From positions 372,001 through 436,000 of the forward strand of contig CDROCS010001778.1 of assembly GCA_977020255.1 (NCBI GenBank): DNA of 64,000 bases. The letters are read 5' to 3'. The notes under the pieces were generated by a model. That model saw only the letters and a list, made by a program, of their open reading frames with translations, did not search any database and was not told the origin of the DNA. Shown piece after piece: positions 1-64,000 of the stretch. Within the stretch, counting starts at the first letter, position 1, and every line of letters starts with the position of its first letter. Made by a program: the position numbers and the translations under genes. Source of the DNA: Obrimoposthia wandeli (taxonomy: Eukaryota).

Positions 1-102
1 TTTTTCATGTATTATCTGTCCGGAAATTAATCGAAGTGAAATTTTCATCGTTCCTTTTTGGTTTGATCTCTGTACATAACGACCATAACCTTTCAATAGT
101 CC

Positions 103-2553
103 TCAGGTTACTTCTTTGTAACCCAAGTTATCATGACTATGTTTAACCAATTCTGCTCGCACTTCTTCCAATCGGTGCACTTTAATTGTTTGCAATTTGG
201 CCAAAACTTCTGGAGCTTCACTCGTTTCATCTAACGGTTGATTCAACGTCTCCTTAGCTTCACTAATTATCTTTTTTACATTTTCCATACTCGTAGCATT
301 CCTTGCTGCTTCTACATGATCGGTCATAGGTTGTGCGTTACACGTTTTCTCTATTGGTGTCTCATACGCTTCTAGTATTCTATTCATTAAATCATTCATC
401 TCTTCTCTCGAGTGTAGATTTTTCTCTTGTTTTGACAACGTAGATGAATTTGCCATCTTTGTATGTGGTGAATCTTTAATTATTCCCAACATTCGTTCAA
501 ATTTACTATCACTATCTTCAAAATCTATTTCGCGTCGAAGCTCGGTTTCGCGATTCCTATCACTGTCATCGCTTACATAACTAAAATTTCCTTTCGGTTT
601 CGGCGAACTCTCACGACTATTTGTCTTGTCGACATTATTATTATTATATCTACCAGAATTATTATATCTCTCAGCTCCTTGCTGTCCTACGTAATTATTG
701 TATCTCTCAGCTCCTTGCTGTCTATCTGCATAGTTATTATATCTACCTGGTGACTGTTGTCTATCTGTATACTGATTATTCAGTCTCCATGGCTGTGGAG
801 TATATCCACCACCTCTATTCCATGGCAGAGGTGAATTATATCCTCTATAATTGTTTCCAAAATTATTATTACCGAAATTATTATTTCCAAATCTGTTAGC
901 TCCGAACTCTTTACTTCTCGTACAATCTCTCGAATAGTGACCCATTTGTTTACATGTGTAACACATTATTCTCCCTCGAATATCTATCTTATTTTGTTCA
1001 TCTTCGAACTGTACTCGACGACTATTCTGTCTATTATCATAGCGTCCTCTAAAATCATTTCTTCGGAAATTCGATTCAAAACCGCTTCCTCGATTATTGA
1101 ATCTTCCGTCACTATTTCCTGTATTATTTCCAAATCGAGAGTCACTTCGCTCTCCTCTGTTGGCGTTATAATTCCTATCGTCTCCTCTCCAAGGTTGGCG
1201 ATTTCCTGAATTATCTCTATTAAATCTATTCCTGGAATCATCTCTATTTCTATTCCACGAATCATTATTATTTCTACCTCTTGAATCATCTCGATTCCTG
1301 TTCCAAGACTCACTATTATTTCTACCTCTCGAATCATCTCGATTCCTACTTCGGAAATTATCTCTATTTCCGTTACTGGATTCATCTACTTTTTCAAACT
1401 TATTTTGTCCATAATTTCGATTCTGAAAATTACTCGGTTCTGTTTTATTCACGAAGACCTTTGTCTTATCGTCGTCACCTGCAGTCATTGCGTAGATTGC
1501 CAATGCTGCATTATTCTTTATATTTTTCTCAATCTCTCTCGCCTTTCGCACGGCGTTATCAAAATCATTTGTATCCGATACTGCTAATAACACTTTAATA
1601 TCCTTTTTCAATCCTCCTCTAAATATATCTAACAAGACCTCTGCCATTTCATTTTGGTTCCGGTCATTTTCCGCTGCTTGTACTTCTGGAGCTACAGGAT
1701 TACCGTCCTGATTTCTCATTATTCTTCTTGGGTACGCTCTTGCGGCCAAGGTTCTTAAAACATACGCGTATTCATTCACGCCTTCATCATGTTTCTGTTT
1801 CCGTTCTCTCATGAGTCGCTTATTTACTTTGGCTAAGTCTCCTAATACCAATTTTCCAATAAAAGCATTTTCCAACGTTGGCCAGTCTAAACGTTCTGCT
1901 TCTGTCAAATGTTTATACACTTCAAGTGCTAATCCGGTTAAATGTGCCTGTACTCTGACACATTTTTCTTTATCGTTCCATCCTTGAACATCTGCACAAC
2001 TCGAATATTCTGCGAGGAAGTCACAAATACTTTCCTCATCTCCTTTAAACTTTGTAATCTGCAATGATCCTGAAAAGTTGGGTCTCAACGTCGCATTTAA
2101 GGCTTGTGCCAACTGCTCGGCATTCATGTCACCTACATTATTTCCTGCATTATTTTCTGCTTGAGCTCCTGGTTGAGCCATATTTTCAACTATATCTTCT
2201 TCAACTATTTCTTCAATATTATTCAATGGAACTTCCTCAATCACTACTGGATTGGCAATTTCAAATTCTTCTGGGTCTATGTCACCAAATAATTCAGTCA
2301 AATTAAAACTGCCGGTTGAAACCGCTGATTGATCAACGTCTCTTTCTGATACGTTTTCTTCGACTCTAGTTTTTTCTGTTACTTTGTTATCTGTTTGGGG
2401 AACCTGTTCAATTCGGTTAACTTTATTATTATTTATCTCTTCCTTGGGAATCTGACTTTGTCTTCTAGTATTATACGCGGGTCCTTTTCTATTATCCGTT
2501 GTCTTATCAATTATGTATTCGTTTACGATATCAATATACTTATTATTTTTATC
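103..2553 (-). CDS. gag: Ty3/gypsy LTR-retrotransposon Gag with CCHC zinc knuckle and N/R/G-rich regions
   Basis: Retrotransposon gag-like core (FKGDEESICDFL...LENAFIGKL...KQKHDEGVNEYA) and knuckle CYTCKQMGHYSRDC (about 920-966). Lies downstream of a PBS and LTR. The frame is open from 2553; the track starts it at TTG 2301. Any pol would lie left of the window. Confidence 0.9.
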   Translation of the reverse strand, partial: DKNNKYIDIVNEYIIDKTTDNRKGPAYNTRRQSQIPKEEINNNKVNRIEQVPQTDNKVTEKTRVEENVSERDVDQSAVSTGSFNLTELFGDIDPEEFEIANPVVIEEVPLNNIEEIVEEDIVENMAQPGAQAENNAGNNVGDMNAEQLAQALNATLRPNFSGSLQITKFKGDEESICDFLAEYSSCADVQGWNDKEKCVRVQAHLTGLALEVYKHLTEAERLDWPTLENAFIGKLVLGDLAKVNKRLMRERKQKHDEGVNEYAYVLRTLAARAYPRRIMRNQDGNPVAPEVQAAENDRNQNEMAEVLLDIFRGGLKKDIKVLLAVSDTNDFDNAVRKAREIEKNIKNNAALAIYAMTAGDDDKTKVFVNKTEPSNFQNRNYGQNKFEKVDESSNGNRDNFRSRNRDDSRGRNNSESWNRNRDDSRGRNNNDSWNRNRDDSRNRFNRDNSGNRQPWRGDDRNYNANRGERSDSRFGNNTGNSDGRFNNRGSGFESNFRRNDFRGRYDNRQNSRRVQFEDEQNKIDIRGRIMCYTCKQMGHYSRDCTRSKEFGANRFGNNNFGNNNFGNNYRGYNSPLPWNRGGGYTPQPWRLNNQYTDRQQSPGRYNNYADRQQGAERYNNYVGQQGAERYNNSGRYNNNNVDKTNSRESSPKPKGNFSYVSDDSDRNRETELRREIDFEDSDSKFERMLGIIKDSPHTKMANSSTLSKQEKNLHSREEMNDLMNRILEAYETPIEKTCNAQPMTDHVEAARNATSMENVKKIISEAKETLNQPLDETSEAPEVLAKLQTIKVHRLEEVRAELVKHSHDNLGYKEVT

Positions 2554-2792
2554 TTATTTCACAATTCTTATTTTACAATTTTTTATCTCTTTAATTAGTT
2601 CGAGGACAGAGTCTCCCGACTTAACCTATTCAATTAATTACTTCGAGTATCAATCCACTCGATTCTCACTTTATCAAATTTATTTACGATTTTATCTTTT
2701 TAATTAGTTCGAGGACAGAGTCTCCCGACTTAACTTATTCAATTAATTACTTCGAGTATCAATCCACTCGATTCTCACTTATAAAATTTACT

Positions 2793-3384
2793 GACTCGAG
2801 GAACAAATCCACTCGGCTTCTCAAAACCTATCGAATTCTTAACTTCGAGGAACAAATCTACCCGATTTCTCAAAAACTTATCAAATTCTTAACTTCGAGG
2901 AACAAATCTACCCGATTTCTTAACACTTATCAAATTCTTAACTTCGAGGAACAAATCTACTCGATTTCTCAAAACTTATCAAATTCTCAACTTCGAGGAA
3001 CAAATCTACTCGATTTCTCAACACTTATCAAATTCTTAACTTCGAGGAACAAATCTACTCGATTTCTCAAAAACTTATCAAATTCTTAACTTCGAGGAAC
3101 AAATCTACTCGATTTCTCAACACTTATCAAATTCTTAACTTCGAGGAACAAATCTACTCGATTTCTCAAAAACTTATCAAATTCTTAACTTCGAGGAACA
3201 AATCTACTCGATTTCTCAACACTTATCAAATTCTTAACTTCGAGGAACAAATCTACTCGATTTCTCAAAAACTTATCAAATTCTTAACTTCGAGGAACAA
3301 ATCTACTCGATTTCTCAACACTTATCAAATTCTTAACTTCGAGGAACAAATCTACTCGATTTCTCAAAAACTTATCAAATTCTT
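2793..3384. repeat. Tandem array of alternating 49/50-bp units in the retroelement leader
   Basis: Unit aacttcgaggaacaaatctactcgatttctcaa(aa/c)acttatcaaattctt, starting at 2841, 2891, 2940, 2989, 3038, 3088, 3137, 3187, 3236, 3286, 3335, plus one degenerate unit. Preceded by a duplication of about 122 bp (2577-2790). Confidence 0.95.
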
Positions 3385-3656
3385 CTGAAACTTATTCTCA
3401 ATTGTCTATATTCTTCTGCTGAAACTTATTCTCAATTTATCTGAAACTTATTCTCAATATCTGAAACTTATTCTTAATATCTGAAACTTATTCTTAATAT
3501 CTGAAACTTATTCTCAATGTCTGAAACTTATTCTTAATATCTGCACTTATTCTATTTACCTGAAACTTATTCTCAATTTTCCAAAACTTATCTGAACTTA
3601 TTCTATTCACCTGAAACTTATTCTCAATTTTCCAAAACTTATCTGAACTTATTCTA
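3385..3656. repeat. Degenerate ~20-bp tandem array (ctgaaacttattctcaatat) in the leader
   Basis: Directly visible repeated ctgaaacttattct core. Confidence 0.9.
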
Positions 3657-3682
3657 CGTGAATTCGCTGTGTCCGACGAGCT

Positions 3683-3701
3683 ATCCTCACTCGGGGCACC
3701 A
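3683..3701 (-). promoter_or_regulatory. Primer binding site complementary to elongator tRNA-Met
   Basis: Minus strand TGGTGCCCCGAGTGAGGAT matches the 3' 19 nt of metazoan elongator tRNA-Met as recalled (...ATCCTCAC[A/T]CGGGGCACCA). It lies 8 nt from the LTR end. Confidence 0.85.
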
Positions 3702-4190
3702 CTTTAATATGTTGGGGTTTCTATACGAAACTTGGTATAGAGCCTCTAAATGTGCGGAGGGCCCCAACGTGAGTTCGATTAGAAGCAGGTCTTAAAGTTG
3801 GTCGTGGCCTACTTAGTGTTATGGTTGCCTAATCTCTTGTACTATCTGAAGGTATTTGATTTGATGTCTCTTAGTCTGAAGGGTGTAAAAACAACTTGTT
3901 CTAATGTAGGAAATTGTTTATTTGTAATTCACGTAACTAACACAACAATACGTTTATGTACGTATTTCTAAAAAGTATGATAAAATTCCTAAAGGACTTC
4001 TGTAAGTCTCTACAAGAAGTGGGGATGAACCACGTATCGATTTTACGTTCAGGTGATTAAGCTTTTTAGGTTTAGTCTTCTTACTTAGGTTGGTTAATCT
4101 ATAACGCAACTCTCTTAATTTTCTTCGCTCCTACTTCTTATCTCTAGCTAAAGTTTCTTGGTTCCTTAACTCTATCTGTGTGTGTTTGAC

Positions 4191-4624
4191 CCGAATTGTC
4201 TACTGTGAACAATGGGTCTCCTAAAAACCTAATTGTCAAGATGACAATGAAAAACTTACTCCTAATTGTCAACTATGGACAATGAACGAACCGAATTGTC
4301 AGCTAGGGACAATGAGTCTTACCGAATTGTCTACTAGGGACAATGAGTATTTATCCGAATTGTCAACTAGGGACAATGAATGAACCTAATTGTCAGCTAG
4401 GGACAATGAATCTTACGGGTAAAAGTCTGGGTAGGATTCCTAATTGTCGCTGGGGACAATGAATAAATGGCCGATCTTAATTACCAACTAGGGGCAATGA
4501 TTTTGTTAAAGAGTCGGAAATCCTAATTGCCAGCTAGGGGCAATGAATCTGTGTATTAGTTTAAAATTTAGAATTACCAACAAGGGGTAATGACAGTATC
4601 CTAATTGCCAACTAGGGGCAATGA
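4191..4624. repeat. Repeat-spacer array of 12 palindromic ~25-bp units inside LTR1
   Basis: CC(T/G)A-ATTG(T/C)C-N7-G(A/G)CAAT-GA units separated by non-identical 5-29 nt spacers. Confidence 0.9.
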
Positions 4625-4766
4625 ATAGTTTAGTTGGTGTTCTTACCAGTTACTGCTACTAGTGGGACGTCCGGTGTAGGATCCGTAGGTCTTTCGGAAT
4701 CTTCTTCGAAACAGAGCTTATTACTTGTGGGAGGTTGAGTACACGCTTGAATATACTTTGACTTTG

Positions 4767-5176
4767 AATTATCTCCACTGACTTGAACCTTTAATACAAT
4801 CAATTATCTCCACTGACTTGAACCTTTAATACAATCAATTATCTCCACTGACTTGAACTTTTAATACAATCAATTATCTCCACTGACTTGAACTTTTAAT
4901 ACAATCAATTATCTCCACTGACTTGAACTTTTAATACAATCAATTATCTCCACTGACTTGAACTTTTAATACAATCAATTATCTCCACTGACTTGAACTT
5001 TTAATACAATCAATTATCTCCACTGACTTGAACTTTTAATACAATCAATTATCTCCACTGACTTGAACTTTTAATACAATCAATTATCTCCACTGACTTG
5101 AACCTTTAATACAATCAATTATCTCCACTGACTTGAACTTTTAATACAATCAATTATCTCCACTGACTTGAACTTT
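4767..5176. repeat. 35-bp minisatellite (~11.7 copies) inside LTR1
   Basis: Unit aattatctccactgacttgaacttttaatacaatc, near-perfect copies. Confidence 0.95.
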
Positions 5177-5698
5177 TTTGGACACTTGGCTTTTTGGACA
5201 CGAGAACTTAATTGTTCGATTTGTGGTCAGGGAGTTGAATCCCGTATTTGTGATTTGGGTTTCTCCTGTCTGCCTTTTATAGAGGCACTGAACGTCAATC
5301 AATTGACGGCTGCTAACGATTTGGTTCGGAAGATATCGGAGAGGCAAGGAATGGAATGTCAATCAATTGACAGCTGAAATTGAAATTTAGTTAACTGCAC
5401 GAAAATGTGCTTACCTCTTGAAATCCTTGATTGACGTTTTTAATTAACCGTTTAATTTTCTGACTTTCTCCTTAATTAATTTTTTGTCCTTTTGGTTAAT
5501 TAACTCTAAACTTTTATACATTTTCACATAATACACGACCTTCGTGGTCCTCCTAATTTTTACCCTAAATTCCACTAATTTTAATTCTAAAACTTAAAAT
5601 TAATATTTTAATTTAATTTTCAACCTTGCTTTCAAGGATTTTTATTTTAGTATTTAATCGACTAAAATATTTAAATTTCTTAATTCTCAATCCTAACA

Positions 5699-6437
5699 GT
5701 GTAAATGAATACGCTTGTGTTTTGCGAACCTTGGCAGTACGAGAGAACCCAAGTAGCAGAAGATAGTTGGAATCAAAACGAAATGATGATTCGAGGAATG
5801 GAGAAACAGAGAATAATAGGGAATTATATGAACCGAGAAATATATTTAATTAGAATAGAGATAATTCAAGAAATCGTTAACCCTGGAAAGGAGACAATCA
5901 GAATAATCGTGTAAACGGAGGATTGAATCGACTTTCGTTTCAGAAATAATTCAGGATATAGGGATGGAAAATTCATTAACCGAGAATGCAACAATTAGAC
6001 AAAATAGTCGTCGAAAAAAAATAGTTTGAGGACGACTAGAATAAAATAGATATATACGTGTAAGCAAATCGGTCATTAAGTGAGAAAGTGTACAAGATGT
6101 AAAGAATTCGGTACTTACAGTCAGTGAATAAAACTCACCCCCTGGAATAGAGGGGGCAGTTAAACTCCGCCATATCGAAGAGAAAATAACCAGTACACAG
6201 ATAGACAACAGTCACCAGGAAGATATATAATTATGCAGATAAACAGCAAGTAGCTGAGAGATACGATAATTCAGGAAGATATAATAATGTTGAAAAGACA
6301 AATAATCGTAAGAGTTCACCTCAACCAAAAGGAAATTATAATTACATAAATGATGACAGCGATAGAAACTGCGAGATGGAACTAAAACGTGAAATAGATT
6401 ATGAAGATAATGATAATAAATTCGAACGAAAATCGTG
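5699..6437 (+). pseudogene. Degenerate, internally deleted gag paralogue in opposite orientation
   Basis: gtaaatgaatacgcttgtgttttgcgaaccttggc matches gag VNEYAYVLRTLA. It then jumps to the DSWNRN region and continues to the RETELRREIDFED-like segment, with stops and frameshifts. Confidence 0.8.
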
Positions 6438-6877
6438 AACTTGTCTACGTTATCACGTAAAAATAATTTTAAAAAACATTTATTTTAAAAACATTTATTT
6501 TATGATTTTATAACTTTATAACCTTCACTGAGAAGGTTATTTATTTACTATAAATACTTTTGTTATTTATTTTTTCTTATTCTAACATAACCATAACGTT
6601 TATCTTAGAAAGTCATGCTGAAATTTAGACAATGGAGACAATCACTTTCATTTTTCTTAGACGATGTGATATTTCCATATAATTATATCATATAAAATAT
6701 TATATAATAAATATGGTCACTTTTATAGTATATAATAATGAAATTTTTAAAATTATATTTTTATCAGTACAATTAAGGATTGTCGAGTACATTGTTAAAT
6801 AAACAAAAATTAAATTTTAAAATTAAATATTGTCTAAATTTTGTGTTCAATACTGTAAGATATTAGTCAATTATTTA

Positions 6878-9122
6878 AGTTATGTTTCTATCGTAGAAAT
6901 AATTCAAAATTTAGATTCCACAACACAATTTATATTATACAGGTTTACATAAGAATTTATAAACAAATATTACCGTTAGGATATTTCTGGTTTCTGATTT
7001 CATAACTCTCTTCTTCACTATTCAAACACTAACTTCTTCAGTCATTCGATTCTCCAGGAAAGGAATCTTGTTGGAAACTGAATTGACGTCTGTCGTGGAC
7101 TCAAATAAATATATTATTATATATGGGTCTTCATACTGGTATCTATTCTTGCTTCTTTTAATTGGTTTCTTTTTAACCTATTCATTTACTTCAAATATCC
7201 TTTCCCCTTTTTTTCATTATCTAATTTCTCTAAATTTTCAGCTGCGATTTGTTGGTTCTTCTCTATGTCTTTAATAATATATTTTTTATTGTTTGTTGTT
7301 GCACTTTATGTATTATTTTTACTTTTATTCCATAAATTATTTCAAACGGTGAATGTTTTGACGAACTATTTACTGTTGCATTTATAGAAAATTAAATTTG
7401 TGGCAATAAATAGTGCCAACATTTTTCTGTTTTAATATATACTATTGTCATAACAGTCATATCTCTTACTATACTTATAACTCTTTCTGCTAGATCGTTA
7501 GATTGATGTTGATAATGTGATGTTAGCTCCTGTTAAATACCAAATGTTGTAGCCAATTCTGAAAATAATTTCCGATAAATACTCGTTCTTTATCTGTTAA
7601 AATGCTCTTAGGTTTCCAAATTTATATATCCAATTTGTCTTTAGTGCTTTAGTAATTGTTATTTCATCTTCTTTTGCAGTTACTGATAGTGTTACAAGTT
7701 TACTAATTTGTTCATTTACTATCAACATATATTTATTTTTAGATTTTTCTTCCTTCATGTGGGCTATATTGACAACTATTTAATCTAAGAAAAAATTTTT
7801 GACTATAGGAATATATATTTATTTTGTTCTACTTGTTTCAATTTTTCTTTTCGCACTTTAAACGCGTTTTGATATGCATTCTTTTATTTCTTGAAACATT
7901 CCTTTCAAATAGAAGCTATCTTTCATATAGTTATAAACATTTTGCATTACAAGGTGACATAGATATTGGTGAATTGCATTAATAATTTCATTAGCGTTCT
8001 TCCGAGGTAAGACAATTAAATCTGTAATTTTTTTTTTCAAAATACAGGATATCATCGCAGAGTTTGAGTTTTTATTTTATCTGATAAATCCAACCTCTTT
8101 TGTTTGCATTCTTTTGATAAATCCTTACTTTCTAATTGGAGGAAAACTTTCATTTCTTAAATATGAATATATTTTTTTAATATTTTTTCTATCTTATTCA
8201 AGACGTTGACTTCATTTAGTAAGTTAATATATCGTATTTTAGATCTCTTCTCTTGTGCGTCTATATGTTTAGTTTCACATTGAGCACATACTGTTTCATT
8301 TAATCTTGACATGCCATCGGCATTACCATGGTCAATTCCTTTACGATGTATTGTTTGAGACATGATGACGGTTGTCTGACGGTTGTATTCTTTTTTTAAT
8401 GTATTAGTATCTGTATTCTGAACTTGAGCAATCTCGGTTTCCTTTTCTCAAATTTGCTATAAACCTTTGCCAACGCCTCTATTTCTTCTTTTGGCCTCTG
8501 AAGTTTTAATAAGAACTGCTCCTTCAGATTTTCACTTCTTACTCTATCCTTAATAAAAGCGTCAGTCAGCTCATCTTTGCTAACATTATTTTCCATTCTG
8601 GCCTCAACGAGGTTTCTGACTCTAATGCTGAACGCTGAGAAATGTTTGCCTTCTACTTGCTTCACCTTTGGGAGTTAGCAAACCTTGTCAACTATGGATT
8701 TCCTTTCTATGAATTTTTTTTCAAACTATTTTTTGACTTTAGTTTCTGAATTTTCTTTTTTACTGGTATCTTTCCATACAAATCCAGCTTCATCGGACAA
8801 CAGTAAATCAAATGCATCTCCGATATTAGTCTCATTTGCGTCAACCCATTCTCCTATATCTTTTAACCATGTATCACCTTCTTTTGAACTTGTTCCATCA
8901 TATCTTCTTATGTTGTACTGAAACATCTAGACTCGAGAAGATTATTTTTTCTTTATTTCTCGACATTACATTTATTTTGACGTGGTCACCAGTTATGTTT
9001 TATATAGTAGACATAATTTAACAGTTAGATTCCAGAACACAATTTATATATATATAGGTTTACATCGGAATTTATAAACAAATATTGCCGGTGGGCTATT
9101 TCTGGTTTCTAATTACATAACT
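6878..9122 (-). mobile_element. Old internally deleted Ty3/gypsy element with ~130-bp AGTTA...TAACT LTRs
   Basis: Direct repeats at 6878-7007 and 8991-9122. PBS-like TGGTGACC (tRNA-Trp-like) abuts the right LTR and a purine tract gaagaagag abuts the left LTR. Contains gag remnants (8396-8926), the RNase H end HRKGIDHGNADGMSR, an integrase zinc-finger region (7858-8055) and integrase core remnants. No RT core was seen. Confidence 0.8.
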
Positions 9123-12100
9123 CTCTCCAGTAGATTTGCTACCGAAAAAGGACGCCTAGTCGTATGAAGAAGAAGCAACCAGATCATCCAACTCCACAAC
9201 CCCAAAAATTCCGGGAGATTTTGATAACAATACCTATGATGACTTTGTTAAATGTTTTTTTTAAAATATAATTTTTAAAATAATCAAATTTTTGATTTAT
9301 TTCTTTAGTTTATTATATTATTTTATAAATAGTATGATAGTTGAATACATATATATCTTAAAACGTTATAGGTAATACATCTATCCTCCGATTTACGCGA
9401 TGGATTGGTTCCTGAGAACCCTATGTAAATCGAAACTGTGTAAATGGGGACAAAGACAGTATAGAAAACATATGATTGGTTTCAATTTAATAAAAAACGT
9501 GTAAATCGAGATTTAAACCCCATTAAAACTAATATATTGGTTCAAAGAAAAGAGTGTAAATCGAGAAAAATCAAAAGGGAATTTATTTTAAAACCAAACA
9601 GTAATTGAAATAGTTTATGGGGACTTGGATCGATAATTGGCCAATTGGTAATCTTTTGAGATCTAGTCTTTGTCATAAAATCTGTAATCCGTAGTTGTGT
9701 TTCGATTTTTTGATAAATTTTTATATATTTTCTCATAATTGGCTACAACATGATTAAGCTCCCGTCGAAATTGAACAGAAAAATTCAATATCAGGATCAT
9801 GTTGTAGAAAATTATTTCCCATTTCCTTCCAAATTAAAGACCTGTGCGAATTATTTTTGTTGTAAGTACAACTGGTTCTTTCTCAACATTAATGTATCAA
9901 CCAGAATCGTTGTCTACGTTTATCATGTTAACCAAATCATCCTCATCTAGACCATGATCAACCATTAATTCTTCAATATTAACATTTGCAGATTCCTCAA
10001 TGCCTTCACCGCCCGATAACTATGCTAACACGCTTATTTGGGAATATTCGCCCACTATTAGTGCAACAGAATTGTGGATTTCAACCACTTCTGACAATAT
10101 TTTCTTCCAACATGCATTTAGAGGTGATAAATTTATTTCTGAATATATATAATGCTGCAAGCTGACCGCAATTTAAAATTATAAAACCTTTCCAATTATC
10201 AGTTACCTCATAGCCCATTTTACCCCAAAATGTATCGGAAGGTGTGACGTAAAGTGCTTTAAAAGTGGAAATTATTCCCTGATCTAAAGGCTGTATTAAA
10301 CATGTCATATTTGGTGGCAAAAATATAATCTGCACAATTTCATAATTCAAATCTTTTGGATGGTCGGGAGCATTATCCACAAGCAATATGACTTTATATG
10401 ACAGCTATTTTTCAGTCATATGCTTTTTGGCTTCAGGTACAAAACACTTATGAAACCATTCAGTGAAAACTGTTACAGTGACCCATGCCTTCTTGTTGGC
10501 CATCCAATGAATACGAAGGCTTTTCACTTTCATTACTTTAAATGCTCGTGGTGTTAACGATTTATTGATAACCAAGTGCTTTATTATACGATCTCCAGAT
10601 TACCACAGAACAAGAATGTTACACGATCTTTTGCAGCTTTATGCCCGCAAGCTACATTTTGAGATTTGGCTAAATACGTTAACTATGACATTTTTTCACA
10701 ATCAACCGGTCTCATCCGCATTAAACACCTGCTTGGGAGTGTAGGAATTGACCTAAATAGTTTGTGCAAGTTTTGCTGGATATCCTTTTGCAGCTTTTAA
10801 TTCACCGGATGCTAGTTCACCTTTTGTTATAAGATTATATAAAGTTTGATTGCGGTAGTATCGATAGGTATTCTTTTAGTGTTTGATATTCTATCCATAT
10901 CAGTAACGCTTTTTCCAAAGCTTAAATATTAATATACCTCACATGTGAAGAAGTTATCTTATTCGTATCAGAACCGGCTGCTACACTCTTTTTAATATTT
11001 ATTTCATTGTTTTAATCGTAGCTTCATTCATACGATATGATTTGGCAACCACTGTTGAACTCTCTCTACGTTGATCAAAAAAATATTTTTTTGTTTCCTA
11101 AGATTTAACTTTTTGTTTGAGTGTGTTTCCCACTTTCTTTTGACATTATGGTGTTCTAAAAAATTTCATATACATTTTATAAGAAAAAAATTAAAATCTT
11201 ACGTTTTATTACTTACTACTGTTATAAATTTTCTTAAAAAATATGAAGAAAAAAACCAAAACAACTATCACAGGACTGTCTTGAAATTAAACTGGAAACG
11301 TAGGACCACAGATTCTAATTAAACAAATTTAAAAAAACTATGCCTATTAGAATTATACATTTTCAAAAAATATGTAAACATAAACAAAACACAGTGTAAA
11401 AATATACCGTGCTAATCGAGCGATGGGGTGAATTATTCAATTGTTAGGATTAGGTTTTGACTAAAATTAAATAATTAATTGATTTTATAGTGAAATAAAA
11501 ATCCTTGAAAGCAAGGTTATAATTAAAATAAAAAATTATAGTAAAATTAAAATAATCAAAATTAGAAAGGTAAATTAAATATATTAAGGACCACGAAGGT
11601 CATGTGTGATGCGTAAGTATTTATAGAGGTTGAAATCTATTAAAAGGGCCCCAAAAAAGGGATTACGTTAAAGAAGTAAATTAAACGAAGAAGAACGTGA
11701 AAAAGAATTAACTCAATAATAAACAGTTAGACAAGGCCAGCTAGAGAATTCCAAATTAAGAAATTAGGAAAAGTCAACAAAGTCGATTCCAAAGAAGAGT
11801 GCACGCAGAACAAACGAAGCTAATTCCCAAGCAAACAAGAAGAATCCACTAGCGCCATTAGCAATCGATTCTTAGTCACCGAGCCAGCCGCCAGATCTCC
11901 TCAACTCCACAACTCGTTGGAGGTAAGTGGCACTTAACCTAAGTGACTTAGTTAAATTGTTATTTAGGTAACGTATAAAAACAGAGCGAAGGGAAAAGAA
12001 AGCGCACAACAACGAATTAATATTGAAAAGAGAGAAAATCGAAATACGCTCCCAGGAAAATCCCATCGTTGGCCAGCGGAGAATCACGTTCATAGCATCC

Positions 12101-12411
12101 CGAATTAGAAGAAAAGAAAAGTATTAAGTTAATTTTTGGAAATTGAAACTTAATAAAATCTCATCGCTAGGCAGTAGAGAGCGTCGAGTAACGGGAAGTT
12201 ACCTCAAATCAGAAGGGCCGTAAAGGAAATTCGATTCCCAAGTTCGATCGGAGTAACGGAAAGAAACGCCGAGACGGAACAGCAGCTGAAAACAAATCGG
12301 ATCAGACAACGTGAGGAGCCAAGACAGGAGACTCGAATCTAGATCTGGTGGACTAATCGCTATATTAGGAAGAGGTGAGAAGTAGTCAGGTGGAATCATA
12401 TAAGATCGAGT

Positions 12412-13026
12412 CTTGAATTATTATAACATAATTTTGCATTGACGTTTGAAAGTAATCTTATTGAACTTGAATTATTATAACATAATTTTGCATTGAATTT
12501 TGAAAGTAATACTTATTGAACTTGAATTATTATAACATAATTTTGCATTGAATTTCGAAAGTAATCTTATTGAACTTGAATTATTATAACATAATTTTGC
12601 ATTGAATTTCGAAAGTAATCTTATTGAACTTGAATTATTATAACATAATTTTGCATTTAAATTTCGAAAGTAATCTTATTGAACTTGAATTATTATAACA
12701 TAATTTTGCATTGAATTTCGAAAGTAATCTTATTGAACTTGAATTATTATAACATAATTTTGCATTGAATTTCGAAAGTAATCTTATTGAACTTGAAGTA
12801 TTATAACATAATTTTGCATTGAATTTTGAAAGTAATACTTATTGAACTTGAATTATTATAACATAATTTTGCATTGAATTTCGAAAGTAATCTTATTAAA
12901 CTTGAAGTATTATAACATAATTTTGCATTGAATTTCGAAAGTAATCTTATTTGAACTTGAATTATTACAACGTAATTTTGTATTGAATTTTGAAATTATT
13001 ACGAAATAATATTACATTAAATTTGA
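12412..13026. repeat. 54/55-bp minisatellite (~11 copies) inside LTR2
   Basis: Unit ttgaacttgaattattataacataattttgcattgaatttcgaaagtaatctta. Confidence 0.95.
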
Positions 13027-13397
13027 ACTATTGTGGAAGTACAAGAGAAGTTTTGATTTCGTACAAATTATAAACTACTAACAGTCTCTACAAATTAGAG
13101 CCAGTGTTTTTTTGTTGAAATTAATAATTTACTAAAAGCCTCTATAAATTAGAGCAAAATCTTGGTTCGTTATAGTTCTTAAGAAAAAGAAGTTGTCCGT
13201 TTTAAGTAAGGAAGTTGATCTAGCGAATTAGATTGAGATCAAAGAGTTTGATTTAGAAATCTCATTAAAACCACCCTTAAATTAAAATTGATACGTGGTT
13301 CATTCCCACTTGTGGAGAGACTTACAGAAGTCTTAGGAATTTTATTGTCATTTTTTAGAATACGTACTTAAACGTATTGTTTCGTGTTAGTCTAGTG

Positions 13398-15910
13398 CAG
13401 GGTTTCTCAACGGGGGCCACACGAGCCAAACAAAAATAAAAAATTAACACCCCTGTTTTCACTGGGTTAAACACTTTGATGGCTGCACACGTGTGCCACA
13501 AATAAATGTTTGACATGGAATAAAAACAGAGTATAGACTTCTAGATACATATGGACGCGACGCGTCAACTTATTGCGTGGGCGTACCAGCCCAATGAGGG
13601 CCGACGGTAAAACATCATAATATGCCTTTGCAAAAATATCATCGCGCTACAAAAGTTTGTGTGGCGGATGTGGCATGTGCATAATCATCATCCTGAGTAA
13701 TCTATGGACTAAAATCAGTAATTGTGTTGTGTCTCAGCGTGTGAAGAGAAGAGTGTCACACTTCATGTGTACATGCCCAAAATACGCTGCCATTGTAAAA
13801 TGCTACCTACCTAACTCACAAACGTGCACTTGTGTTTGTTTTGAATGAGTCAGTGGTTGATCTCTTTCTTCTTGTTTGTCATTCACCATATCTGAATGTA
13901 CACACATAGGACCTTGTTTTTCTAATTGTCTTTTTGCTCACGTTACCCTTGTAAACAATTTTCAATTCTGATTTTTAGTTGACAATGAGCAGCAAGAAAA
14001 GGTGCAGACAGTATAATTGTGATTATTTACGTTTCGGATTCATTGCAAGCCAAAGTAATTCTCAACTTCCTGAGTGTATTGTCTGTAACACTGTGCACTC
14101 CAATGACTCAATGCGACCATCAAAACTTGAGGCTCATCTCCAAAAGAAGCATCCTGACATTGCAACAAAACCGCGCGCATATTTTACTCAGCTTCGTGAT
14201 CAGAGGACAACAGCCTCAACCCAATTGCGAAAATTTGTGGTTCCTCAGAACTCTACTTCTGGCTTAACAGCATCATATAAAATTGCATATTTAATGGCGA
14301 AACAGGGTAGAGCGCATACACTGGCAGAGCAGTTGATTAAACCTGCTATCTTGGAAGCATTTAATGTTGCCAATGTATCAAATCCACAGTCAGTGCTCGC
14401 ATCGATTCCTCTCTCAAATGACACCATATCGCGACGTATTTCTGATATGGCTGCAAATGTGGAATTCATCATCACAAATGATCTTCACAATTCACAATTC
14501 TCATTGACGCTTGATGAAAGCACATTTTCGAACCAAGCGGTTGTTTTGGCATTTGTCCGTTTCGTCAAGGATAGACAACTCAAGGAAGAGTTGTTGTTTA
14601 TCAAAACTGTGGTAAACACGACAGGCGAATCTGTGTATAACACAGTCTGTAAGTACTTCGAGGATCATGGTATAGACAAGAAAAACATGATATCCATTTG
14701 CACTGATGGTGCCCCATCTATGGTGGGTAAAAAGCAAGGTGTTGTCGGTCGCTTTCTGCAAGACAGGACCATCTTTACAATGCACTGTGTACTTCACTGT
14801 GAGAATTTGGTCGCGAAAGACTTGGGCGGAACAACTTTGATGGATTGTCTTAAAATTGTTGTCTCAGCAATTAACAAAATAAAGGCAAGAGCTTTACAAG
14901 ACCGCCTTTTTCGTGAAGCTTGTCAAGATGAGCACTTTAAATGCTTGCTTTACTATACCGAGGTACGGTGGCTCTCGATGGAAAACTGTCTGTCGCGATT
15001 TGTCAATCTGACAGAGTTGTTGAATTCTTGAGCGAAAGAGATGCTAATCTCACAAACAAACTGATTGAAAGCAAAAGCACCATTTTATATCTGGAGGCAA
15101 TATTTGGAAAACTAAACGAGCTTAACATGGTTATGCAGTCACAAAATTTCAATATTGTTGATGCCAAGCGAATTATCAAATCATTTATGAACAAATTGAT
15201 CGTTTGGGCAGCAAGTATTCGTGCTGGTAACTTCAGTCATTTCCCAAAATTGGCCAACGATGTTTGCAATCCAGATTTGCGAGACATCATTTTAGTGCAC
15301 TTGGAAGTCCTGTATACAAACTTTCAGCTAAGATTTGAGGATTTAATTGTGTTGACTATTCCAGCATATATTGATTGTCTTCACGTCATGACAGTCGATC
15401 AAATCATCGATTTTCCTGAGAACATTCAAATGGAGTTATGTCAAGTTCTCAGAGATGACAAAATGATCAGCATGTCAAAGCAGAATTGGGTGGCAGCATG
15501 GCTGGAAAATTCAGAAATTTATCCGGAAATTTTCAAGAAGGTTTATCCCTTTATTGTTAATCTACCGACGTCGGTGTAAGCTGAGAAGGGGTTCTCAGTT
15601 GTCCTTCATTCGTTCGCAAAACAGCGGATGAATCTCAAGTTGTGTGACAATGCAGAAATCCGTTTACGACTTTCTGAAATTGCTCCAGATTTTACTACAC
15701 TTGTTGGCAAACGCCAAGCGCAAGGGTCACACTAACATTTTTTAAATATAGTTTTCTCATTGATTATCTTTTTGAATGTTTCCATGACAGAATAGTATAA
15801 TTGAAAACAATACGTATACGATGTAATCTTTTTGTCCATAGTAGAGGGGGGCCACAGCAATTTGCTGCAAACTAAAGGGGGCCGTGGTGAAAAAAGGTTG
15901 AGAAACCCTG
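13398..15910 (+). mobile_element. hAT (Buster-type) transposon, 2513 bp
   Basis: Perfect 14-bp TIRs CAGGGTTTCTCAAC. 8-bp TSD GTCTAGTG (13390-13397, 15911-15918) with central TA. Subterminal GGGGGCCAC motifs at both ends. Confidence 0.95.
13982..15735 (+). pseudogene. Buster/ZBED5-like hAT transposase with one frameshift and one premature stop
   Basis: BED-like finger (CIVC...MRPSKLEAHLQKKH), LTLDEST, ICTDGAPSM, HCVLHCENL and EVRWLS motifs, and C-terminal AEKGFS...RQAQGSH. Frameshift near 15000-15030 and TAA at 15577-15579. Confidence 0.9.
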
Positions 15911-16822
15911 GTCTAGTGTATTAATAAATAAACGATTTCCTACAACTAGAAGCATTGTTCTAAACCCTTCAGATTAAGATTAAAACAACAAACCTTTAGA
16001 TAAGAATTGAGACAGGCAACCATAACATTAAGTAGGCCACAACCATCCTTAAGTCCTGCTTCTATAGAACTCACGTTGGGGCCCTCCACATTCAAGAGGA
16101 TCTATAAGTTTCATATAAAAACCCCAACACAATTTAAGTCCCGTGTAAAAGTGAAAACGTGTAAAAATGTACTGTGTAAATCGGGAAATAGGTATATACA
16201 CAAAAAAGTACAATTTATCAATATTGATTTTAAATAGGCTTCATTTTATTTAAAGTAATATTTTCAAAATTCAAATGATTATTAAATATTTGTTTGTTTT
16301 GTTGTAGAACCATTTTTTACATATTTATAATAAAATAGCATATTAGGAATAATTATATTCATAATTCTAATTAAATATTTTATATAATTTCATGTAATGG
16401 AATTTTACTCGCTTACTTTAAAATTTATAAATTCTTTAATTATATATTAAAAAGAAAAAATTTTTAAATATTGGTAATATTAAATTTATTAATTTAAAAT
16501 AATGTCATTGCATTAAAAGTATTTCAGAAATTATATAAATAAGTTCAGCAATTAATTAATTTAATTATTTTCAAATAATGGAATTTGAATATATAAAGGA
16601 GCTGATAGCACAGATTAAGGAAAGTGTGATAAAAAAAGTTAGGAGACCTGCCTAAGAGGTTTTAAATCAGTAGTAAATTTTGATATGGTGAAGTACTGGG
16701 AAAATTAAAAACAAATGCATTTAGGATTTATTTTTTTGTTATTTATAAACGAATATTCTATTAATTTGAGGCTTTATTAATGAATGGAGATTATATTATA
16801 AATTAATTATGTGTTATGCAAG

Positions 16823-18824
16823 TGTTAGGATTAGGTTTTGTTAAAATTAAATAATTAGTTAAATTTATACTAAAATGAAAATCCTTGAAAAAAGGTTAAA
16901 ATTAAATAAAATTAAAATTAAAAATTAAAATGTAAAAAGTTAAAGGAAAATTGAATATTAGAGGACCACGAAGGTCGTGTGAAATGCGTTAATATATATA
17001 ATGTTAGTTTAAAAAAAAAAGGGCAAAAAATTAATTAATAAAAACCAAGGGAAATTAAGTAACGAAGAAATCCAGTCGACGTCAGCAAAAAAGGTAAGCA
17101 CATTTTAAGTGCCAATCGATTACCTACAGTTGCAGGAAATTAGCCAAGCCGAGAAGAAGTGATTGACAGTCTACGTCAACCCAGAAGAGAGAAATTGTCA
17201 ATTTGGACTCAGCCCACTTGTCCGCACACCGAGAAGAAAGAGACTATATAAGTCTACTAAATTAGTAATTAACAAACGGAAAAAACCAAACTAAAGAAAA
17301 AAGGAGCAGAAATCGCGTCAGAGCAACAACGCAGGTGGTTTTATTGAGACTAATCTACTATAGTCCACTAGAAATCGTTCCACAGAAAAGGACTCAACTA
17401 TTCTCCTGACAACCGTGATCGCTTACAACTATTCTCCTGACAACCGTGATCGCTTACAACTATTCTACTGACAACCGTGATCGCTTACAACTATTCTACT
17501 GACAACCGTGATCGCTTACAACTATTCTACTGACAACCGTGATCGCTTACAACTATTCTACTGACTACCCGTGATCGCTCACAGGAGATCCCATCAATTT
17601 AAATAGGTGAGAGTACGCGAAGTACATTTATAAAATTGTGTAAAATATTGGTGAGAGTACGCGAAGTACATTTATAAAATTGTGTAAAATATTGGTGAGA
17701 GTACGCAAAGTACATTTATAAAATTGTGTAAAATATTGGTGAGAGTACGCGAAGTACATTTATAAAATGGTGTAAAATATTGGTGAGAGTATGCAAAGTA
17801 CATTTATAAAATTGTGTAAAATATTGGTGAGAGTACGCAAAGTACATTTATAAAATTGTGTGAAATCATTTTGAATTTACTTACCATTTGAGTTTTTGAG
17901 AACTAAATTTTATTAAAAGAAAAAGTATAAATTTGACCGTTAAAGTTGAAATCATTTTGAATTTACTTACCATTTGAGTTTTTGAGAACTAAATTTGATT
18001 AAAAGAAAAAGTATAAATTTGACCGTTAAAGTTGAAATCATTTTGAATTTACTTACCATTTGAGTTTTTGAGAACTAAATTTGATTAAAAGAAAAAGTAT
18101 AAATTTGACCGTTAAAGTTGAAATCATTTTGAATTTACTTACCATTTGAGTTTTTGAGAACTAAATTTGATTAAAAGAAAAAGTATAAATTTGACCGTTA
18201 AAGTTGAAATCATTTTGAATTTACTTACCATTTGAGTTTTTGAGAACTAAATTTGATTAAAAGAAAAAGTATAAGTTGATTGTTAAAGTTAAAGATATTT
18301 TGAATTTACTTACAATTTGAGTTTTTGAGACGAAATTTGATTGAAAGAAAAAGTATAAATTTGATTGTTAAAGTATAGTTGTTTTACATTAACCCTATTT
18401 TAAAAACGTATTAAAAGTGAAATTGATTTGAAAAATCTATAACTTGAGCTTATTCGCGAGTTAGAGGAACGACTCTAAAATCTCGATTACCCTTAACATA
18501 AAATCGATACGTGGTTCATCCCCACTTGTGTAGAGACTTACAGAAGTCTTAGGAATTTTTACTATACTTTTTAGAAGATACGTACGTAAACGTTTAGTCT
18601 AGTGTGTTACCAATAAACGATTTCCTACATTAAAAAAAACGTTGTTTTACACCCTTCAGAGTAAGAGACATAAAAAACAAACACCTTCAGATAAGAAATT
18701 GAGACAGGCAACCATAACATTAAGTAGGCCACGACCAACTTTAAGACCTGCTTATATTCGAACTCACGTTGGGGCCCTCCGCACACAAGAGGATCTGTAC
18801 AAGTCTCGTATAGAAACCCCAACA
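16823..18824 (+). mobile_element. Solo LTR (LTR3, ~2.0 kb)
   Basis: TGTTAGGA...CCCCAACA termini. Flanks caag/aaag could be a 4-bp TSD with one mismatch. End blocks are homologous to LTR1 and LTR2. Confidence 0.88.
17396..18375. repeat. Three abutting tandem arrays in LTR3 (31-bp, 44-bp and 86-bp units, ~6 copies each)
   Basis: 17396-17582 aactattctcctgacaaccgtgatcgcttac; 17606-17861 ggtgagagtacgcgaagtacatttataaaattgtgtaaaatatt; 17862-18375 an 86-bp unit starting at 17862, 17948, 18034, 18120, 18206. Confidence 0.95.
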
Positions 18825-19779
18825 AAAGTATATAATGTTTTTAATCCTTTATACTATATATTTCATATATATATTTAGTTTAAGTCTTTAGATTCTAAAA
18901 AAATATTACTAATATATTTCTCATTGATCTATTTTATTAATTAAATGAAAATAAGAGGAAAACAATATTGGGAAATTTTTATTTTTTATGAAATATATTC
19001 TAAATGTATCATTGAAAAGGAAAAAAATAAAGTTTTAGATGAAATTAATTGCAAAAAATACAAGACATTGAAAGTTTATTTTCCAAAATTAATATTAAAC
19101 AAAATTAATTATTATGTCATAAATACACATTACCCTAACTGGTACGGCAACATTATCTAAATTCAAAATCCAACTTAAGTTGAAATTGCAGAATAGTGAA
19201 AGTTATTATTTTATTCGAGCAAAATTAAGTTGACCGATTCCATATGAACAATCAATACAAATTCTGTTACATATGTGCAAAACATATTAATGTAAGAAAA
19301 ATAAACTTCACAGATAATCTGAAATGCATGTTTTGGAATTATTTTGCAACCACTTATTCAAACTATGAAATTTCATATCTTTAAGCTGTCAAAGTTATTT
19401 CACAAAATATCATCTGAAATCCAATTTAGTAGACCTGCGATTTGGACGGAATGTTCAACTCATAATTTAAGAAAACAGATGTGAAATTTAGAAAGATGAT
19501 GTTTCTGCAGAATCATAAATACGATCTTTAATGAATAGTAATCAATTTCCATTGCATATGAATGAAATAGAAGGAAATATTTGATACAACTGTCGTTTTA
19601 GGTAAATGTATTTTACTAATTGGAAAGATAGAATTAATTCCTTAATTTTAGTATTTCTTGATATGGGATGCTAAAGAATTACTAGAAAAATAGATTAAAT
19701 TTTTAAACCCAAGGAAAAATTCCAAACGTTAATTATCTATTTACTTATTTTTTAATATTATTATGAAGTACATTTATAT

Positions 19780-20100
19780 GGTAAAAAACGAAATATAATA
19801 CCGTTTACCATCAATTGACAATATAAACTGTGAACGATAAAATTGATCTATTTATTCACAGATGTGTAGAAGTTTCTATAGTTCGATTAATAACTACAAA
19901 CACTCTAATGTAACCATTCAATATTTAGATTTACTGGCTGTATCTCCAGATTTTAATATAATAGAAAACATCTTAGGAATATTCTTAAGAATTTTTTATT
20001 CCAATAAGGTTTCCTATAATTTGATAACAGAATTGAAAGCAAATATAATCAATGAAAGGAAAAAATCAATGCAGAGGTAATAAATAACGAATGAATTCTT
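19780..20100 (+). pseudogene. Tc1-like transposase C-terminal relic
   Basis: LAVSPDFNIIENIL resembles the Tc1 WPxxSPDLNPIENLW motif. Heavily degraded. Confidence 0.4.
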
Positions 20101-23100
20101 TTCTGATCGTTGTTGTGATGATTTGTGTTTTAAGGGTTCTTTAATAAATAAAATAGCAGTTTCAGTTTTTCTTTCAACTAAAATTTGAAAGCGCCCTAAA
20201 GATGTTAATCACTAATAAATGTCATATTTTAATAAAATCTAAAATTAAGGTTAACGAAACATGATTATATAAAATATTTATATACCTGAGGTAGTTGATT
20301 TGATACAAAAATGTCATAAATACGGGTATTTTCAATAGTTCGTGGTTTAATTAGTAGTCAATAATCCAATGTGCTGAGTTTTAGAGTGTATGAGGTGATA
20401 AAGTATGTTCCTCAATAACATTAGTTGAGACCATTTTTAGGATATTCAACATTTCATAAGATTTAACACAAGTGATTAGATATGTCGACTGGAAACAGAC
20501 AAATTTGCTTTGGTAACTGAATTATGTGCACAAATAACAGATTACTATAAGAAATCATATTATCCTAAGGATATACTCACAATTCATAGCAAAAGCAGAT
20601 TTCTTTTTTTTGTTAATGTAAAATAGAAGAAGTTTCTTATATTGACTGTAAAAATAATAATAATTCCAATACGCATAATTAGTTGTGATGAAATGCACAT
20701 CCAGAGGCGCATCCAGAGGCGCATCCAGGAGGAAGATTTCAAATGGTTAAGCCCTGTTCACCATAACCGAAAATATAATATATACTAATAATCCACGTAA
20801 CAAAGGTTATGGACCCATTGGATTCTGAGATAACCCTCATATAATATCTGTGCAGATATATAAACACTGTAATGAAAAAATTTCCCAATTTTAAAAAAAA
20901 TCCTAAAAGGAAACTGTAGACGGTATTACATAGTCAATAAAAAGAAAATATGGGGTTGATATTGTGAAAGAATGATGCTCAATCATTCAACCAAAGCTAC
21001 TTTACAATTGGCAATTCTGGTATTCTATATAATGGAGTTGATACATATGTAAATAGTGCTTGTATTTTAAAAATGAAGTAATTTCATCATTAACTGGCAA
21101 AGTTTAATAGAAATTTTGATAGAGGAAATGATAACTGAATATAACTTAGCAGAAATCATGTACCAAAACTTTTTTTTAATATAATTTAAATTTAAAAAAT
21201 AAATTGTTATAAAAATGTTTTAGAATTAATTGAAATATATAAAATAAATTGAATTTATTTAATCATCTTTAAATTATAACTGTAATTAGATCAATTATTT
21301 AGTGTAAAAGATAAAGTTAATCAAACATTGTTATTTGTTTTAATATAATACATTTACTTTTGTGTATAATTTGTGTATTTATAACTTAAATATTTTTTCG
21401 GTTGAATTTAGGAATTTAGGAACGATTTGAAAATTTTGTGTTTTAAATTAAAATTGTTTTTTAATCTTTTTGGAACAGTTCTAAAATTATAGCTAAAATT
21501 CTTTGAGATTGTTAAAATGGACTTAGGTATGGTGACATTTAATTATAAAATTAAAAATGCTTTTTAACTAATTAATAAACAGCCTTTAAATTGCCAAGTT
21601 TCTTTTACGAGAATAAAGATTATTTGGAAAAAGGAAATACTAATGGTAATGCTTGGAAAGCTCCCGAAAATTCAACAAATTTGGATTTGTACTTTTAATC
21701 TAAAATAGCATTTTAATGTTTTATCAGAAATTTCGAAAATATTGATGAATTCTCAATACACAAAAGATCTAAACATTGAAATTCGGCTGTTTTTTTATTT
21801 TCATAATGAAATTTGTAATTTTATAAGATCATAAGTTGAAAATTTAAGAATAAAATAGCTGAAAATATTTTTTGAATCAAGGAAACCACAATATTTTAAT
21901 ATTTTTCAGTACAACAAAGATTATTTTCAATTATCCGAAAAATGTTGTTAAAGTCGATATTATGAAAATTAATTTTCGTAGTTATAAAAATAGAAAAATT
22001 AATTAACTTTAATACAACTCCACCAAATATCTAGCTTTTATCATTTTCTAGACACTATTGTCACACAATAAGGTCTTTCTTGCTTTATTGTAGAGTCCAG
22101 TCAGTGGTGGACTTGCCGAAATGCCACTCATCTCAATAAACAATTTAGTTTGATTAGCCATAGTCAATATTATTACGGGAATCTAATTTTAAAGAAAATA
22201 ATACAAAATATACACTTCTCAAACTTTCTATGAACCATTTAAATTATCAAAATGAACTGTTATTTAGCATTACTTGAAATAGGTGTAATATGTACAATAG
22301 AAACGAAAAATCCTAGAAGGGTAAAAAAAATTTCAGACCCGCTCTGATATTATGAGCCACTGATTCCAGTTGTGAGTTGCGGAGCAGTTACCAAAGCTTC
22401 CAACTTACTCTCTGAATTGAATGAAACCTTAAATATTTAATACACAAAGTCATTGAACATATCTTTAACAACACATTTGTGTCTGTGATCGAATAATACA
22501 ATTTTTATTTTCTTACTTTCGAGTTGTTTTATAAACAAAAAATTATTCTTTGAAAGTAGGAGACAATTCAATATATGGCAAAACTGTTTGTATTTTGATA
22601 ATTAAGTTTTTTAATAATATCTCAAAAAGTACGAACGTAATTATTATATATCTTTCAAAATGTACATGCTGTCAGTTACGATAGGTTCTAATGATTCGAG
22701 ACTATCTTTGGTACACCGTACAATTTTATATTGAACAAATTTCAGATAGATTATTGAACAGCATATAAATAGCATTTTATATTGAAGTGACAATCTTATC
22801 AATATATACATCGCTAAAAAACAGTTTGTGATTCTAAACATAAAAAGGAAATATATTTCCAGTATCATCGATGTAGGCATAGGAATGACGTTGAGAGACT
22901 TGCAAACACACTAAAGCCAGTTACTTTGAACTGACTTTTCTTTGATTTGTCAGCTTTACATTCTACTGTCGTTTAATGGACAACTGAATATTTACTTCGT
23001 TGACACTAGGAAATTAGAATAATTACGAATACTTTTCTTCGGTAATGTTATAATGTTATTACCTAATACAATTACTGATCACTTGAAAATAATCTGAAAA

Positions 23101-23443
23101 CGAGCAACATGAAAGTTTTCAAATTATTTTAAGGTATATTTGTGCCTCCTGATTACGATAAAAATAATTATACTGCACCATATATCCCAAAAAATAATTA
23201 CTTTTGATTTTATGTCGATTAATGGAATTTAAATACGTTTTTTAATTAAATTATCATTGTAATTTGTAAAATTTTTATATCTGATTTAGATACCGAAGAG
23301 ATCATCGTCAGAAAAATGACATTATGGATATAAATTATTAAATTCCGATTCCTAGAGAAGCCTTATTAATTTGAACCTTTCTAAACAACAAGCTGAAATA
23401 CCTGTCTCACGTTTGCCACAATGGAATCTATCATAAACCAGTA

Positions 23444-25111
23444 CAGTAAGTTCCGGATTATCCGAACATATATGTTTTTCATTATAATTTTGGTGTTTGA
23501 GTATGCACTGTAGTTAACTTCTTCGTCCTCATTTTCTGAGAGCTCTTCAGGTTCACTTCATGGCTATAGCTCTTTCTATGATTTCATTTCAATAATTGCA
23601 GAAATGTAAAACAGTTTTGTATCTTTAAAAAATTTAGACATGTGGAGCCTATCAAAATTTTTCTCGGAAAATATCAATTTACACGTGAGCGCTTTTTGTG
23701 TCACCTTTTTAGGTTTTCCAATACAGATTGATCCACTGATTGGACAAGTGACGTAACATTGGCGACATACAATAGATTTTTTTCACAAAGCAATCCGAAG
23801 AAACATCTAGAACTTGCATTGAACTCCTCGCTTTGGGCAGGATAATTTTATTGAACAATATCACTGCTTTTTCGGTAACTATTACTCTACTGGTGGGGAT
23901 ATTCTTCTCCCTTAGTGGACGTAACCAAATATACAGTAAGACACAAAGTTTTACAAAAGTACAGGTTTCCATAATCTTTAAAGTCGCCGAGCACTGTCCC
24001 TTTTCCTGCTGATCACGTTTGCAAATCTTCAGCTTTTCAAAAGAAGCTTTTAAAACACAAATTGTGCTGCGCCGAACTACGTTCTTTTCAGAAATGTGTC
24101 CATAGCTGTGTTGGGGTTTCTATTAATCTAAATTCTCGTACGGAGGCCCCCAACGTGAGTTCTGAGGTGATAGGGCTTACATATGGACGTGGCCTACCCA
24201 TTCTAATTTATGGATGTTTGTCTCGCTTATCTGAAGGTTTTCTATTTGTTGTTGTATCGTGTATAAAGATTGGGTTTAGGATAACAAGAGGGACCCCAAA
24301 ACTATTGTTGTGGGGTGTGGAGCTGATGCATTGAGCCGGTTAGGCCGATGTGGATTTCATATTCAAAAAGGGTCTGTGAATAGATAAGAGTTAAAATCAA
24401 CAAAGGTAAGCTGGAATCAATCGACACAGACGATACTTCTCCTCTTAAAAATCCTATGCATATCTCAGAATTTGGATAACCGTCACGTTGGTTCATTCCA
24501 GTTCGTTGTTTTGAATTTCATCCAATTCGATTATACAAAACAGAATTCGCATTGTATGTTAAGGTTAAAATATATTTAATTAAGTACACTGATTTTAAAC
24601 ACACTAAATTGAACTAGCTAACAAATGACTACACACTATGACTTTACAATTTACTCGATAAGGATACTTTTTACTAAACATCGAGTAAACTTTATTGATT
24701 TCCACTTTAACTCTTTCAATTGATGCTTTATGATCCTATATATATATCCAACTTACAGTTTGGAAATCTCGGTTTAACACTTTCAATTATACTTTTATAA
24801 TCGGTTTACTTTAAACTGCCATCTATTCTTTTACAATTTTAACCAACCTTTATAACTTCGTAAAGGATAATTACAATACAACAGGGTAATCTATAGCTTA
24901 AGTTTATCATTGAACGTTAAAACAACTTTTTCTTTCGTTGAATGACATTTTTAACTTAAAAAAAATAATGCATTCCACAAAATAATACATGTTTATTGTA
25001 ATTATTTCTTTTTTATTATTTAATGTATTTATAGACTTTTTTTAAAAATTAAGCATGTTAAGATAGTTGAGAATTTGGATAATCAGAAGCCTGATAATCG
25101 GGAATTTAGTG
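23444..25111 (-). mobile_element. Second pogo/Tigger relic interrupted by LTR4
   Basis: TIRs cagtaagttccggattatccg / rc cactaaattcccgattatcag with TA on both sides. Remnants NVTSLVQSVDQSV (DDE_1) and N-terminal KEKVVLTFNDKLKL. Confidence 0.75.
24109..24883 (-). mobile_element. Shorter related solo LTR (LTR4); right boundary approximate
   Basis: tgttggggtttc...ggcccccaacgtgagttc block homologous to the LTR1-3 3' end. Putative other end is tacaaca. No clean TSD. Confidence 0.65.
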
Positions 25112-25879
25112 TACAAGTATTTCATGTTTTTGTCCCATATCACATCTAATATTTTTTTACTAAATAAACTATTTCATATACGTAAAATAATTATTTTGTG
25201 TAAAAAATGTTTTCTTACCATGTTGATATCTTAAACTCCTAACTAACAGATTTAACATAGTTATTGAACCGTTATTTCATTGAGCTCCATCTCTTAACAT
25301 TAGAGGGGTTGAAGATAGTGGTTGAAAAGCTGGTTCAATTGTAGTTGAATTAGATTTTAAAACTCTTTTATTATTACCAATACACTATCTCTTGAGCATT
25401 GGTATCATTAAAATCAATATCAGAGTACTTTTTATTTGGGACCAACAAAGCATCTTCAGGTGTCAGTGTGCTGAGATAATTATTTACAGAAATAATAATC
25501 TAGATTTTGGGCTTCAAATATTAACAAAAATATATTTATTTCAAAAAAAATAGTAACTGTATTTATGATAAAATGAATTCAAATAAAAATAAATCAGAGG
25601 ACCAAAGACATCTAGTATAGTGGCTAAAAATAACAACGATGATGCTGATGTGTATTTCAAAAGTATAAGTTAAACTACTCCCATTCTCGATCCCCCTATC
25701 TTTAAAATTCTTGAGCTGTGTTCAAAATGTAGTCCTTGTGTTCTGTTTGGACAGAACGGTTCCTTTGCGTATGATTTCAAAGCGGAAAACCTGGGTGATA
25801 GGGATACATGCTAGTATCCTAGCTTATTTGTACATTTGTGTACTATATAGTTTTTAAATCCCGGGACAATTTTTGTAAA

Positions 25880-27300
25880 AATAATTTTTATCGAATAGAA
25901 TTGATGTACATTTGAAAATTATGTTTTTTTCCATCAAATTACGATATTTGTGTCAAGAAATTTCCCCATAGAGTTTAATTTTTTTAAACATTTAAATTAA
26001 CAACAAAAACATTTTTTGTAAAATATTTCTTTCGCAGAACTTTCAATCATACATGGAAAGAAATAATATTTAATTATGCTACTAGATTTACGGAGTTGTC
26101 AAGAAAGATAGCTTGATTTTATTTTATTATTATTGTAAATAAGCAACAGCAATTGATCTATAATAATATGAACTTTGCTATTTTTAAGTCCATACAGTTT
26201 ACAAAGTTATTTCAATATTATTTCAAAATTATTTCTTATTATATTATTAATCGATTAATTAAAATACAGCAAAATGGATGACTTGCAGAAGGATAGCAGA
26301 CAAAATATGAACACTGATCATTTGTCCAGTGTTTCAATTAATGCAGTTGCTGGAGAACGAGAACTCAAGGAGGAATTTGGTGGTATAACAATGCATCGAA
26401 CAACTTTCTTGACCATTTATAAACGGTTTGATGAAGTAGAAAGCATTCTGCGTAAAATTCCACAAGACAGACAATGAAGTGTCAGAACAGAACAAAATAA
26501 GAACATTTTCTACAGCAGATTATCTTGAATCATGCAGAAAGTTAACACTTAATACTGAAACAAGCCCCTCATCAATTTTACGATTATTACATGATCTAAA
26601 GATCAAACCATACATTCTTCAACTTGTCAATAAGTTATTAGCGGCTGATTTTGATTGTCGATTTAAGGTGTGTGATAGATTACTTGGTGTGATCGAGCAG
26701 AACCCTGGTATGATGGACAAAATTTTGTGGAGTGATGAGTCGAAATTTAAATTGAGTGGTACAGTCAATAGACACAATTATGTCTATTGAGCTACAGAAA
26801 ATTCATAAAGTACTATTCCACATCATAGCCAAAGTCCCAGTGTGATGGTAGGCTCGAATATTTTCCAGACAAATTGTGAACTACTTCGTTAATATGTTTT
26901 CCTCTTAAAAATCCTTACTAGTGTTTGTGCAGGATGGTACGTCTTCCCATTTTGCACACATTGTTCAAAACACACTGGATATAATCTGTCCCATCACTGG
27001 AGTGCGGTTCCATTGAATGGACTCCTCATTCTTCCTATTTAACTCCATACAACTTTTATGGGCCTCCCTAAAAGACCGAGTTTTTGCAAGATAACCATAA
27101 ACTCATGATGGTTTGAGATTTTAATTACAAAGGAGGCAGCAATCATTACACCTAATGGAGATCAATGCCTTTATTTTTAGTAAAATACTGATTGATCATT
27201 TGTTCTATTGTCAGTGTTTCAGCTGATTTTTGTAACTTGATTTTTGATATTTGAAAATATTAAATTTCGACTTACAAATTTATCCAACATATGACCAAAT
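25880..27300 (+). mobile_element. mariner-like (maT/rosa-type) transposase relic
   Basis: ILWSDESKFKLSGTVNRHNYVY, then QDG-like and P..P.LTP..F remnants, with multiple stops and frameshifts. Confidence 0.7.
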
Positions 27301-27536
27301 TTCTACTTTTAGGTATCTGTTAAAATTACGAGTGGGTACATGAAAGAATATTGATATACATCTAAATATGGAAAAGATAGAAAGTTATCGTGCAGTAAAA
27401 TTTCATGTATTTTTGGTTAACATCGCCACAACAAAAATAAATTTGCCTTCAGTTAATCAATCAGTTTCGTTATTAGTTAATGTGTACATTATAACGCTAT
27501 AACTAGTATAGATACTTAATTTAAAACAGACTAAAA

Positions 27537-27718
27537 CGATTAGAAGTCATGGGGATGTAACGTCCTCAACTTATTCTCAAACTTTAAATGGGTACGATGT
27601 GTGACTTTCTTCATTGAAGTCGCACGATTTAATACGAATGCCTAGTGAGCCATTTTTTGGTAAGCAGAACTGGCGATGATGGATGAATCAAACATTCAGT
27701 TAGAGTGCCAAATGTCGT
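27537..27718 (+). rRNA. 28S (LSU) rRNA fragment, dispersed pseudogene
   Basis: ctcaacttattctcaaactttaaatgggta and gcctagtgagccattttttggtaagcagaactggcgatg match conserved eukaryotic LSU cores. Only about 180 bp, flanked by TE debris. Confidence 0.85.
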
Positions 27719-27736
27719 TAATGCGAGGGAATGATC

Positions 27737-28508
27737 TGTTAGGGTTCTTTTTTACAATTTTGAGAATCATTCCGGTTATCTTCTAACACGGTACAATTTC
27801 CTCAGCACATTTATGTGAGAAAGGGTATTACGTGTTTGACAGATTGCTCTGAGTTACGTGACTCTATTCTTCAAGTTCCTCGCAGTAGGTACGTCTCTTT
27901 TAGAGGCTCACTTAGCTCTGTGCTGGATCTATGTGGCCTTGTCCTAGGACAGGGGTTCCAAAACATTTTTAGCCGTGAAATCCTTTAAAAAATTCTATAG
28001 CTTGCGGAACACATTTTTTAATTTTTTATGAATGAACCCAGTTTTATCAAACTTTAATGAGACATTAAATATTGTTTTCGAACATAGGACTTTATTTAAT
28101 TTTATGGAACTTTTAAAAATCGTATAGATTGAAAATTACGTAAATAATATAATAGAAAAAACAAAATGTTAAATAACATAAATAAATAAAATACCGACGG
28201 AACCCCTAATTTTTTGGCGGAACCCTAGGGTTACTCGGAACACACTTTGGGAACCCCTGTCCTAGGATATTGGTTTATAAATAGGTTATCTACTTCTGAA
28301 ATCTTGCCTCATTATCTGGAAATTAGAGAATGTGACTTGAGAACTTTTGGGGACTTTTACGTTATCCTATACACAACTCTTTAACAAATCTCGAAAACCT
28401 CCAGAGTCTAAAACATGTTGGCCACATCCATTTGTAAGTCCTATCGCTACAGAACTCACGTTGGGGGCCTCCGTACGAGGATTCTAAGTTTAAAAGAAAA
28501 CCCCAACT
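27737..28508 (+). mobile_element. Short related LTR (LTR5) containing a hAT MITE
   Basis: Starts TGTTAGGG and ends gaactcacgttgggggcctcc...aaaaccccaac. The 3' part is homologous to LTR4. Confidence 0.6.
27950..28259. mobile_element. Non-autonomous hAT (Buster-type) MITE, 310 bp
   Basis: TIRs CAGGGGTTCC(A/C)AAA and 8-bp TSD TCCTAGGA (27942-27949, 28260-28267). Confidence 0.92.
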
Positions 28509-28729
28509 AATAACAAATGTCAAATAATATTCTGCTCATTACTTAGTCGGGGGAAAAAGTAAAAATCAACTCTTGACAAAATTTAACTTAATGAAAAAAT
28601 CCAATCTTTGATAAGATAAATATTTGAAAAAAAGGAATTACTTATAAATTATAAATGCATAAAATACATTTGCAATTCTGAGTTGAGTTATCAGGAGAAA
28701 GTACGAGTCACAGTGGTTCAATGGATACA

Positions 28730-29600
28730 CTTGCAAATTTTGACTTATCGCTCAACAAAATATTGTCCATCATGTTGGAGCTTTACTCGATGATACAAAG
28801 TAGTCTATCACACACCTCAACTCGACGATCAAAATCATCCTATCATAGCTTGACGACAAGTTGAGGAATGTATGATTCAGTCTTTAGATCATGTAACGAT
28901 CGTAAAATTGATGAGCGGTTTGTTCCAGTTAAACGTGATAACCTTTTCTAAGATTCAGCTCCAACAGTTTTGTTGCTAATCTGCTGTAGAAAAGGTCTTG
29001 TTTTGTTCTGTTCTGACACTTCATAGTCTGTCTTGTGGAATTTTATGCAGAATGCTTTCTACTTCATCAAACCGTTTATAAATGGTCAAGAAAGTTGTTC
29101 GATGTATTGTTATACCACCAAATTCCTCCTTGAGTTCTCGTTCTCCTGCAACTGCATTAATTGAAACACTGGACAAATGATTAGCGTTCATATTTTGTCT
29201 GCTATCCTTCTGCAAGTCATCCATTTTGCTGTATTTTAATTAATCGATTAATAATATAATAAGAAATAATTTTGAAATAATATTGAAATAACTTTGTAAA
29301 CTGTATGGACTTAAAAATAGCAAAGTTCATATTATTATAGATCAATTGCTGTTGCTTATTTACAATAATAATAAAATAAAATCAAGCTATCTTTCTTGAC
29401 AACTCCGTATATCTAGAAGCATAATTAAATATTATTTCTTTCCATGTATGATTAAAAGTTCTGCAAAGGAAATATTTTAAGAACAAAAAATTGTTGTTAA
29501 TTTTGTTAAGAAAAAATTAAACTTTATGGAGAAATTTCTTATACAAATATCGTAATTTGATGGAAAAAAACATAATTTTCAAATATAAATCAATTTATTC
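28730..29600 (-). mobile_element. Inverted partial copy of the mariner-like element at 25880-26760
   Basis: Reverse complement aligns with 25880-26760. ORF 29021-29224 is nearly identical to 26274-26477. Confidence 0.9.
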
Positions 29601-31346
29601 AAATGAACTTAAAATTAACAAAACCTCATATTATTATAGTTCTATACTTATCAATTAAAAAAACTTTGCAATATTTCAGGACGAGGAGTCTAAGTCTATT
29701 CAATAAACACTCAGAGTACCATTTTAATTTATTCAAATGAATGTGAACGCATATTTTCACAAATGACTCAAAGTAATATGGTTTCTGCACGTTTGGTCTT
29801 AAGATTAGTTCGTCTACTTCTGTTACCCACAAACAAACGCAACAAGAAAATGCGTTCAAAATCATTTTTCCAATGAAATACACATATCAATCTGGAATGC
29901 CACATCAAGTTTTCTTACTTTGGTAACAAATATAATTTTTATTTAAAGAAAATTTTCAAATTTCATCATAAAGAGTTTGGAATAGACATTTTTTATATTG
30001 ATTGTAACATTCCCAAAAGTGGCTTATAAGTTTCTTATTTTCACAACTACAAGAATCAAAAATAAAACATTTAAAATAAATATATGAGAACGAAATAATG
30101 TTTTATCCTCTTGTTAAATTGATTCCTTTATAATCGATGTTTCTTAAATAAAATTTTGATTGAAATTAGTGTGATTTTCAAAAATGCATATTTTTATTGA
30201 AGACTGAGTCGATTTTGCAGTAGTCTTTTTAGACCGAAAATCAAAACATTAACTTTTCGATTTTCATATTTACGTAAATTTCTCATATTTATTATATTAA
30301 AAGTTAAAATTCACTGAAATTTTGAATTAAATTTTGCGTGAAATAACTGAAACATATTTTAATAAAAGAAACCAAATTATTTTTATTATTATTTAGATTA
30401 ATTATGATTATTTTCCTTTTCTTATTTTACATGAATGTTAAGGTTTAAAATAGTTTATTTTACTATTATTTTTCTGAATTTCAAGTCAGTAATAGACCAA
30501 CCATACATTTTAAAATACACTAATAGCTTTATAATTAAAAAGTTGTATCGAAATGAAATGCTAATCATGCCTTCATAAAGTAATCTGAAAATTTAGAACA
30601 CTGAAATTAATTTTAAACTTATTATATTTAAAGTCTTGCAAATTACGATTCATAATTTCCGATTGAAATCCAATTTTCGCATCTTTGGTTTGATCGACAT
30701 AATATATAAGAGTATAAACAAACTTAGGCGGATATGAGAGAATTAATCCATCAAATAGTTGACACAATTATCTATCACAGACTGTTAAGTTCAACTGGGA
30801 AAAAAACAAGACCTAACCACCAATTAATTAAGTCAGTCTGTTGAACAAACCACAGTGGACCGACAACCAAGTAAGAAAGGATTAATACATTAATAAAATA
30901 TTTTAATTTTAATCGAAAATGTCCAGAAATCAGCGCTGATTTCCCAAACACACACACAATTGTCATTGCGATTTCCAGCGACACGCGTATAGACAGTAAA
31001 ACAAATTGGGAAATTTGTGATGACAATTACAAACGGCACACAGAAACACACGACTGTTAATGAGGAAGCCAATGAAATCTGACGATGATTATTGTAATCT
31101 TGGAAATTGATTTTTACCCAAGATTACAGTCAGTTTGCAAAGTGTTCCCGGCAAATTTACAGTGGCGAATTATTTTTAATCAACTAACACAACACACTGC
31201 ACAAAACACACTCTTTCACACACACACGCAGTTCTTCGTCAATCGCACGCGTCCAAACACAAACCGGTCTTGCATTTTGCATCCACATTTCTGTCTGCAT
31301 GCTGACGCATATATCACAGCTATCTCGTAATAATCTCCCATAGGGC

Positions 31347-31354
31347 TATATAAA
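31347..31354 (+). promoter_or_regulatory. Candidate TATA box for the collagen gene
   Basis: TATATAAA about 180 bp upstream of ATG 31533. Weak evidence in AT-rich DNA. Confidence 0.35.
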
Positions 31355-31532
31355 TAAACCGAGTAATTTTAGTTTATCATACAAGAAAATATTTTCTATT
31401 TTACCAGAATACCAGAAATCAAGTAAACAATAGAAATCGGATCCTGGTTTTTATCAAACGTTTTCTTGTATTTGACTTTTTGAATCTGGAATTATCCAAC
31501 AAGAGCAAAACCGATCTCTATAACTCTCAAAG

Positions 31533-34500
31533 ATGTTGATCAGCCGCTCCTGTTTCAGTACTGGAGTCTCTGTCAAAACAGTATTCATATGGTAATTTTG
31601 TTTTAATTTCTTTTGGATTTTACTGCCATCCATCGTCGTCGCTGCTCAATAGGTCAATGCTGGTGGCCAGTTTCGTGCTCTCAGAGTCGGTAAGATAATT
31701 ATTTTAATACTGAACCATTTGGTATTAACACTTTTTTCTGTCCATTTCAGCAAAGCACGGGACGCTCAAAATGCAATATGAAGTGCGGACCGAATACATG
31801 CACCTGTGTGGGGATTCCTGGCGCTGATGTAAGTACTGACGGCTGATTACACAGTTCACACCTAACCATAATTATTCATTTAATTTCTGTTAAAAGTACA
31901 GAAACAATTAATTCTGATGCACATTTACTGTTTAAATTTATTTTAGGGCCCCATTGGACGTATGGGAAAACCTGGTATCAATGGTCCCAAAGGATATATG
32001 GGAGATATGGGAGGTTTCGGACCAAAAGGACCGATGGGAAACCATGGCGAGAATGGAGTTATAGGCTTGTCTGGAGACAGAGTAAGTTATACCTAATAAT
32101 TCAATTATAAATCGATTTTCGTAATAATTTGGTTAATTCAAGTAAAAATATAACAACTTTTTATCAGATTTGAATTTGCAAATTTATTTCATTGTTTAGT
32201 CATCGTAGTAAAAGTTACATAATAAATTGAAAATATTAATTAACCGTAAATGAAATCCAATTTAATAGTTTGTATTGTGCTTTAATTTTTGTACTGAAAT
32301 AAAATATTAATTAGTACATTATATACAATTTTATTTACGTTATAATTTTTGTTTAGGGTCATCCTGGAGACTATGGAATCTCCGGTAAACATGGAGATCC
32401 GGTAAGCTTATTCATTTTTAATAATTAACTCATTGACCCGGATTTTCTTGCATAGGGAGAGATGGGTTTCAGCGGTGACATGGGTGACGCTGGTGTACCG
32501 GGCTGCAACGGCACAAAAGGGGAAACGGGATTCCGTGGTCTACCCGGTAAGGCTGGTAATCCGGGAGAAAACGGTAAGAAAGGAAACACAGGCAAGAAGG
32601 GCGAAGCCGGTGATCTGGTTGTCGGTAACAAGGGCGACACTGGTAACACCGGTCCAACTGGAGAGGTCGGAACAAAGGGAGATACTGGATTCATAGGTCC
32701 ACATGGTCCTGATGGTGGTAGGGGTGGGAAAGGCGATCGGGTAAGTTTTCCGGGAATGAAAAATGTATATATCAAGTTTAATTAGTTCCATATGAATTTT
32801 AAAATAATTTATTTTGTCAATAGATATTGATTTTAGTATTAAACCTCATTTATACATTTATGTTTGAAGCATACTTAAAGTTCACCAAGCGCAACTGTTA
32901 TGTGAATGAAAATTGCAGGGCATTCCTGGAGACCAAGGACCGTTTGGAAGACCCGGAGAAACGGGAGAGAACATCAAAGGCGAGCGGGTCAAGGGTGACA
33001 AAGGCTTCACTGGGGAGTCTGGAGAAGCTGGATCAAGCTGTAAAGTGATTGTGCTCAAGGGAAGATCACCACCAAATCAAGTGGGAGATGATGGAGACAA
33101 CGGAGATGAGGGCACAAAGGGCAAAGTGGGACAGAAGGGAGAGAGAGGCAAACCGGTGAGTTTTCGACTTTCTGCTATTGTGAGTGACTGACTGTTATTT
33201 TTCTGTGCACAGGGACCCGACGGAACTCTTGGTATTAGTGGACCCAAAGGAAACAGCGGCGATATTGGAAGCAGAGTGAGTGTTCGGAAATTGATATTCA
33301 GAAATCAAATTTCAGGCGTTTGAGGAAGAAGTGCTTGATCGATTTATTTCTTCAGGGTCCTCCTGGATCGAGAGGAACCCCCGGTAACAAAGGAGGAAAG
33401 GGTGTCAGGGGAAAAGACGGTCATCTAGGTTTCAAGGGTCCCAATGGTCCCAAGGGTATCCATGGTCCTCAGGGCAGAGACGGAAACCGTGGAACAAAGG
33501 GAGAAGTCGGACTTCCAGGAGTGAGTTGTGGTTTTTTGTATTTCAATGGTTATGCAATTTTCTGATTAGGGCTGTTTTGATGCTGGAATATTTAGAATTT
33601 TAATAAATGTTTAATCCAAAAATTTCTACAGATAAAATGATCATAAATTGTATGCACTGTTGTGCAACGAATACTTAAATATAAACACAAGCAACAAGAG
33701 TCTACACAAGCGACAAACAAGTGTAAACTGTGGTGGGAAAATTTCTACTGGCTTTGATTACGCAATACAATTTTGCTAAACTATCCGCAGTGTGGCTAAA
33801 CTTGACATATAGTCCATGCATTCTGTTGGTTTATTTCGTGCTATTTCATAAATGAAATGAGGCTTGATCTTCAGGATGAATAAAATATTTGGTAAGGATT
33901 TGTAAAAAAATGTATTCAAATTTTCCGCTTCTTCATGGTAGGCAATCATCATAAATGGGCAATACTTGATCAAATATTTCAGAATTTTCTACAGCTTGTA
34001 AAATTAATGTTTACATACCATTTTAATGTAGTAAAAATTGATTAAAAAGATTTTATTTATATCTATGAAACTATTTTTATTTATGTTTAATTTTAACTTT
34101 TCAGGGTAGCGGAAAGTGTACCGGAAAAATACAAGGACCTCAGGGAGATGTTGGCGTGAAAGGAGACAATGGAGACCGCGGAAACCCCGGCTACATAGGC
34201 TTGACCGGTGATCAGGGTAACCCTGGTCAACCCGGCCCCGCTGGACCAATTGGAGATACAGGACCTGCTTGTACGGCAGGAGGCAAGGGAATGGTTGGAA
34301 CTCCTGGAGAGATGGGTGACAAGGGACCTGATGGAAAACGAGGCGATTACGGTTTCAAGGGTGATCAAGGAGACGAAGGGAACGTTGGAGATGAGGGCAA
34401 GACGGTTAAGGGCATTCGTGGTGATGACGGGGATATGGGACCCGACGGTGAAGGTGGTGTGAAGGGCGGCAAAGGAGTTAAGGGAGATCGTGGAGCTCCT

Positions 34501-37500
34501 GGTCGGCCGACTGATGGTATGGAGGGTCCCATGGGACCTAAAGGAGAGAAAGGCCTGGACGGATTAAATGGCAAGCGCGGAAAGGAGGGATCTAAGGGTA
34601 CCAAGGGTGGCTTCGGTAGCGCCTGCGAGATCTGCAAGAAGGGAGATCTCGGAGACAAGGGAATCAAGGGAGATCAAGGAGACCGTGGAAAGGATGGTGA
34701 CGCCGGTCGTGATGGTAACCCTGGCGGAAGAGGAGATCGAGGACGACCCGGTAATGATGGTGTCGTTGGTCGGGATGGTGAATACGTAAGTCACTGTTTC
34801 TTGTACTAACATTTACAACAGTTACTAGCAATGCCATGGGCGATGTTGATAAATCACTGTCATAACGTAAATCTTAACTATGCAGGGAGATTCTGGTGAT
34901 CGTGGTTTTCAAGGTGAGAAAGGTCTGAAAGGAGAGATGGGGGAAAACCGCAAAGAGCTCGTCCCTTCAGTCAAGGGCCAGAAGGGTGATCTGGGACCTT
35001 ATGGCACAGAGGGACTCAAGGGTATAAAAGGAAATCCCGGTATAAACGGTAAACCTGGAAAACCTGGAAACAATGGTATAAAGGTATGAAAGTGACTTGA
35101 GTAGGATGTGTCAACTTCTTAACGCTGTTTCTACACCATTTCAGGGAAAAACTGGTGACAAAGGCGACAAAGGCTTAGATGGGTTAAAGGGTGATCTGGG
35201 AGACAGGGGTTTCAAGGGCACTGATGCCAAGCCAGTCCAAGGACAGAAGGGATTCGGCGGTGATGGAGGTCTTCCTGGATTAGCTGGAGACATCGGAGAT
35301 AAGGGAGACATTGGAAACTGCACCGTTATCATCGTGAGAAACCAGAACTTCACCGGTGAGAAATTTTCTCTTCATTCTTAATAGACCCATTTCAACGTGC
35401 ATTTTGATTAGATCAGAGTGGACATATTATACAAGTGAAATCTGAACTATGAATTATTGCAGAGAAGGGTGACCGCGGAGATACTGGTGAGGAAGGACCA
35501 AACGGACCCATTGGCAAGATTGGCAAAAAGGGAGATTCCGGATACAAAGGCAACAGCGGGCTTCCTGGCATCAAAGGAGTCCCCGGTCAGCTTGGACAGC
35601 CTGGAGAGTCTGGCGTAAAGGGCTTCGAGGGTGTAGTTGGCATCCCCGGCAAGCGAGGCATGACTGGTGATGAGGGCGACAATGGCACCACGGGACCCAA
35701 TGGCGACCAAGGAGAGATGGGTATGACCGGCCAAACTGGTCTTGACGGTGACAAGGGTGATGCTGGAAAGCCTGGTGTCGGTATCAAGGGACGCCAGGGC
35801 AACCAGGGACCGGATGGAGACAGTGGATTTAAGGGTCTCAAGGGTGAAGACGGCAAGACAGGGTCTGATGGACTGAAGGGTCAGCGTGGTCTTCCCGGTG
35901 ATAATGGAAGCAAGGGTTTCACTGGATTGAAAGGAAATAGTGGCCTAGTGGGACCTGTCGGTGACAAGATGATCAAGGGCATCAAGGGAGACACTGGATA
36001 TGTTGGAACCCCGGGAGTTATTGGACTTCCTGGAGGTCAGGGAGACAAGGGCGAGTGCTCTGGACGTGGCCAGGGTGGCGAGATAGGCAAGTTCGGTCAA
36101 AAGGGTGCTCAGGGTGACAAGGGATTCAGTGGGGAGTTCGGGGATCGAGGAGCACCAGGATTCCAGGGCCGTGCTGGTTCAGTGGGTGCAGTTGGCGAAC
36201 CTGGATTAAATGGATACAAGGGTACAACCGGCCCAGTCGGAGAGCAAGGTCAGTCTGGGGAGCAGGGTCCTAGCGGACCCCAGGGAGGTCCAGGACCACA
36301 AGGTATTGTGGGCAGAAGAGGCCGCAAAGGAGACGATGGCAATAAGGGATCCACCGGAGGCAAAGGAGACATTGGCATAAAGGGTGAGCAACAAGTTGGA
36401 CCCAAAGGAGACAAGGGATTACCTGGCCCTAATGGGAACAGCGGACCTAAAGGACAATTGGGAGGACCCGGTCCCAGAGGTAACAAAGGAGCAACTGGTG
36501 AGCCAGGAGTAGGCTCACATGGTAATATTGGCGAGAAGGGCGAAATGGGAGATAAGGGCTTCAAGGGTCCATTCGGCGATAAGGGAGACCAAGGACCTAC
36601 TGGACCAATCGGACCCCTCGCAGACAAAGGACTAAAGGTCAGTACACACATTACACAGTTAAAGTTGTCGATCAATACAATAATTGTCTGATTCATACAA
36701 TCAATTTCCCGTTGATCTAAGCTAATAATCCAATCCTTCTTCAATTCAGGGTGCAATTGGAAAGCCAGGACCAAACGGTGACGGTGGCAAAGTCGGATCA
36801 GTCGGACCCCAAGGACCTCAGGGAAATCGCGGCAAAGTCGGATCAGACGGTCCCAAAGGAGATAATGGAGCAAAGGGAGACAACGGACGGGCGGGTCAGG
36901 ACAACAAAGGCCAGCAAGGTCTGCCGGGACCCAATGGACCAAACGGTGATCAGGGAGAATCGGGAGAGCGTGGAGACAAGGGTATCAACGGCACTCCAGG
37001 ACCTAAGGGCCCCCAGGGCTTCAATGGAGATCAGGGACCTCAGGGCAAAAAGGGTGACAATGGTTTCAAAGGAGATCAGGGCGGTCAGGGCAAAGGTGGT
37101 ATGAAAGGCTCCAAAGGTTTCAAGGGTTATGTCGGTGGTAAGGGAGATACTGGAGACATCGGAGATATCGGTGATGCGGGCCGCCAGGGCAAGGTCGGAG
37201 CAGCAGGCGATTGTGTACAGGGACGATCTGGAGGTCGTGGGGATCCAGGAGCACCAGGAGAAGCTGGGCCATTAGGAGAAATTGGACTTCAAGGTTGGTC
37301 AACATTAGAAGTCACTTTGAGCTATACACTGTGAATCACTTTTTGTTCAAATTATCACCGATCATATAAATAAATTGTTGTATAACCATCTCTCAGGTAG
37401 CAATTGCACACACACAAACATGTATAAGCTATTTATTTCTCGCAGTGTAAAATTGTAAAGTAACATAAATATTTATTTTTGATCCAATAAACATGTGAAT

Positions 37501-39178
37501 TAAACACTTTGCGGGATGAATCTTCATAGATGTGCACACACACAGCTGTTGTAGAAAGTGTTTGCATTGGACAAACACATCTAAAATCAGTTCAGACCAG
37601 GAAATGAATGTCCCTTTTTCATTATGCAGGACTGCCTGGAAAAATGGGTCGCAAAGGAGACACAGGTATTCCCGGAGTCGGTATCGAGGGCCCAGATGGT
37701 GACATCGGCAGCAAGGGTCAGCCAGGCAAGCAGGGTCCCAAAGGTCTGAAGGGTCAAGTCGGTTCTGATGGTGAAACTGGTCCCAAGGGCCTGAAAGGCG
37801 ACCTAGGTGACATCGGGGGAAATGGAGACAAGGGATCAGTTGGCATGGACGGAAGTCGTGGACTCAAGGGAGATGAGGGCAACAAAGGTCCTAACGGGGA
37901 AATGGGCAAGAAAGGCATGGTCGGTCCCGATGGGCCCAAGGGCATCCATGGTATCAAAGGCGAGATCGGCATAACTGGAGACTTCGGGTTCAAGGGTGAA
38001 CAAGGTGACAAGGGTATGGTCGGCAAGAAAGGAGTCATAGGCCTCAAGGGAGATGAAAAGATCGGAGATCGTGGAGACATCGGAGAACAGGGACCCAGAG
38101 GCATTCATGGTATAAAGGGAGAGGTTGGACAGCCTGCTGAACGAGGACCTAAAGGTTTAAAGGGATACCAAGGACTACCTGGTGAGAACGGTGTTGAGCA
38201 AGGAGAACAGGGAAAGAAGGGAAAACCCGGACCAGTTGGCAAAGTCGGTGTGCAAGGACCCAAAGGAGACATTGGTCCAGTCGGAGTTCCTGGCATCAAT
38301 GGTGACCAAGGACCTCAAGGCAGAGCCCTCGAGAGCACTTTCCTTTACACCAAGCATTTGCAAAACCCCAATGCACCTCTCAAGTGCCCAGAAGGACACA
38401 ATAAGATTGACGATGGTTACAGTTTCGTGATGGCCAACGGACAGCATGAAGTCAACGTGATGAACCTCGGAACCCACAGCTCCTGTCTGAAAATGTTCAA
38501 CATCATGCCATTCCAACAGTGTGGCCGTGACGGTTCTTGTTTGGCCAAAATCAGAGCCGACAAGTCGTACTGGCTGGCATCTACTGTGGATGTTTCCGTC
38601 AACCCAATCAACGTTTCTGACGTGGAGAAATTCATTTCCCGTTGTGTCATTTGTGAAAGCTCCGCTCAACCTTACGCCTTCCATGCTCAAAGTAACAATA
38701 TCGACGATGCCGAATGCCCAAATAACTGGAGAGAACTCTGGTCTGGATTCAGTTTCGTGATGGTGAGATTTTTTTTCTATAACATAAATTGTATTATGAT
38801 TCCTCAAATTATCGGTATACAATTTTCTAATGATTTCGAATTATTATATTTTAATTAGCCAATTGTAATCATAAATACAATTCTGTTTATCATTCAATAA
38901 TTCGCCGTTTGCGCTCATTACAGCACAGCAGCGGTCGCAGCGGAGGCGGACAGAGTCTCTCTTCTCCCGGCAGTTGTATTCCTAACTTCATGATTTCACC
39001 GATGCTGGAATGTAACAACGGAATGGATCAATGTCATCACTGGCATGACTCGAAGGCCTACTACATGCGTCACATTGATGAACAATTCGAAGCACCAAAG
39101 TCTGTTTTCAGTCCGTCGAGAGATTATGCTCGTAAACAAATCAGCAAATGCCGTGTTTGTATGAAGAATCGTTTGTAA
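31533..39178 (+). CDS. col4a2: Type IV collagen, alpha2-like chain (16 exons, ~1766 aa)
   Basis: Exons 31533-31591, 31653-31689, 31751-31828, 31947-32081, 32357-32401, 32456-32740, 32919-33155, 33213-33275, 33356-33520, 34105-34785, 34886-35083, 35145-35355, 35463-36637, 36750-37293, 37630-38762, 38924-39178. All introns are GT-AG, phases are compatible, total 5301 nt. Encodes a signal-like N-terminus, Cys-rich 7S (CNMKCGPNTCTC), interrupted Gly-X-Y and an NC1 with 12 Cys. Spacing, GGGQSL and CMKN are alpha2-like. Confidence 0.93.
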
Positions 39179-40139
39179 GCAATTCTGGTTATTTAAGTAT
39201 CAATGATGCCGAGGACTATTCTCCGAATTAGGCGGATTGCTGCTGATTGTGATTTTGATTAGAAATGATATTGATCGTTTCTGACAATAGTATTTTATTT
39301 ATTATACGTTAATATACATTTGTTTGGTGTCTGTTTGGAATTTGTTTTTCATTTATGGAATGAGTTATTTTTTAAAATAAGATTTTTGAAATGTGTTCAG
39401 TTTTTTCGTTCATTTTGTTTTATCAAATTATTTAAGTTGTATGTAGTTTCAAGAAGTAAACGTTTACAAATAACCTTTATATAATTATTTCAAAGGTACA
39501 TTTTAATAATAAAAACCGGCATTAGTCGGATGTTGCCCTTGTAAACATTAAAAAATCGCCATTTGCGAAAATGTTTATTTCAAATACTCAATAGTTAATT
39601 TTTTTAAATAATAAAATTTATAAACATGTAGGTTAGTAAAAATAAGCGAAAATAAATGAATTTATCAGTTGTTTTATTGATAAATATAAACAAAGTAATG
39701 GCAACGTCCGACTTCAGCCTAATATCCTTATGACATTTTAAAATTACGCTAATATTTCATGTTTAAAGTTATTTTAGTACTTTTATTCTTTATGATTAAT
39801 AATTTTTAATAAAAATTTAATTAGTAGCATTCAATTTATTAAATTTAATTTGTACTAAAATCATTGCATTGTCTTTGTATTTATCTTAATATTTACATAA
39901 AATAAAGTATCATTTTTGATTGCATTTTTGTTTTGATTAGATTAGTTATGACACACTTATTTTAAAGTTTGTTTTTAATTGAAATAGTGTTTAGAAAATT
40001 AGCAATATTAGTACTGCAGTCACTTCACATAAATTAACTTATAATTTGAAGTAAATAATACACAACTTAAAATATTTTATTTGATGTTTTATTAAAAATC
40101 AAGTCGCGAGCAATGGAAAGAAATATACGTGAATTGAGT

Positions 40140-41610
40140 TTGAGACTACTGTTTTAAGTAATTGTGAACAATACACATAGTAAAAGCGTATAAATCAGTA
40201 AAACAAGGCAGTCACATTCTATCTCAATTGTTTACAATCATTCATATCAAAGAAAAATCGATAACTAAAGTCTAATGTCGTTAGAATGTTTTTCAAAGTC
40301 ACCAAATCGCGTATTAAACTGTCCAAGAAGTTCATCGATAACCAAAACATAAATATCGGTATGAGCATTCTTAAATTTTGTCAGTGACGGAAAGTGAGAG
40401 AAGCTTATAAGTTTGTTGCAAAATAAACGAAGTTTCACTTTAGAATCGTCGATATTGTCAAACATCTTATTAACAAGTTGATTTTTTCCTTGTAGCTGTT
40501 CATTGAGTTGGTTTAAATGTGTCATAATGTAGACTAAAAAGAAAAATATTATCAATACAATCGTTAATAACCAAGAAATTAACACTTTTTCTCTCCTGCA
40601 TCATAAAATTTCTCATCTCTACTCTCAAATCGTATGAATGTTTCAGCATATTTCCTTTGCTCAGGCTTGCACATCAATAAAGGGAAGATCACAATAATCA
40701 CTTTCACATTCAATTAAAAACTCTTTGAATTAGCAATGATTGAATCCCGAGAAAGAATAAAAATGACGCACTTCACGAAAAACCGTCCAGGTGTCTTGAA
40801 ATTTGATGACCTTGGAGCACAAGTTTTCCTGGTGAATAACACAATGCAACTTAAAAATATAGTTATTGGTTTGCCAAAGTCCTCCATTAGTTATACTAAT
40901 TCAACCTCTTTTCTAATCATCGCTGGTGCTCCACCAGTAGTAACTATTTTTAACTTGCGTATGTTCAAAACAAAGTCAAACGGGAATTGTTGAGGCGCAT
41001 TAAATAAATATTCACCAGTAGTTCTACTTTTTATGAGGATGAGGGTAAGTCACTGCTCAGTAATCATGAAACTGTTGTCCAATCCAGAAAAGAAAGTACA
41101 AAATTTATCTGTGTCACAATTGTCTGTACTTTCATCCAACGATTGAGAAAAGGAATAGAACGCTTTCTGTTGTTGTGCAAGGGGTTACCAATATCAATTG
41201 ACATGCCAGAAAGTCGTCTGACTACTGTGCACCTTGAAACATTGGTAAAATTCAATTTTTTCTCAAAACAAATGTCAACAGTAATATCAATGCGTTCTTT
41301 GACTAACTTTCCATCTGAAAATTGCTTTAATTTTTCACTAAAAGTTCATTGGCTAGGTAACTGGCTCAAGCTGCACTTTTCAAATCCTCATTTTGCCGTG
41401 ATATTAACTTTGAATTAAGTCAGTCTTGAACAGTATATTTGTCAAATGTTTTCGCATGCTTGGTAGAATAATCTCAATTTATGTTAAATTCTTTACAAAC
41501 TGTGATTGATTCATTGCAAATTAAACAGTGCAGAATATTATTGACAGCAGTAAAGAAGTACTTATTCCCGCAATTCTAATTAAAACTTTGTTGCTTCATA
41601 ATAACTCCCG
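40140..41610 (-). pseudogene. hAT (SPIN/GTF2IRD2-like) transposase relic
   Basis: YFFTAVNNILHCLIC, TTGGAPAM, HCVIHQENLCSK and QFNTRFGDF remnants with many disruptions. Confidence 0.75.
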
Positions 41611-42749
41611 CTGATCGGCTGCTGTACCCTAAAAATATTTGTAAAAAGTTGTAATAAACAGGATACATATTGTGTAGGTCAAAATTTCCAAAATAATAAA
41701 AATCTCAAAAATCTCAAAATTGACAATTTTACAAAAAAGGGTAAAAAATATTAATTTACTTAAAAATATATTTTACTTTTAAAAAAAGAATAATATGAAT
41801 ATTGCTCACTTTCCTCGTCAAAATGACAGTATACAGCAAAATTTAAATTATTTTGAATGGCAAGCTATAGATTCTATTTTACAAAAATCTTTCTACTCAA
41901 TTTATTAAAATAACATATTTAAACTTCTACTTTTACGGAAATCATCAAGGTACAGTCTTTTAATATAAAATAAAACAATTTCATAGCATTAAAGAAAATA
42001 TTCGAATATGCTTAAACTTTAATCTTGACTATATAACAAACAGGTAATGATATTTATAAAATAAAATTAACTCCTCTTCATCCTAAAGTTTTAATGACTT
42101 GCTTCATTTCCAATGACTCCTAAAGCAAATGTTATAGATCAATTTTATGATACACTAGAAAGGTACCTCTTGATATCTGCAAACTTTGGTATACCTCAGG
42201 TGTATACTAAGGATTCTGGAGGGGGGTCCAAAATGACCCTAAAACAGCCTTTTTCCGTGGTAATAAAAAATAAAAGACAAGTCCCCAGGTCTTTGGTTCT
42301 TTGTATCAGATAAAGTTAAAGGTTTCAAGTATATGCTCCCAAAATTTGATTTCCATTGGGGTACTCCTTGTATATTTAAAAATTTGTTGAAAATGGTCAA
42401 AAACCCCCAAATTTCAGAATTACATTTCTTCATTTATCCGAAAAAATGGTAAGTGTGCATAACCTTTTCCCCAAGTCTCGTGTGGGAAAAACGTTTTATA
42501 CTATATGAATAAGAATCCAATTTCAAGGAATGTTTATACCCATAATAATTTTTATGGGTCCCACACTTGTTTAAAAACATTTTAATTTTAATTTTCAGAA
42601 TTACGTCCCTTACCTTTCAATAATACGGTACCACACAAGTTGGAGTCAGCCTAGCAATCGGAATCAGTGGCTTTCCCATCACTTCTTTTATATATATTTG
42701 CAGCTCTACGTTGTCGGCACCTATTAATACATTGACTTGAGCTCTCTTC

Positions 42750-44560
42750 CCCATGTCAGAAAATAAATATTCTGAAGGTGTTCACATTTATGACGTTCTT
42801 CTTTCCAGGTTATGATTTCTAATCCCTTCGTGATCTTTGGGATAGTTAACCTTTTGACCACCTTACTGACCTTTCTATTGTGGCTTCTCGCTTTCACTGT
42901 AATCCTTTAACTTTTCCATCAGTCTTCCGTTGACTCTTACGGGCATCGCAAATTTTGGCCCACTTAACTCCAACGTCCGCGCCAAATCTTCACTGATGTA
43001 CGAACTAGTGCTCGCGTCGTCTGACAATGCGTTCAGAATTACTTCTTTGCACTATTATCGGCATGGTGCGTAAAAAAACAAATGAGTTATTCTCACTTTC
43101 TCTCTGCCAAGTCATCAGAGTGTGATATTTCCTTATACTTTCTTTCTCATTCTTGTGGAGCAACCAATGGTGTTTCTCTTGGGATCTATCCATCGGACAT
43201 AGTTTGTATGTTTTACATTTTCCCATCATATGATTTCTTCTCAAACAATTCTTGCACATCCTCTCTTTCTTAACCCACATCAGCCTAGCTTCCACTATTA
43301 AATCCCTAAATTGCTCGCATTGATCCGTTAGCTTTACATTTTGAGCATTCGGCTTTTGTGGATTGGCTTATACTCGCTTTTCCATTCCCTTTACAATTCG
43401 TTAGGAAGGTGTGAGTATGATGACCTGTGTCATTTTTCAACCTCGTGTTTTTTACATCATCATCCGTTCGTCTTCTATGGCTTTCACGTTTGTTGCTTAG
43501 TTTATGCATATACCTCTAACTTCCAATAACATTGTTTTCTCTCCTTAGGTTTCCACTTTCTTGTTGGGCCCATATCTTTAATGTGCATACATTTTCTTCC
43601 TCTCCATATTGTTTTATCCACTAGTTCAATCCATCACTCCTAACATTGGCAATTTTCTCAGTAACTTATTGAACAAAAAAACATTTGCAAGATCACCTTT
43701 ATTGTTCCCATCTTTCATTCTGATTATTATTTTGTTTATGAGCTGCACTAATGCATCAAGGTCATGCTCTTCTCTCCATCTTACCACTCTAAATCTTTCC
43801 ACCGTCCATTAACTCTCTGTAATTTTTTCCCTTCCTCCGTATTTCTCTTCTAACAATTTCAATGCCTCATAGTAACTTTCATCTTTGAAACCAAGGTTTT
43901 GAATTAATTTGTAAGGTTCCCTTTTAACATATTCCATCAGTTGTAATATCTTTTTTTGTTTTGGCGCATTTGTTTGGTCGATTACAGTACTAAATATTAC
44001 TCGTCAACTTTCATATTCTTCGTTTTTGTTTAAGACCTTTTAAGATATTTTGACCGTATCTTCTTTAACTATTATTTTCTTCTTTTATTTTGACTGACTT
44101 TGTTTTGGTTCTGATCTCGAATTCTTTTTCCATTTTTGAAATTTCATTTTTTATATTATTTTATTTTGGTATTATTTTTCTTATTTACCGCAATCTCCAA
44201 TTCCTTATTTTTCTGTCCACTGATTTTTTTTAAAATTATCTCTCTATACTTTTATCTCTTATCTTGGTCTTCGGCTGTATCTCGAGCTTCTCTCCACTCA
44301 TCTCCTGCTAATAATATTTCCACTCTTGTTATCCCACCTTTCAGTTTCGGAATTACTCTGATGTTCATAAATTTGTATCCCATCGTCTGGCTTTATGTAT
44401 TTGCCATCCGATTCTAACCAGTACTCCTCTGAGTATTTTACTTTTTCTCGTATCTCTCTCCAACTACTCCTCTCCGCGTACTCTGTCAATCCAATTTTCC
44501 CGCTCTCTATCAAAAAATACGAATTGAAGTCAGATTTATTAACTTATTTATTCTGTTGTT
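42750..44560 (-). mobile_element. BEL/Pao LTR-retrotransposon gag-protease relic
   Basis: CKNCLRRNHMMGKC...C...HHWLLH triple Cys-His motif, YYEALKLLEEKYG (DUF1759-like) and protease-like ALSDDASTSSYISE. Confidence 0.8.
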
Positions 44561-46739
44561 TAGTTGTTGGATCCTTCTCTGGGAACTAATCAATTTTAGT
44601 AGAGTCCGAAGCTTCACCTCCATCATTAATATTAAATTGTTTGACGATAGTATTATTTTGAAAGTAGGGGTTTTGACCAAATGTGAAAATTATTTTATAA
44701 CCAAATTTGATATCTTCGCTTTCTTTAACAACTAGATTTTCTAAAAATTTTAATCTTCATCATTAATAATCGCAGAAAACTGTGGATGATTTATAAAAGC
44801 TACGTCCCAAAAATGAGGTATCTGCTTAATAAAATTATTTTTAATAAAAGAAGAGCTTCAATTGAGACCCATTTATGAAATTTGTCAAATTATTCTTTAA
44901 ATGGTTACGGCCATTCCCCATAAAAAAAGAAAATTACCTTCATCGAAGCGTCATCATCATAATCTTCATTTTCTGAAGCTCCCAAATCTCATTTATCACT
45001 GTCAGCAGCGGTAACAACCTCAATATTGGCAGCTGCATCAAATTCAATGTCGTTGTCTTTTTCAATTTTCACAGCGTCGGGAATTTTTCCAAATGCACCA
45101 GATTGGTGGTCATTCAATCTTCGCTCTCGCTCAATTCTTCCTGATCGATTTTGCTTGTCATCCGCATCCAAATATGGAAATTGCTGGCTATCGTATCGTA
45201 TCTTAAGACTGTCATATCTACTCAACTTTGCGCTTATCTTGAAAACAAAACAAAACATAAGAATCGTCAAAGAGTGAGTTAAAAGTTTCATTGAATTCAT
45301 TATAATCGCTTGTAGAATTTTGTAAAATCTCTGAGTAAGTTTTTCTTTGAACATTTTTGTCATCTTTCGTAGTTTCAGTCGAAGGTTCTGCATCTTGATT
45401 GGTAAAGATTGCTTCAATGGAGATTTAGTTTCCCACCAACCCTGCGTCATCTTTCTCTTCGTTCTCCTCTACTTTGTCATCATCGTCTCCATTACCTTGA
45501 TTTACCATTCCGCTGTATTTATTCGGGCAGTTTAACATAGGTTTAAATAATTTAGTAGAGATCGTTAATTTCTCATTGTCTTTAGGGTCATAGCTTTTTT
45601 TTTTGCAATCCAAATTATTCCGTATTTCAGCGATAAATATATCTGAACTGGCTACATCTGAATGATAAAGATCCAACAACACCGCTTCAGTATTAGGATG
45701 CACATCGTCATTATTCAGGTTTGACTTGTAAATTTAGAAACTGTTATTGAATATGACGTGGTAACCACTGTCAAAATGTATGGTGTCATCTTGCGCATTA
45801 CAATTTGTCCTGGTTTCCAGAGTTAATTTACTTTTAAGAGTAAGGATCCACTTTTGACGAATGCATTGAACATATTTTATCACTAATTGTCTTTCGCTAT
45901 AGAGAATAAACTTAGAACTCTTACTTTCCTGTTCCACAACTGTTTGGATGAAGGTCTTAACATTCCACAATCGAGCAGCGGTTTTGCAGTCGCTGGCGAA
46001 CATTGTAGAGCTCTTAAAAATACTCGTATGCAAAACACGTTAACTACTAATTGTGGTCCTTTATGTCTTTCATAAAATTTCTCAATACATTTTATGAATT
46101 TAAACGACTTATTTTTATACAAGTTAGATTTATATTAACTATAAATATTAATTTCTATTAAAAACTTTTAACAAATTTATAAATTAAGAATTTGCTTTAC
46201 ATGATTGAAAATTATTTAAACGTTTACAAAATATTAATTGTAAATATTTTCTTATGATGTGATTATATTAAATTACATAAACGATAAACTAAAAAATAAT
46301 TTTTTAAAACTATTTACATTTTAAAATCTAAATTATGTATTAAAGTTTAAAAAAAATCAAATCGATTTTATAGATTTTAATTCAAACAAGCGGGAAACTA
46401 GTGTCAATAAGTTTGAATATGAATTTTATGGCTGAAAATTAATTCCACTTACGGTAAAACGGGTGAACGGTATAGGCAAACTTTTAAGTGTAGTATTCGA
46501 AATGTAGCTATGAATACAGATTCTTTTTCCATGAGTGTGTGAATAACGGATGTATACTTGAAATCAATATATTGGGTTAAAGATCTGACAGTTTGATAAA
46601 TCATCTTAAAATAAATTTCAGATCATTTTCTTTTTACCATTTTTGGTCTTTAATGATTTAGTAGTAGCTTTTTTACTCTTTTTCTTATTAAATATTATGC
46701 AATATTACTATTGTTTATAAAGAAGTAAATACAGATAGA

Positions 46740-49700
46740 AATATAAAATATTAATCAACCCTAACAGCCTCAATTATTTTTCATATAGGAGTTATCAATC
46801 CAGAGAACCCGATTTTGTATCCATGAATTCTGATTTTAAGAATCCATTCTAATTTAGGGTGAGGTCCATCGATGTTTGAATTGTTAATTTTTATATTCTA
46901 TCTAACCCCACCTGATTGGTTGATGATTTGTTTGGTTGTATTCATGAATGTATGTTATTATTACTGATTTTGTTCATATCTCGTATGAGATGTATATAAG
47001 GATATATGAATAAGATATAATTTATAATAAAACTCTCAATTATAAAGCATATACTACCCAATATATATATATATATAGTATTACAAATCAAAATCGATAT
47101 ATACTTATTTTCGAATCATTGCTTCACAAGTATTTTATTGTACCATTATCCAGCACCAACCCTAGTTTTAGCCGTAACCGTAACCCTAACCCTATTATTG
47201 ATGTTTTATCTTACGAATTTATGCTTTAACAACCTAAATATTGTAATTTCCTGAAAGTGTCATTCATTTCTCTATTTTTCTCTTCTTAAACCTCATAACC
47301 ACCACGAGATTTCTCTCTACTTTAAGCCCAACTCTATACTTCTCCTTAAACCTCTCGATATTTTACCTTTATGAAACCTCTTAACCACCACGAGATTTCC
47401 CTCTTCTTATCCCTATAAAAATAATCTATTTTTTAGTAACATCTATTCTTATTGATTAATCTAAGTCTCAGTTTTATATAAACGAAGATATATTTAATTA
47501 AATATGCGAGCTGATTTATACCAACGTCCCCGTACTTTTCATGGATATGCATTTTCTCAAGAAGCCTATCACAATTTTATATATCGATGGGAAAATTCGA
47601 TTACTTAATTTCTGATATTATTAAAGAATCGATCAAATACTTACAAAAATCAATTTATCACATGCAAGAACCAAAATCCAATATTATGATTTCATTTTCT
47701 GAAATATCAATGAATCAAAACTATATGTCTACCCTACTGGATTACAATGGAATATACAAGATCGGAGCCAGTGGATTAGTGACTCTTGTTTAGACTCTAT
47801 GGAATTAACAAATAAAGGTATGCATTTTTATTTTCTCCTTTATATTTATTAATATTTATTAAGAAGTCCGAAAGTAAAGGTTATATTGATAGAAATATTG
47901 ATATTTATTGAATTAGAAGATTTATGAAACGATAGTAATGCATAGATATATCTTAATAAAATTCTGAGAAACTATGCTATCTTTAGAAATATTAAACTTA
48001 TCCCCTAATGAAGATTCAATAATCAATAGCTACTTGTTAGAATATATGAATCAATAAATACTTATGATGAATTATGTGCATTATTGTTAAGGTTTTATCG
48101 GAATTTACAACATGTGTTACGATATAGATGAAATATGCGTATTATTGCTAGTTTTTGTATAAGATTCTTTAGGGTATAGAGGATCTGTTATAATGAATTG
48201 TATGTGGGCTTGTATAATAATCTATTTAACTTTCAAAACATCTAGGTTTTCTCCATAATTAGCTACATTACTCCACTTTATACTCTAAATCTCAATGATA
48301 TATTAGAAATATCATTATTCCTATTATCAGCGATTTATGATAGTAAGAATGGATTTTGATAATAATATTGATAATTTCAGTGTTTCAATAATCAATATGT
48401 ATGGTAATATATGAATTTATAGTATTTGGTAATTTCTCTGAAAGTTAGGGTTGAAAATTTTTGAAAGAAGATTCATGAAACGATATACATGTTAGTAATG
48501 TATAGATATGTTTAAAGTTAAACAAATACAACGCAGAATATTTCAGTCAATCAAAATTGATGTATAATTAATGGGAAATGATGTATGTTATTTAAAAACA
48601 TCCATCATTATGTCTGCTTTGATGAAAGAGGTATGCTTGATATTGATCTGATTTCATTGATTCTATGCTATTCTCTCCTTAACCCCTAATACTTGTTATA
48701 TTTTTACCTCTAAAACCTCTTAACATTCCCAAGATTATCCTAAACTACCACCTTATTTTCATCTTTAAACCTCTCAACTTCCATAAGATTTCCCTAACTA
48801 CCACGAGATTTTGCTAACTATCACGTTATTTTCCTCTACTTAAACCTCTCAACTAGCACGAGATTTCCCTAACTACCACGAGATTATCCTCTAATCATCT
48901 AAAATTACTTATAATAATCAAAATCATTAATTCCCCTTTATGCGGAATTATCTTCTATGTATGAAATCTACCCTACATCTGCAGCAATCCGGGGGTATGT
49001 CCCTGGATAATGAGTTAAAAAGTCCAATGGAATCCTCCTAGAGCCCTCTAAAAATATCAAATTGGATGAAGATATCATTAATTTCCCCTCTAGAATCACG
49101 ATCATCTATGATCACCTAAATATCATAGATTTCTTGAATATATCATTAATTTCTTTTCTAGAACCATCAGAATATCATAAATTTCCTGAATATATCAATA
49201 ATTTCCCCTCTAGAATCACTTAAATATCATATATTTCCTAAATATATCATTGGTTTCTCTTATCTTACCACTTAAATGACATTGATTTCCCGAAGATATC
49301 ATACATTTCAACTCTAGAAGCATCTAAATATTGTAAATTTCCTGGATATATAATTAATGCTTCTTCTAGAACAATCTAAATATCATGAATTTCATGAACA
49401 CATTGTTAATTTCTTTTCTAGAATGTGCTAAATATCATGACTCTCCTTGAACATATCATGACTTTCTCTTAAAGAACCATCTGAATATCGTAAATTTCCT
49501 AGATATAACATTAAAACGTCTTCTAGAAATACCTAAGTATCACTAATTTCTCTTCTATAGTATCTTGCAAGCAAAATTATCAAAGCAGTCTTCTTTGCAT
49601 AATAAAGTCTTCCAATATTATTTTCTAAGATTTTCAAGTATATCATGTAATTCATTCGGGATACTTTCACCTTCTTCTATCCAATGAGTAGAGCTCACGA

Positions 49701-52260
49701 ATTATTTCTCAATCTAATTGATTAGTTACCCGGATAAATCTCTAACCGGAGAAAATTGGGATTAACAAAATAGAATTACCCCTCGGAGTTAGTAATGTTG
49801 ACTGATAAATATCCTTCCCCCGCGTATACCTTCTTGGAGGAGATATTGATAGGTTCCATCATCGGTGATATTCTTGTTGTAAACACATCTGTAGATATGT
49901 CTAATTAAATCATATAAAGAGATTCATACTTTCTCCATCATATTGATTACATTTTGGTAGAGGTTATTTATCGGTGAACAGTCTCTGATATCGCCATATG
50001 GACTAAACTTTCAATAAGACTATTAAACTGAATCAAATACACACTCCATCAATGTATGCTGAACCCTAAATGTCTCTAATCAATTGAAAAATGCCAAGCA
50101 ATGCTCACAAATATCATATAATATCATATAATGTCTCCTTTAGAAGCACCTAAATATCATAGATTTCCTAGACATATCATTAATTTCCTGAGCATGTCTT
50201 TAATTTCACCCTTAGAATCATCTAAAGTTCATTGAATTTTCTCAAATATTGATATTATCCTATCAATAACCCATTTGTGACGGATTAGATAATATAAATT
50301 TCCTGAGGATATCATTAATTTCCCGATTTACCAGTTTAGCCATTTTCCTATAATTCGTAATACTTTCTAACTCATCAATTTCAGAGACTCCTTATTTAGT
50401 AGACATTATATATATATAAATTATCAAATAATGACAGAATATTTAAATATAACTGATACTTCAACGGTCTTAGATCAATTACAGTGATATACTATAAATC
50501 GATTATTAAGTATGGGGAAACTGATATTTCAAAAATTAACCAAATAGCTTGACCGCTAATACTCTGATTATCTTTACCTAAATTACTGTGACATAATAGT
50601 GGAAGTTGTTAGAGTGAGTTACAGCTACATTATTGATTCAAATCATGTATCCCATCTTTATGATAGAAATATTGACAAAGATAGACATTTAGGTAATATC
50701 ATATTAGAATATTACAAATCTCATATAACAAAATCACTAAATAACACATAATTTCTTCTCTAAGAAGAGAAGAATAATATGGAGGTTAAGAAGAGGATAA
50801 TTTCGTGGTAGTTGAGGGATTAAGTAGAAGAAAATTAACTAATCATCTATGCTTAAACCTAAATATCAAAAATTTCCTGAACACCTTGTTAATTTCTATT
50901 ACCCATATCTTCTAAATATCATACATTTCCTGAATTTACTTCTTAACCAACTACGTATTATCAATTTCTCTTCTAGAAGCATCTAGGTAATATCTCCTCC
51001 GAACCGTGAATTTGTCTTCTATATCATTTTCTCTTCTAAACTCCTACTAAATTGTTAATATCTATGCTTAAATTTGCTTCTAAAACACTTTATTCTTTCT
51101 TCTAGAACCACCTGGGTAAATCCCCATCTGAACCCACATTTAAGAATATAAATTATGTCCGCCGTTAATTTCCTCTCTGAGAACTTCCTTTCTATATTTT
51201 CTCTTCTGAAACCAATAGCCCCATTTAAATTCTGATGTAAACCTATTTTAAGCCTATATTCCCTCTTCTGAAACCTCTTGAGCTAAATTATCTTGTAAAA
51301 CCCTTTTACCTGTTTAATTTCCTCTTCTGAAACCATCGCCCTGTTAATTTCCACTCCCTTTTCTATATTTTCTCTTCTAAAACCAATACTCTAATTAAAT
51401 CTTCCAAATATCACAAATTTCCTTGTTAATTTCTGTTTCCCATATCCTCTAAACATCATACATTTCCTGAAATCACGTCGTAACCACCTAAATATTGTAA
51501 ATTTATCTTCCAGAACCATCTTGGTAACATTACCTCTGAACCAACAATTTGTTTTCTATGACATTTTCCCTTCTAAAATCCTTCTAAGTTGTTAATATCT
51601 AAATTTGCTTCTAAAACCTACTAATTTCCTCTTCTGAAACATCTTAAATCATCCTCTGAACCCCTTTACAGGTTATATTTTCTATTCTGAAACCAACACC
51701 CCCGATAAATCCCCCTGTAAACCCATTTTAAGTCCATATTTTTCTCTTCTGACAGCAATACTCTCGTTAAAATTTCGAAATATCATAAATTTCTCATATC
51801 CTCTAAATATCATACATTTCCATTAATTACTTCTTAACCAACTAAATATCATCAATTTATCTTCTAGATCCGTCTGAGTAATATCTCATCTGATCCATCA
51901 ATTTGTCTTCTATGTCATTTTCTCTTCTAATTTCTTGCTAATCAGCTAATATGATAAACATCATACAAACTTATTAATTTTCTCTAATAATCATTAATAT
52001 TTCCTCTAAACCATCTTAATATCAGATAATATCACATCTCGGGGAATTCTCTTCTATAAACATATCGTTAATTTCCCCTCTGAATACATATGAATCAATT
52101 TCAATATGAATCAATACATAATATACTAGTAATATTCCTCGTAAAACATCATTCATTTCCTGAACATCTCATAATTTTCTTCTAAGCCAGACTTATGCTT
52201 ATTCTTTTAGAATCATCTAAATATCATAAATGACATGAACATCTAGGATAATGGATTAGT
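46740..52260. repeat. Cryptic degenerate repeat tract
   Basis: Recurrent motifs aaatatcat, atttcct, ttctagaa, ttctcttctgaaacc and ctaccacgagattt at irregular spacing. Confidence 0.6.
49560..50100 (-). pseudogene. Polinton-type DNA polymerase B relic
   Basis: LQEGIRGG motif (49817-49840) and upstream YMI*LDISTDVF, resembling pPolB YxxxDVxxLxDVF. Stops present. Confidence 0.45.
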
Positions 52261-53178
52261 TAAAATGGATATAAGAACGAACTGATTAAATGGAAATATG
52301 ATTTACGAGTATTTTGATATTGTCATTCTGAAAAACTGTATGTCTACAACTCTTCTGTATTTTCTCGTTTCGATTCTGTCCTTACTCGCTTCTGTTATTT
52401 CAATGAGTAAGTTACTAACGTGTTCAAATGGTTGCTTAAAGACAATGCCTTATTTACGATAATTTATTTGTCTATTATTTTGTAGTTTTTCCTCGCACAC
52501 GCGCAATTATATGAACACGAGAAAGTACTTTTCGTTGTTCATTCGTTTATATCGTCTGTCGTGTGCACTTCATTCCATTATGATTCATTTATATATTACC
52601 AGTCAGGGTTACATTTTAACATTTTCCTATTTAAATTTGTTTAAAACTTTATATTAATTTATTTTATTGTTATTGTAACTATTTGTCGGTCACAATTTTT
52701 CCATAAATACATGGATGCATTATTGCATTCTCGATTCTCAATTCGCATGCGCTAAAAACTTCTTGACAATAGTATAAAAGGAAAATTTCAACAAAAATGT
52801 AATCAGTTAAAAATTAGCCCGTTTATGGAATTTATGTGTTTGCACAACATATATTAACTTCTTTACACAGCTTTTGTATTTAACTATGTGGATTACTGGA
52901 TTTGTATTGATTGATAACAATCTACCAGTAGTCAAAAAGCAACCCATACTAAAGAAGTATTGTTATATTTTATAATCGGTAATTGAAATTACGATATTTC
53001 AAAGAAAACATTAATTATTTTCTAAGAGGTAAGTTTACTATTATATTTTTAAATTCTTATAAACTCATCTCAGATATATCCTGAATTGTATTAGAAATTG
53101 TGATGCCTGTCAAACTAAGAGTCTCAAATACAACCATTAAGAAAGGACCGCAAACATTTTGATTAAATATATTCTTTC

Positions 53179-53243
53179 TCACAAACTAAGATTACAATCA
53201 CAAACTAAGATTACATTCACAAACTAAGATTACATTCACAAAC
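53179..53243. repeat. 19-bp tandem repeat (~3.4 copies)
   Basis: tcacaaactaagattaca(a/t). Confidence 0.9.
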
Positions 53244-54299
53244 ATTTGAAAAATCTGTTGACACACATTTGCAATTCTGTTTTTCAATCGCTAAAATACA
53301 CTTTTGTTTAGTAAATAGCCGTAAGATATGCTGCAGAATTGTAAATGTGCACTAAATGGTCACAGCACGATAAAGAAGAAGGGCAGTAGATGGAAGAAGT
53401 CATTCCATGTCGGGGTGGATCTTGTAGGACGAGGGCAGCTGCTTATGTGGGAGAAGATAGTGGCTACTCTTACACTCGTAGGTATGTCGGTCCTCGTAGG
53501 GTGGCATGTGGTTCCAGCTGGTGTACATCCACCGTTGGCGTCTCAGCTCTGGACTCTGCAGGTTGAGATAACGCAATCTCGGCTCGCCACTGACGTCTGT
53601 TGAGAAGAGCGGATGTGGTGGCTTCGACAACCAGTAGTCCTGTTCCCTGCAACTTGTAGTGTCAACTACCAAGTCTTAAGGACTGCACAATGGACCCCAC
53701 TTTATAAACCCACTGATAATAATTCCACCCGATTAATGCATTCACATTGACTTGGGACGGAATTTCTACCTCGATTAATAAATCCATCTGTGAATACGTT
53801 GCTTTCACTCGACTTCTTCGTTAGGACTCAACATTTGTGGTGTTGACATACAATAGAGCTGAAATGCGATTTATAAAACACAATGAATTTATAAACCCGG
53901 GTACACTATATTAGAATTACATTTGCTTATTTATGAAATAAGTTTGTTAAAAAAGCTTTTAACTGTCACAAATGCCTTGGTACTAGATCAGGGCCGAGTA
54001 GGTTTTTATCGTCTAACCCTCCAAACTAATCATAAGTAACTTTACGATTCGATCCGTGGGACAAATTAAAGCAGAAAAATAATGAAAGTTTTCTTGCTAA
54101 TATTGACTTTTAGCCTATGGTGAAGTCATTAACTCTCTGCACGAGGAATTCTCGCTGGAGATTTCTAACTGTTGAGTCCTCCCTTAGACATCCCAGTGGA
54201 TGATGTTCCCGCTTCCTTGCAAATATACTTGGTAGAGATACAATGCAATGGCAAACTGAAAACAAAGTTTTGCAACTTATCACACATCTCCTTCTTTCA

Positions 54300-54480
54300 T
54301 GATATCATCCTACCTTCTGGCTAATTCCCACAATTTATTGAACGCGCTCAGCGCATTCTGGAAATATTCAGAAGAACATTCACTTGTGAATAACTGTTCT
54401 CGAGAATAAAATACACAAAGTAACCCCTTTACTCTCAGCTCTCTGACTGTCATTTAAATTACATTCTTATATCATCACTG
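54300..54480 (+). pseudogene. hAT C-terminal dimerisation-domain relic
   Basis: FPQFIERAQRILEIFRRTFTCE*LFSRIKYTK...LSDCHL resembles FPxL...FGSTYxCEqlFS. Confidence 0.65.
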
Positions 54481-54779
54481 ATTCACAGCCCCCCACACTA
54501 CCCATCTCATTAACATTTTCATTCTTTGTTGAAACTTATGTCACTGTATACATAAAATTCCCTTTTTGTTAGTGACTTTTGTTACTATAAAGTTGGCTCA
54601 CCCCTGTACTATATTTACCAATCAATCTTCACACTTAATCTTACGATCAATATTTATCAATATAATTGAACAAGTAAGTTCTGCTTATGTTCTATTATAA
54701 TTATTCAAATTATTAGTATAAATAACATTTTAATTCTCGAAAGTTTGTCCAAAGGATTATTATCAGATGTGTATATCCC

Positions 54780-55810
54780 GGAAACAGGGCTCGAGGAGGC
54801 TTCAATCCCTGATTTGTGGCATAGCCTTAACATTCGTTTCTTTGTAAGAAATTTAAGTTTCTTTAGACACAGAGCTTTTAATTTGGTTGTTATTACAGCA
54901 GTGTTAGGACTTCTTCAATTCAAGCTATATTTTCTGGCCTCAGTTGCAACCAATGGATGGGTTTCAAGGCTACGTCAGAATGGTTAGGACCCATCACGGA
55001 CGATGAAGGATGAATCAATTCAGTCTTAATATCTTGTGAAAAAACCTTTGCCAAATATCAAAAGTACACTTAGATAAATATATTGACAAATTTAAAAATC
55101 TCATCACTAGTGATCACATACTTTCTTTATAGAACTGCTTTTATAAGTAGTGAAAAATTCTTTATTTGAAAATGTAGGTTCATTAAAGCCCCATTCTTTA
55201 AAACTTGCACATACGTGTCTGATTACTATAAATATAATGAGAAGCAGAAAAAAAAATTCATATTCATATTTAAAATAAACCTTTAACTTTCGTACAGTCG
55301 ACAATTTAAATTTCTTTAGAAATTTCTATAGTTTTTTATTTCAAAACAATATTAAACATAAGACCAAGGAAGAAAGTGCTACTAACTCCAGTTCATACCA
55401 GTTATTGAATTTCATCATGTTTCCTAAACTATCAGAGGCAGAGTTAAAATCTGGAATATTGATTGGGCCTGTAAGTTAGAAAGATAGTGTTAAAAGAGCT
55501 AGCCTTGAAAAAGGTTTTGTTGAGCTTGAAACCAAATTACATCAATTAAAATGAATGCTCTATAAGCATTTCAGCGAGCTGTTCAATATTGTTTGAGAAA
55601 CAACAAAATGGAAAATTACAGAGAACTGATAGTTGGTTTATTCAAACTTTATCATACCCTTGTCTGCCAGATGTTCATACAATTCCATTACTTACATTCT
55701 CATATGGAGACATCGGTGAAGGATATGGTGAAAGGTTTCACCAAGACACACAAATGATGGGAAATATAAATGCATAAAAGAGGGATAATGCGATTATGTG
55801 AGATTGTGTC
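54780..55810 (+). pseudogene. Chapaev3-like (CMC) transposase relic
   Basis: FPKLSEAELKSGILIGP and GDIGEGYGERFHQD resemble GIFVGPQIR and SDEHGERFHQD motifs. The family assignment is from memory. Confidence 0.5.
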
Positions 55811-57793
55811 TGATGCCTAGCTCGTTTTGACAATACAATTTATAAACGCATTTGTACACCAATTTTTAACCGTCTATTTCTATTATGTGTAAATGCAATA
55901 AATTATAGACGGACAGAACAATTTGTAATCAAGCAAAATGAAACATGAATCAGAGTGAAAATGATTGGAAATAACAATAAAAAATCCGTAACCATTTTCA
56001 TAATCAAGACCATCAAATTAGTAGAAAAACATTAAAAAATATTGATTTGGTTAACTGTTATTTGTTTTTATTTTAAATAAAATTATAATTAAAGTATACT
56101 TAAATCGTTGTACAATTTTTTTAAGATTTTAAACAAAAAATACCATTGAAATTTATGCAAAAAGCGTCATCGTAGGAGGAAAAATTATTTTTGTTTTATA
56201 ATATTGATTCGATATTAATGAGTAAGAAATTTAATATTTTTTACAAAATTCCCTAAATTCGCATTATTTGTCCAAGAGAAATGAAAACTCTCTACTATCG
56301 GGAGCAGGGTTTTCAAAGCTTACAATACACTTGCTATCTTTTAAAAAAATTTCAAGAATAAACAACTACTTTTAGACATGACAAATTTAAGCGGACCCTT
56401 GAAAAAGATTTGCTATAGCGGAAATATAGAAATATGCATTTGAAATAATCGATGTTGTGCTTAGAGATTATGGTATATTTATGAAATTTGATACCGTATC
56501 GGCCCGATTTAAAGACTATGCTAAATTGAAACTTTTGGGATTTAAATATTTTGGATTTAATATTGATGCTTCTCAATTTTCATTATATTTCTGTTCATAT
56601 ATTGGGATATCCTCATTGATTAATTGAGGATCATTTATTGCAAACATATTTGCCGTTCTTTTCTAAAGATGATATATTTACTTCGGTTTCTTAAAACAAT
56701 TAACCATGATGGAATTTTGCATGATGTTCCATGCCGAAAATATCCATTTTTTTGAATGTTTCAGTGTGACAATTTTTATTTGATTTTCAATATCGGAGGA
56801 TGATTTATTCGAGGATATGAAATGATTTAATAATAACTAACGATATTTCATCTTCATTTTCTTTAATCAAGCGGCTGAGTCGCAGAAAAAAGGTTAAGGG
56901 CTAAATAGACTAATTTGGCATTTTACAATTCTACTTCTGGATGATATGAGGCATTATCCGAAAGAAGTAAAAACTTTACGAAAATTTTGAACATAATCCG
57001 TACAATTGTTTGATAGCTTTCAGGCCTTAGAATTAGACTTCGAAATTAAATCATTTTGTAGCTTTTAGTAAAAGCACGAAGCATAGAAGCTTTACCGATT
57101 ACTTTTGGTGAAATTCTTTCAGTTTGCCAAACAAAGAACGCAAATTGCTACACGTTCTTTTGCTAACAGTCCCTCTTTGGATTCTTCTCTTTTAGGAACT
57201 AAACATTTTTCGGGAATCCTACAATATTCAGTCTGGTTTAAATTTCAATTTTCAAGAATTGTTTCCAGTTTTCTACGACTTGTTTATCAAGATAAGCACG
57301 CTCCTTAAATAGGGGTTTGAAAAAACATCATGTATTTTTCAAAATTTTTCAAGTCAACCATTTGAGGTTTAAAAATTATCCAATTTTAATATTTCAGCTT
57401 CTTTTTATGCTTTTTCCCGGTATATTGGTCAAGATAATAGATTAGATCTGGCAGCTGTAAGCCAATTATAAATACTTCATCGAAAATAGAACTTTTGTCT
57501 TAGTCTTGATAGAATCTTTTTTGTATTTGATTCATTTTTAAGAGCCTTTCATATAATACCATCTTTTTACTTTTTCGTGTTAAATACGATATCAATACTG
57601 ATATTGCGTACAAATACATAAAAATACAAAATACAGAAGCGGAGATGAGAAAAATAAATTGCATAAATTGCATAAATTTTTATAACATATGCCCACTTGG
57701 GCAAATTATTAGCGATATAAGAAGCCATTTCTGATGGATTTGTAAAAACAAAAATTCAATTTTAAACAAACAGTAAAGAATAAACCAGCAAAA

Positions 57794-60700
57794 TTACGAA
57801 TTATTCCAGTTTATACTGAATGATTTTAGTTTTATTGGTTGTTTTATTCTATATAAGTTAGTTAAAAATCGTCCATAACATCCATAAAAAATTATTTACA
57901 TCATAATTATTCATTTCGATTAAGTGTAAGAGTAAGAATAAAATGACAAAAATTACAATTTTAATTACAAATTGGTTAAAAATCATGCACGTGGGAGTCT
58001 CTTACTTGTGGATTATATCCAAAAGATGCTGAAGAAACATTCTGTCGTCTGTACTCAGCTCTGGATTTTCAATCAGGCGCTTGAAAAAGCCCACAGCTGT
58101 TAATTTCTCTGCAAAAAACACAGGGGAATCTTTATTTTACTGTAAATATAGATTGACGAAAATTGTTTACATTTACTCGATTTCTCCAAAATTAGTGTTT
58201 ATCAACTTTCAATATTAAGTGCTGTTCACTCGACTCAAATTTCTCGTTACAAATACCTTATAACTCCTTACAAAATATCATGGGTAATAATTTACTTGAT
58301 TTAAATTTATTTCTTAGCGTTACTATCATTTTTTGCATTTATTGAAATTAATCTTTTGCTGTAGCTTTACAGTAATTATTCACCTGTAAGGGTATTCATT
58401 AAAACATGTTTTTGAGAGAGACCGACACCGAATCACTTATAGATGCATTATTTAAAAGCTTGGAAAGGTACTATTATAGGTGAAGCGTGAAATTTTTGGT
58501 GACCGGACACCCTTATAGGTGAATAATTACTGTATTGCTTTCTAGCATGTTAATGTTTACAAAGGTGCCAAAATAGTTTTTTTAATAAGATTTAAAGACT
58601 TTTAGAAAAACGTTTTTGTTGTTTGCAACAGCATTAAGTTTTTAGTGAATTTAATTACAAACCGAGGTTTTAGTCTCAAAACTGGTTTCCCCTAAAAGGT
58701 ACCCAATAGGGAAGGTTGGCAGAACTGGTGTGTTTGACATCTTTTGATTTGCTAATTTAAACGGTTGACTAAAACAGGGTTTAGTTCTAGAAACGTATTT
58801 TTACGCTTATTTTAGCATGCGAGGTTTTTTAATTTTTAGATTCCTGAAGATCGCCTAAATTTCATTTAATTTTCTGTAGAATTCATCTTAAAAATATCTT
58901 TATTCTTATATAATTCGATTAAACATAAAATAAGGAATTTCTTAAAAATTAAGCTAACGATCATTATTATAAAAAAATATGAAAGTAAAATTACAAAATT
59001 TAGAGCCATTAATTTATATTTTAAACATATTATACGAAATGTCTTTATACTAAGAGTTTAAGATTAAAGTTTGTTTTAAATATAAGAGCATTTCGTATTT
59101 TTAAATTTATAAATATTTTCGTTTTTTAATAAAATAAAGTAATACATTTTTCAGCAAGGATATAAGAATTATGTTGTGAATAACTAGGAATTGAAGTTGT
59201 TACTGATTTTTTGAATCACAATGTATATACAGCGTTTAAATATGAGAAATTTTTTATTCGCTTAGAATATACATATTTGCAACTATCATTATAGGATATG
59301 AATTAATCAACATCTTCCGCTAATAGACTAATAAATTTGTATAAAAAAATAGAAAACAAAACTGATGCAAATTGGAATTTATTTTTAAATGTACTACAAT
59401 TTGATTTTTTAATTTCCTTAATGATTTGAGAAATAAATTTCAAGAATTCTAAACATAGGAAATCTTTTTATTTTTTTTTAATTTGGCGTCATTTTGGGTA
59501 TTAATATAGTTTTGAAGATTGTCTCTATTTTGTCTTCTGTTGTCGTTTTCGTTCTCTCCTCGCTTTGTATTTATATAATGATAATAAATATTTGTATATT
59601 CAAACGAATATCAAATTTAAACATGGACCGACGGGTTTATATGAGCTTCCAGGAATAATTTTTAAAAACACAATTTTTATTTTTGTTTTAATACAAATAA
59701 TTGTTATATAATTTACATGGATTTATTTTGTTTTATACGAAAAGTTTAAATAACAGTGATTTTTACAACCAAGTAAGAGTGCTCTGAATAACGCTCCTAA
59801 TAGTTTAGCAACATCTTCAAGTATCCCACAACATTAAGTAATACGAATAATATACTAATTATTTTTCGATGGAAAGATGTACATAAATTTATATGGTCGT
59901 AATCCTAAACTGATCGTCATTGCGTACAGTGATAAGTTAGTAGCTTTAAAGAATTCAGTTACAATAGCTAACCTGTTACTTAAGATATTAGACAAATTTG
60001 ATAAAGAACCATTGATATTTCAGATAGTTATAAAATAAGATAAATGGCCGAACTGGATGGAATTATTTACGTACGAATATTAAAAATTAAAATATGATTA
60101 ATTTAGAAAATACAATGATTACGATGTCAAACTTAATTAGATTTCTATTTTTATAAATGTTGTATTTTTATTATAAATTTATACGATATATTTCGTAGAA
60201 TTTTTAGATTTGTTTTAATAATTTTATAATTAGGCTCATAATAGAGGTACAAAATTCGAAATATTTTAAACTTGAAAAGTTAGTGGTATTTTAAAATAGC
60301 AATAAAACAGATGTTATATCTGTAATCGACACTTAAGAGTAAATATGAAACCGATGGCTGGATATTGATTTTAGAAATAAAACCAAACTAAACATGACAC
60401 AAATATAAACGTAAAGTTATTCAAATGTGTGTTCTCAATTTTTGTAAATAAATCATCACGAATTGCTAGAGAAGACAATCAGCGTCGACTCACCTTCGCT
60501 TGAGGCCACAATCAACCAATTCCGGATCTTCTTTTCCGCATCCGGCATAAGTGCCTGGCGGAGACTGACCTTCAAGACTTGAGCATTCGAAAGGAACATG
60601 GACTTGATAATCACTCGTTTCTCATTAATTGACGCGTTCTGCAACATTTTCGAGACACTCCACTCTTTCACCACTCCCATCTCTTTCCATCTTTGCTTAT

Positions 60701-60805
60701 CTCTTTCTGCTTTTGTCAACTTTTTCGTCTCGACTGTCGGGTTGGTTTCTGACATGCCCGGTTTTTGTGGCCTCGATTTGGCAGCCGTAGGTTCTGGTTT
60801 GGGGA
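57794..60805 (-). CDS. Putative spliced host gene of unknown function (3' exons)
   Basis: Exons 60494-60805 (tttcag / gtgagt), 58006-58108 (ttttttgcag / gtaaga) and 57794-57815 (tcattcag, TAA). Phases 1, 1 and 2 join into one open frame. The first two exons are GC-richer like the collagen exons. The 5' exons were not found. Confidence 0.65.
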
Positions 60806-61099
60806 CTGAAACGAAGGTGAATTGAATATTTATCGTTAGTTAGCACTTTTTATTTCGTTCTCTACCAGATTTCTCTTAGGTTTATGTTTTAGTGATTTAA
60901 TTCCAAAAGGGACTTCTTGAGTAATTGTGTTAGAAAACAAAACTAAAATGCAGTTGAGTGTACATTATCGTACCTTTAAATTTATGGCACTATTTTCAAG
61001 ACACAGCATAATAAAATATTAAATCAAAAGGTAAAAAATCTTCTAAAACTGTTTATTTTGGTGTTTTTTCTTAGTTCTTCATCCTTATTTTGTGGATCA

Positions 61100-64000
61100 G
61101 ATATCCATGATATATTGTTAGGAACTGCTTGGTATCATTCAATGTAAGTGACTGTTTTTCTTCGGGTTAATCATCAATTTGAGCCTCAACACAATAAAAA
61201 TTATCAATCAACTCCACAATTCGGTTCGAGGCATTAAATGTTGTTCTTTTTTGATCAAATACATTTCTGAAGTTTGCATTTCAACTTCCATTTCAACTGA
61301 ATCATCTTTGGAATACAAAATACTGCACGACCAGTATGAGAGTATTCACCTACCGTCTTCGGCATGACTACTATTCTTAGGCCCCAATATTACACAGTAT
61401 CATAAATTTTCCGGTCCAAATTGTATTTTAGATTTTATGTTGAAATTAGAAGAATTAGGAACAACAATTGTCAAATCGTGGTATGATCTTAATGCTCATC
61501 AAGCAATGATCATGACAGGCATAGACTGGGTTAATTTTAATTCTTGTAGATTATGTTATTTGTGTTGTACCCAGTTTAAGTTTTTCAGAGATCACGATCA
61601 TGTTACGAGGAGATACCTGAAAATGGAGTGCAACCTTTGTAATCTTGGCCGTCAATTCACTAAAAACTACGCATTCCAATTGTGATTCATAATCTCAAGG
61701 GATATGATTTGCATCATATACTTAAATACGCGTTGGGTACATTAAGCTCTTGGAAAATTTCTTATATACCTCAAATGTCAGAGAAATATTTATCTTTAAT
61801 TAAATATACTCAATTCTGTAGTTTAAGATTCATAGATTCTCTGCATTTTTTGAGGGAGTTTTTAAAATGTTAACGCATCTTTAAATGCGTGACCAAATAC
61901 ACAGTCAGTGTTCTTAGCTTCAATAAATGATTTTTAAATTTCCCTAATTCCTATATTATGTGCCATTAAAACTGATTGCTCGGTTTTAACTCTTCGAACA
62001 TACAATTTTGCATCCAAAATATCAAGTCTAGGTTTTAGAATGTTCGTGCTTATCAAAGAAAAATTCCATTTATTACGTTTCAAACGAAGATGTACATTAA
62101 CACCAAGAATTAAATATTTCGGTTGTTCAAAGAAATTCAATCTCAAAGACCCACACATTTCGTAAGCTTTAGAACCTGCAATCCATTCTTTGCGAGTTGC
62201 AACCGTTTTATCATAACCAATGGTTGCCAAATTAGTATTTTGAGTATCAGTACTATAATTCAAAAGACTTTCGATCAACGCGTTATGAGCATAGGAAGAA
62301 TTTCCTCATTTCATTTTAATATTATTAAGAGTAACAATGGCATCATTAAATAAAAAATTAAAGAAGTAATTAACAGGTGTTACATCTGCATTTTCCTCTA
62401 AATTAGTACCACCTATATTTGTTATTTTTATGTGAACATAGAGCAAAGTATCATTCAAATATAAATAATCACTATTGGAACCATTAATATTAAATTCTAA
62501 ATCGGATAAAATGGTTCCTGAAACTGAGTTAACTAGACATATTTCTTCAAAGGAAACATTATCTACAACTACTTCCGAAAGAAGTTTATCAAAAATATAC
62601 AATTCAGTGTTTCACTCATTTTCCAAATATTGTACCTTCCTCTACCTTCTTGACTTTTACTTGATTTTCCTTTTCTAATTAAATTAACAACGTCAGGTAG
62701 AACATTATCAAGTTCATTAAGTGCATGCTTCTTAAAATTTGGTATTCCTTATGTGAAATGTAGTCCTTTCCTAATTTTGATATAAATCAAAGGTATTTCC
62801 AGTTAGACCAAGTTTTTAGCGAGTTCATCATTAAAAGAAACCAGTTTTATATTGCGCTTTACTGTAAACGTCAATGTACCCTTTTTAATGTTACATATTT
62901 ATCCAAATATTTACTGAATTCCTTCATTATAAATTTACATAAATTCACTTCGCTATCTATTTTATAATCTTTTGAAATCTTTTTCAGTTCCAGTACATAT
63001 TTAGATCTAGTTTCAGCTAACAACAGTTTTGCTTTTCTATCAGGAACTGTTCTAACCAATTTAGATGAGACAATGTCTCGTTTCTTATTATCTACTGCAT
63101 GTTTGCTATCAAAACCCAATAGAACAGCTTCATTTTTAGATTCAAATGTAAATTGAATAAATTCTTATCAATTTTTAAATACTACTTTTTATTTTATTTC
63201 ATATATTCTTCATATATACAATTGAAATATAATTTTCCTTTACTATCAAACCCAATCACAACATTATTTGCTTCATCAACTTCATTTCTTTTATAACCGA
63301 AATATGTGAGTTTTTTCTGATAGTATATGGAGAATAATAGCTAAATCTGTAAATGCAGCTTCCCATTCTCCGTGAAGATTTTTAGGATTTTATCCATCGA
63401 TAATAAAGCCTCTAGGATCATTATCCGACTGAGTCTTTGGGCACCCGTTACTAGGTAAAACCATATACAAATATTTCATATTATATTAAATGCTGATATC
63501 CAAGTTGGATCTGAATAACCATGCCAGTTAAGAAAGTATTGTTTATGTTTACCAGTACCATTTAATTTAATTTTTATTTGAATACGGAAAACGTTAGGTT
63601 TATTTGATATTACAAGCCAATTTTTTGTTGTTGCCAATTTTTTGTTGTTGCCAATTTTGAAACTCCTGTGTAGCCAATTGGATATTTTGGATTGAACCAT
63701 ATCTTCTCCATTACAACAATTTGAATATATAGAAAATTTAAATTTAGATAAAGAAGGGTTAGCACCCAAATCTTTAAGTGATTTTTGAAATAATTGTTTA
63801 TGTCCGTGTCACAGCTGTAATACTACTAATAGAAGCAACAACTGGTACAACAACCCTATGAAACTACCATTTTTAAGAATAATATTTTGTTTCCCATTCT
63901 TACCTTTTACATTAGCAATGTCTAGAAGAGTTTTTCTATATTTCTTTAATACATTTTTTCCATTTTACAATATTTACTCGACCCAAAACTATATTATACA
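61100..64000. mobile_element. Degraded Polinton/Maverick (adintovirus-like) element
   Basis: Plus strand: EndoVII-like RDHDHVT...CNL followed by pPolB HNLKGYDLHHI and LRFIDSLHFL (61437-61873). Minus strand: major capsid (FFEQPKYLILGVNVHLRLKRN; LEFNINGSNSDYLYLNDTLLYV...VTPVNYF, 61934-62602), minor capsid-like GEWEAAF (about 63350) and an integrase chromodomain-like KQYFLNWHGYSDPTW (63476-63769). Confidence 0.8.

Follow-up and report, generated by a model that had tools for sequence, protein, structure and literature searches.

Two conserved U5 boxes complementary to elongator tRNA-Met upstream of a full-length primer-binding site in a giant gypsy retrotransposon

Within a 64,000-nt stretch of the Obrimoposthia wandeli genome (the window), a giant and very abundant Ty3/gypsy LTR retrotransposon of 23.5 kb carries two short U5 motifs, here called box A and box B, upstream of a full-length primer-binding site (PBS). 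Together the three sites tile the host elongator tRNA-Met (eMet) at nt 38-47 (box A), 48-56 (box B) and 58-76 (PBS), with box A abutting box B on the tRNA. We establish the complementarity of these sites, their conservation and the identity of the primer. The feature is real, and from its sequence it belongs with HIV-1's primer activation signal (PAS) plus that virus's anticodon-stem contact and not with the split PBS of Ty3, the pairing itself being something that we infer. The original prediction, made from the window alone, described the PBS and the T-arm motif; box A was not part of it, nor was the overlap of box B with a PBS-masking strand and an LTR-end hairpin, and both are new here.

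The element and its primer

The element was recognized by its LTR pair, by the 4-bp target duplication that flanks its 23.5 kb, and by the order of gag followed by protease, reverse transcriptase (RT), RNase H and integrase. Its 3' LTR lies outside the window, upstream of it (L062:4169-2146), and is 98.1% identical to the 5' LTR. In full, the coding order after gag is fusion glycoprotein, BIR, RING, two proteases, RT, RNase H, integrase and phosphatases. The landmarks of the window copy are as follows.

5698-3710, minus strand: 5' LTR, from the comparison of the LTR pair
3922-3917, minus strand: candidate poly(A) signal, from the sequence, which would put both boxes in U5
3702-3709, minus strand: conserved spacer of 8 nt between the LTR end (3710) and the PBS, partly selected on in two of the loci samples
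3701-3683, minus strand: PBS, complementary to host eMet nt 58-76
103-2553, minus strand: gag-like ORF with a CCHC zinc knuckle, from ORF reading

The fusion glycoprotein of the polyprotein is chuvirus-like, a later ORF has two dual-specificity phosphatase domains (L061 and L062, upstream of the window), and the gag ORF of the window copy ends about 250 nt ahead of the polyprotein ORF. A candidate TATA box at 5281-5275 is followed by near-perfect tandem arrays, of which each LTR copy has its own (35-nt units at 4662-5282 of the window; 31-, 44- and 86-nt units at 17364-18376).

An elongator tRNA-Met is told by a G1-C72 pair, by T54 and by an anticodon stem in which no three G-C pairs follow one another. 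Searching the host's own genome with a pattern retrieved 60 matches, 59 of them in two tandem arrays, and ARAGORN called the host matches tRNA-Met(CAT) with G1-C72 and T54, which identifies these genes as elongators; contrasted with the host initiator (iMet) gene, the host eMet gene bears all three marks. The T arm of the host gene reads as had been predicted, with the complement of a 12-mer described below at nt 48-59. The PBS had been expected to cover eMet nt 58-76, and it matches the host gene at 19/19 nt, as it does in 29 of 30 sampled copies. Its first 17 nt have 5,408 exact matches in the host genome (control, 0). In contrast, the iMet gene (3 matches) differs at its 3' end, and the PBS does not fit it. 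The two host genes therefore bear out the earlier expectation, and the sequences support elongator and not initiator tRNA-Met as the primer. The usual spacer between an LTR and its PBS is 2 nt, and the 8 nt found here imply unusual end trimming. In the open-access literature we found no description of natural eMet priming, only of engineered HIV, and the available portions of PMC13191261, PMC8532177 and PMC11410931 contain nothing on elongator tRNA-Met as a primer.

Two boxes against the T arm and the anticodon stem

The boxes of the window copy, their weaker repeats and the four further box-bearing LTRs of the window are listed here.

3776-3768, minus strand: box B, a PAS-like U5 motif complementary to eMet nt 48-56
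3853-3844, minus strand: box A, a U5 motif complementary to eMet nt 38-47 (the anticodon stem's 3' strand plus variable loop)
3657-3666, minus strand: second box B copy, weaker and variable, on the downstream side of the PBS (nt 48-57 with one G.U pair; duplex -12.7 kcal/mol)
3875-3882, minus strand: subfamily-limited upstream repeat of box A (nt 39-46; column conservation 0.37-0.85)
16067-16075, plus strand: box B; its LTR (about 11440-16129) is interrupted by a DNA-transposon-like insert, has box A as one-mismatch variants only and lacks a PBS
18683-18768, plus strand: solo LTR of about 16823-18824 with both boxes, A at 18683-18691 and B at 18760-18768
24154-24238, minus strand: boxes A (24238-24230) and B (24162-24154) in an LTR end of a diverged subfamily, no PBS
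28397-28460, plus strand: LTR end of a diverged subfamily, no PBS; box A at 28397-28405 carries one mismatch, and box B is at 28452-28460

The motif first proposed was a 12-mer about 60 nt upstream of the PBS; it lies at 3779-3768 on the minus strand, with 66 nt (3767-3702) between it and the PBS. Its claimed complementarity to nt 48-59 holds in the host gene but not across the family: the extension of box B to 3779, i.e., to nt 59, occurs in this subfamily only, the 12-mer is exact in 12/103 copies and in 0/26 diverged ones, and the 9-nt core alone is family-wide. That core was said to recur in five LTRs, and all five sites are exact; they are the only exact ones in the window, each 45-58 nt before an LTR end. 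Just one of these five copies, that at 3701, retains a PBS, the other four being solo, split or partial LTRs, and the block that the five share extends past the tRNA match into a G-run and CCTCC. When one mismatch is allowed, the window holds 10 sites against 6.3 expected, which is chance level; as such, the evidence for box B lies in its position and conservation.

Conservation was assessed on 110 loci picked on the PBS and spacer and not on the boxes (30 of 5,408, 50 of 755 and 30 of 32, the last set being picked on the LTR end too). Adding the window copy gave 104 distinct segments, and the removal of the mis-centred, non-family L272 left 103 copies in 49 clusters, all of one lineage in one genome. 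Box B is exact in 74 of the 103 and within one mismatch in 95. Its weighted conservation is 0.92 (columns 0.81-0.98) against a U5 mean of 0.65, so the 9-mer does stand out across copies as had been anticipated, with a 3' flank that is nearly as conserved. Among the 102 of 103 copies that could be anchored, nt 56-49 of the tRNA are paired in 98-102 copies and nt 48 in 88, and the match breaks at both edges (mismatch at nt 57 in 72/102, at nt 47 in 96/102), figures that come from anchoring on the best match, which favours matches inside the box. The 5' edge of box B falls where the PBS takes over. A motif related to the second copy of box B is present in 76/103 copies, often with a mismatch.

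Box A was first seen as a peak of conservation, ahead of any comparison with the tRNA. It is an exact match of 10 nt, the 9-mer at 3853-3845 complementing nt 39-47 and the next base extending it to nt 38, and that 9-mer is the best conserved one away from the LTR end. In an alignment-free count of U5 9-mers it ranks first (0.73), followed by the box B block (0.60-0.64). Exact copies of box A occur in 85/103 segments, falling to 13/26 among the diverged ones, and 100/103 have it within one mismatch; each of nt 39-47 is paired in 98-103 of the 103, and nt 48 is mismatched in 102. Both boxes are found within one mismatch in 92/103 copies. The tandem repeats of the leader (window 3400-3660) hold about ten copies of the box A core, six of which match eMet nt 38-44 exactly; these may be extra tRNA sites, Gag sites or chance matches.

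We set these matches against several controls. Among 20,000 shuffled tRNAs, one such site was found in 31 and two in none, and the host iMet gave no such site against U5. A set of 76 real decoys, taken from an Rfam tRNA search of the genome and mostly of bacterial type, gave one site in two cases (a bacterial-type Lys and a broken Met copy) and two sites in none. Elsewhere in the same genome, none of the 30 initiator-type PBS sites read (of 377) carries box A, box B or a U5 box for its own T arm, so the boxes are not generic U5 motifs in this genome. For unmodified RNA, the duplexes are predicted at -40.4 (PBS), -12.6 (box B) and -13.5 kcal/mol (box A), the latter two against 3.4 and 1.7 kcal/mol of tRNA structure lost, in a calculation that leaves modified bases and loop closure aside. 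A 7-pair contact right after the PBS was dropped, having only -4.6 kcal/mol.

The 30 initiator-type sites (L352-L381; 377 initiator-tRNA PBS-like sites in all) fall into 13 groups, two of which, as candidate elements, have Ty1-like boxes matching the initiator tRNA 21-36 nt downstream of the PBS. Many of the top tRNA matches are of bacterial type with an encoded CCA (contigs of L098-L127 and L185-L204), which points to bacterial DNA in the assembly.

Predicted folding and the initiation complex

Two predicted RNA structures involve box B.

3773-3761, minus strand: strand that would pair with the PBS as long as the RNA is free (closed state), from the MFE fold of the window copy; overlaps box B
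3711-3768, minus strand: predicted terminal multi-stem hairpin of U5 (open state), which sets box B beside the PBS

Folding was carried out on 35 copies, namely the window copy and 34 of the 49 cluster representatives, 15 having been excluded mostly for deletions or noisy indels. The PBS is more than 40% paired to upstream RNA in 23/35, and the RNAalifold consensus holds the helix between 3773-3761 and the PBS, with no covariation among the 35 aligned copies. The U5 hairpin folds well alone (z -3.9; 0/200 shuffles), with 90.8% of cells paired and no compensatory change in its outer stems across copies; 16 both-side changes in the inner stem were discounted as covariation, being mostly alignment shifts. 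When the PBS is blocked in the fold, the G-run pairs with the LTR end in 21/35 copies and box B is mostly unpaired (median 0.86). T-stem symmetry has the side effect that five of the nine letters of box B can also pair with the PBS. Box B overlaps both the predicted PBS-masking strand and the hairpin at the LTR end, which may account for part of its conservation.

We consider it likely, on these sequence grounds, that the primer pairs with the PBS and both U5 boxes in an extended PAS-like initiation complex, and that box B doubles as a switch that masks the PBS; pairings, switch and activation are what we infer. In the free RNA, box B and the G-run behind it would mask the PBS, as predicted. 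Chaperoned loading of the tRNA 3' end would displace the masking strand, after which the G-run would close the LTR-end hairpin, with box B left unpaired at a distance of about 9 nt from the PBS. Box B could then take up the T-arm strand that had been freed, and box A the variable loop and the strand of the anticodon stem, such that three contacts would select the primer and time the start of minus-strand synthesis. The label PAS-like given to box B at the outset thus stands as far as sequence, conservation and a second box tiling the next tRNA segment are concerned, and is conjectural as to the pairing.

One alternative, which we regard as unlikely, is that box B is kept only for intramolecular folding, masking the PBS and closing the U5 hairpin, with its tRNA match a by-product of T-stem symmetry. 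The MFE pairing of 3773-3761, its recurrence in 23/35 copies and in the consensus, and conservation that runs on through the G-run would all fit. However, the masking helix leaves nt 56-54 of the tRNA unused, and these are paired in 101-102 of the 102 anchored copies; the three 5' letters of box B, its best conserved, are therefore left unexplained, as is box A. In addition, position 3761, paired in the closed helix, varies (conservation 0.48).

It is quite improbable that the boxes bind the tRNA for another step, bridging genome ends or two RNAs in minus-strand transfer or dimerisation, as might occur if the transcript ended downstream of them. With a poly(A) signal at 3922-3917, the transcript would normally terminate ahead of either box, and the predicted hairpin places box B beside the PBS. 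In favour of bridging, box A lies 64 nt past this signal, which is a candidate one, and in Gypsy an 11-nt second site against the anticodon and T stems bridges the RNA ends, according to the available part of PMC1635307. Very improbable is the idea that the boxes are protein sites (for Gag, integrase or 3'-end factors) or relics of a captured tRNA that match by chance or history: a protein-binding motif might recur in the leader as the core of box A does, and other U5 blocks (3811-3804, 3793-3787) are about as conserved with no tRNA match, but two sites arose in no shuffled tRNA, the junction of nt 47 and 48 is where the box edges lie, a copied antisense tRNA would show A, B and PBS in the opposite order, and the initiator-type sites lack the boxes.

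Known systems and searches for relatives

In HIV-1, the PAS pairs with tRNA nt 48-55 and is masked until loading (PMC3675109, PMC1865047), a PAS has been reported for all retroviral genomes (PMC11181671), and the HIV model is contested (PMC3185550), as stated in the portions of these papers that were available. The arrangement here shares with it a U5 motif upstream of a full-length PBS, directed against the 5' strand of the T arm (48-55 in HIV, 48-56 here), and masking by intramolecular pairing, which here is predicted only. It differs in belonging to a gypsy element and to eMet, in being known from sequence, in having the PBS itself and not a leader stem as predicted masking partner, and in a second perfect box that adjoins on the tRNA. 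HIV-1 nt 142-148 contact the anticodon stem's 3' strand as well as the variable loop (PMC3185550, in part). Box A targets the same tRNA region, likewise upstream of the PBS, but whereas the HIV-1 contact has 7 nt and lies between PAS and PBS, box A has 9-10 nt and lies 68 nt upstream of box B. Rous sarcoma virus, primed by tRNA-Trp, has a U5-IR stem that is an LTR-end hairpin beside the U5-T-arm contact. Our element resembles it in placing a probable U5 contact with the T arm beside a predicted hairpin of this kind and differs in that the other is a retrovirus with another tRNA; the interaction is named in the part of PMC3185550 available.

Split sites or multi-box tRNA contacts are described for Ty3, Ty1 and Gypsy (PMC5371799, PMC1635307), and in Drosophila Gypsy a short 5' PBS of 11 nt is joined by a second site at the RNA 3' end targeting the anticodon and T stems (PMC1635307; both sources in part). 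The present element is like these in being an LTR retrotransposon with, probably, more than one tRNA contact. In contrast to the short, acceptor-stem-only 5' PBS of Ty3 and Gypsy, its PBS spans 18-19 nt (the full 19 in 29 of 30 copies), with both boxes within 150 nt upstream. A second eMet site near the RNA 3' end was not found in the two stretches scanned: neither the 430 nt ahead of the 3' LTR nor the LTR upstream of 3882 has a match longer than 7 nt. In its Ty3/Gypsy sense, the term bipartite does not suit this priming, given a full-length PBS and additional boxes located in U5.

By layout the element resembles Burro/GYPSM1 of planarians, as compared by description (PMC6431247, in part): both are giant, present in thousands of copies, and encode a fusion glycoprotein in frame ahead of PR-RT as well as BIR and RING. 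In our element an env-like fusion domain stands between gag and pol, the cargo includes BIR and RING, and the length exceeds 20 kb; what sets the element apart is its 23.5 kb with 2-kb LTRs and its phosphatase cargo. The best matches of the RT region are 42-57% identical, none of them named Burro. The portion of the main text of PMC6431247 available mentions neither tRNA nor PBS, and in the main texts of the open-access literature we found no description of Burro priming or of a U5 PAS in a gypsy element.

Support for the PAS model comes mostly from HIV-1, and the model is disputed since the motif overlaps an RNA helix. Here two boxes are kept across subfamilies that are 40-60% alike in U5, tiling the primer end to end, which suggests a priming device common to retroviruses and gypsy elements. 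Because box A is under no predicted overlapping constraint, it offers a cleaner test case for the model, and thousands of natural copies would, if the reading is true, allow a comparative test of its generality.

Our searches also covered primer switches and unrelated eMet-primed elements. A first genome search for family members with another primer gave 0 matches. A further search gave 233 candidates (control 35), and the 30 that were read comprised 2 decayed family copies and 28 unrelated AT-rich repeats or chance matches. No natural primer switch in the family, and hence no switch-linked covariation of boxes and tRNA, was found by these genome searches. An RT seemingly 62% identical (L234) proved to be a decayed copy of the same family and not a separate relative. 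A scan of IMG/VR for box B plus PBS gave 57 matches, about chance by estimate. A metagenome PBS scan gave 22 matches, of which 15 high-GC ones were set aside as likely chance and seven were read in detail. In two related ones with the same 19-nt PBS (L337, L349), box B shows one G.U change and sits within a small hairpin, as predicted by folding, and a further box of 9-10 nt is complementary to the anticodon arm, nt 27-36. L334 and L351 have 8 nt of box B 234 nt upstream, L343 offers only 125 nt of upstream sequence, and L344 and L350 have nothing comparable upstream of the PBS. Across the four independent low-GC PBS-bearing groups, all putative LTR elements, box B is thus clear in one, reduced to 8 nt far upstream in one, and box A is in none; the L337/L349 boxes would count for tRNA pairing and the patchiness against it. 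A broader reading is one that we hold only tentatively and think rather doubtful, namely that the primer is unwound from nt 38 to 76 on three tiled sites, that a box B switch hides the PBS until eMet is loaded, and that the T-arm box is found again in eMet-primed elements unrelated to this one, so that the PAS would be a device general to LTR retroelements.

A few further observations concern the other end of the element and the rest of the window. Among 30 of 1,794 3' junctions, chosen on the last 6 nt (L382-L411), 29 lack a polypurine tract (longest purine run 4-5 in the last 30 nt). A conserved block of about 50 nt is common to these 29, the corresponding site of the window element being L062:4170-4225, just ahead of its 3' LTR; the block could form a hairpin with loop-tail pairing, and simple folding of it gives no significant result (z 0.3). 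Ten nt upstream of the 3' LTR there is a 7-nt sequence complementary to eMet nt 65-71. A 14-nt motif inside the LTR (4032-4045, 13283-13296, 18499-18512) also forms the start of the block found in place of the polypurine tract. One diverged LTR end is flanked on both sides by long inverted repeats at 25871-29623 (877 nt, 88%), which probably represent a foldback or TIR element, and 31974-38858 holds a type IV collagen gene with very long exons.

Follow-up and report, generated by a model that had tools for sequence, protein, structure and literature searches.

The long terminal repeats (LTRs) of an abundant retrotransposon family in Obrimoposthia wandeli hold, between conserved ends, a middle part that is nearly free of ATG and filled with tandem arrays. 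Our preferred reading, to which we give a probability of about two in three, is that this middle is an R region of about 1.6 kb, with transcription starting close to a conserved TATA box and ending about 190 nt before the LTR end, and with the duplications in it arising by strand transfer. Judged by its domains, LTR pair and copy number, the family is a Burro-like one among the giant Gypsy retrotransposons, and it is both young and very abundant. Giant Burro-like elements and tandem repeats borne by retrotransposons are already known; neither a kilobase-scale R filled with fast-turnover AUG-free arrays nor the U3/R/U5 anatomy of Burro was found in the portions of the literature covered by our search.

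Results

LTRs with common ends and unrelated middles

The window, a stretch of 64,000 nucleotides, contains three LTRs with TG..CA ends: LTR1 at 3710..5698 on the minus strand (1989 bp), LTR2 at 11442..16129 on the plus strand (2167 bp after removal of a 2513-bp hAT and one 8-bp target site duplication, TSD) and LTR3 at 16823..18824 on the plus strand (2002 bp). The motifs that the initial annotation had described as shared were all found in place. These are the CCTTGAAA..AAGG hairpin (5624-5637 in LTR1, 11503-11516 in LTR2 and 16883-16895 in LTR3), a 14-mer (5537-5550 on the minus strand, 11588-11601 and 16963-16976 on the plus strand), TATA-like boxes (5512-5518, 11618-11625 and 16993-17000) and AATAAA (3917-3922, 15923-15932 and 18612-18617). 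In a self-BLAST the end blocks align at 73-86% identity and no match is found among the middles, so that the end blocks alone link the three LTRs, as had been claimed. The array units also agree with those first listed, except that the second array of LTR1 is a degenerate one of about 30 bp (81% matches) and not of 25 bp. The exact 14-mer has 14,751 matches in the 1.35-Gb assembly, compared to 2 for the reversed control, and is therefore not shared by chance. At about 2 kb each, some 14,750 copies would make up an estimated 2% or so of the genome.

Read from its 5' end, LTR1 begins with a putative U3 of about 210 nt (5489..5698, minus strand, as for all positions in this element) that contains the hairpin, the 14-mer and the TATA, and its predicted transcription start site (TSS) lies near 5488. 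This is followed by a predicted first intron of 41 nt (5374..5414, GT..AG, with a small hairpin inside), by a 35-bp array of 11.7 units at the first array hotspot (4767..5177), by a predicted major splice donor downstream of it (4646), and by the degenerate array (4264..4416), which is common to many related LTRs. The conserved 3' block (3710..4053) carries a TTTTAG acceptor-like site at 3968 and a predicted cleavage site at about 3905, and ends in a putative U5 of about 190 nt with blocks complementary to tRNA-Met.

LTR1 had been taken for a solo LTR, but belongs, as the 5' LTR, to a full element of about 23.5 kb with a 4-bp TSD. Its partner, 21.6 kb away (G000:C1778:354146-356169), is 2024 bp long and has one 35-bp unit more; the pair shows 3 mismatches in 1578 non-array nt, and the paired TG..CA ends with a TSD are those of a Ty3/Gypsy element. 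The primer-binding site (PBS; 3683..3701), 8 nt past the LTR end, can pair over 16 nt with the 3' end of a tRNA-Met(CAT) whose gene is in the same genome. It is followed by an ATG-free leader with arrays of 20/51-, 49- and 109-bp units (2554..3682) and by the gag ORF (103..2553, 816 codons from stop to stop, with a CCHC knuckle), whose first ATG is at 2179-2181. There is thus not a single ATG from the TATA of this element to 2181, 3.3 kb further on. Coding constraint on the 124 codons before the first ATG is not supported, with 32 synonymous and 82 non-synonymous changes there and 55 against 40 after it.

Pfam matches on the L092 ORFs and on P0001 give the domain order gag-PR-RT-RH-IN. Between the LTRs, an ORF of 2399 codons holds a fusion-glycoprotein-like domain, a protease, BIR, RING, a protease, RT and RNase H (PF24664 E=9.8e-95, BIR 5.4e-10, RING 2.5e-11), and further ORFs encode an integrase, a phosphatase, a protein of no assigned identity and three RING proteins. 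The closest database proteins, among the matches listed, are unnamed polyproteins of 2.9-4.1 kaa with 46-51% identity and the same set of fusion domain, PR, RT, RH and IN; no named Burro is found in the 120 of 206 matches listed.

Of the other two LTRs, LTR2 is a solo LTR with an exact 4-bp TSD and a 54-bp array of 10.7 units (12412..12995) directly past a predicted donor at 12375. A hAT-like DNA transposon (13398..15910, plus strand, 2513 bp) with TIRs, a transposase in two frames and an 8-bp TSD (13390-13397 and 15911-15918) interrupts it directly upstream of its own AATAAA. LTR3 is a probable solo, since its flanking 4-mers differ by one base and neither PBS nor PPT adjoins it. It has its TATA at 16993, predicted donors at 17094 and 17607, AATAAA at 18612 and three arrays in 17395..18374, of 31 bp (6.1 units), 44 bp (5.9 units) and 86 bp (6.0 units); the 44-bp unit is single-copy in a close relative (L093).

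The family was sampled through the LTRs around 87 matches to the 14-mer, taken in contig order. Dropping 11 incomplete LTRs and 2 same-flank duplicates left 74, and one of these (L133a) was removed later to leave 73; an intact 14-mer was required, and LTRs above about 3.7 kb are invisible to this procedure. The 74 consist of 24 5' LTRs, 21 3' LTRs, 23 solos with TSD, 5 possible solos and 1 internal LTR, and extrapolation from the 23-28 solos among them gives about 4,600-5,600 solos genome-wide. The median length is 1984 bp. The total of 2.0-2.2 kb first proposed describes the mode (35 of 74 at 1.9-2.25 kb) and not a limit, because lengths range from 1328 to 3277 bp and the longest LTRs (3.2-3.3 kb) are solos. 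Any constraint on length is soft rather than strict.

Probable position of the promoter and of the poly(A) site

All 73 LTRs have a TATA-like box 13-18 nt past the 14-mer, about 170-180 nt into the LTR, and the arrays begin downstream of it, about 450-1000 nt into the LTR. No TATA-like position common to at least five of the 73 was found within the last 600 nt. ATGs are frequent up to the TATA and are gone from about 50 nt after the start of the 14-mer. When each array is collapsed to one unit and 52 lineages are counted, sense ATG is the most depleted of all 64 trinucleotides in the core (28 observed, 602 expected, O/E 0.05), while antisense ATG is near normal (682 observed, 758 expected, O/E 0.90). 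The controls are normal as well, with an O/E of 1.07 for 22 3' LTRs in the 260 nt ahead of them and of 0.86 in 47 host flanks. ATG loss is usually explained by selection that removes upstream AUGs from a scanned 5' leader, and read in this way the loss places the arrays downstream of the TSS.

Donor-like GGTRAG also differs between the strands, being 7-fold enriched in sense (90 observed, 13 expected) and not in antisense (9 observed, 12.5 expected). Many lineages have a short GT..AG segment about 100 nt past the predicted TSS, with YAG distances that cluster at 41-45 nt (31 scored). Less favorably, a first donor 50-200 nt past the predicted TSS is seen in only 36 of 51 lineages and the second, major donor near +930 in only 39 of the 51, and the core shows no enrichment of acceptor-like YTYAG (240 observed, 262 expected). 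Given the TATA position, the strand-specific ATG loss and the donor asymmetry, a short U3 that leaves the arrays downstream of the promoter, as the initial annotation proposed, is strongly supported at the level of sequence, and the TSS is probably near +205 of the LTR. The long R that it also proposed is likely.

At the other end, 68 of 73 LTRs have an AATAAA at a distance of 201-220 nt from the terminus, so that R is likely to span about 1.6 kb. The conservation of this signal (0.92-0.97) is modestly above the mean of its block (0.86). It is part of an AATAAA..CA..GT-rich pattern in 43 of 51, and in 43 of 51 TTTTAG precedes it by about 50 nt. The last 175 nt or so contain several blocks of 7-12 nt complementary to the primer tRNA, which fit what is expected of a U5. 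The likely layout is then a U3 of about 200 nt, an R of about 1600 nt and a U5 of about 190 nt, and the array-filled middle is likely to act not as an ordinary enhancer but as the template for an RNA leader of unusual length. It speaks against this layout that the core has not lost sense AATAAA (65 observed, 71 expected), and in its favor that A(A/T)TAAA is scarce around the predicted start, with 12 occurrences in 60 LTRs at offsets +40 to +69. A search for poly(A)-tailed retrocopies gave 0 matches, which is uninformative because one narrow pattern was searched. Four sequencing runs considered as expression evidence were set aside, since they behave as DNA and are silent on expression. Their depth is flat at about 50x, one 10-kb contig lies over host single-copy sequence in X3, and the joints listed include no GT..AG joint. 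Pairing of U3 with U5 through the 14-mer was also rejected, as no compensatory change was seen.

Other layouts of the LTR have to be weighed against these observations. The LTR could have a short U3, a short R and a very long U5, with the arrays in the 5' leader only and with early polyadenylation in the 3' LTR through U3 or a non-canonical signal. The ATG loss and the donors would fit this as well as they fit a long R, U3-located poly(A) signals are described for MMTV, HTLV and BLV in the part of the review used here (PMC12789967), and the U3 is rich in AATAAA (91 observed, 61 expected), although this has to be read against a U3 that is 44% A. Nevertheless, we consider a long U5, although a real rival, unlikely, because no fixed hexamer is present near the predicted TSS, a canonical AATAAA-CA-GT-rich site is kept about 210 nt from the end, and the tRNA-complementary blocks cluster in the last 175 nt or so. 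An ordinary long U3, with a promoter in the 3' block and the arrays as enhancer repeats ahead of it, is a common LTR layout, and Sirevirus LTRs as described in the available text have repeated motifs upstream of a conserved promoter (PMC2829016). The missing 3'-block TATA is weak evidence against it, because most planarian promoters are without one (TATA in just 5%, in the text of PMC10558129 drawn on here). Yet a long U3 leaves unexplained why ATG is lost 20-fold, in sense only, from the 5' TATA onward when its frequency just upstream of the 3' LTR is normal, and why donors are enriched in sense only. The units, furthermore, have no common motif by BLAST and 49 of 77 arrays are unmatched in other lineages, and we regard a long U3 as very improbable.

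Origin and turnover of the arrays

Twenty relatives of LTR1 were fetched and 19 recovered (L207 is without the exact 14-mer). Their identity to LTR1 is 89-99.6% in the first 480 nt and 97-99% in the last 900 nt. All 19 contain zero ATG and are 1761-2134 bp long, and at the same site they have units of 16, 17, 30, 35, 49, 50, 94 or 127 bp. A 20-mer that is single beside the LTR1 array is itself repeated, in other LTRs, at 16-, 30-, 49/50- or 94-bp spacing. Since near-identical relatives differ in their units, these arrays were born in place, and the occurrence of different units in a similar slot in this young group suggests a soft length optimum. In the wider sample, 55 of 61 lineages have arrays, 77 in all. 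No match in other lineages was found for 49 of these, 26 occur as arrays in another lineage too, and for 2 a relative has the unit in single copy. Cassette swapping is not the main source of new arrays, most of which form where they stand, at two hotspots.

Unit number changes quickly. Out of 17 candidate sister pairs, 2 were excluded as chance TSD matches (17-18% divergent), and it differs in 14 of the remaining 15, 14 of these 15 being less than 0.6% divergent. It also differs in 4 of 4 same-site duplicate pairs, so that arrays can change size with no reverse transcription involved, through slippage in the host or an error of assembly. The 49-bp array of the leader has one homologous unit in all of 25 elements, in about 5 to 20 copies, whereas the 24 main LTR arrays of the same elements fall into 18 unit groups. 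Turnover of the unit is therefore specific to the LTR, although the stable leader array may simply be functional.

Core segments are shared by 87 pairs of LTRs, 70 of which have close 3' blocks, and in 43 of the 44 such pairs listed the shared segment is joined to the 3' block. Some pairs whose 5' blocks are far apart have more than 1 kb in common, among them one (L096/L139) that shares 1068 nt at up to 98.6% with 5' blocks that are 28% different, and sharing of this type shows crossover inside the core. In 11 pairs, 8 of them involving L158, core segments are shared while both ends are distant. The comparison of core type with end-block relation called for by the initial annotation thus gave, among the sampled LTRs, few swaps of whole cassettes and sharing that mostly tracks the 3' block. 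The exact 35-mer of LTR1, the sole unit counted, has 150 matches genome-wide, and the 100 listed form clusters below a kilobase. An escape of LTR arrays into satellites was rejected on this count, and the proposed minisatellite generator is borne out inside the LTR, by births in place and turnover of units, with no large satellite among those 100 matches. Array and non-array length are weakly correlated (rho -0.33, permutation p 0.036, n=51), a correlation that may be a product of the array calling.

These data also bear on how the arrays came about. Cores that are interchangeable cassettes, swapped whole between fixed ends, would account for the 11 pairs with distant ends and for the 26 of 77 arrays common to another lineage. 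The prevalence of close 3' blocks among core-sharing pairs, the run of the shared segments into the 3' block and the building of differing units from one seed sequence in near-identical LTRs make such swapping at best a minor process, and as a general explanation we find it improbable. A more serious possibility, if still clearly short of even odds, is that the arrays change only by host slippage or unequal exchange after insertion, or partly through assembly error, which would be compatible with a long R. The differences in unit number among same-site duplicates and among sister pairs of mostly below 0.6% divergence, the variable leader array and the great length of some solos favor it, whereas a turnover of unit type in the LTR core but not in the adjoining leader, and crossovers inside the core, are not readily explained by slippage.

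Discussion

The long-R reading suggests the following mechanism. RNA would start directly past the conserved TATA box and end about 190 nt before the LTR end, and the ATG-free stretch would be a scanned 5' leader, selected for the lack of AUG and for a roughly constant length. The length of the leader would matter loosely and its sequence barely, and with such requirements any ATG-free duplication could be tolerated as filler. Given that R would be present at both ends of the RNA, an out-of-register first-strand transfer could create and resize duplications, and transfer between the two R copies may be the main source of new ones, which is the least certain step. Host slippage would change the arrays further once the element is inserted. 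It may also be that the upstream donors protect the poly(A) site of the 5' LTR, and intact solo LTRs could act as small, almost ATG-free units of promoter, intron and poly(A) site. A bolder combination is one that we put forward tentatively and rate somewhat below an even chance. It holds that the R of about 1.6 kb forms half of a 3.3-kb AUG-free leader, that copying between two R regions makes hundreds of lineage-private minisatellites, and that about 5,000 solos are genes for capped, spliced and polyadenylated repeat RNAs.

If the long R is true, the known layout of LTRs would be stretched to a strong-stop DNA of about 1.8 kb and a 3.3-kb leader purged of AUG. The origin of tandem repeats by strand transfer, as proposed for Ogre, could then be tested on thousands of dated natural copies, with the stable leader array next to the LTR as a built-in control. 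Strand-specific loss of ATG offers a cheap way to place an LTR promoter from sequence alone. With about 2% of the genome in LTR copies, the family could supply promoters, repeat RNAs and length polymorphism on a large scale.

Among known systems, the whole element most resembles Burro/GYPSM1, a giant Gypsy of planarians with LTRs, more than 30 kb and thousands of copies, in whose maps tandem repeats are marked according to a figure legend (PMC6431247, here and below as far as the cited text goes). Both exceed 20 kb, occur in thousands of copies and have a Gag with a CCHC knuckle and accessory ORFs, and both have an env-like fusion domain in frame ahead of PR-RT-RH together with BIR and RING domains. 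Unlike Burro, the copy described here is about 23.5 kb long (LTR-end matches that share a contig are spaced 16-34 kb, by spacing alone), and one CCHC knuckle was found. In place of a single gag-to-IN polyprotein, Gag, Pol and IN are three ORFs in the one copy read fully, the ORFs scanned have no Pfam match to MATH, BCL2, ankyrin or dUTPase, and IN is followed by a dual-specificity phosphatase ORF and three RING ORFs.

The LTRs can be compared with those of retroviruses. Long-R LTRs occur in HTLV-1 and BLV, and U1-protected 5' poly(A) sites in HIV-1 and foamy viruses, in which the poly(A) signal of the 5' LTR needs suppression, possibly, as could be the case here, by a splice donor (PMC12789967, in the sections cited). 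Retroviral R is 15-250 nt long in that text, so that an R of about 1.6 kb, if true, would be about six times the longest, and unlike in HIV-1 or in foamy viruses, the predicted donors lie upstream of the poly(A) signal, within the LTR. Sirevirus LTRs, in the portion of PMC2829016 drawn on, also combine internal repeats with conserved ends, but their motifs share a conserved core and precede the TATA, while the arrays here have no core in common and follow it. The closest likeness in the arrays themselves is to Ogre/Tat elements, whose hypervariable monomers also vary in sequence and length between elements and for which abnormal strand transfer has been hypothesized, but not proven, as the source (PMC7004042, within the text available). 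According to the same text, Ogre arrays are part of the internal 3' UTR and give rise to large satellites. In the present family, by contrast, a single unit was counted and occurs in 150 exact copies, the 100 listed forming sub-kilobase clusters, and the arrays lie inside the LTR, ATG-free and downstream of the predicted promoter.

Insertion context and other features of the window

The giant Gypsy element that begins with LTR1 is likely to have inserted into a relative, since older gag-like sequence lies on both sides of it. One fragment, at window 5854-6430(+), matches the gag of the element at 71-76%, and another piece is found past the 3' LTR in L091, a stretch read for this element outside the window. 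Several LTR pairs have identical flanks and lie 2-34 kb apart on one contig (L104/L105, L118/L119, L112/L113 and L120); these could be either segmental duplicates or LTRs nested in LTRs of another element. The window also holds two short fragments of the 3' end of the LTR1-family LTR (24110-24241 and 28417-28507), an 877-bp inverted repeat pair of 88% identity (25893-26748 and 28735-29600) and a type IV collagen-like host gene with collagen repeats and a C4 domain (34069-38858, + strand).

Coding content

An env-like Monjiviricetes fusion domain shares its reading frame with BIR-RING-PR-RT (L092:1656-8852(-), L092 being a second outside stretch; L091:2954-9441(-)). The element further carries a dual-specificity phosphatase ORF and three RING ORFs (L092/L091, (-)), as well as a 386-codon ORF that had no Pfam match. 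The first ATG of gag is preceded by 124 open codons in frame (window 2182-2553(-)); among the other copies examined, most have about 118. Gag may possibly initiate at a non-AUG codon, but changes in this open stretch look near-neutral.

Priming sites and resemblance to the primer tRNA

Eight nucleotides (window 3702-3709) separate the end of LTR1 from the PBS, and the sequence at the PPT position (L091 near 2670-2690) is conserved and not purine-rich. In 47 of 60 LTRs, an exact 10-nt match to the primer tRNA-Met (window 5534-5543; L194) overlaps the conserved U3 motif, for which a post hoc shuffle test gave p of about 0.003. The final 175 nt of the LTRs, by contrast, contain blocks complementary to this region of the tRNA. 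Genes for tRNA-Met are tandemly arrayed at a spacing of ~284 bp (G000:C2252:200-11858 and C2837:586194-598329), with 54 matches on a single strand throughout.

What the first reader, a model, noticed from the sequence alone, without database searches (positions are those of the whole stretch)
4191..4624. CRISPR-like repeat-spacer array of 12 covarying palindromes inside an LTR
Seen: repeats start at 4191, 4228, 4261, 4291, 4322, 4355, 4385, 4439, 4476, 4522, 4570 and 4600. Each is ATTGTC-N(5-7, mostly 7)-GACAAT, separated by different 5-29 nt spacers. The arms change together along the array: ATTGTC/GACAAT to ATTGCC/GGCAAT to ATTACC/GGTAAT. Simple slippage would homogenise spacers as in the neighbouring 35-bp array, and would not produce paired changes. 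Inference: a selected array of RNA hairpins (protein-binding, export or packaging element, or small-RNA precursor) or of inverted sites for a dimeric DNA binder (ACAAT is an HMG/Sox core). It is not a prokaryotic CRISPR.
Basis: partly seen in the sequence, partly recalled or inferred. Interest (0 to 1): 0.78.

Follow-up and report, generated by a model that had tools for sequence, protein, structure and literature searches.

The report
Hairpin-repeat array inside a retrotransposon LTR
A 435-base stretch inside the long terminal repeat of a gypsy-type retrotransposon in an animal genome holds 12 copies of a small hairpin-forming unit whose two arms have stayed complementary; it is a lineage-specific repeat array of a known general kind, not a CRISPR, and its function is unproven.

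Summary
Twelve ~26-nt units lie at 4191-4625, each with 6-nt arms around a 5-7-nt loop, and nowhere else in the 64 kb. The array sits inside a 1,989-bp LTR (3710-5698). This is the 5' LTR of a Ty3/gypsy-type element whose sense strand is the minus strand, followed by a primer-binding-site-like stretch, a repeat-rich leader and an intact gag (2181-106). On the sense strand all 72 stem positions pair, two of them as G.U; on the plus strand 70 do. Two stem positions changed on both sides. The spacers are not all unrelated: the array is four copies of a three-unit block. That makes it hard to trace the paired changes to one ancestral duplication. Two related solo LTRs in the window carry unrelated, non-palindromic arrays in the same place, so the array is lineage-specific and dispensable for the family. 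Best reading (about 0.4): repeated short hairpins in the element's RNA that serve as a multivalent protein-binding platform. Rivals are a DNA-level array of factor sites and a functionless by-product whose arms are kept complementary by template switching. I did not fetch external copies; that step is referred.

The parts
4191..4625 (-). The array. Twelve units of about 26 nt (4 nt flank, 6-nt arm, 5-7-nt loop, 6-nt arm, 3 nt flank) at 4191-4216, 4228-4251, 4261-4286, 4291-4316, 4322-4347, 4355-4380, 4385-4410, 4439-4463, 4476-4501, 4522-4547, 4569-4594 and 4600-4625. They are organised as four blocks of three units, starting at units 1, 4, 7 and 10.
3710..5698 (-). LTR-A, the 5' LTR of the element (1,989 bp). 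The plus strand reads TGTTGGG at 3710 and CCTAACA ending at 5698, so in sense orientation the ends are TGTTAGG...CCCAACA. This fits the published LTR end pattern.
   Evidence: end pattern from PMC3601003
5402..5698 (-). Conserved 5' module of the LTR (start of U3), shared at about 70 % with LTR-B and LTR-C.
5293..5372 (-). Two copies of a 14-nt perfect palindrome with one flanking base on each side (5293-5308 and 5357-5372), just 5' of the TATA box in sense orientation. The flanking pair differs symmetrically between the copies (C..G against T..A).
5276..5281 (-). TATAAA on the sense strand, 417 nt from the LTR 5' end. LTR-C has one at 422 nt and LTR-B at 532 nt.
4767..5177 (-). Neighbouring 35-bp array, 11.7 copies, 99 % matches, with no inverted repeat in its unit.
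3710..4085 (-). Conserved 3' module of the LTR (79-85 % identical to LTR-B and LTR-C). It holds the conserved AATAAA (sense strand 3922 down to 3917), 212 nt from the LTR 3' end as in LTR-C.
3685..3701 (-). Primer-binding-site-like stretch. It begins with TGG 8 nt after the LTR end, so its complement ends in CCA. This is an inference; no tRNA was available for comparison.
2581..3656 (-). Repeat-rich leader between the primer-binding-site-like stretch and gag: 20/51-bp arrays (3419-3656), a 49-bp array (2796-3384) and a 109-bp repeat (2581-2790). The last two carry 16 units with arms TCGAG/CTCGA and 10-11-nt loops of three kinds.
103..2181 (-). gag, 692 codons from the first ATG plus stop, with no breaks. 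It has a capsid-like N-terminal domain, a low-complexity N/R/D/S-rich middle and one CCHC zinc knuckle. pol runs off the left edge of the window.
5699..6429 (+). Older, related gag fragment in the opposite orientation, into which the element inserted. It is broken: cut at its 5' side by LTR-A, with at least one frameshift and three stops in the aligned part.
11442..16129 (+). LTR-B, a solo LTR of a related lineage (4-bp target duplication CAAT), interrupted by a hAT-type transposon (13398-15909). Its centre holds a 54-bp array and no unit of the hairpin array.
16823..18824 (+). LTR-C, a solo LTR of a related lineage (flanks CAAG/AAAG). Its centre holds 30-, 47- and 86-bp arrays and no unit of the hairpin array.

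Best explanation
What it is (about 0.9). The array is a degenerate 12-unit tandem array in the hypervariable middle of the 5' LTR of a Ty3/gypsy-type retroelement. The element's sense strand is the window's minus strand. The array grew by tandem duplication of a roughly 30-nt unit and then by duplication of a three-unit block. It is older than this insertion and was carried by a replicating lineage.

How it works (about 0.4, inferred). Each unit acts as a short hairpin (6-bp stem, 7-nt loop) in the element's single-stranded sense RNA. The array lies between the only conserved sense-strand TATA box and the conserved poly(A) signal. By the usual LTR grammar it is therefore in R, and in any case it is in a part of the LTR that is copied into genomic RNA. 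Twelve similar hairpins with conserved loop and flank bases would give a multivalent platform for an RNA-binding protein, either the element's own zinc-knuckle Gag or a host factor. Pairing is what is kept; the spacers are free.

Shown: the anatomy, the strand, the pairing counts, and the absence of the array from related LTRs. Inferred: transcription of the array, hairpin formation in vivo, and protein binding.
For: LTR bounds, primer-binding-site-like stretch, leader and intact gag on the minus strand.

Gag type. A profile of relatives hits the dArc1/2 and PNMA2 capsids, and 10 of 20 relatives match Retrotrans_gag.

Pairing.
- 72 of 72 stem cells pair on the sense strand, against 70 of 72 on the plus strand. 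Both one-sided changes are G.U on the sense strand.
- Two stem positions carry changes on both sides, in 5 cells.
- Under a simple neutral model, a stem hit four times, as in unit 11, stays fully Watson-Crick with probability 0.002-0.011.

Three-unit blocks. TCT stands at spacer positions 4-6 after units 1, 4, 7 and 10 only, and units 4, 7 and 10 share an identical loop. Unit 10 differs from its block counterpart, unit 7, at exactly the two paired positions. One inherited double change therefore cannot explain all C-G units.

Core against spacer. Arms are 0.87 identical, loops 0.77 and flanks about 0.74, while inner spacers sit at the shuffled level. The invariant bases next to the arms are not complementary to each other, which speaks against a purely symmetric DNA site.

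Age. Gag is unbroken over 692 codons while the units have diverged about 14 % in their cores, so the array diversified before this insertion.

A second set of 16 short inverted repeats lies in the leader. Its commonest variant (4 units, at least 2 events) is again G.U on the sense strand.

Literature: residual conservation in long R regions is linked to stem-loops (PMC3601003).
Against: - The hairpins are weak: bare stems are -1.3 to -5.1 kcal/mol on the sense strand.
- In context each unit's own stem has a mean pair probability of 0.21 (0.30 with span limited to 40), because arms of neighbouring units compete. The minimum-energy folds are not 12 separate hairpins.
- Stems are slightly more stable on the antisense strand.
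- The strand bias rests on two changes here. One leader unit goes the other way.
- LTR-B and LTR-C carry unrelated, non-palindromic arrays in the same place, so the array cannot be essential to the family.
- An R of about 1.36 kb would be unusually long. The start site is not known, so the array may be in U3.
- There is no Rfam match.
- Compensation can arise without selection (PMC8794818).
- No other copy of this sublineage was examined.
Confidence: 0.4

Rival explanations
1. DNA-level array of binding sites. Each unit is an inverted-repeat site for a dimeric or multi-domain host DNA-binding protein. The array would work as an enhancer or insulator module of the LTR, in the manner of U3 enhancer repeats or the gypsy 5'-UTR insulator. 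Complementarity of the arms would be kept by template switching or by a requirement for two equal half-sites.
For: Tandem repeats that regulate transcription are common in retroviral and retrotransposon LTRs (PMC3601003). The gypsy insulator is 12 motifs in 340 bp (PMC3383448), close in number and span to this array. The whole 26-nt core is conserved, not only the arms. A related palindrome pair sits right next to the TATA box, where factor sites are expected, and it also shows a symmetric difference. The RNA hairpins are weak.
Against: A symmetric site gives no reason for both arms to change together (one search gives the chance level). The invariant bases flanking the arms are not symmetric. 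The array lies downstream, not upstream, of the only conserved sense-strand TATA. Spacing between units (30-54 nt) keeps no helical phase. No factor could be tested.
Confidence: 0.27
2. No function. The array would be a by-product of reverse transcription or replication in a part of the LTR that tolerates any filler. Hairpins pause polymerases and favour template switching and misaligned strand transfer, which duplicates them with imprecise junctions. Switching within the inverted repeat copies one arm onto the other, which mimics compensatory change.
For: Three related LTRs carry unrelated arrays in the same interval, with nearly the same TATA-to-AATAAA distance (1,359, 1,367 and about 1,433 nt). 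Template switching is documented to create and repair stems (PMC8794818). Tandem arrays inside transposable elements are widespread (PMC12628747, abstract only). Only a few independent paired events are seen.
Against: Cores stay 73-87 % alike while inner spacers are at the random level, which needs either constraint or a special copying mechanism. All 12 units still pair, and no decayed unit can be detected in the long spacers or flanks. The array survived in a lineage with an intact gag.
Confidence: 0.27
3. Small-RNA precursor array or CRISPR-like immune memory.
For: Only the repeat-spacer look. Nested transposon fragments in both orientations surround it.
Against: Stems are 6 bp, far too short for microRNA-type precursors. 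The spacers are short, unequal and partly homologous to each other. The host is an animal (type IV collagen), and the array is part of a retroelement. There is no Rfam match.
Confidence: 0.03

Closest known systems
Gypsy 5'-UTR insulator of Drosophila (12 Su(Hw) motifs in about 340 bp; PMC3383448)
   Same: Twelve short conserved motifs separated by variable spacers, within about 0.35-0.43 kb, in the non-coding 5' part of a Ty3/gypsy-type element. Such arrays are dispensable and lineage-specific; relatives such as gtwin have fewer motifs.
   Different: This array is inside the LTR, upstream of the primer-binding-site-like stretch, not in the leader. Its units are inverted repeats with paired changes.
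Tandem enhancer repeats in U3 of retroviruses and of plant elements such as Tnt1 (PMC3601003)
   Same: Tandem repeats inside an LTR that vary between lineages.
   Different: This array lies downstream of the conserved TATA box. The spacers have decayed while the cores are kept, and the units are hairpin-forming.
Stem-loops of long retroviral R regions (PMC3601003)
   Same: It lies between TATA and the poly(A) signal, and both halves of a stem are conserved.
   Different: Known cases are single, longer, family-wide stem-loops. This is 12 copies of a 6-bp hairpin, absent from sister lineages.
Tandem arrays inside transposable elements that seed satellites (PMC12628747)
   Same: A hypervariable array in the non-coding part of an LTR element. 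Several arrays lie side by side, some very young (35-bp, 99 %).
   Different: Here the unit core is kept and pairs, while the spacers decay.
Hairpins created and maintained by template switching (PMC8794818)
   Same: Both arms of short inverted repeats change together.
   Different: That work concerns RNA genes. No event can be reconstructed here without more copies.
Prokaryotic CRISPR array
   Same: Partly palindromic repeats alternating with dissimilar spacers.
   Different: The host is an animal and the array sits in a retroelement LTR. Repeats are 26 nt and diverged. Spacers are 4-28 nt, unequal and partly related. There are no cas genes.

Membership tests
Tandem array inside an LTR of an LTR retroelement | Lies between the two ends of an LTR (TG...CA short inverted repeats), next to a primer binding site and gag | tested here: met
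   The LTR spans 3710-5698 and its ends fit the published pattern. Two more copies have 4-bp target duplications. A TGG-starting stretch lies 8 nt after the LTR end, and gag is on the same strand.
Tandem array inside an LTR of an LTR retroelement | Head-to-tail repeated units | tested here: met
   TRF gives period 30 at 81 % matches for the centre. There are 12 covariance-model hits in one orientation and a three-unit higher-order period.
Tandem array inside an LTR of an LTR retroelement | Varies between related LTRs | tested here: met
   LTR-B and LTR-C share only the end modules and carry other arrays.
Ty3/gypsy-type retroelement | Gag with a capsid fold of the Ty3/Arc/PNMA type and a CCHC knuckle | tested here: met
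   zf-CCHC scores 26.3 bits. A profile of relatives hits PNMA2 (5e-06) and dArc1 (8e-06). Retrotrans_gag is found in 10 of 20 relatives. The window's own domain alone matches no Pfam family.
Ty3/gypsy-type retroelement | pol domain order and reverse-transcriptase phylogeny | not testable with these tools
   pol lies beyond the left edge of the window, and fetching the rest was left out.
Conserved structured RNA element | Base pairs supported by covariation beyond what relatedness gives | tested here: inconclusive
   72 of 72 cells pair, and 2 pairs carry double changes. The cell-based measures beat 500 of 500 shuffles, but the pair-count measure is reached by 74 of 500. The units are related copies within one locus.
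Conserved structured RNA element | The structure is the favoured fold of the transcript | tested here: not met
   The mean probability of a unit's own stem is 0.21-0.30. The minimum-energy folds pair neighbouring units instead.
Conserved structured RNA element | Member of a described RNA family | tested here: not met
   Rfam gives no hit at gathering score for the whole window, and none up to E = 1 for 2100-5800.
U3 enhancer repeats | Located upstream of the core promoter | tested here: inconclusive
   The array is downstream of the only conserved sense-strand TATA (5281). The start site is unknown, and a start inside the 3' module cannot be excluded.
U3 enhancer repeats | Bound by a transcription factor | not testable with these tools
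   No motif library or binding data were at hand, and motifs recalled from memory were not used.
Gypsy-type insulator | Located in the leader, downstream of the primer binding site | tested here: not met
   The array is inside the LTR, 480 nt or more upstream of the primer-binding-site-like stretch.
Gypsy-type insulator | Units match the Su(Hw) motif | not tested
CRISPR array | Near-identical repeats of fixed length with unique spacers of similar length | tested here: not met
   Repeats are 73-87 % alike. Spacers are 11-35 nt arm to arm and partly homologous at a three-unit offset.
CRISPR array | Prokaryotic or viral context with cas genes | tested here: not met
   The window holds type IV collagen exons, a hAT transposon and gag.
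microRNA-type precursor cluster | Stems of about 20 bp or more | tested here: not met
   Stems are 6 bp, at -1.3 to -5.7 kcal/mol.

The most novel reading that the evidence does not exclude
The array is a natural cassette of 12 protein-binding RNA hairpins in the terminal repeat (R) of an invertebrate gypsy-type, possibly envelope-bearing, retroelement. It would be present at both ends of the genomic RNA and used as a multivalent handle for packaging, export or escape from silencing. The 16 hairpin units in the leader would be a second cassette of the same design. That would be a modular 'array of handles' strategy not described for LTR elements.
Probability: 0.18. Interest if true: 0.6.

Novelty: new variant of a known kind. 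Interest (0 to 1): 0.32.

Why it matters
Tandem arrays in LTRs and leaders of retroelements are usually filed as filler or as enhancer repeats. This one keeps a pairing-competent core in all 12 units while its spacers decay. The same element carries a second set of short inverted repeats in its leader. If other copies bear this out, it would be a compact natural case for asking whether repeated weak hairpins are selected in retroelement RNA or are generated and repaired by polymerase template switching. That bears on how new cis-elements, and later satellites, arise inside mobile elements. If it is not borne out, this is one more lineage-specific LTR minisatellite.

Tried and rejected
Searches that found nothing or nothing usable:
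- The word-index protein search with gag, once whole and once restricted to residues 30-270, gave no hits. The low-complexity middle and the length band probably explain this.
- The exhaustive search then found only distant relatives, 27-39 % identical. No near copy of this element's gag is in that library.
- A cluster look-up of ten relatives gave no names or organisms.
- gag's N-terminal domain alone matched nothing meaningful in the Protein Data Bank; only the profile did.
- ARAGORN found no tRNA gene to compare with the primer-binding-site-like stretch.
- Rfam gave nothing.

Ideas rejected:
- The long spacers are not detectably decayed units.
- The arrays in LTR-B, LTR-C and the 35-bp and 20-bp arrays are not palindromic.
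- The units keep no helical phasing.
- Depletion of poly(A) signals as a test for transcription was inconclusive. There is no canonical AATAAA on the sense strand between 5281 and 3922, but every 35-bp unit carries ATTAAA.
- I first read LTR-B as followed by a primer-binding-site remnant. It is a 4-bp target duplication.
- CRISPR and small-RNA readings are rejected (see rivals).

Full report
**1. Context**

The window is animal DNA of about 30 % G+C. It is not taken for human. Exons of a type IV collagen gene, with collagen repeats and the C4 domain, lie at 34156-38858. The left 19 kb is a nest of mobile-element pieces.

On the minus strand an unbroken 692-codon ORF (2181-106, stop at 105-103) has a CCHC zinc knuckle. 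Its N-terminal domain has only distant relatives among 1.84 billion representatives: 307 at E up to 1e-3, and the listed hits are about 23-40 % identical. Ten of 20 aligned relatives match Retrotrans_gag. A profile of them hits the PNMA2 and Drosophila Arc capsids. The ORF is therefore a Ty3/gypsy-type gag.

Four of nine long relatives also carry a class III viral fusion glycoprotein domain. This fits the envelope-carrying gypsy-type elements described across invertebrates (PMC13524379). It concerns the relatives; this element's own 3' part is outside the window.

**2. The LTR**

The plus strand reads TGTTGGG from 3710 and CCTAACA ending at 5698. In sense (minus) orientation the LTR runs from 5698 down to 3710, and its ends fit the general pattern published for LTRs (PMC3601003).

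Eight nt after its 3' end comes a TGG-starting stretch (3701-3685) whose complement ends in CCA. I read it as a primer binding site by inference, since no tRNA was available. A 1.5-kb leader full of tandem arrays follows, and then gag.

To the right of 5698 lies an older gag fragment in the opposite orientation. It is cut by this insertion and carries at least one frameshift and three stops.

Two more LTRs of related lineages lie in plus orientation:
- LTR-B spans 11442-16129. It has the target duplication CAAT and is split by a hAT transposon at 13398-15909, which has 14-bp inverted ends and an 8-bp duplication.
- LTR-C spans 16823-18824.

The three LTRs share only about 300 bp at the 5' end and about 375 bp at the 3' end, at 70-85 % identity. 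All three have a sense-strand TATA box about 420-530 nt from the 5' end and a conserved AATAAA about 200-212 nt from the 3' end. The interval between them is nearly equal in length in the three (1,359, 1,367 and about 1,433 nt) and is filled by unrelated tandem arrays.

The finding lies in that interval of LTR-A. By the usual LTR grammar that is R, if the conserved TATA is the promoter. It would be U3 if transcription starts in the 3' module. Either way the array is copied into genomic RNA. The start site is not known.

**3. The observation**

In detail: there are twelve units, all in one orientation and nowhere else in the window.

- Arms: ATTGTC/GACAAT in 7 units, ATTGCC/GGCAAT in 2, ATTACC/GGTAAT in 1.
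- Units 1 and 9 have a change on one side only.
- Loops are 7 nt in 10 units.
- Four nt before and three nt after the arms are also conserved, so the core is about 26 nt.
- Mean pairwise identity is 0.87 for the arms, 0.77 for the loops and about 0.74 for the flanks. The inner spacers (4-28 nt) are at the level of shuffled sequence.
- The long spacers and the array's flanks are not detectably decayed units.

**4. Descent**

The array is a decayed tandem repeat, not a set of independent inserts. TRF reads the centre as a 30-nt repeat.

Spacers three units apart are related. Those after units 1, 4, 7 and 10 all have TCT at positions 4-6 and none of the other seven does. Units 4, 7 and 10 have identical loops, and units 3, 6, 9 and 12 have nearly identical loops. 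The array is thus four copies of a three-unit block of 94-137 nt.

This matters for the covariation. The C-G pair at stem position 5 occurs in units 9-12, which belong to all three unit classes. Unit 10 differs from its block counterpart, unit 7, at exactly the two paired positions, while the class-specific loop between them is kept. One inherited double change therefore cannot account for all four units. Either several paired changes occurred or very patchy conversion is needed. The block model itself rests on few characters, and I rate it likely, not certain.

**5. Pairing**

On the sense strand 72 of 72 stem cells form standard pairs (two G.U); on the plus strand 70 of 72 do. Two of the six pairs carry changes on both sides, in five cells. 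RNAalifold predicts the same helix unaided.

Under a simple neutral model, a stem hit four times stays fully Watson-Crick with probability 0.002-0.011, and one hit twice with probability 0.03-0.07. The shuffle controls are inflated by relatedness. By the more robust pair-count measure, 74 of 500 shuffles do as well.

I conclude that complementarity of the arms has been actively kept. The data cannot say whether by selection or by a templated mutation process.

**6. Evidence against stable RNA hairpins**

- Each stem is worth only -1.3 to -5.1 kcal/mol on the sense strand and slightly more on the antisense strand.
- In the context of the array the probability of a unit's own stem averages 0.21, or 0.30 if pairing is limited to 40 nt, because arms of neighbouring units compete.
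- The global folds are only moderately better than shuffles, with z of -2.95 (sense) and -3.81 (antisense), and they are not 12 hairpins.
- Hairpins of this size are functional elsewhere only when a protein holds them. That statement rests on general knowledge and was not tested here.

**7. The rest of the element**

The leader holds 16 further units with arms TCGAG/CTCGA and three kinds of 10-11-nt loop. Four of them (at least two events) have a G.U on the sense strand. One has a terminal mismatch that would pair only on the antisense strand.

Just 5' of the TATA box stand two copies of a 14-nt perfect palindrome (5293-5308 and 5357-5372). Their flanking bases differ symmetrically.

Short inverted repeats with symmetric changes are therefore a theme of this element's non-coding DNA, in both transcribed and promoter-proximal positions. 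That fits a general mutational process at least as well as it fits a specific RNA function. The 35-bp, 20-bp, 54-bp, 30-bp, 47-bp and 86-bp arrays have no such inverted repeats.

**8. Age**

The unit cores differ by about 14 % while gag is unbroken over 692 codons. The array must therefore have diversified before this insertion, in a lineage that was still replicating, where selection on the element could act. This is an inference.

**9. Explanations**

(a) RNA hairpin platform, about 0.4. It explains the pairing, the G.U bias, the asymmetric invariant flanks and the contrast between core and spacer. It is weakened by the thermodynamics, by the absence of the array from sister LTRs and by the unknown start site.

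(b) DNA array of factor sites, about 0.27. It has the best precedent: U3 repeats, and the gypsy insulator with 12 motifs in 340 bp (PMC3601003, PMC3383448). It needs an extra mechanism to explain the paired changes.

(c) Functionless by-product with template-switch repair, about 0.27. It is supported by the interchangeable arrays and by PMC8794818. It explains the decayed spacers around intact cores less well.

(d) Small-RNA precursor or CRISPR-like memory, about 0.03.

**10. Comparison and novelty**

The general kind, a tandem array in the non-coding part of an LTR element, is well known. The particular features are new as far as my searches of the held literature went: a core that is kept and pairs in all units, paired changes, a three-unit higher-order period, and a second inverted-repeat array in the leader. 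That is not a proof of absence. I rate it a new variant of a known kind, of modest interest.
Noticed in passing
window 13398-15909 (+), duplications at 13390-13397 and 15910-15917: A hAT-type DNA transposon of 2,512 bp with perfect 14-bp terminal inverted repeats and an 8-bp target duplication, inserted into solo LTR-B. Its ORFs (13979-15579) give only weak DUF659/DUF4371 hits and overlap in two frames.
   Followed up: partly
window 2581-3384 (minus sense): The leader holds 16 units with arms TCGAG/CTCGA and three different 10-11-nt loops. Four units have G.U on the sense strand. One unit has a terminal mismatch that pairs only on the antisense strand.
   Followed up: partly
window 5293-5308 and 5357-5372: Two copies of a 14-nt perfect palindrome 12 and 76 nt 5' of the sense-strand TATA box. 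The bases flanking the palindrome differ symmetrically (C..G against T..A). LTR-C has similar short motifs before its TATA.
   Followed up: partly
LTR-A 5281-3922, LTR-C 17245-18612, LTR-B 11974-15927: The distance from TATA to AATAAA is nearly the same in three related LTRs (1,359, 1,367 and about 1,433 nt after removing the hAT insert), although the interval is filled by unrelated tandem arrays. A length constraint on this interval is possible.
   Followed up: no
window 11442-16129 and 16823-18824: Two solo LTRs of related lineages lie 693 bp apart in the same orientation, with flanks CAAT/CAAT and CAAG/AAAG.
   Followed up: yes
window 900-1300 (minus strand, inside gag): The middle of Gag is a long N/R/D/S-rich low-complexity stretch with repeated short peptide motifs, matching the 24/48-bp tandem repeat that TRF reports at 1204-1370. 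It swamped the word-index protein search.
   Followed up: no
proteins P0008, P0025, P0030, P0119 (relatives of gag): Four of nine long gag relatives carry a class III viral fusion glycoprotein domain (PF24664; one also matches Glycoprotein_B). The family therefore includes envelope-bearing retrovirus-like elements of invertebrates.
   Followed up: partly
window 34156-38858 (+): Three long exons of a type IV collagen gene (collagen repeats and the C4/NC1 domain) in a 50 % G+C island.
   Followed up: no
window 25893-26748 and 28735-29600: An inverted duplication of about 870 bp at 89 % identity, with arms about 2 kb apart. Weak matches to the LTR 3' module lie nearby (24127-24252, 28409-28513).
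   Followed up: no
window 50898-51952: A 164-nt segment is repeated three times (81-82 %) at irregular spacing, in a region of strong negative GC skew.
   Followed up: no
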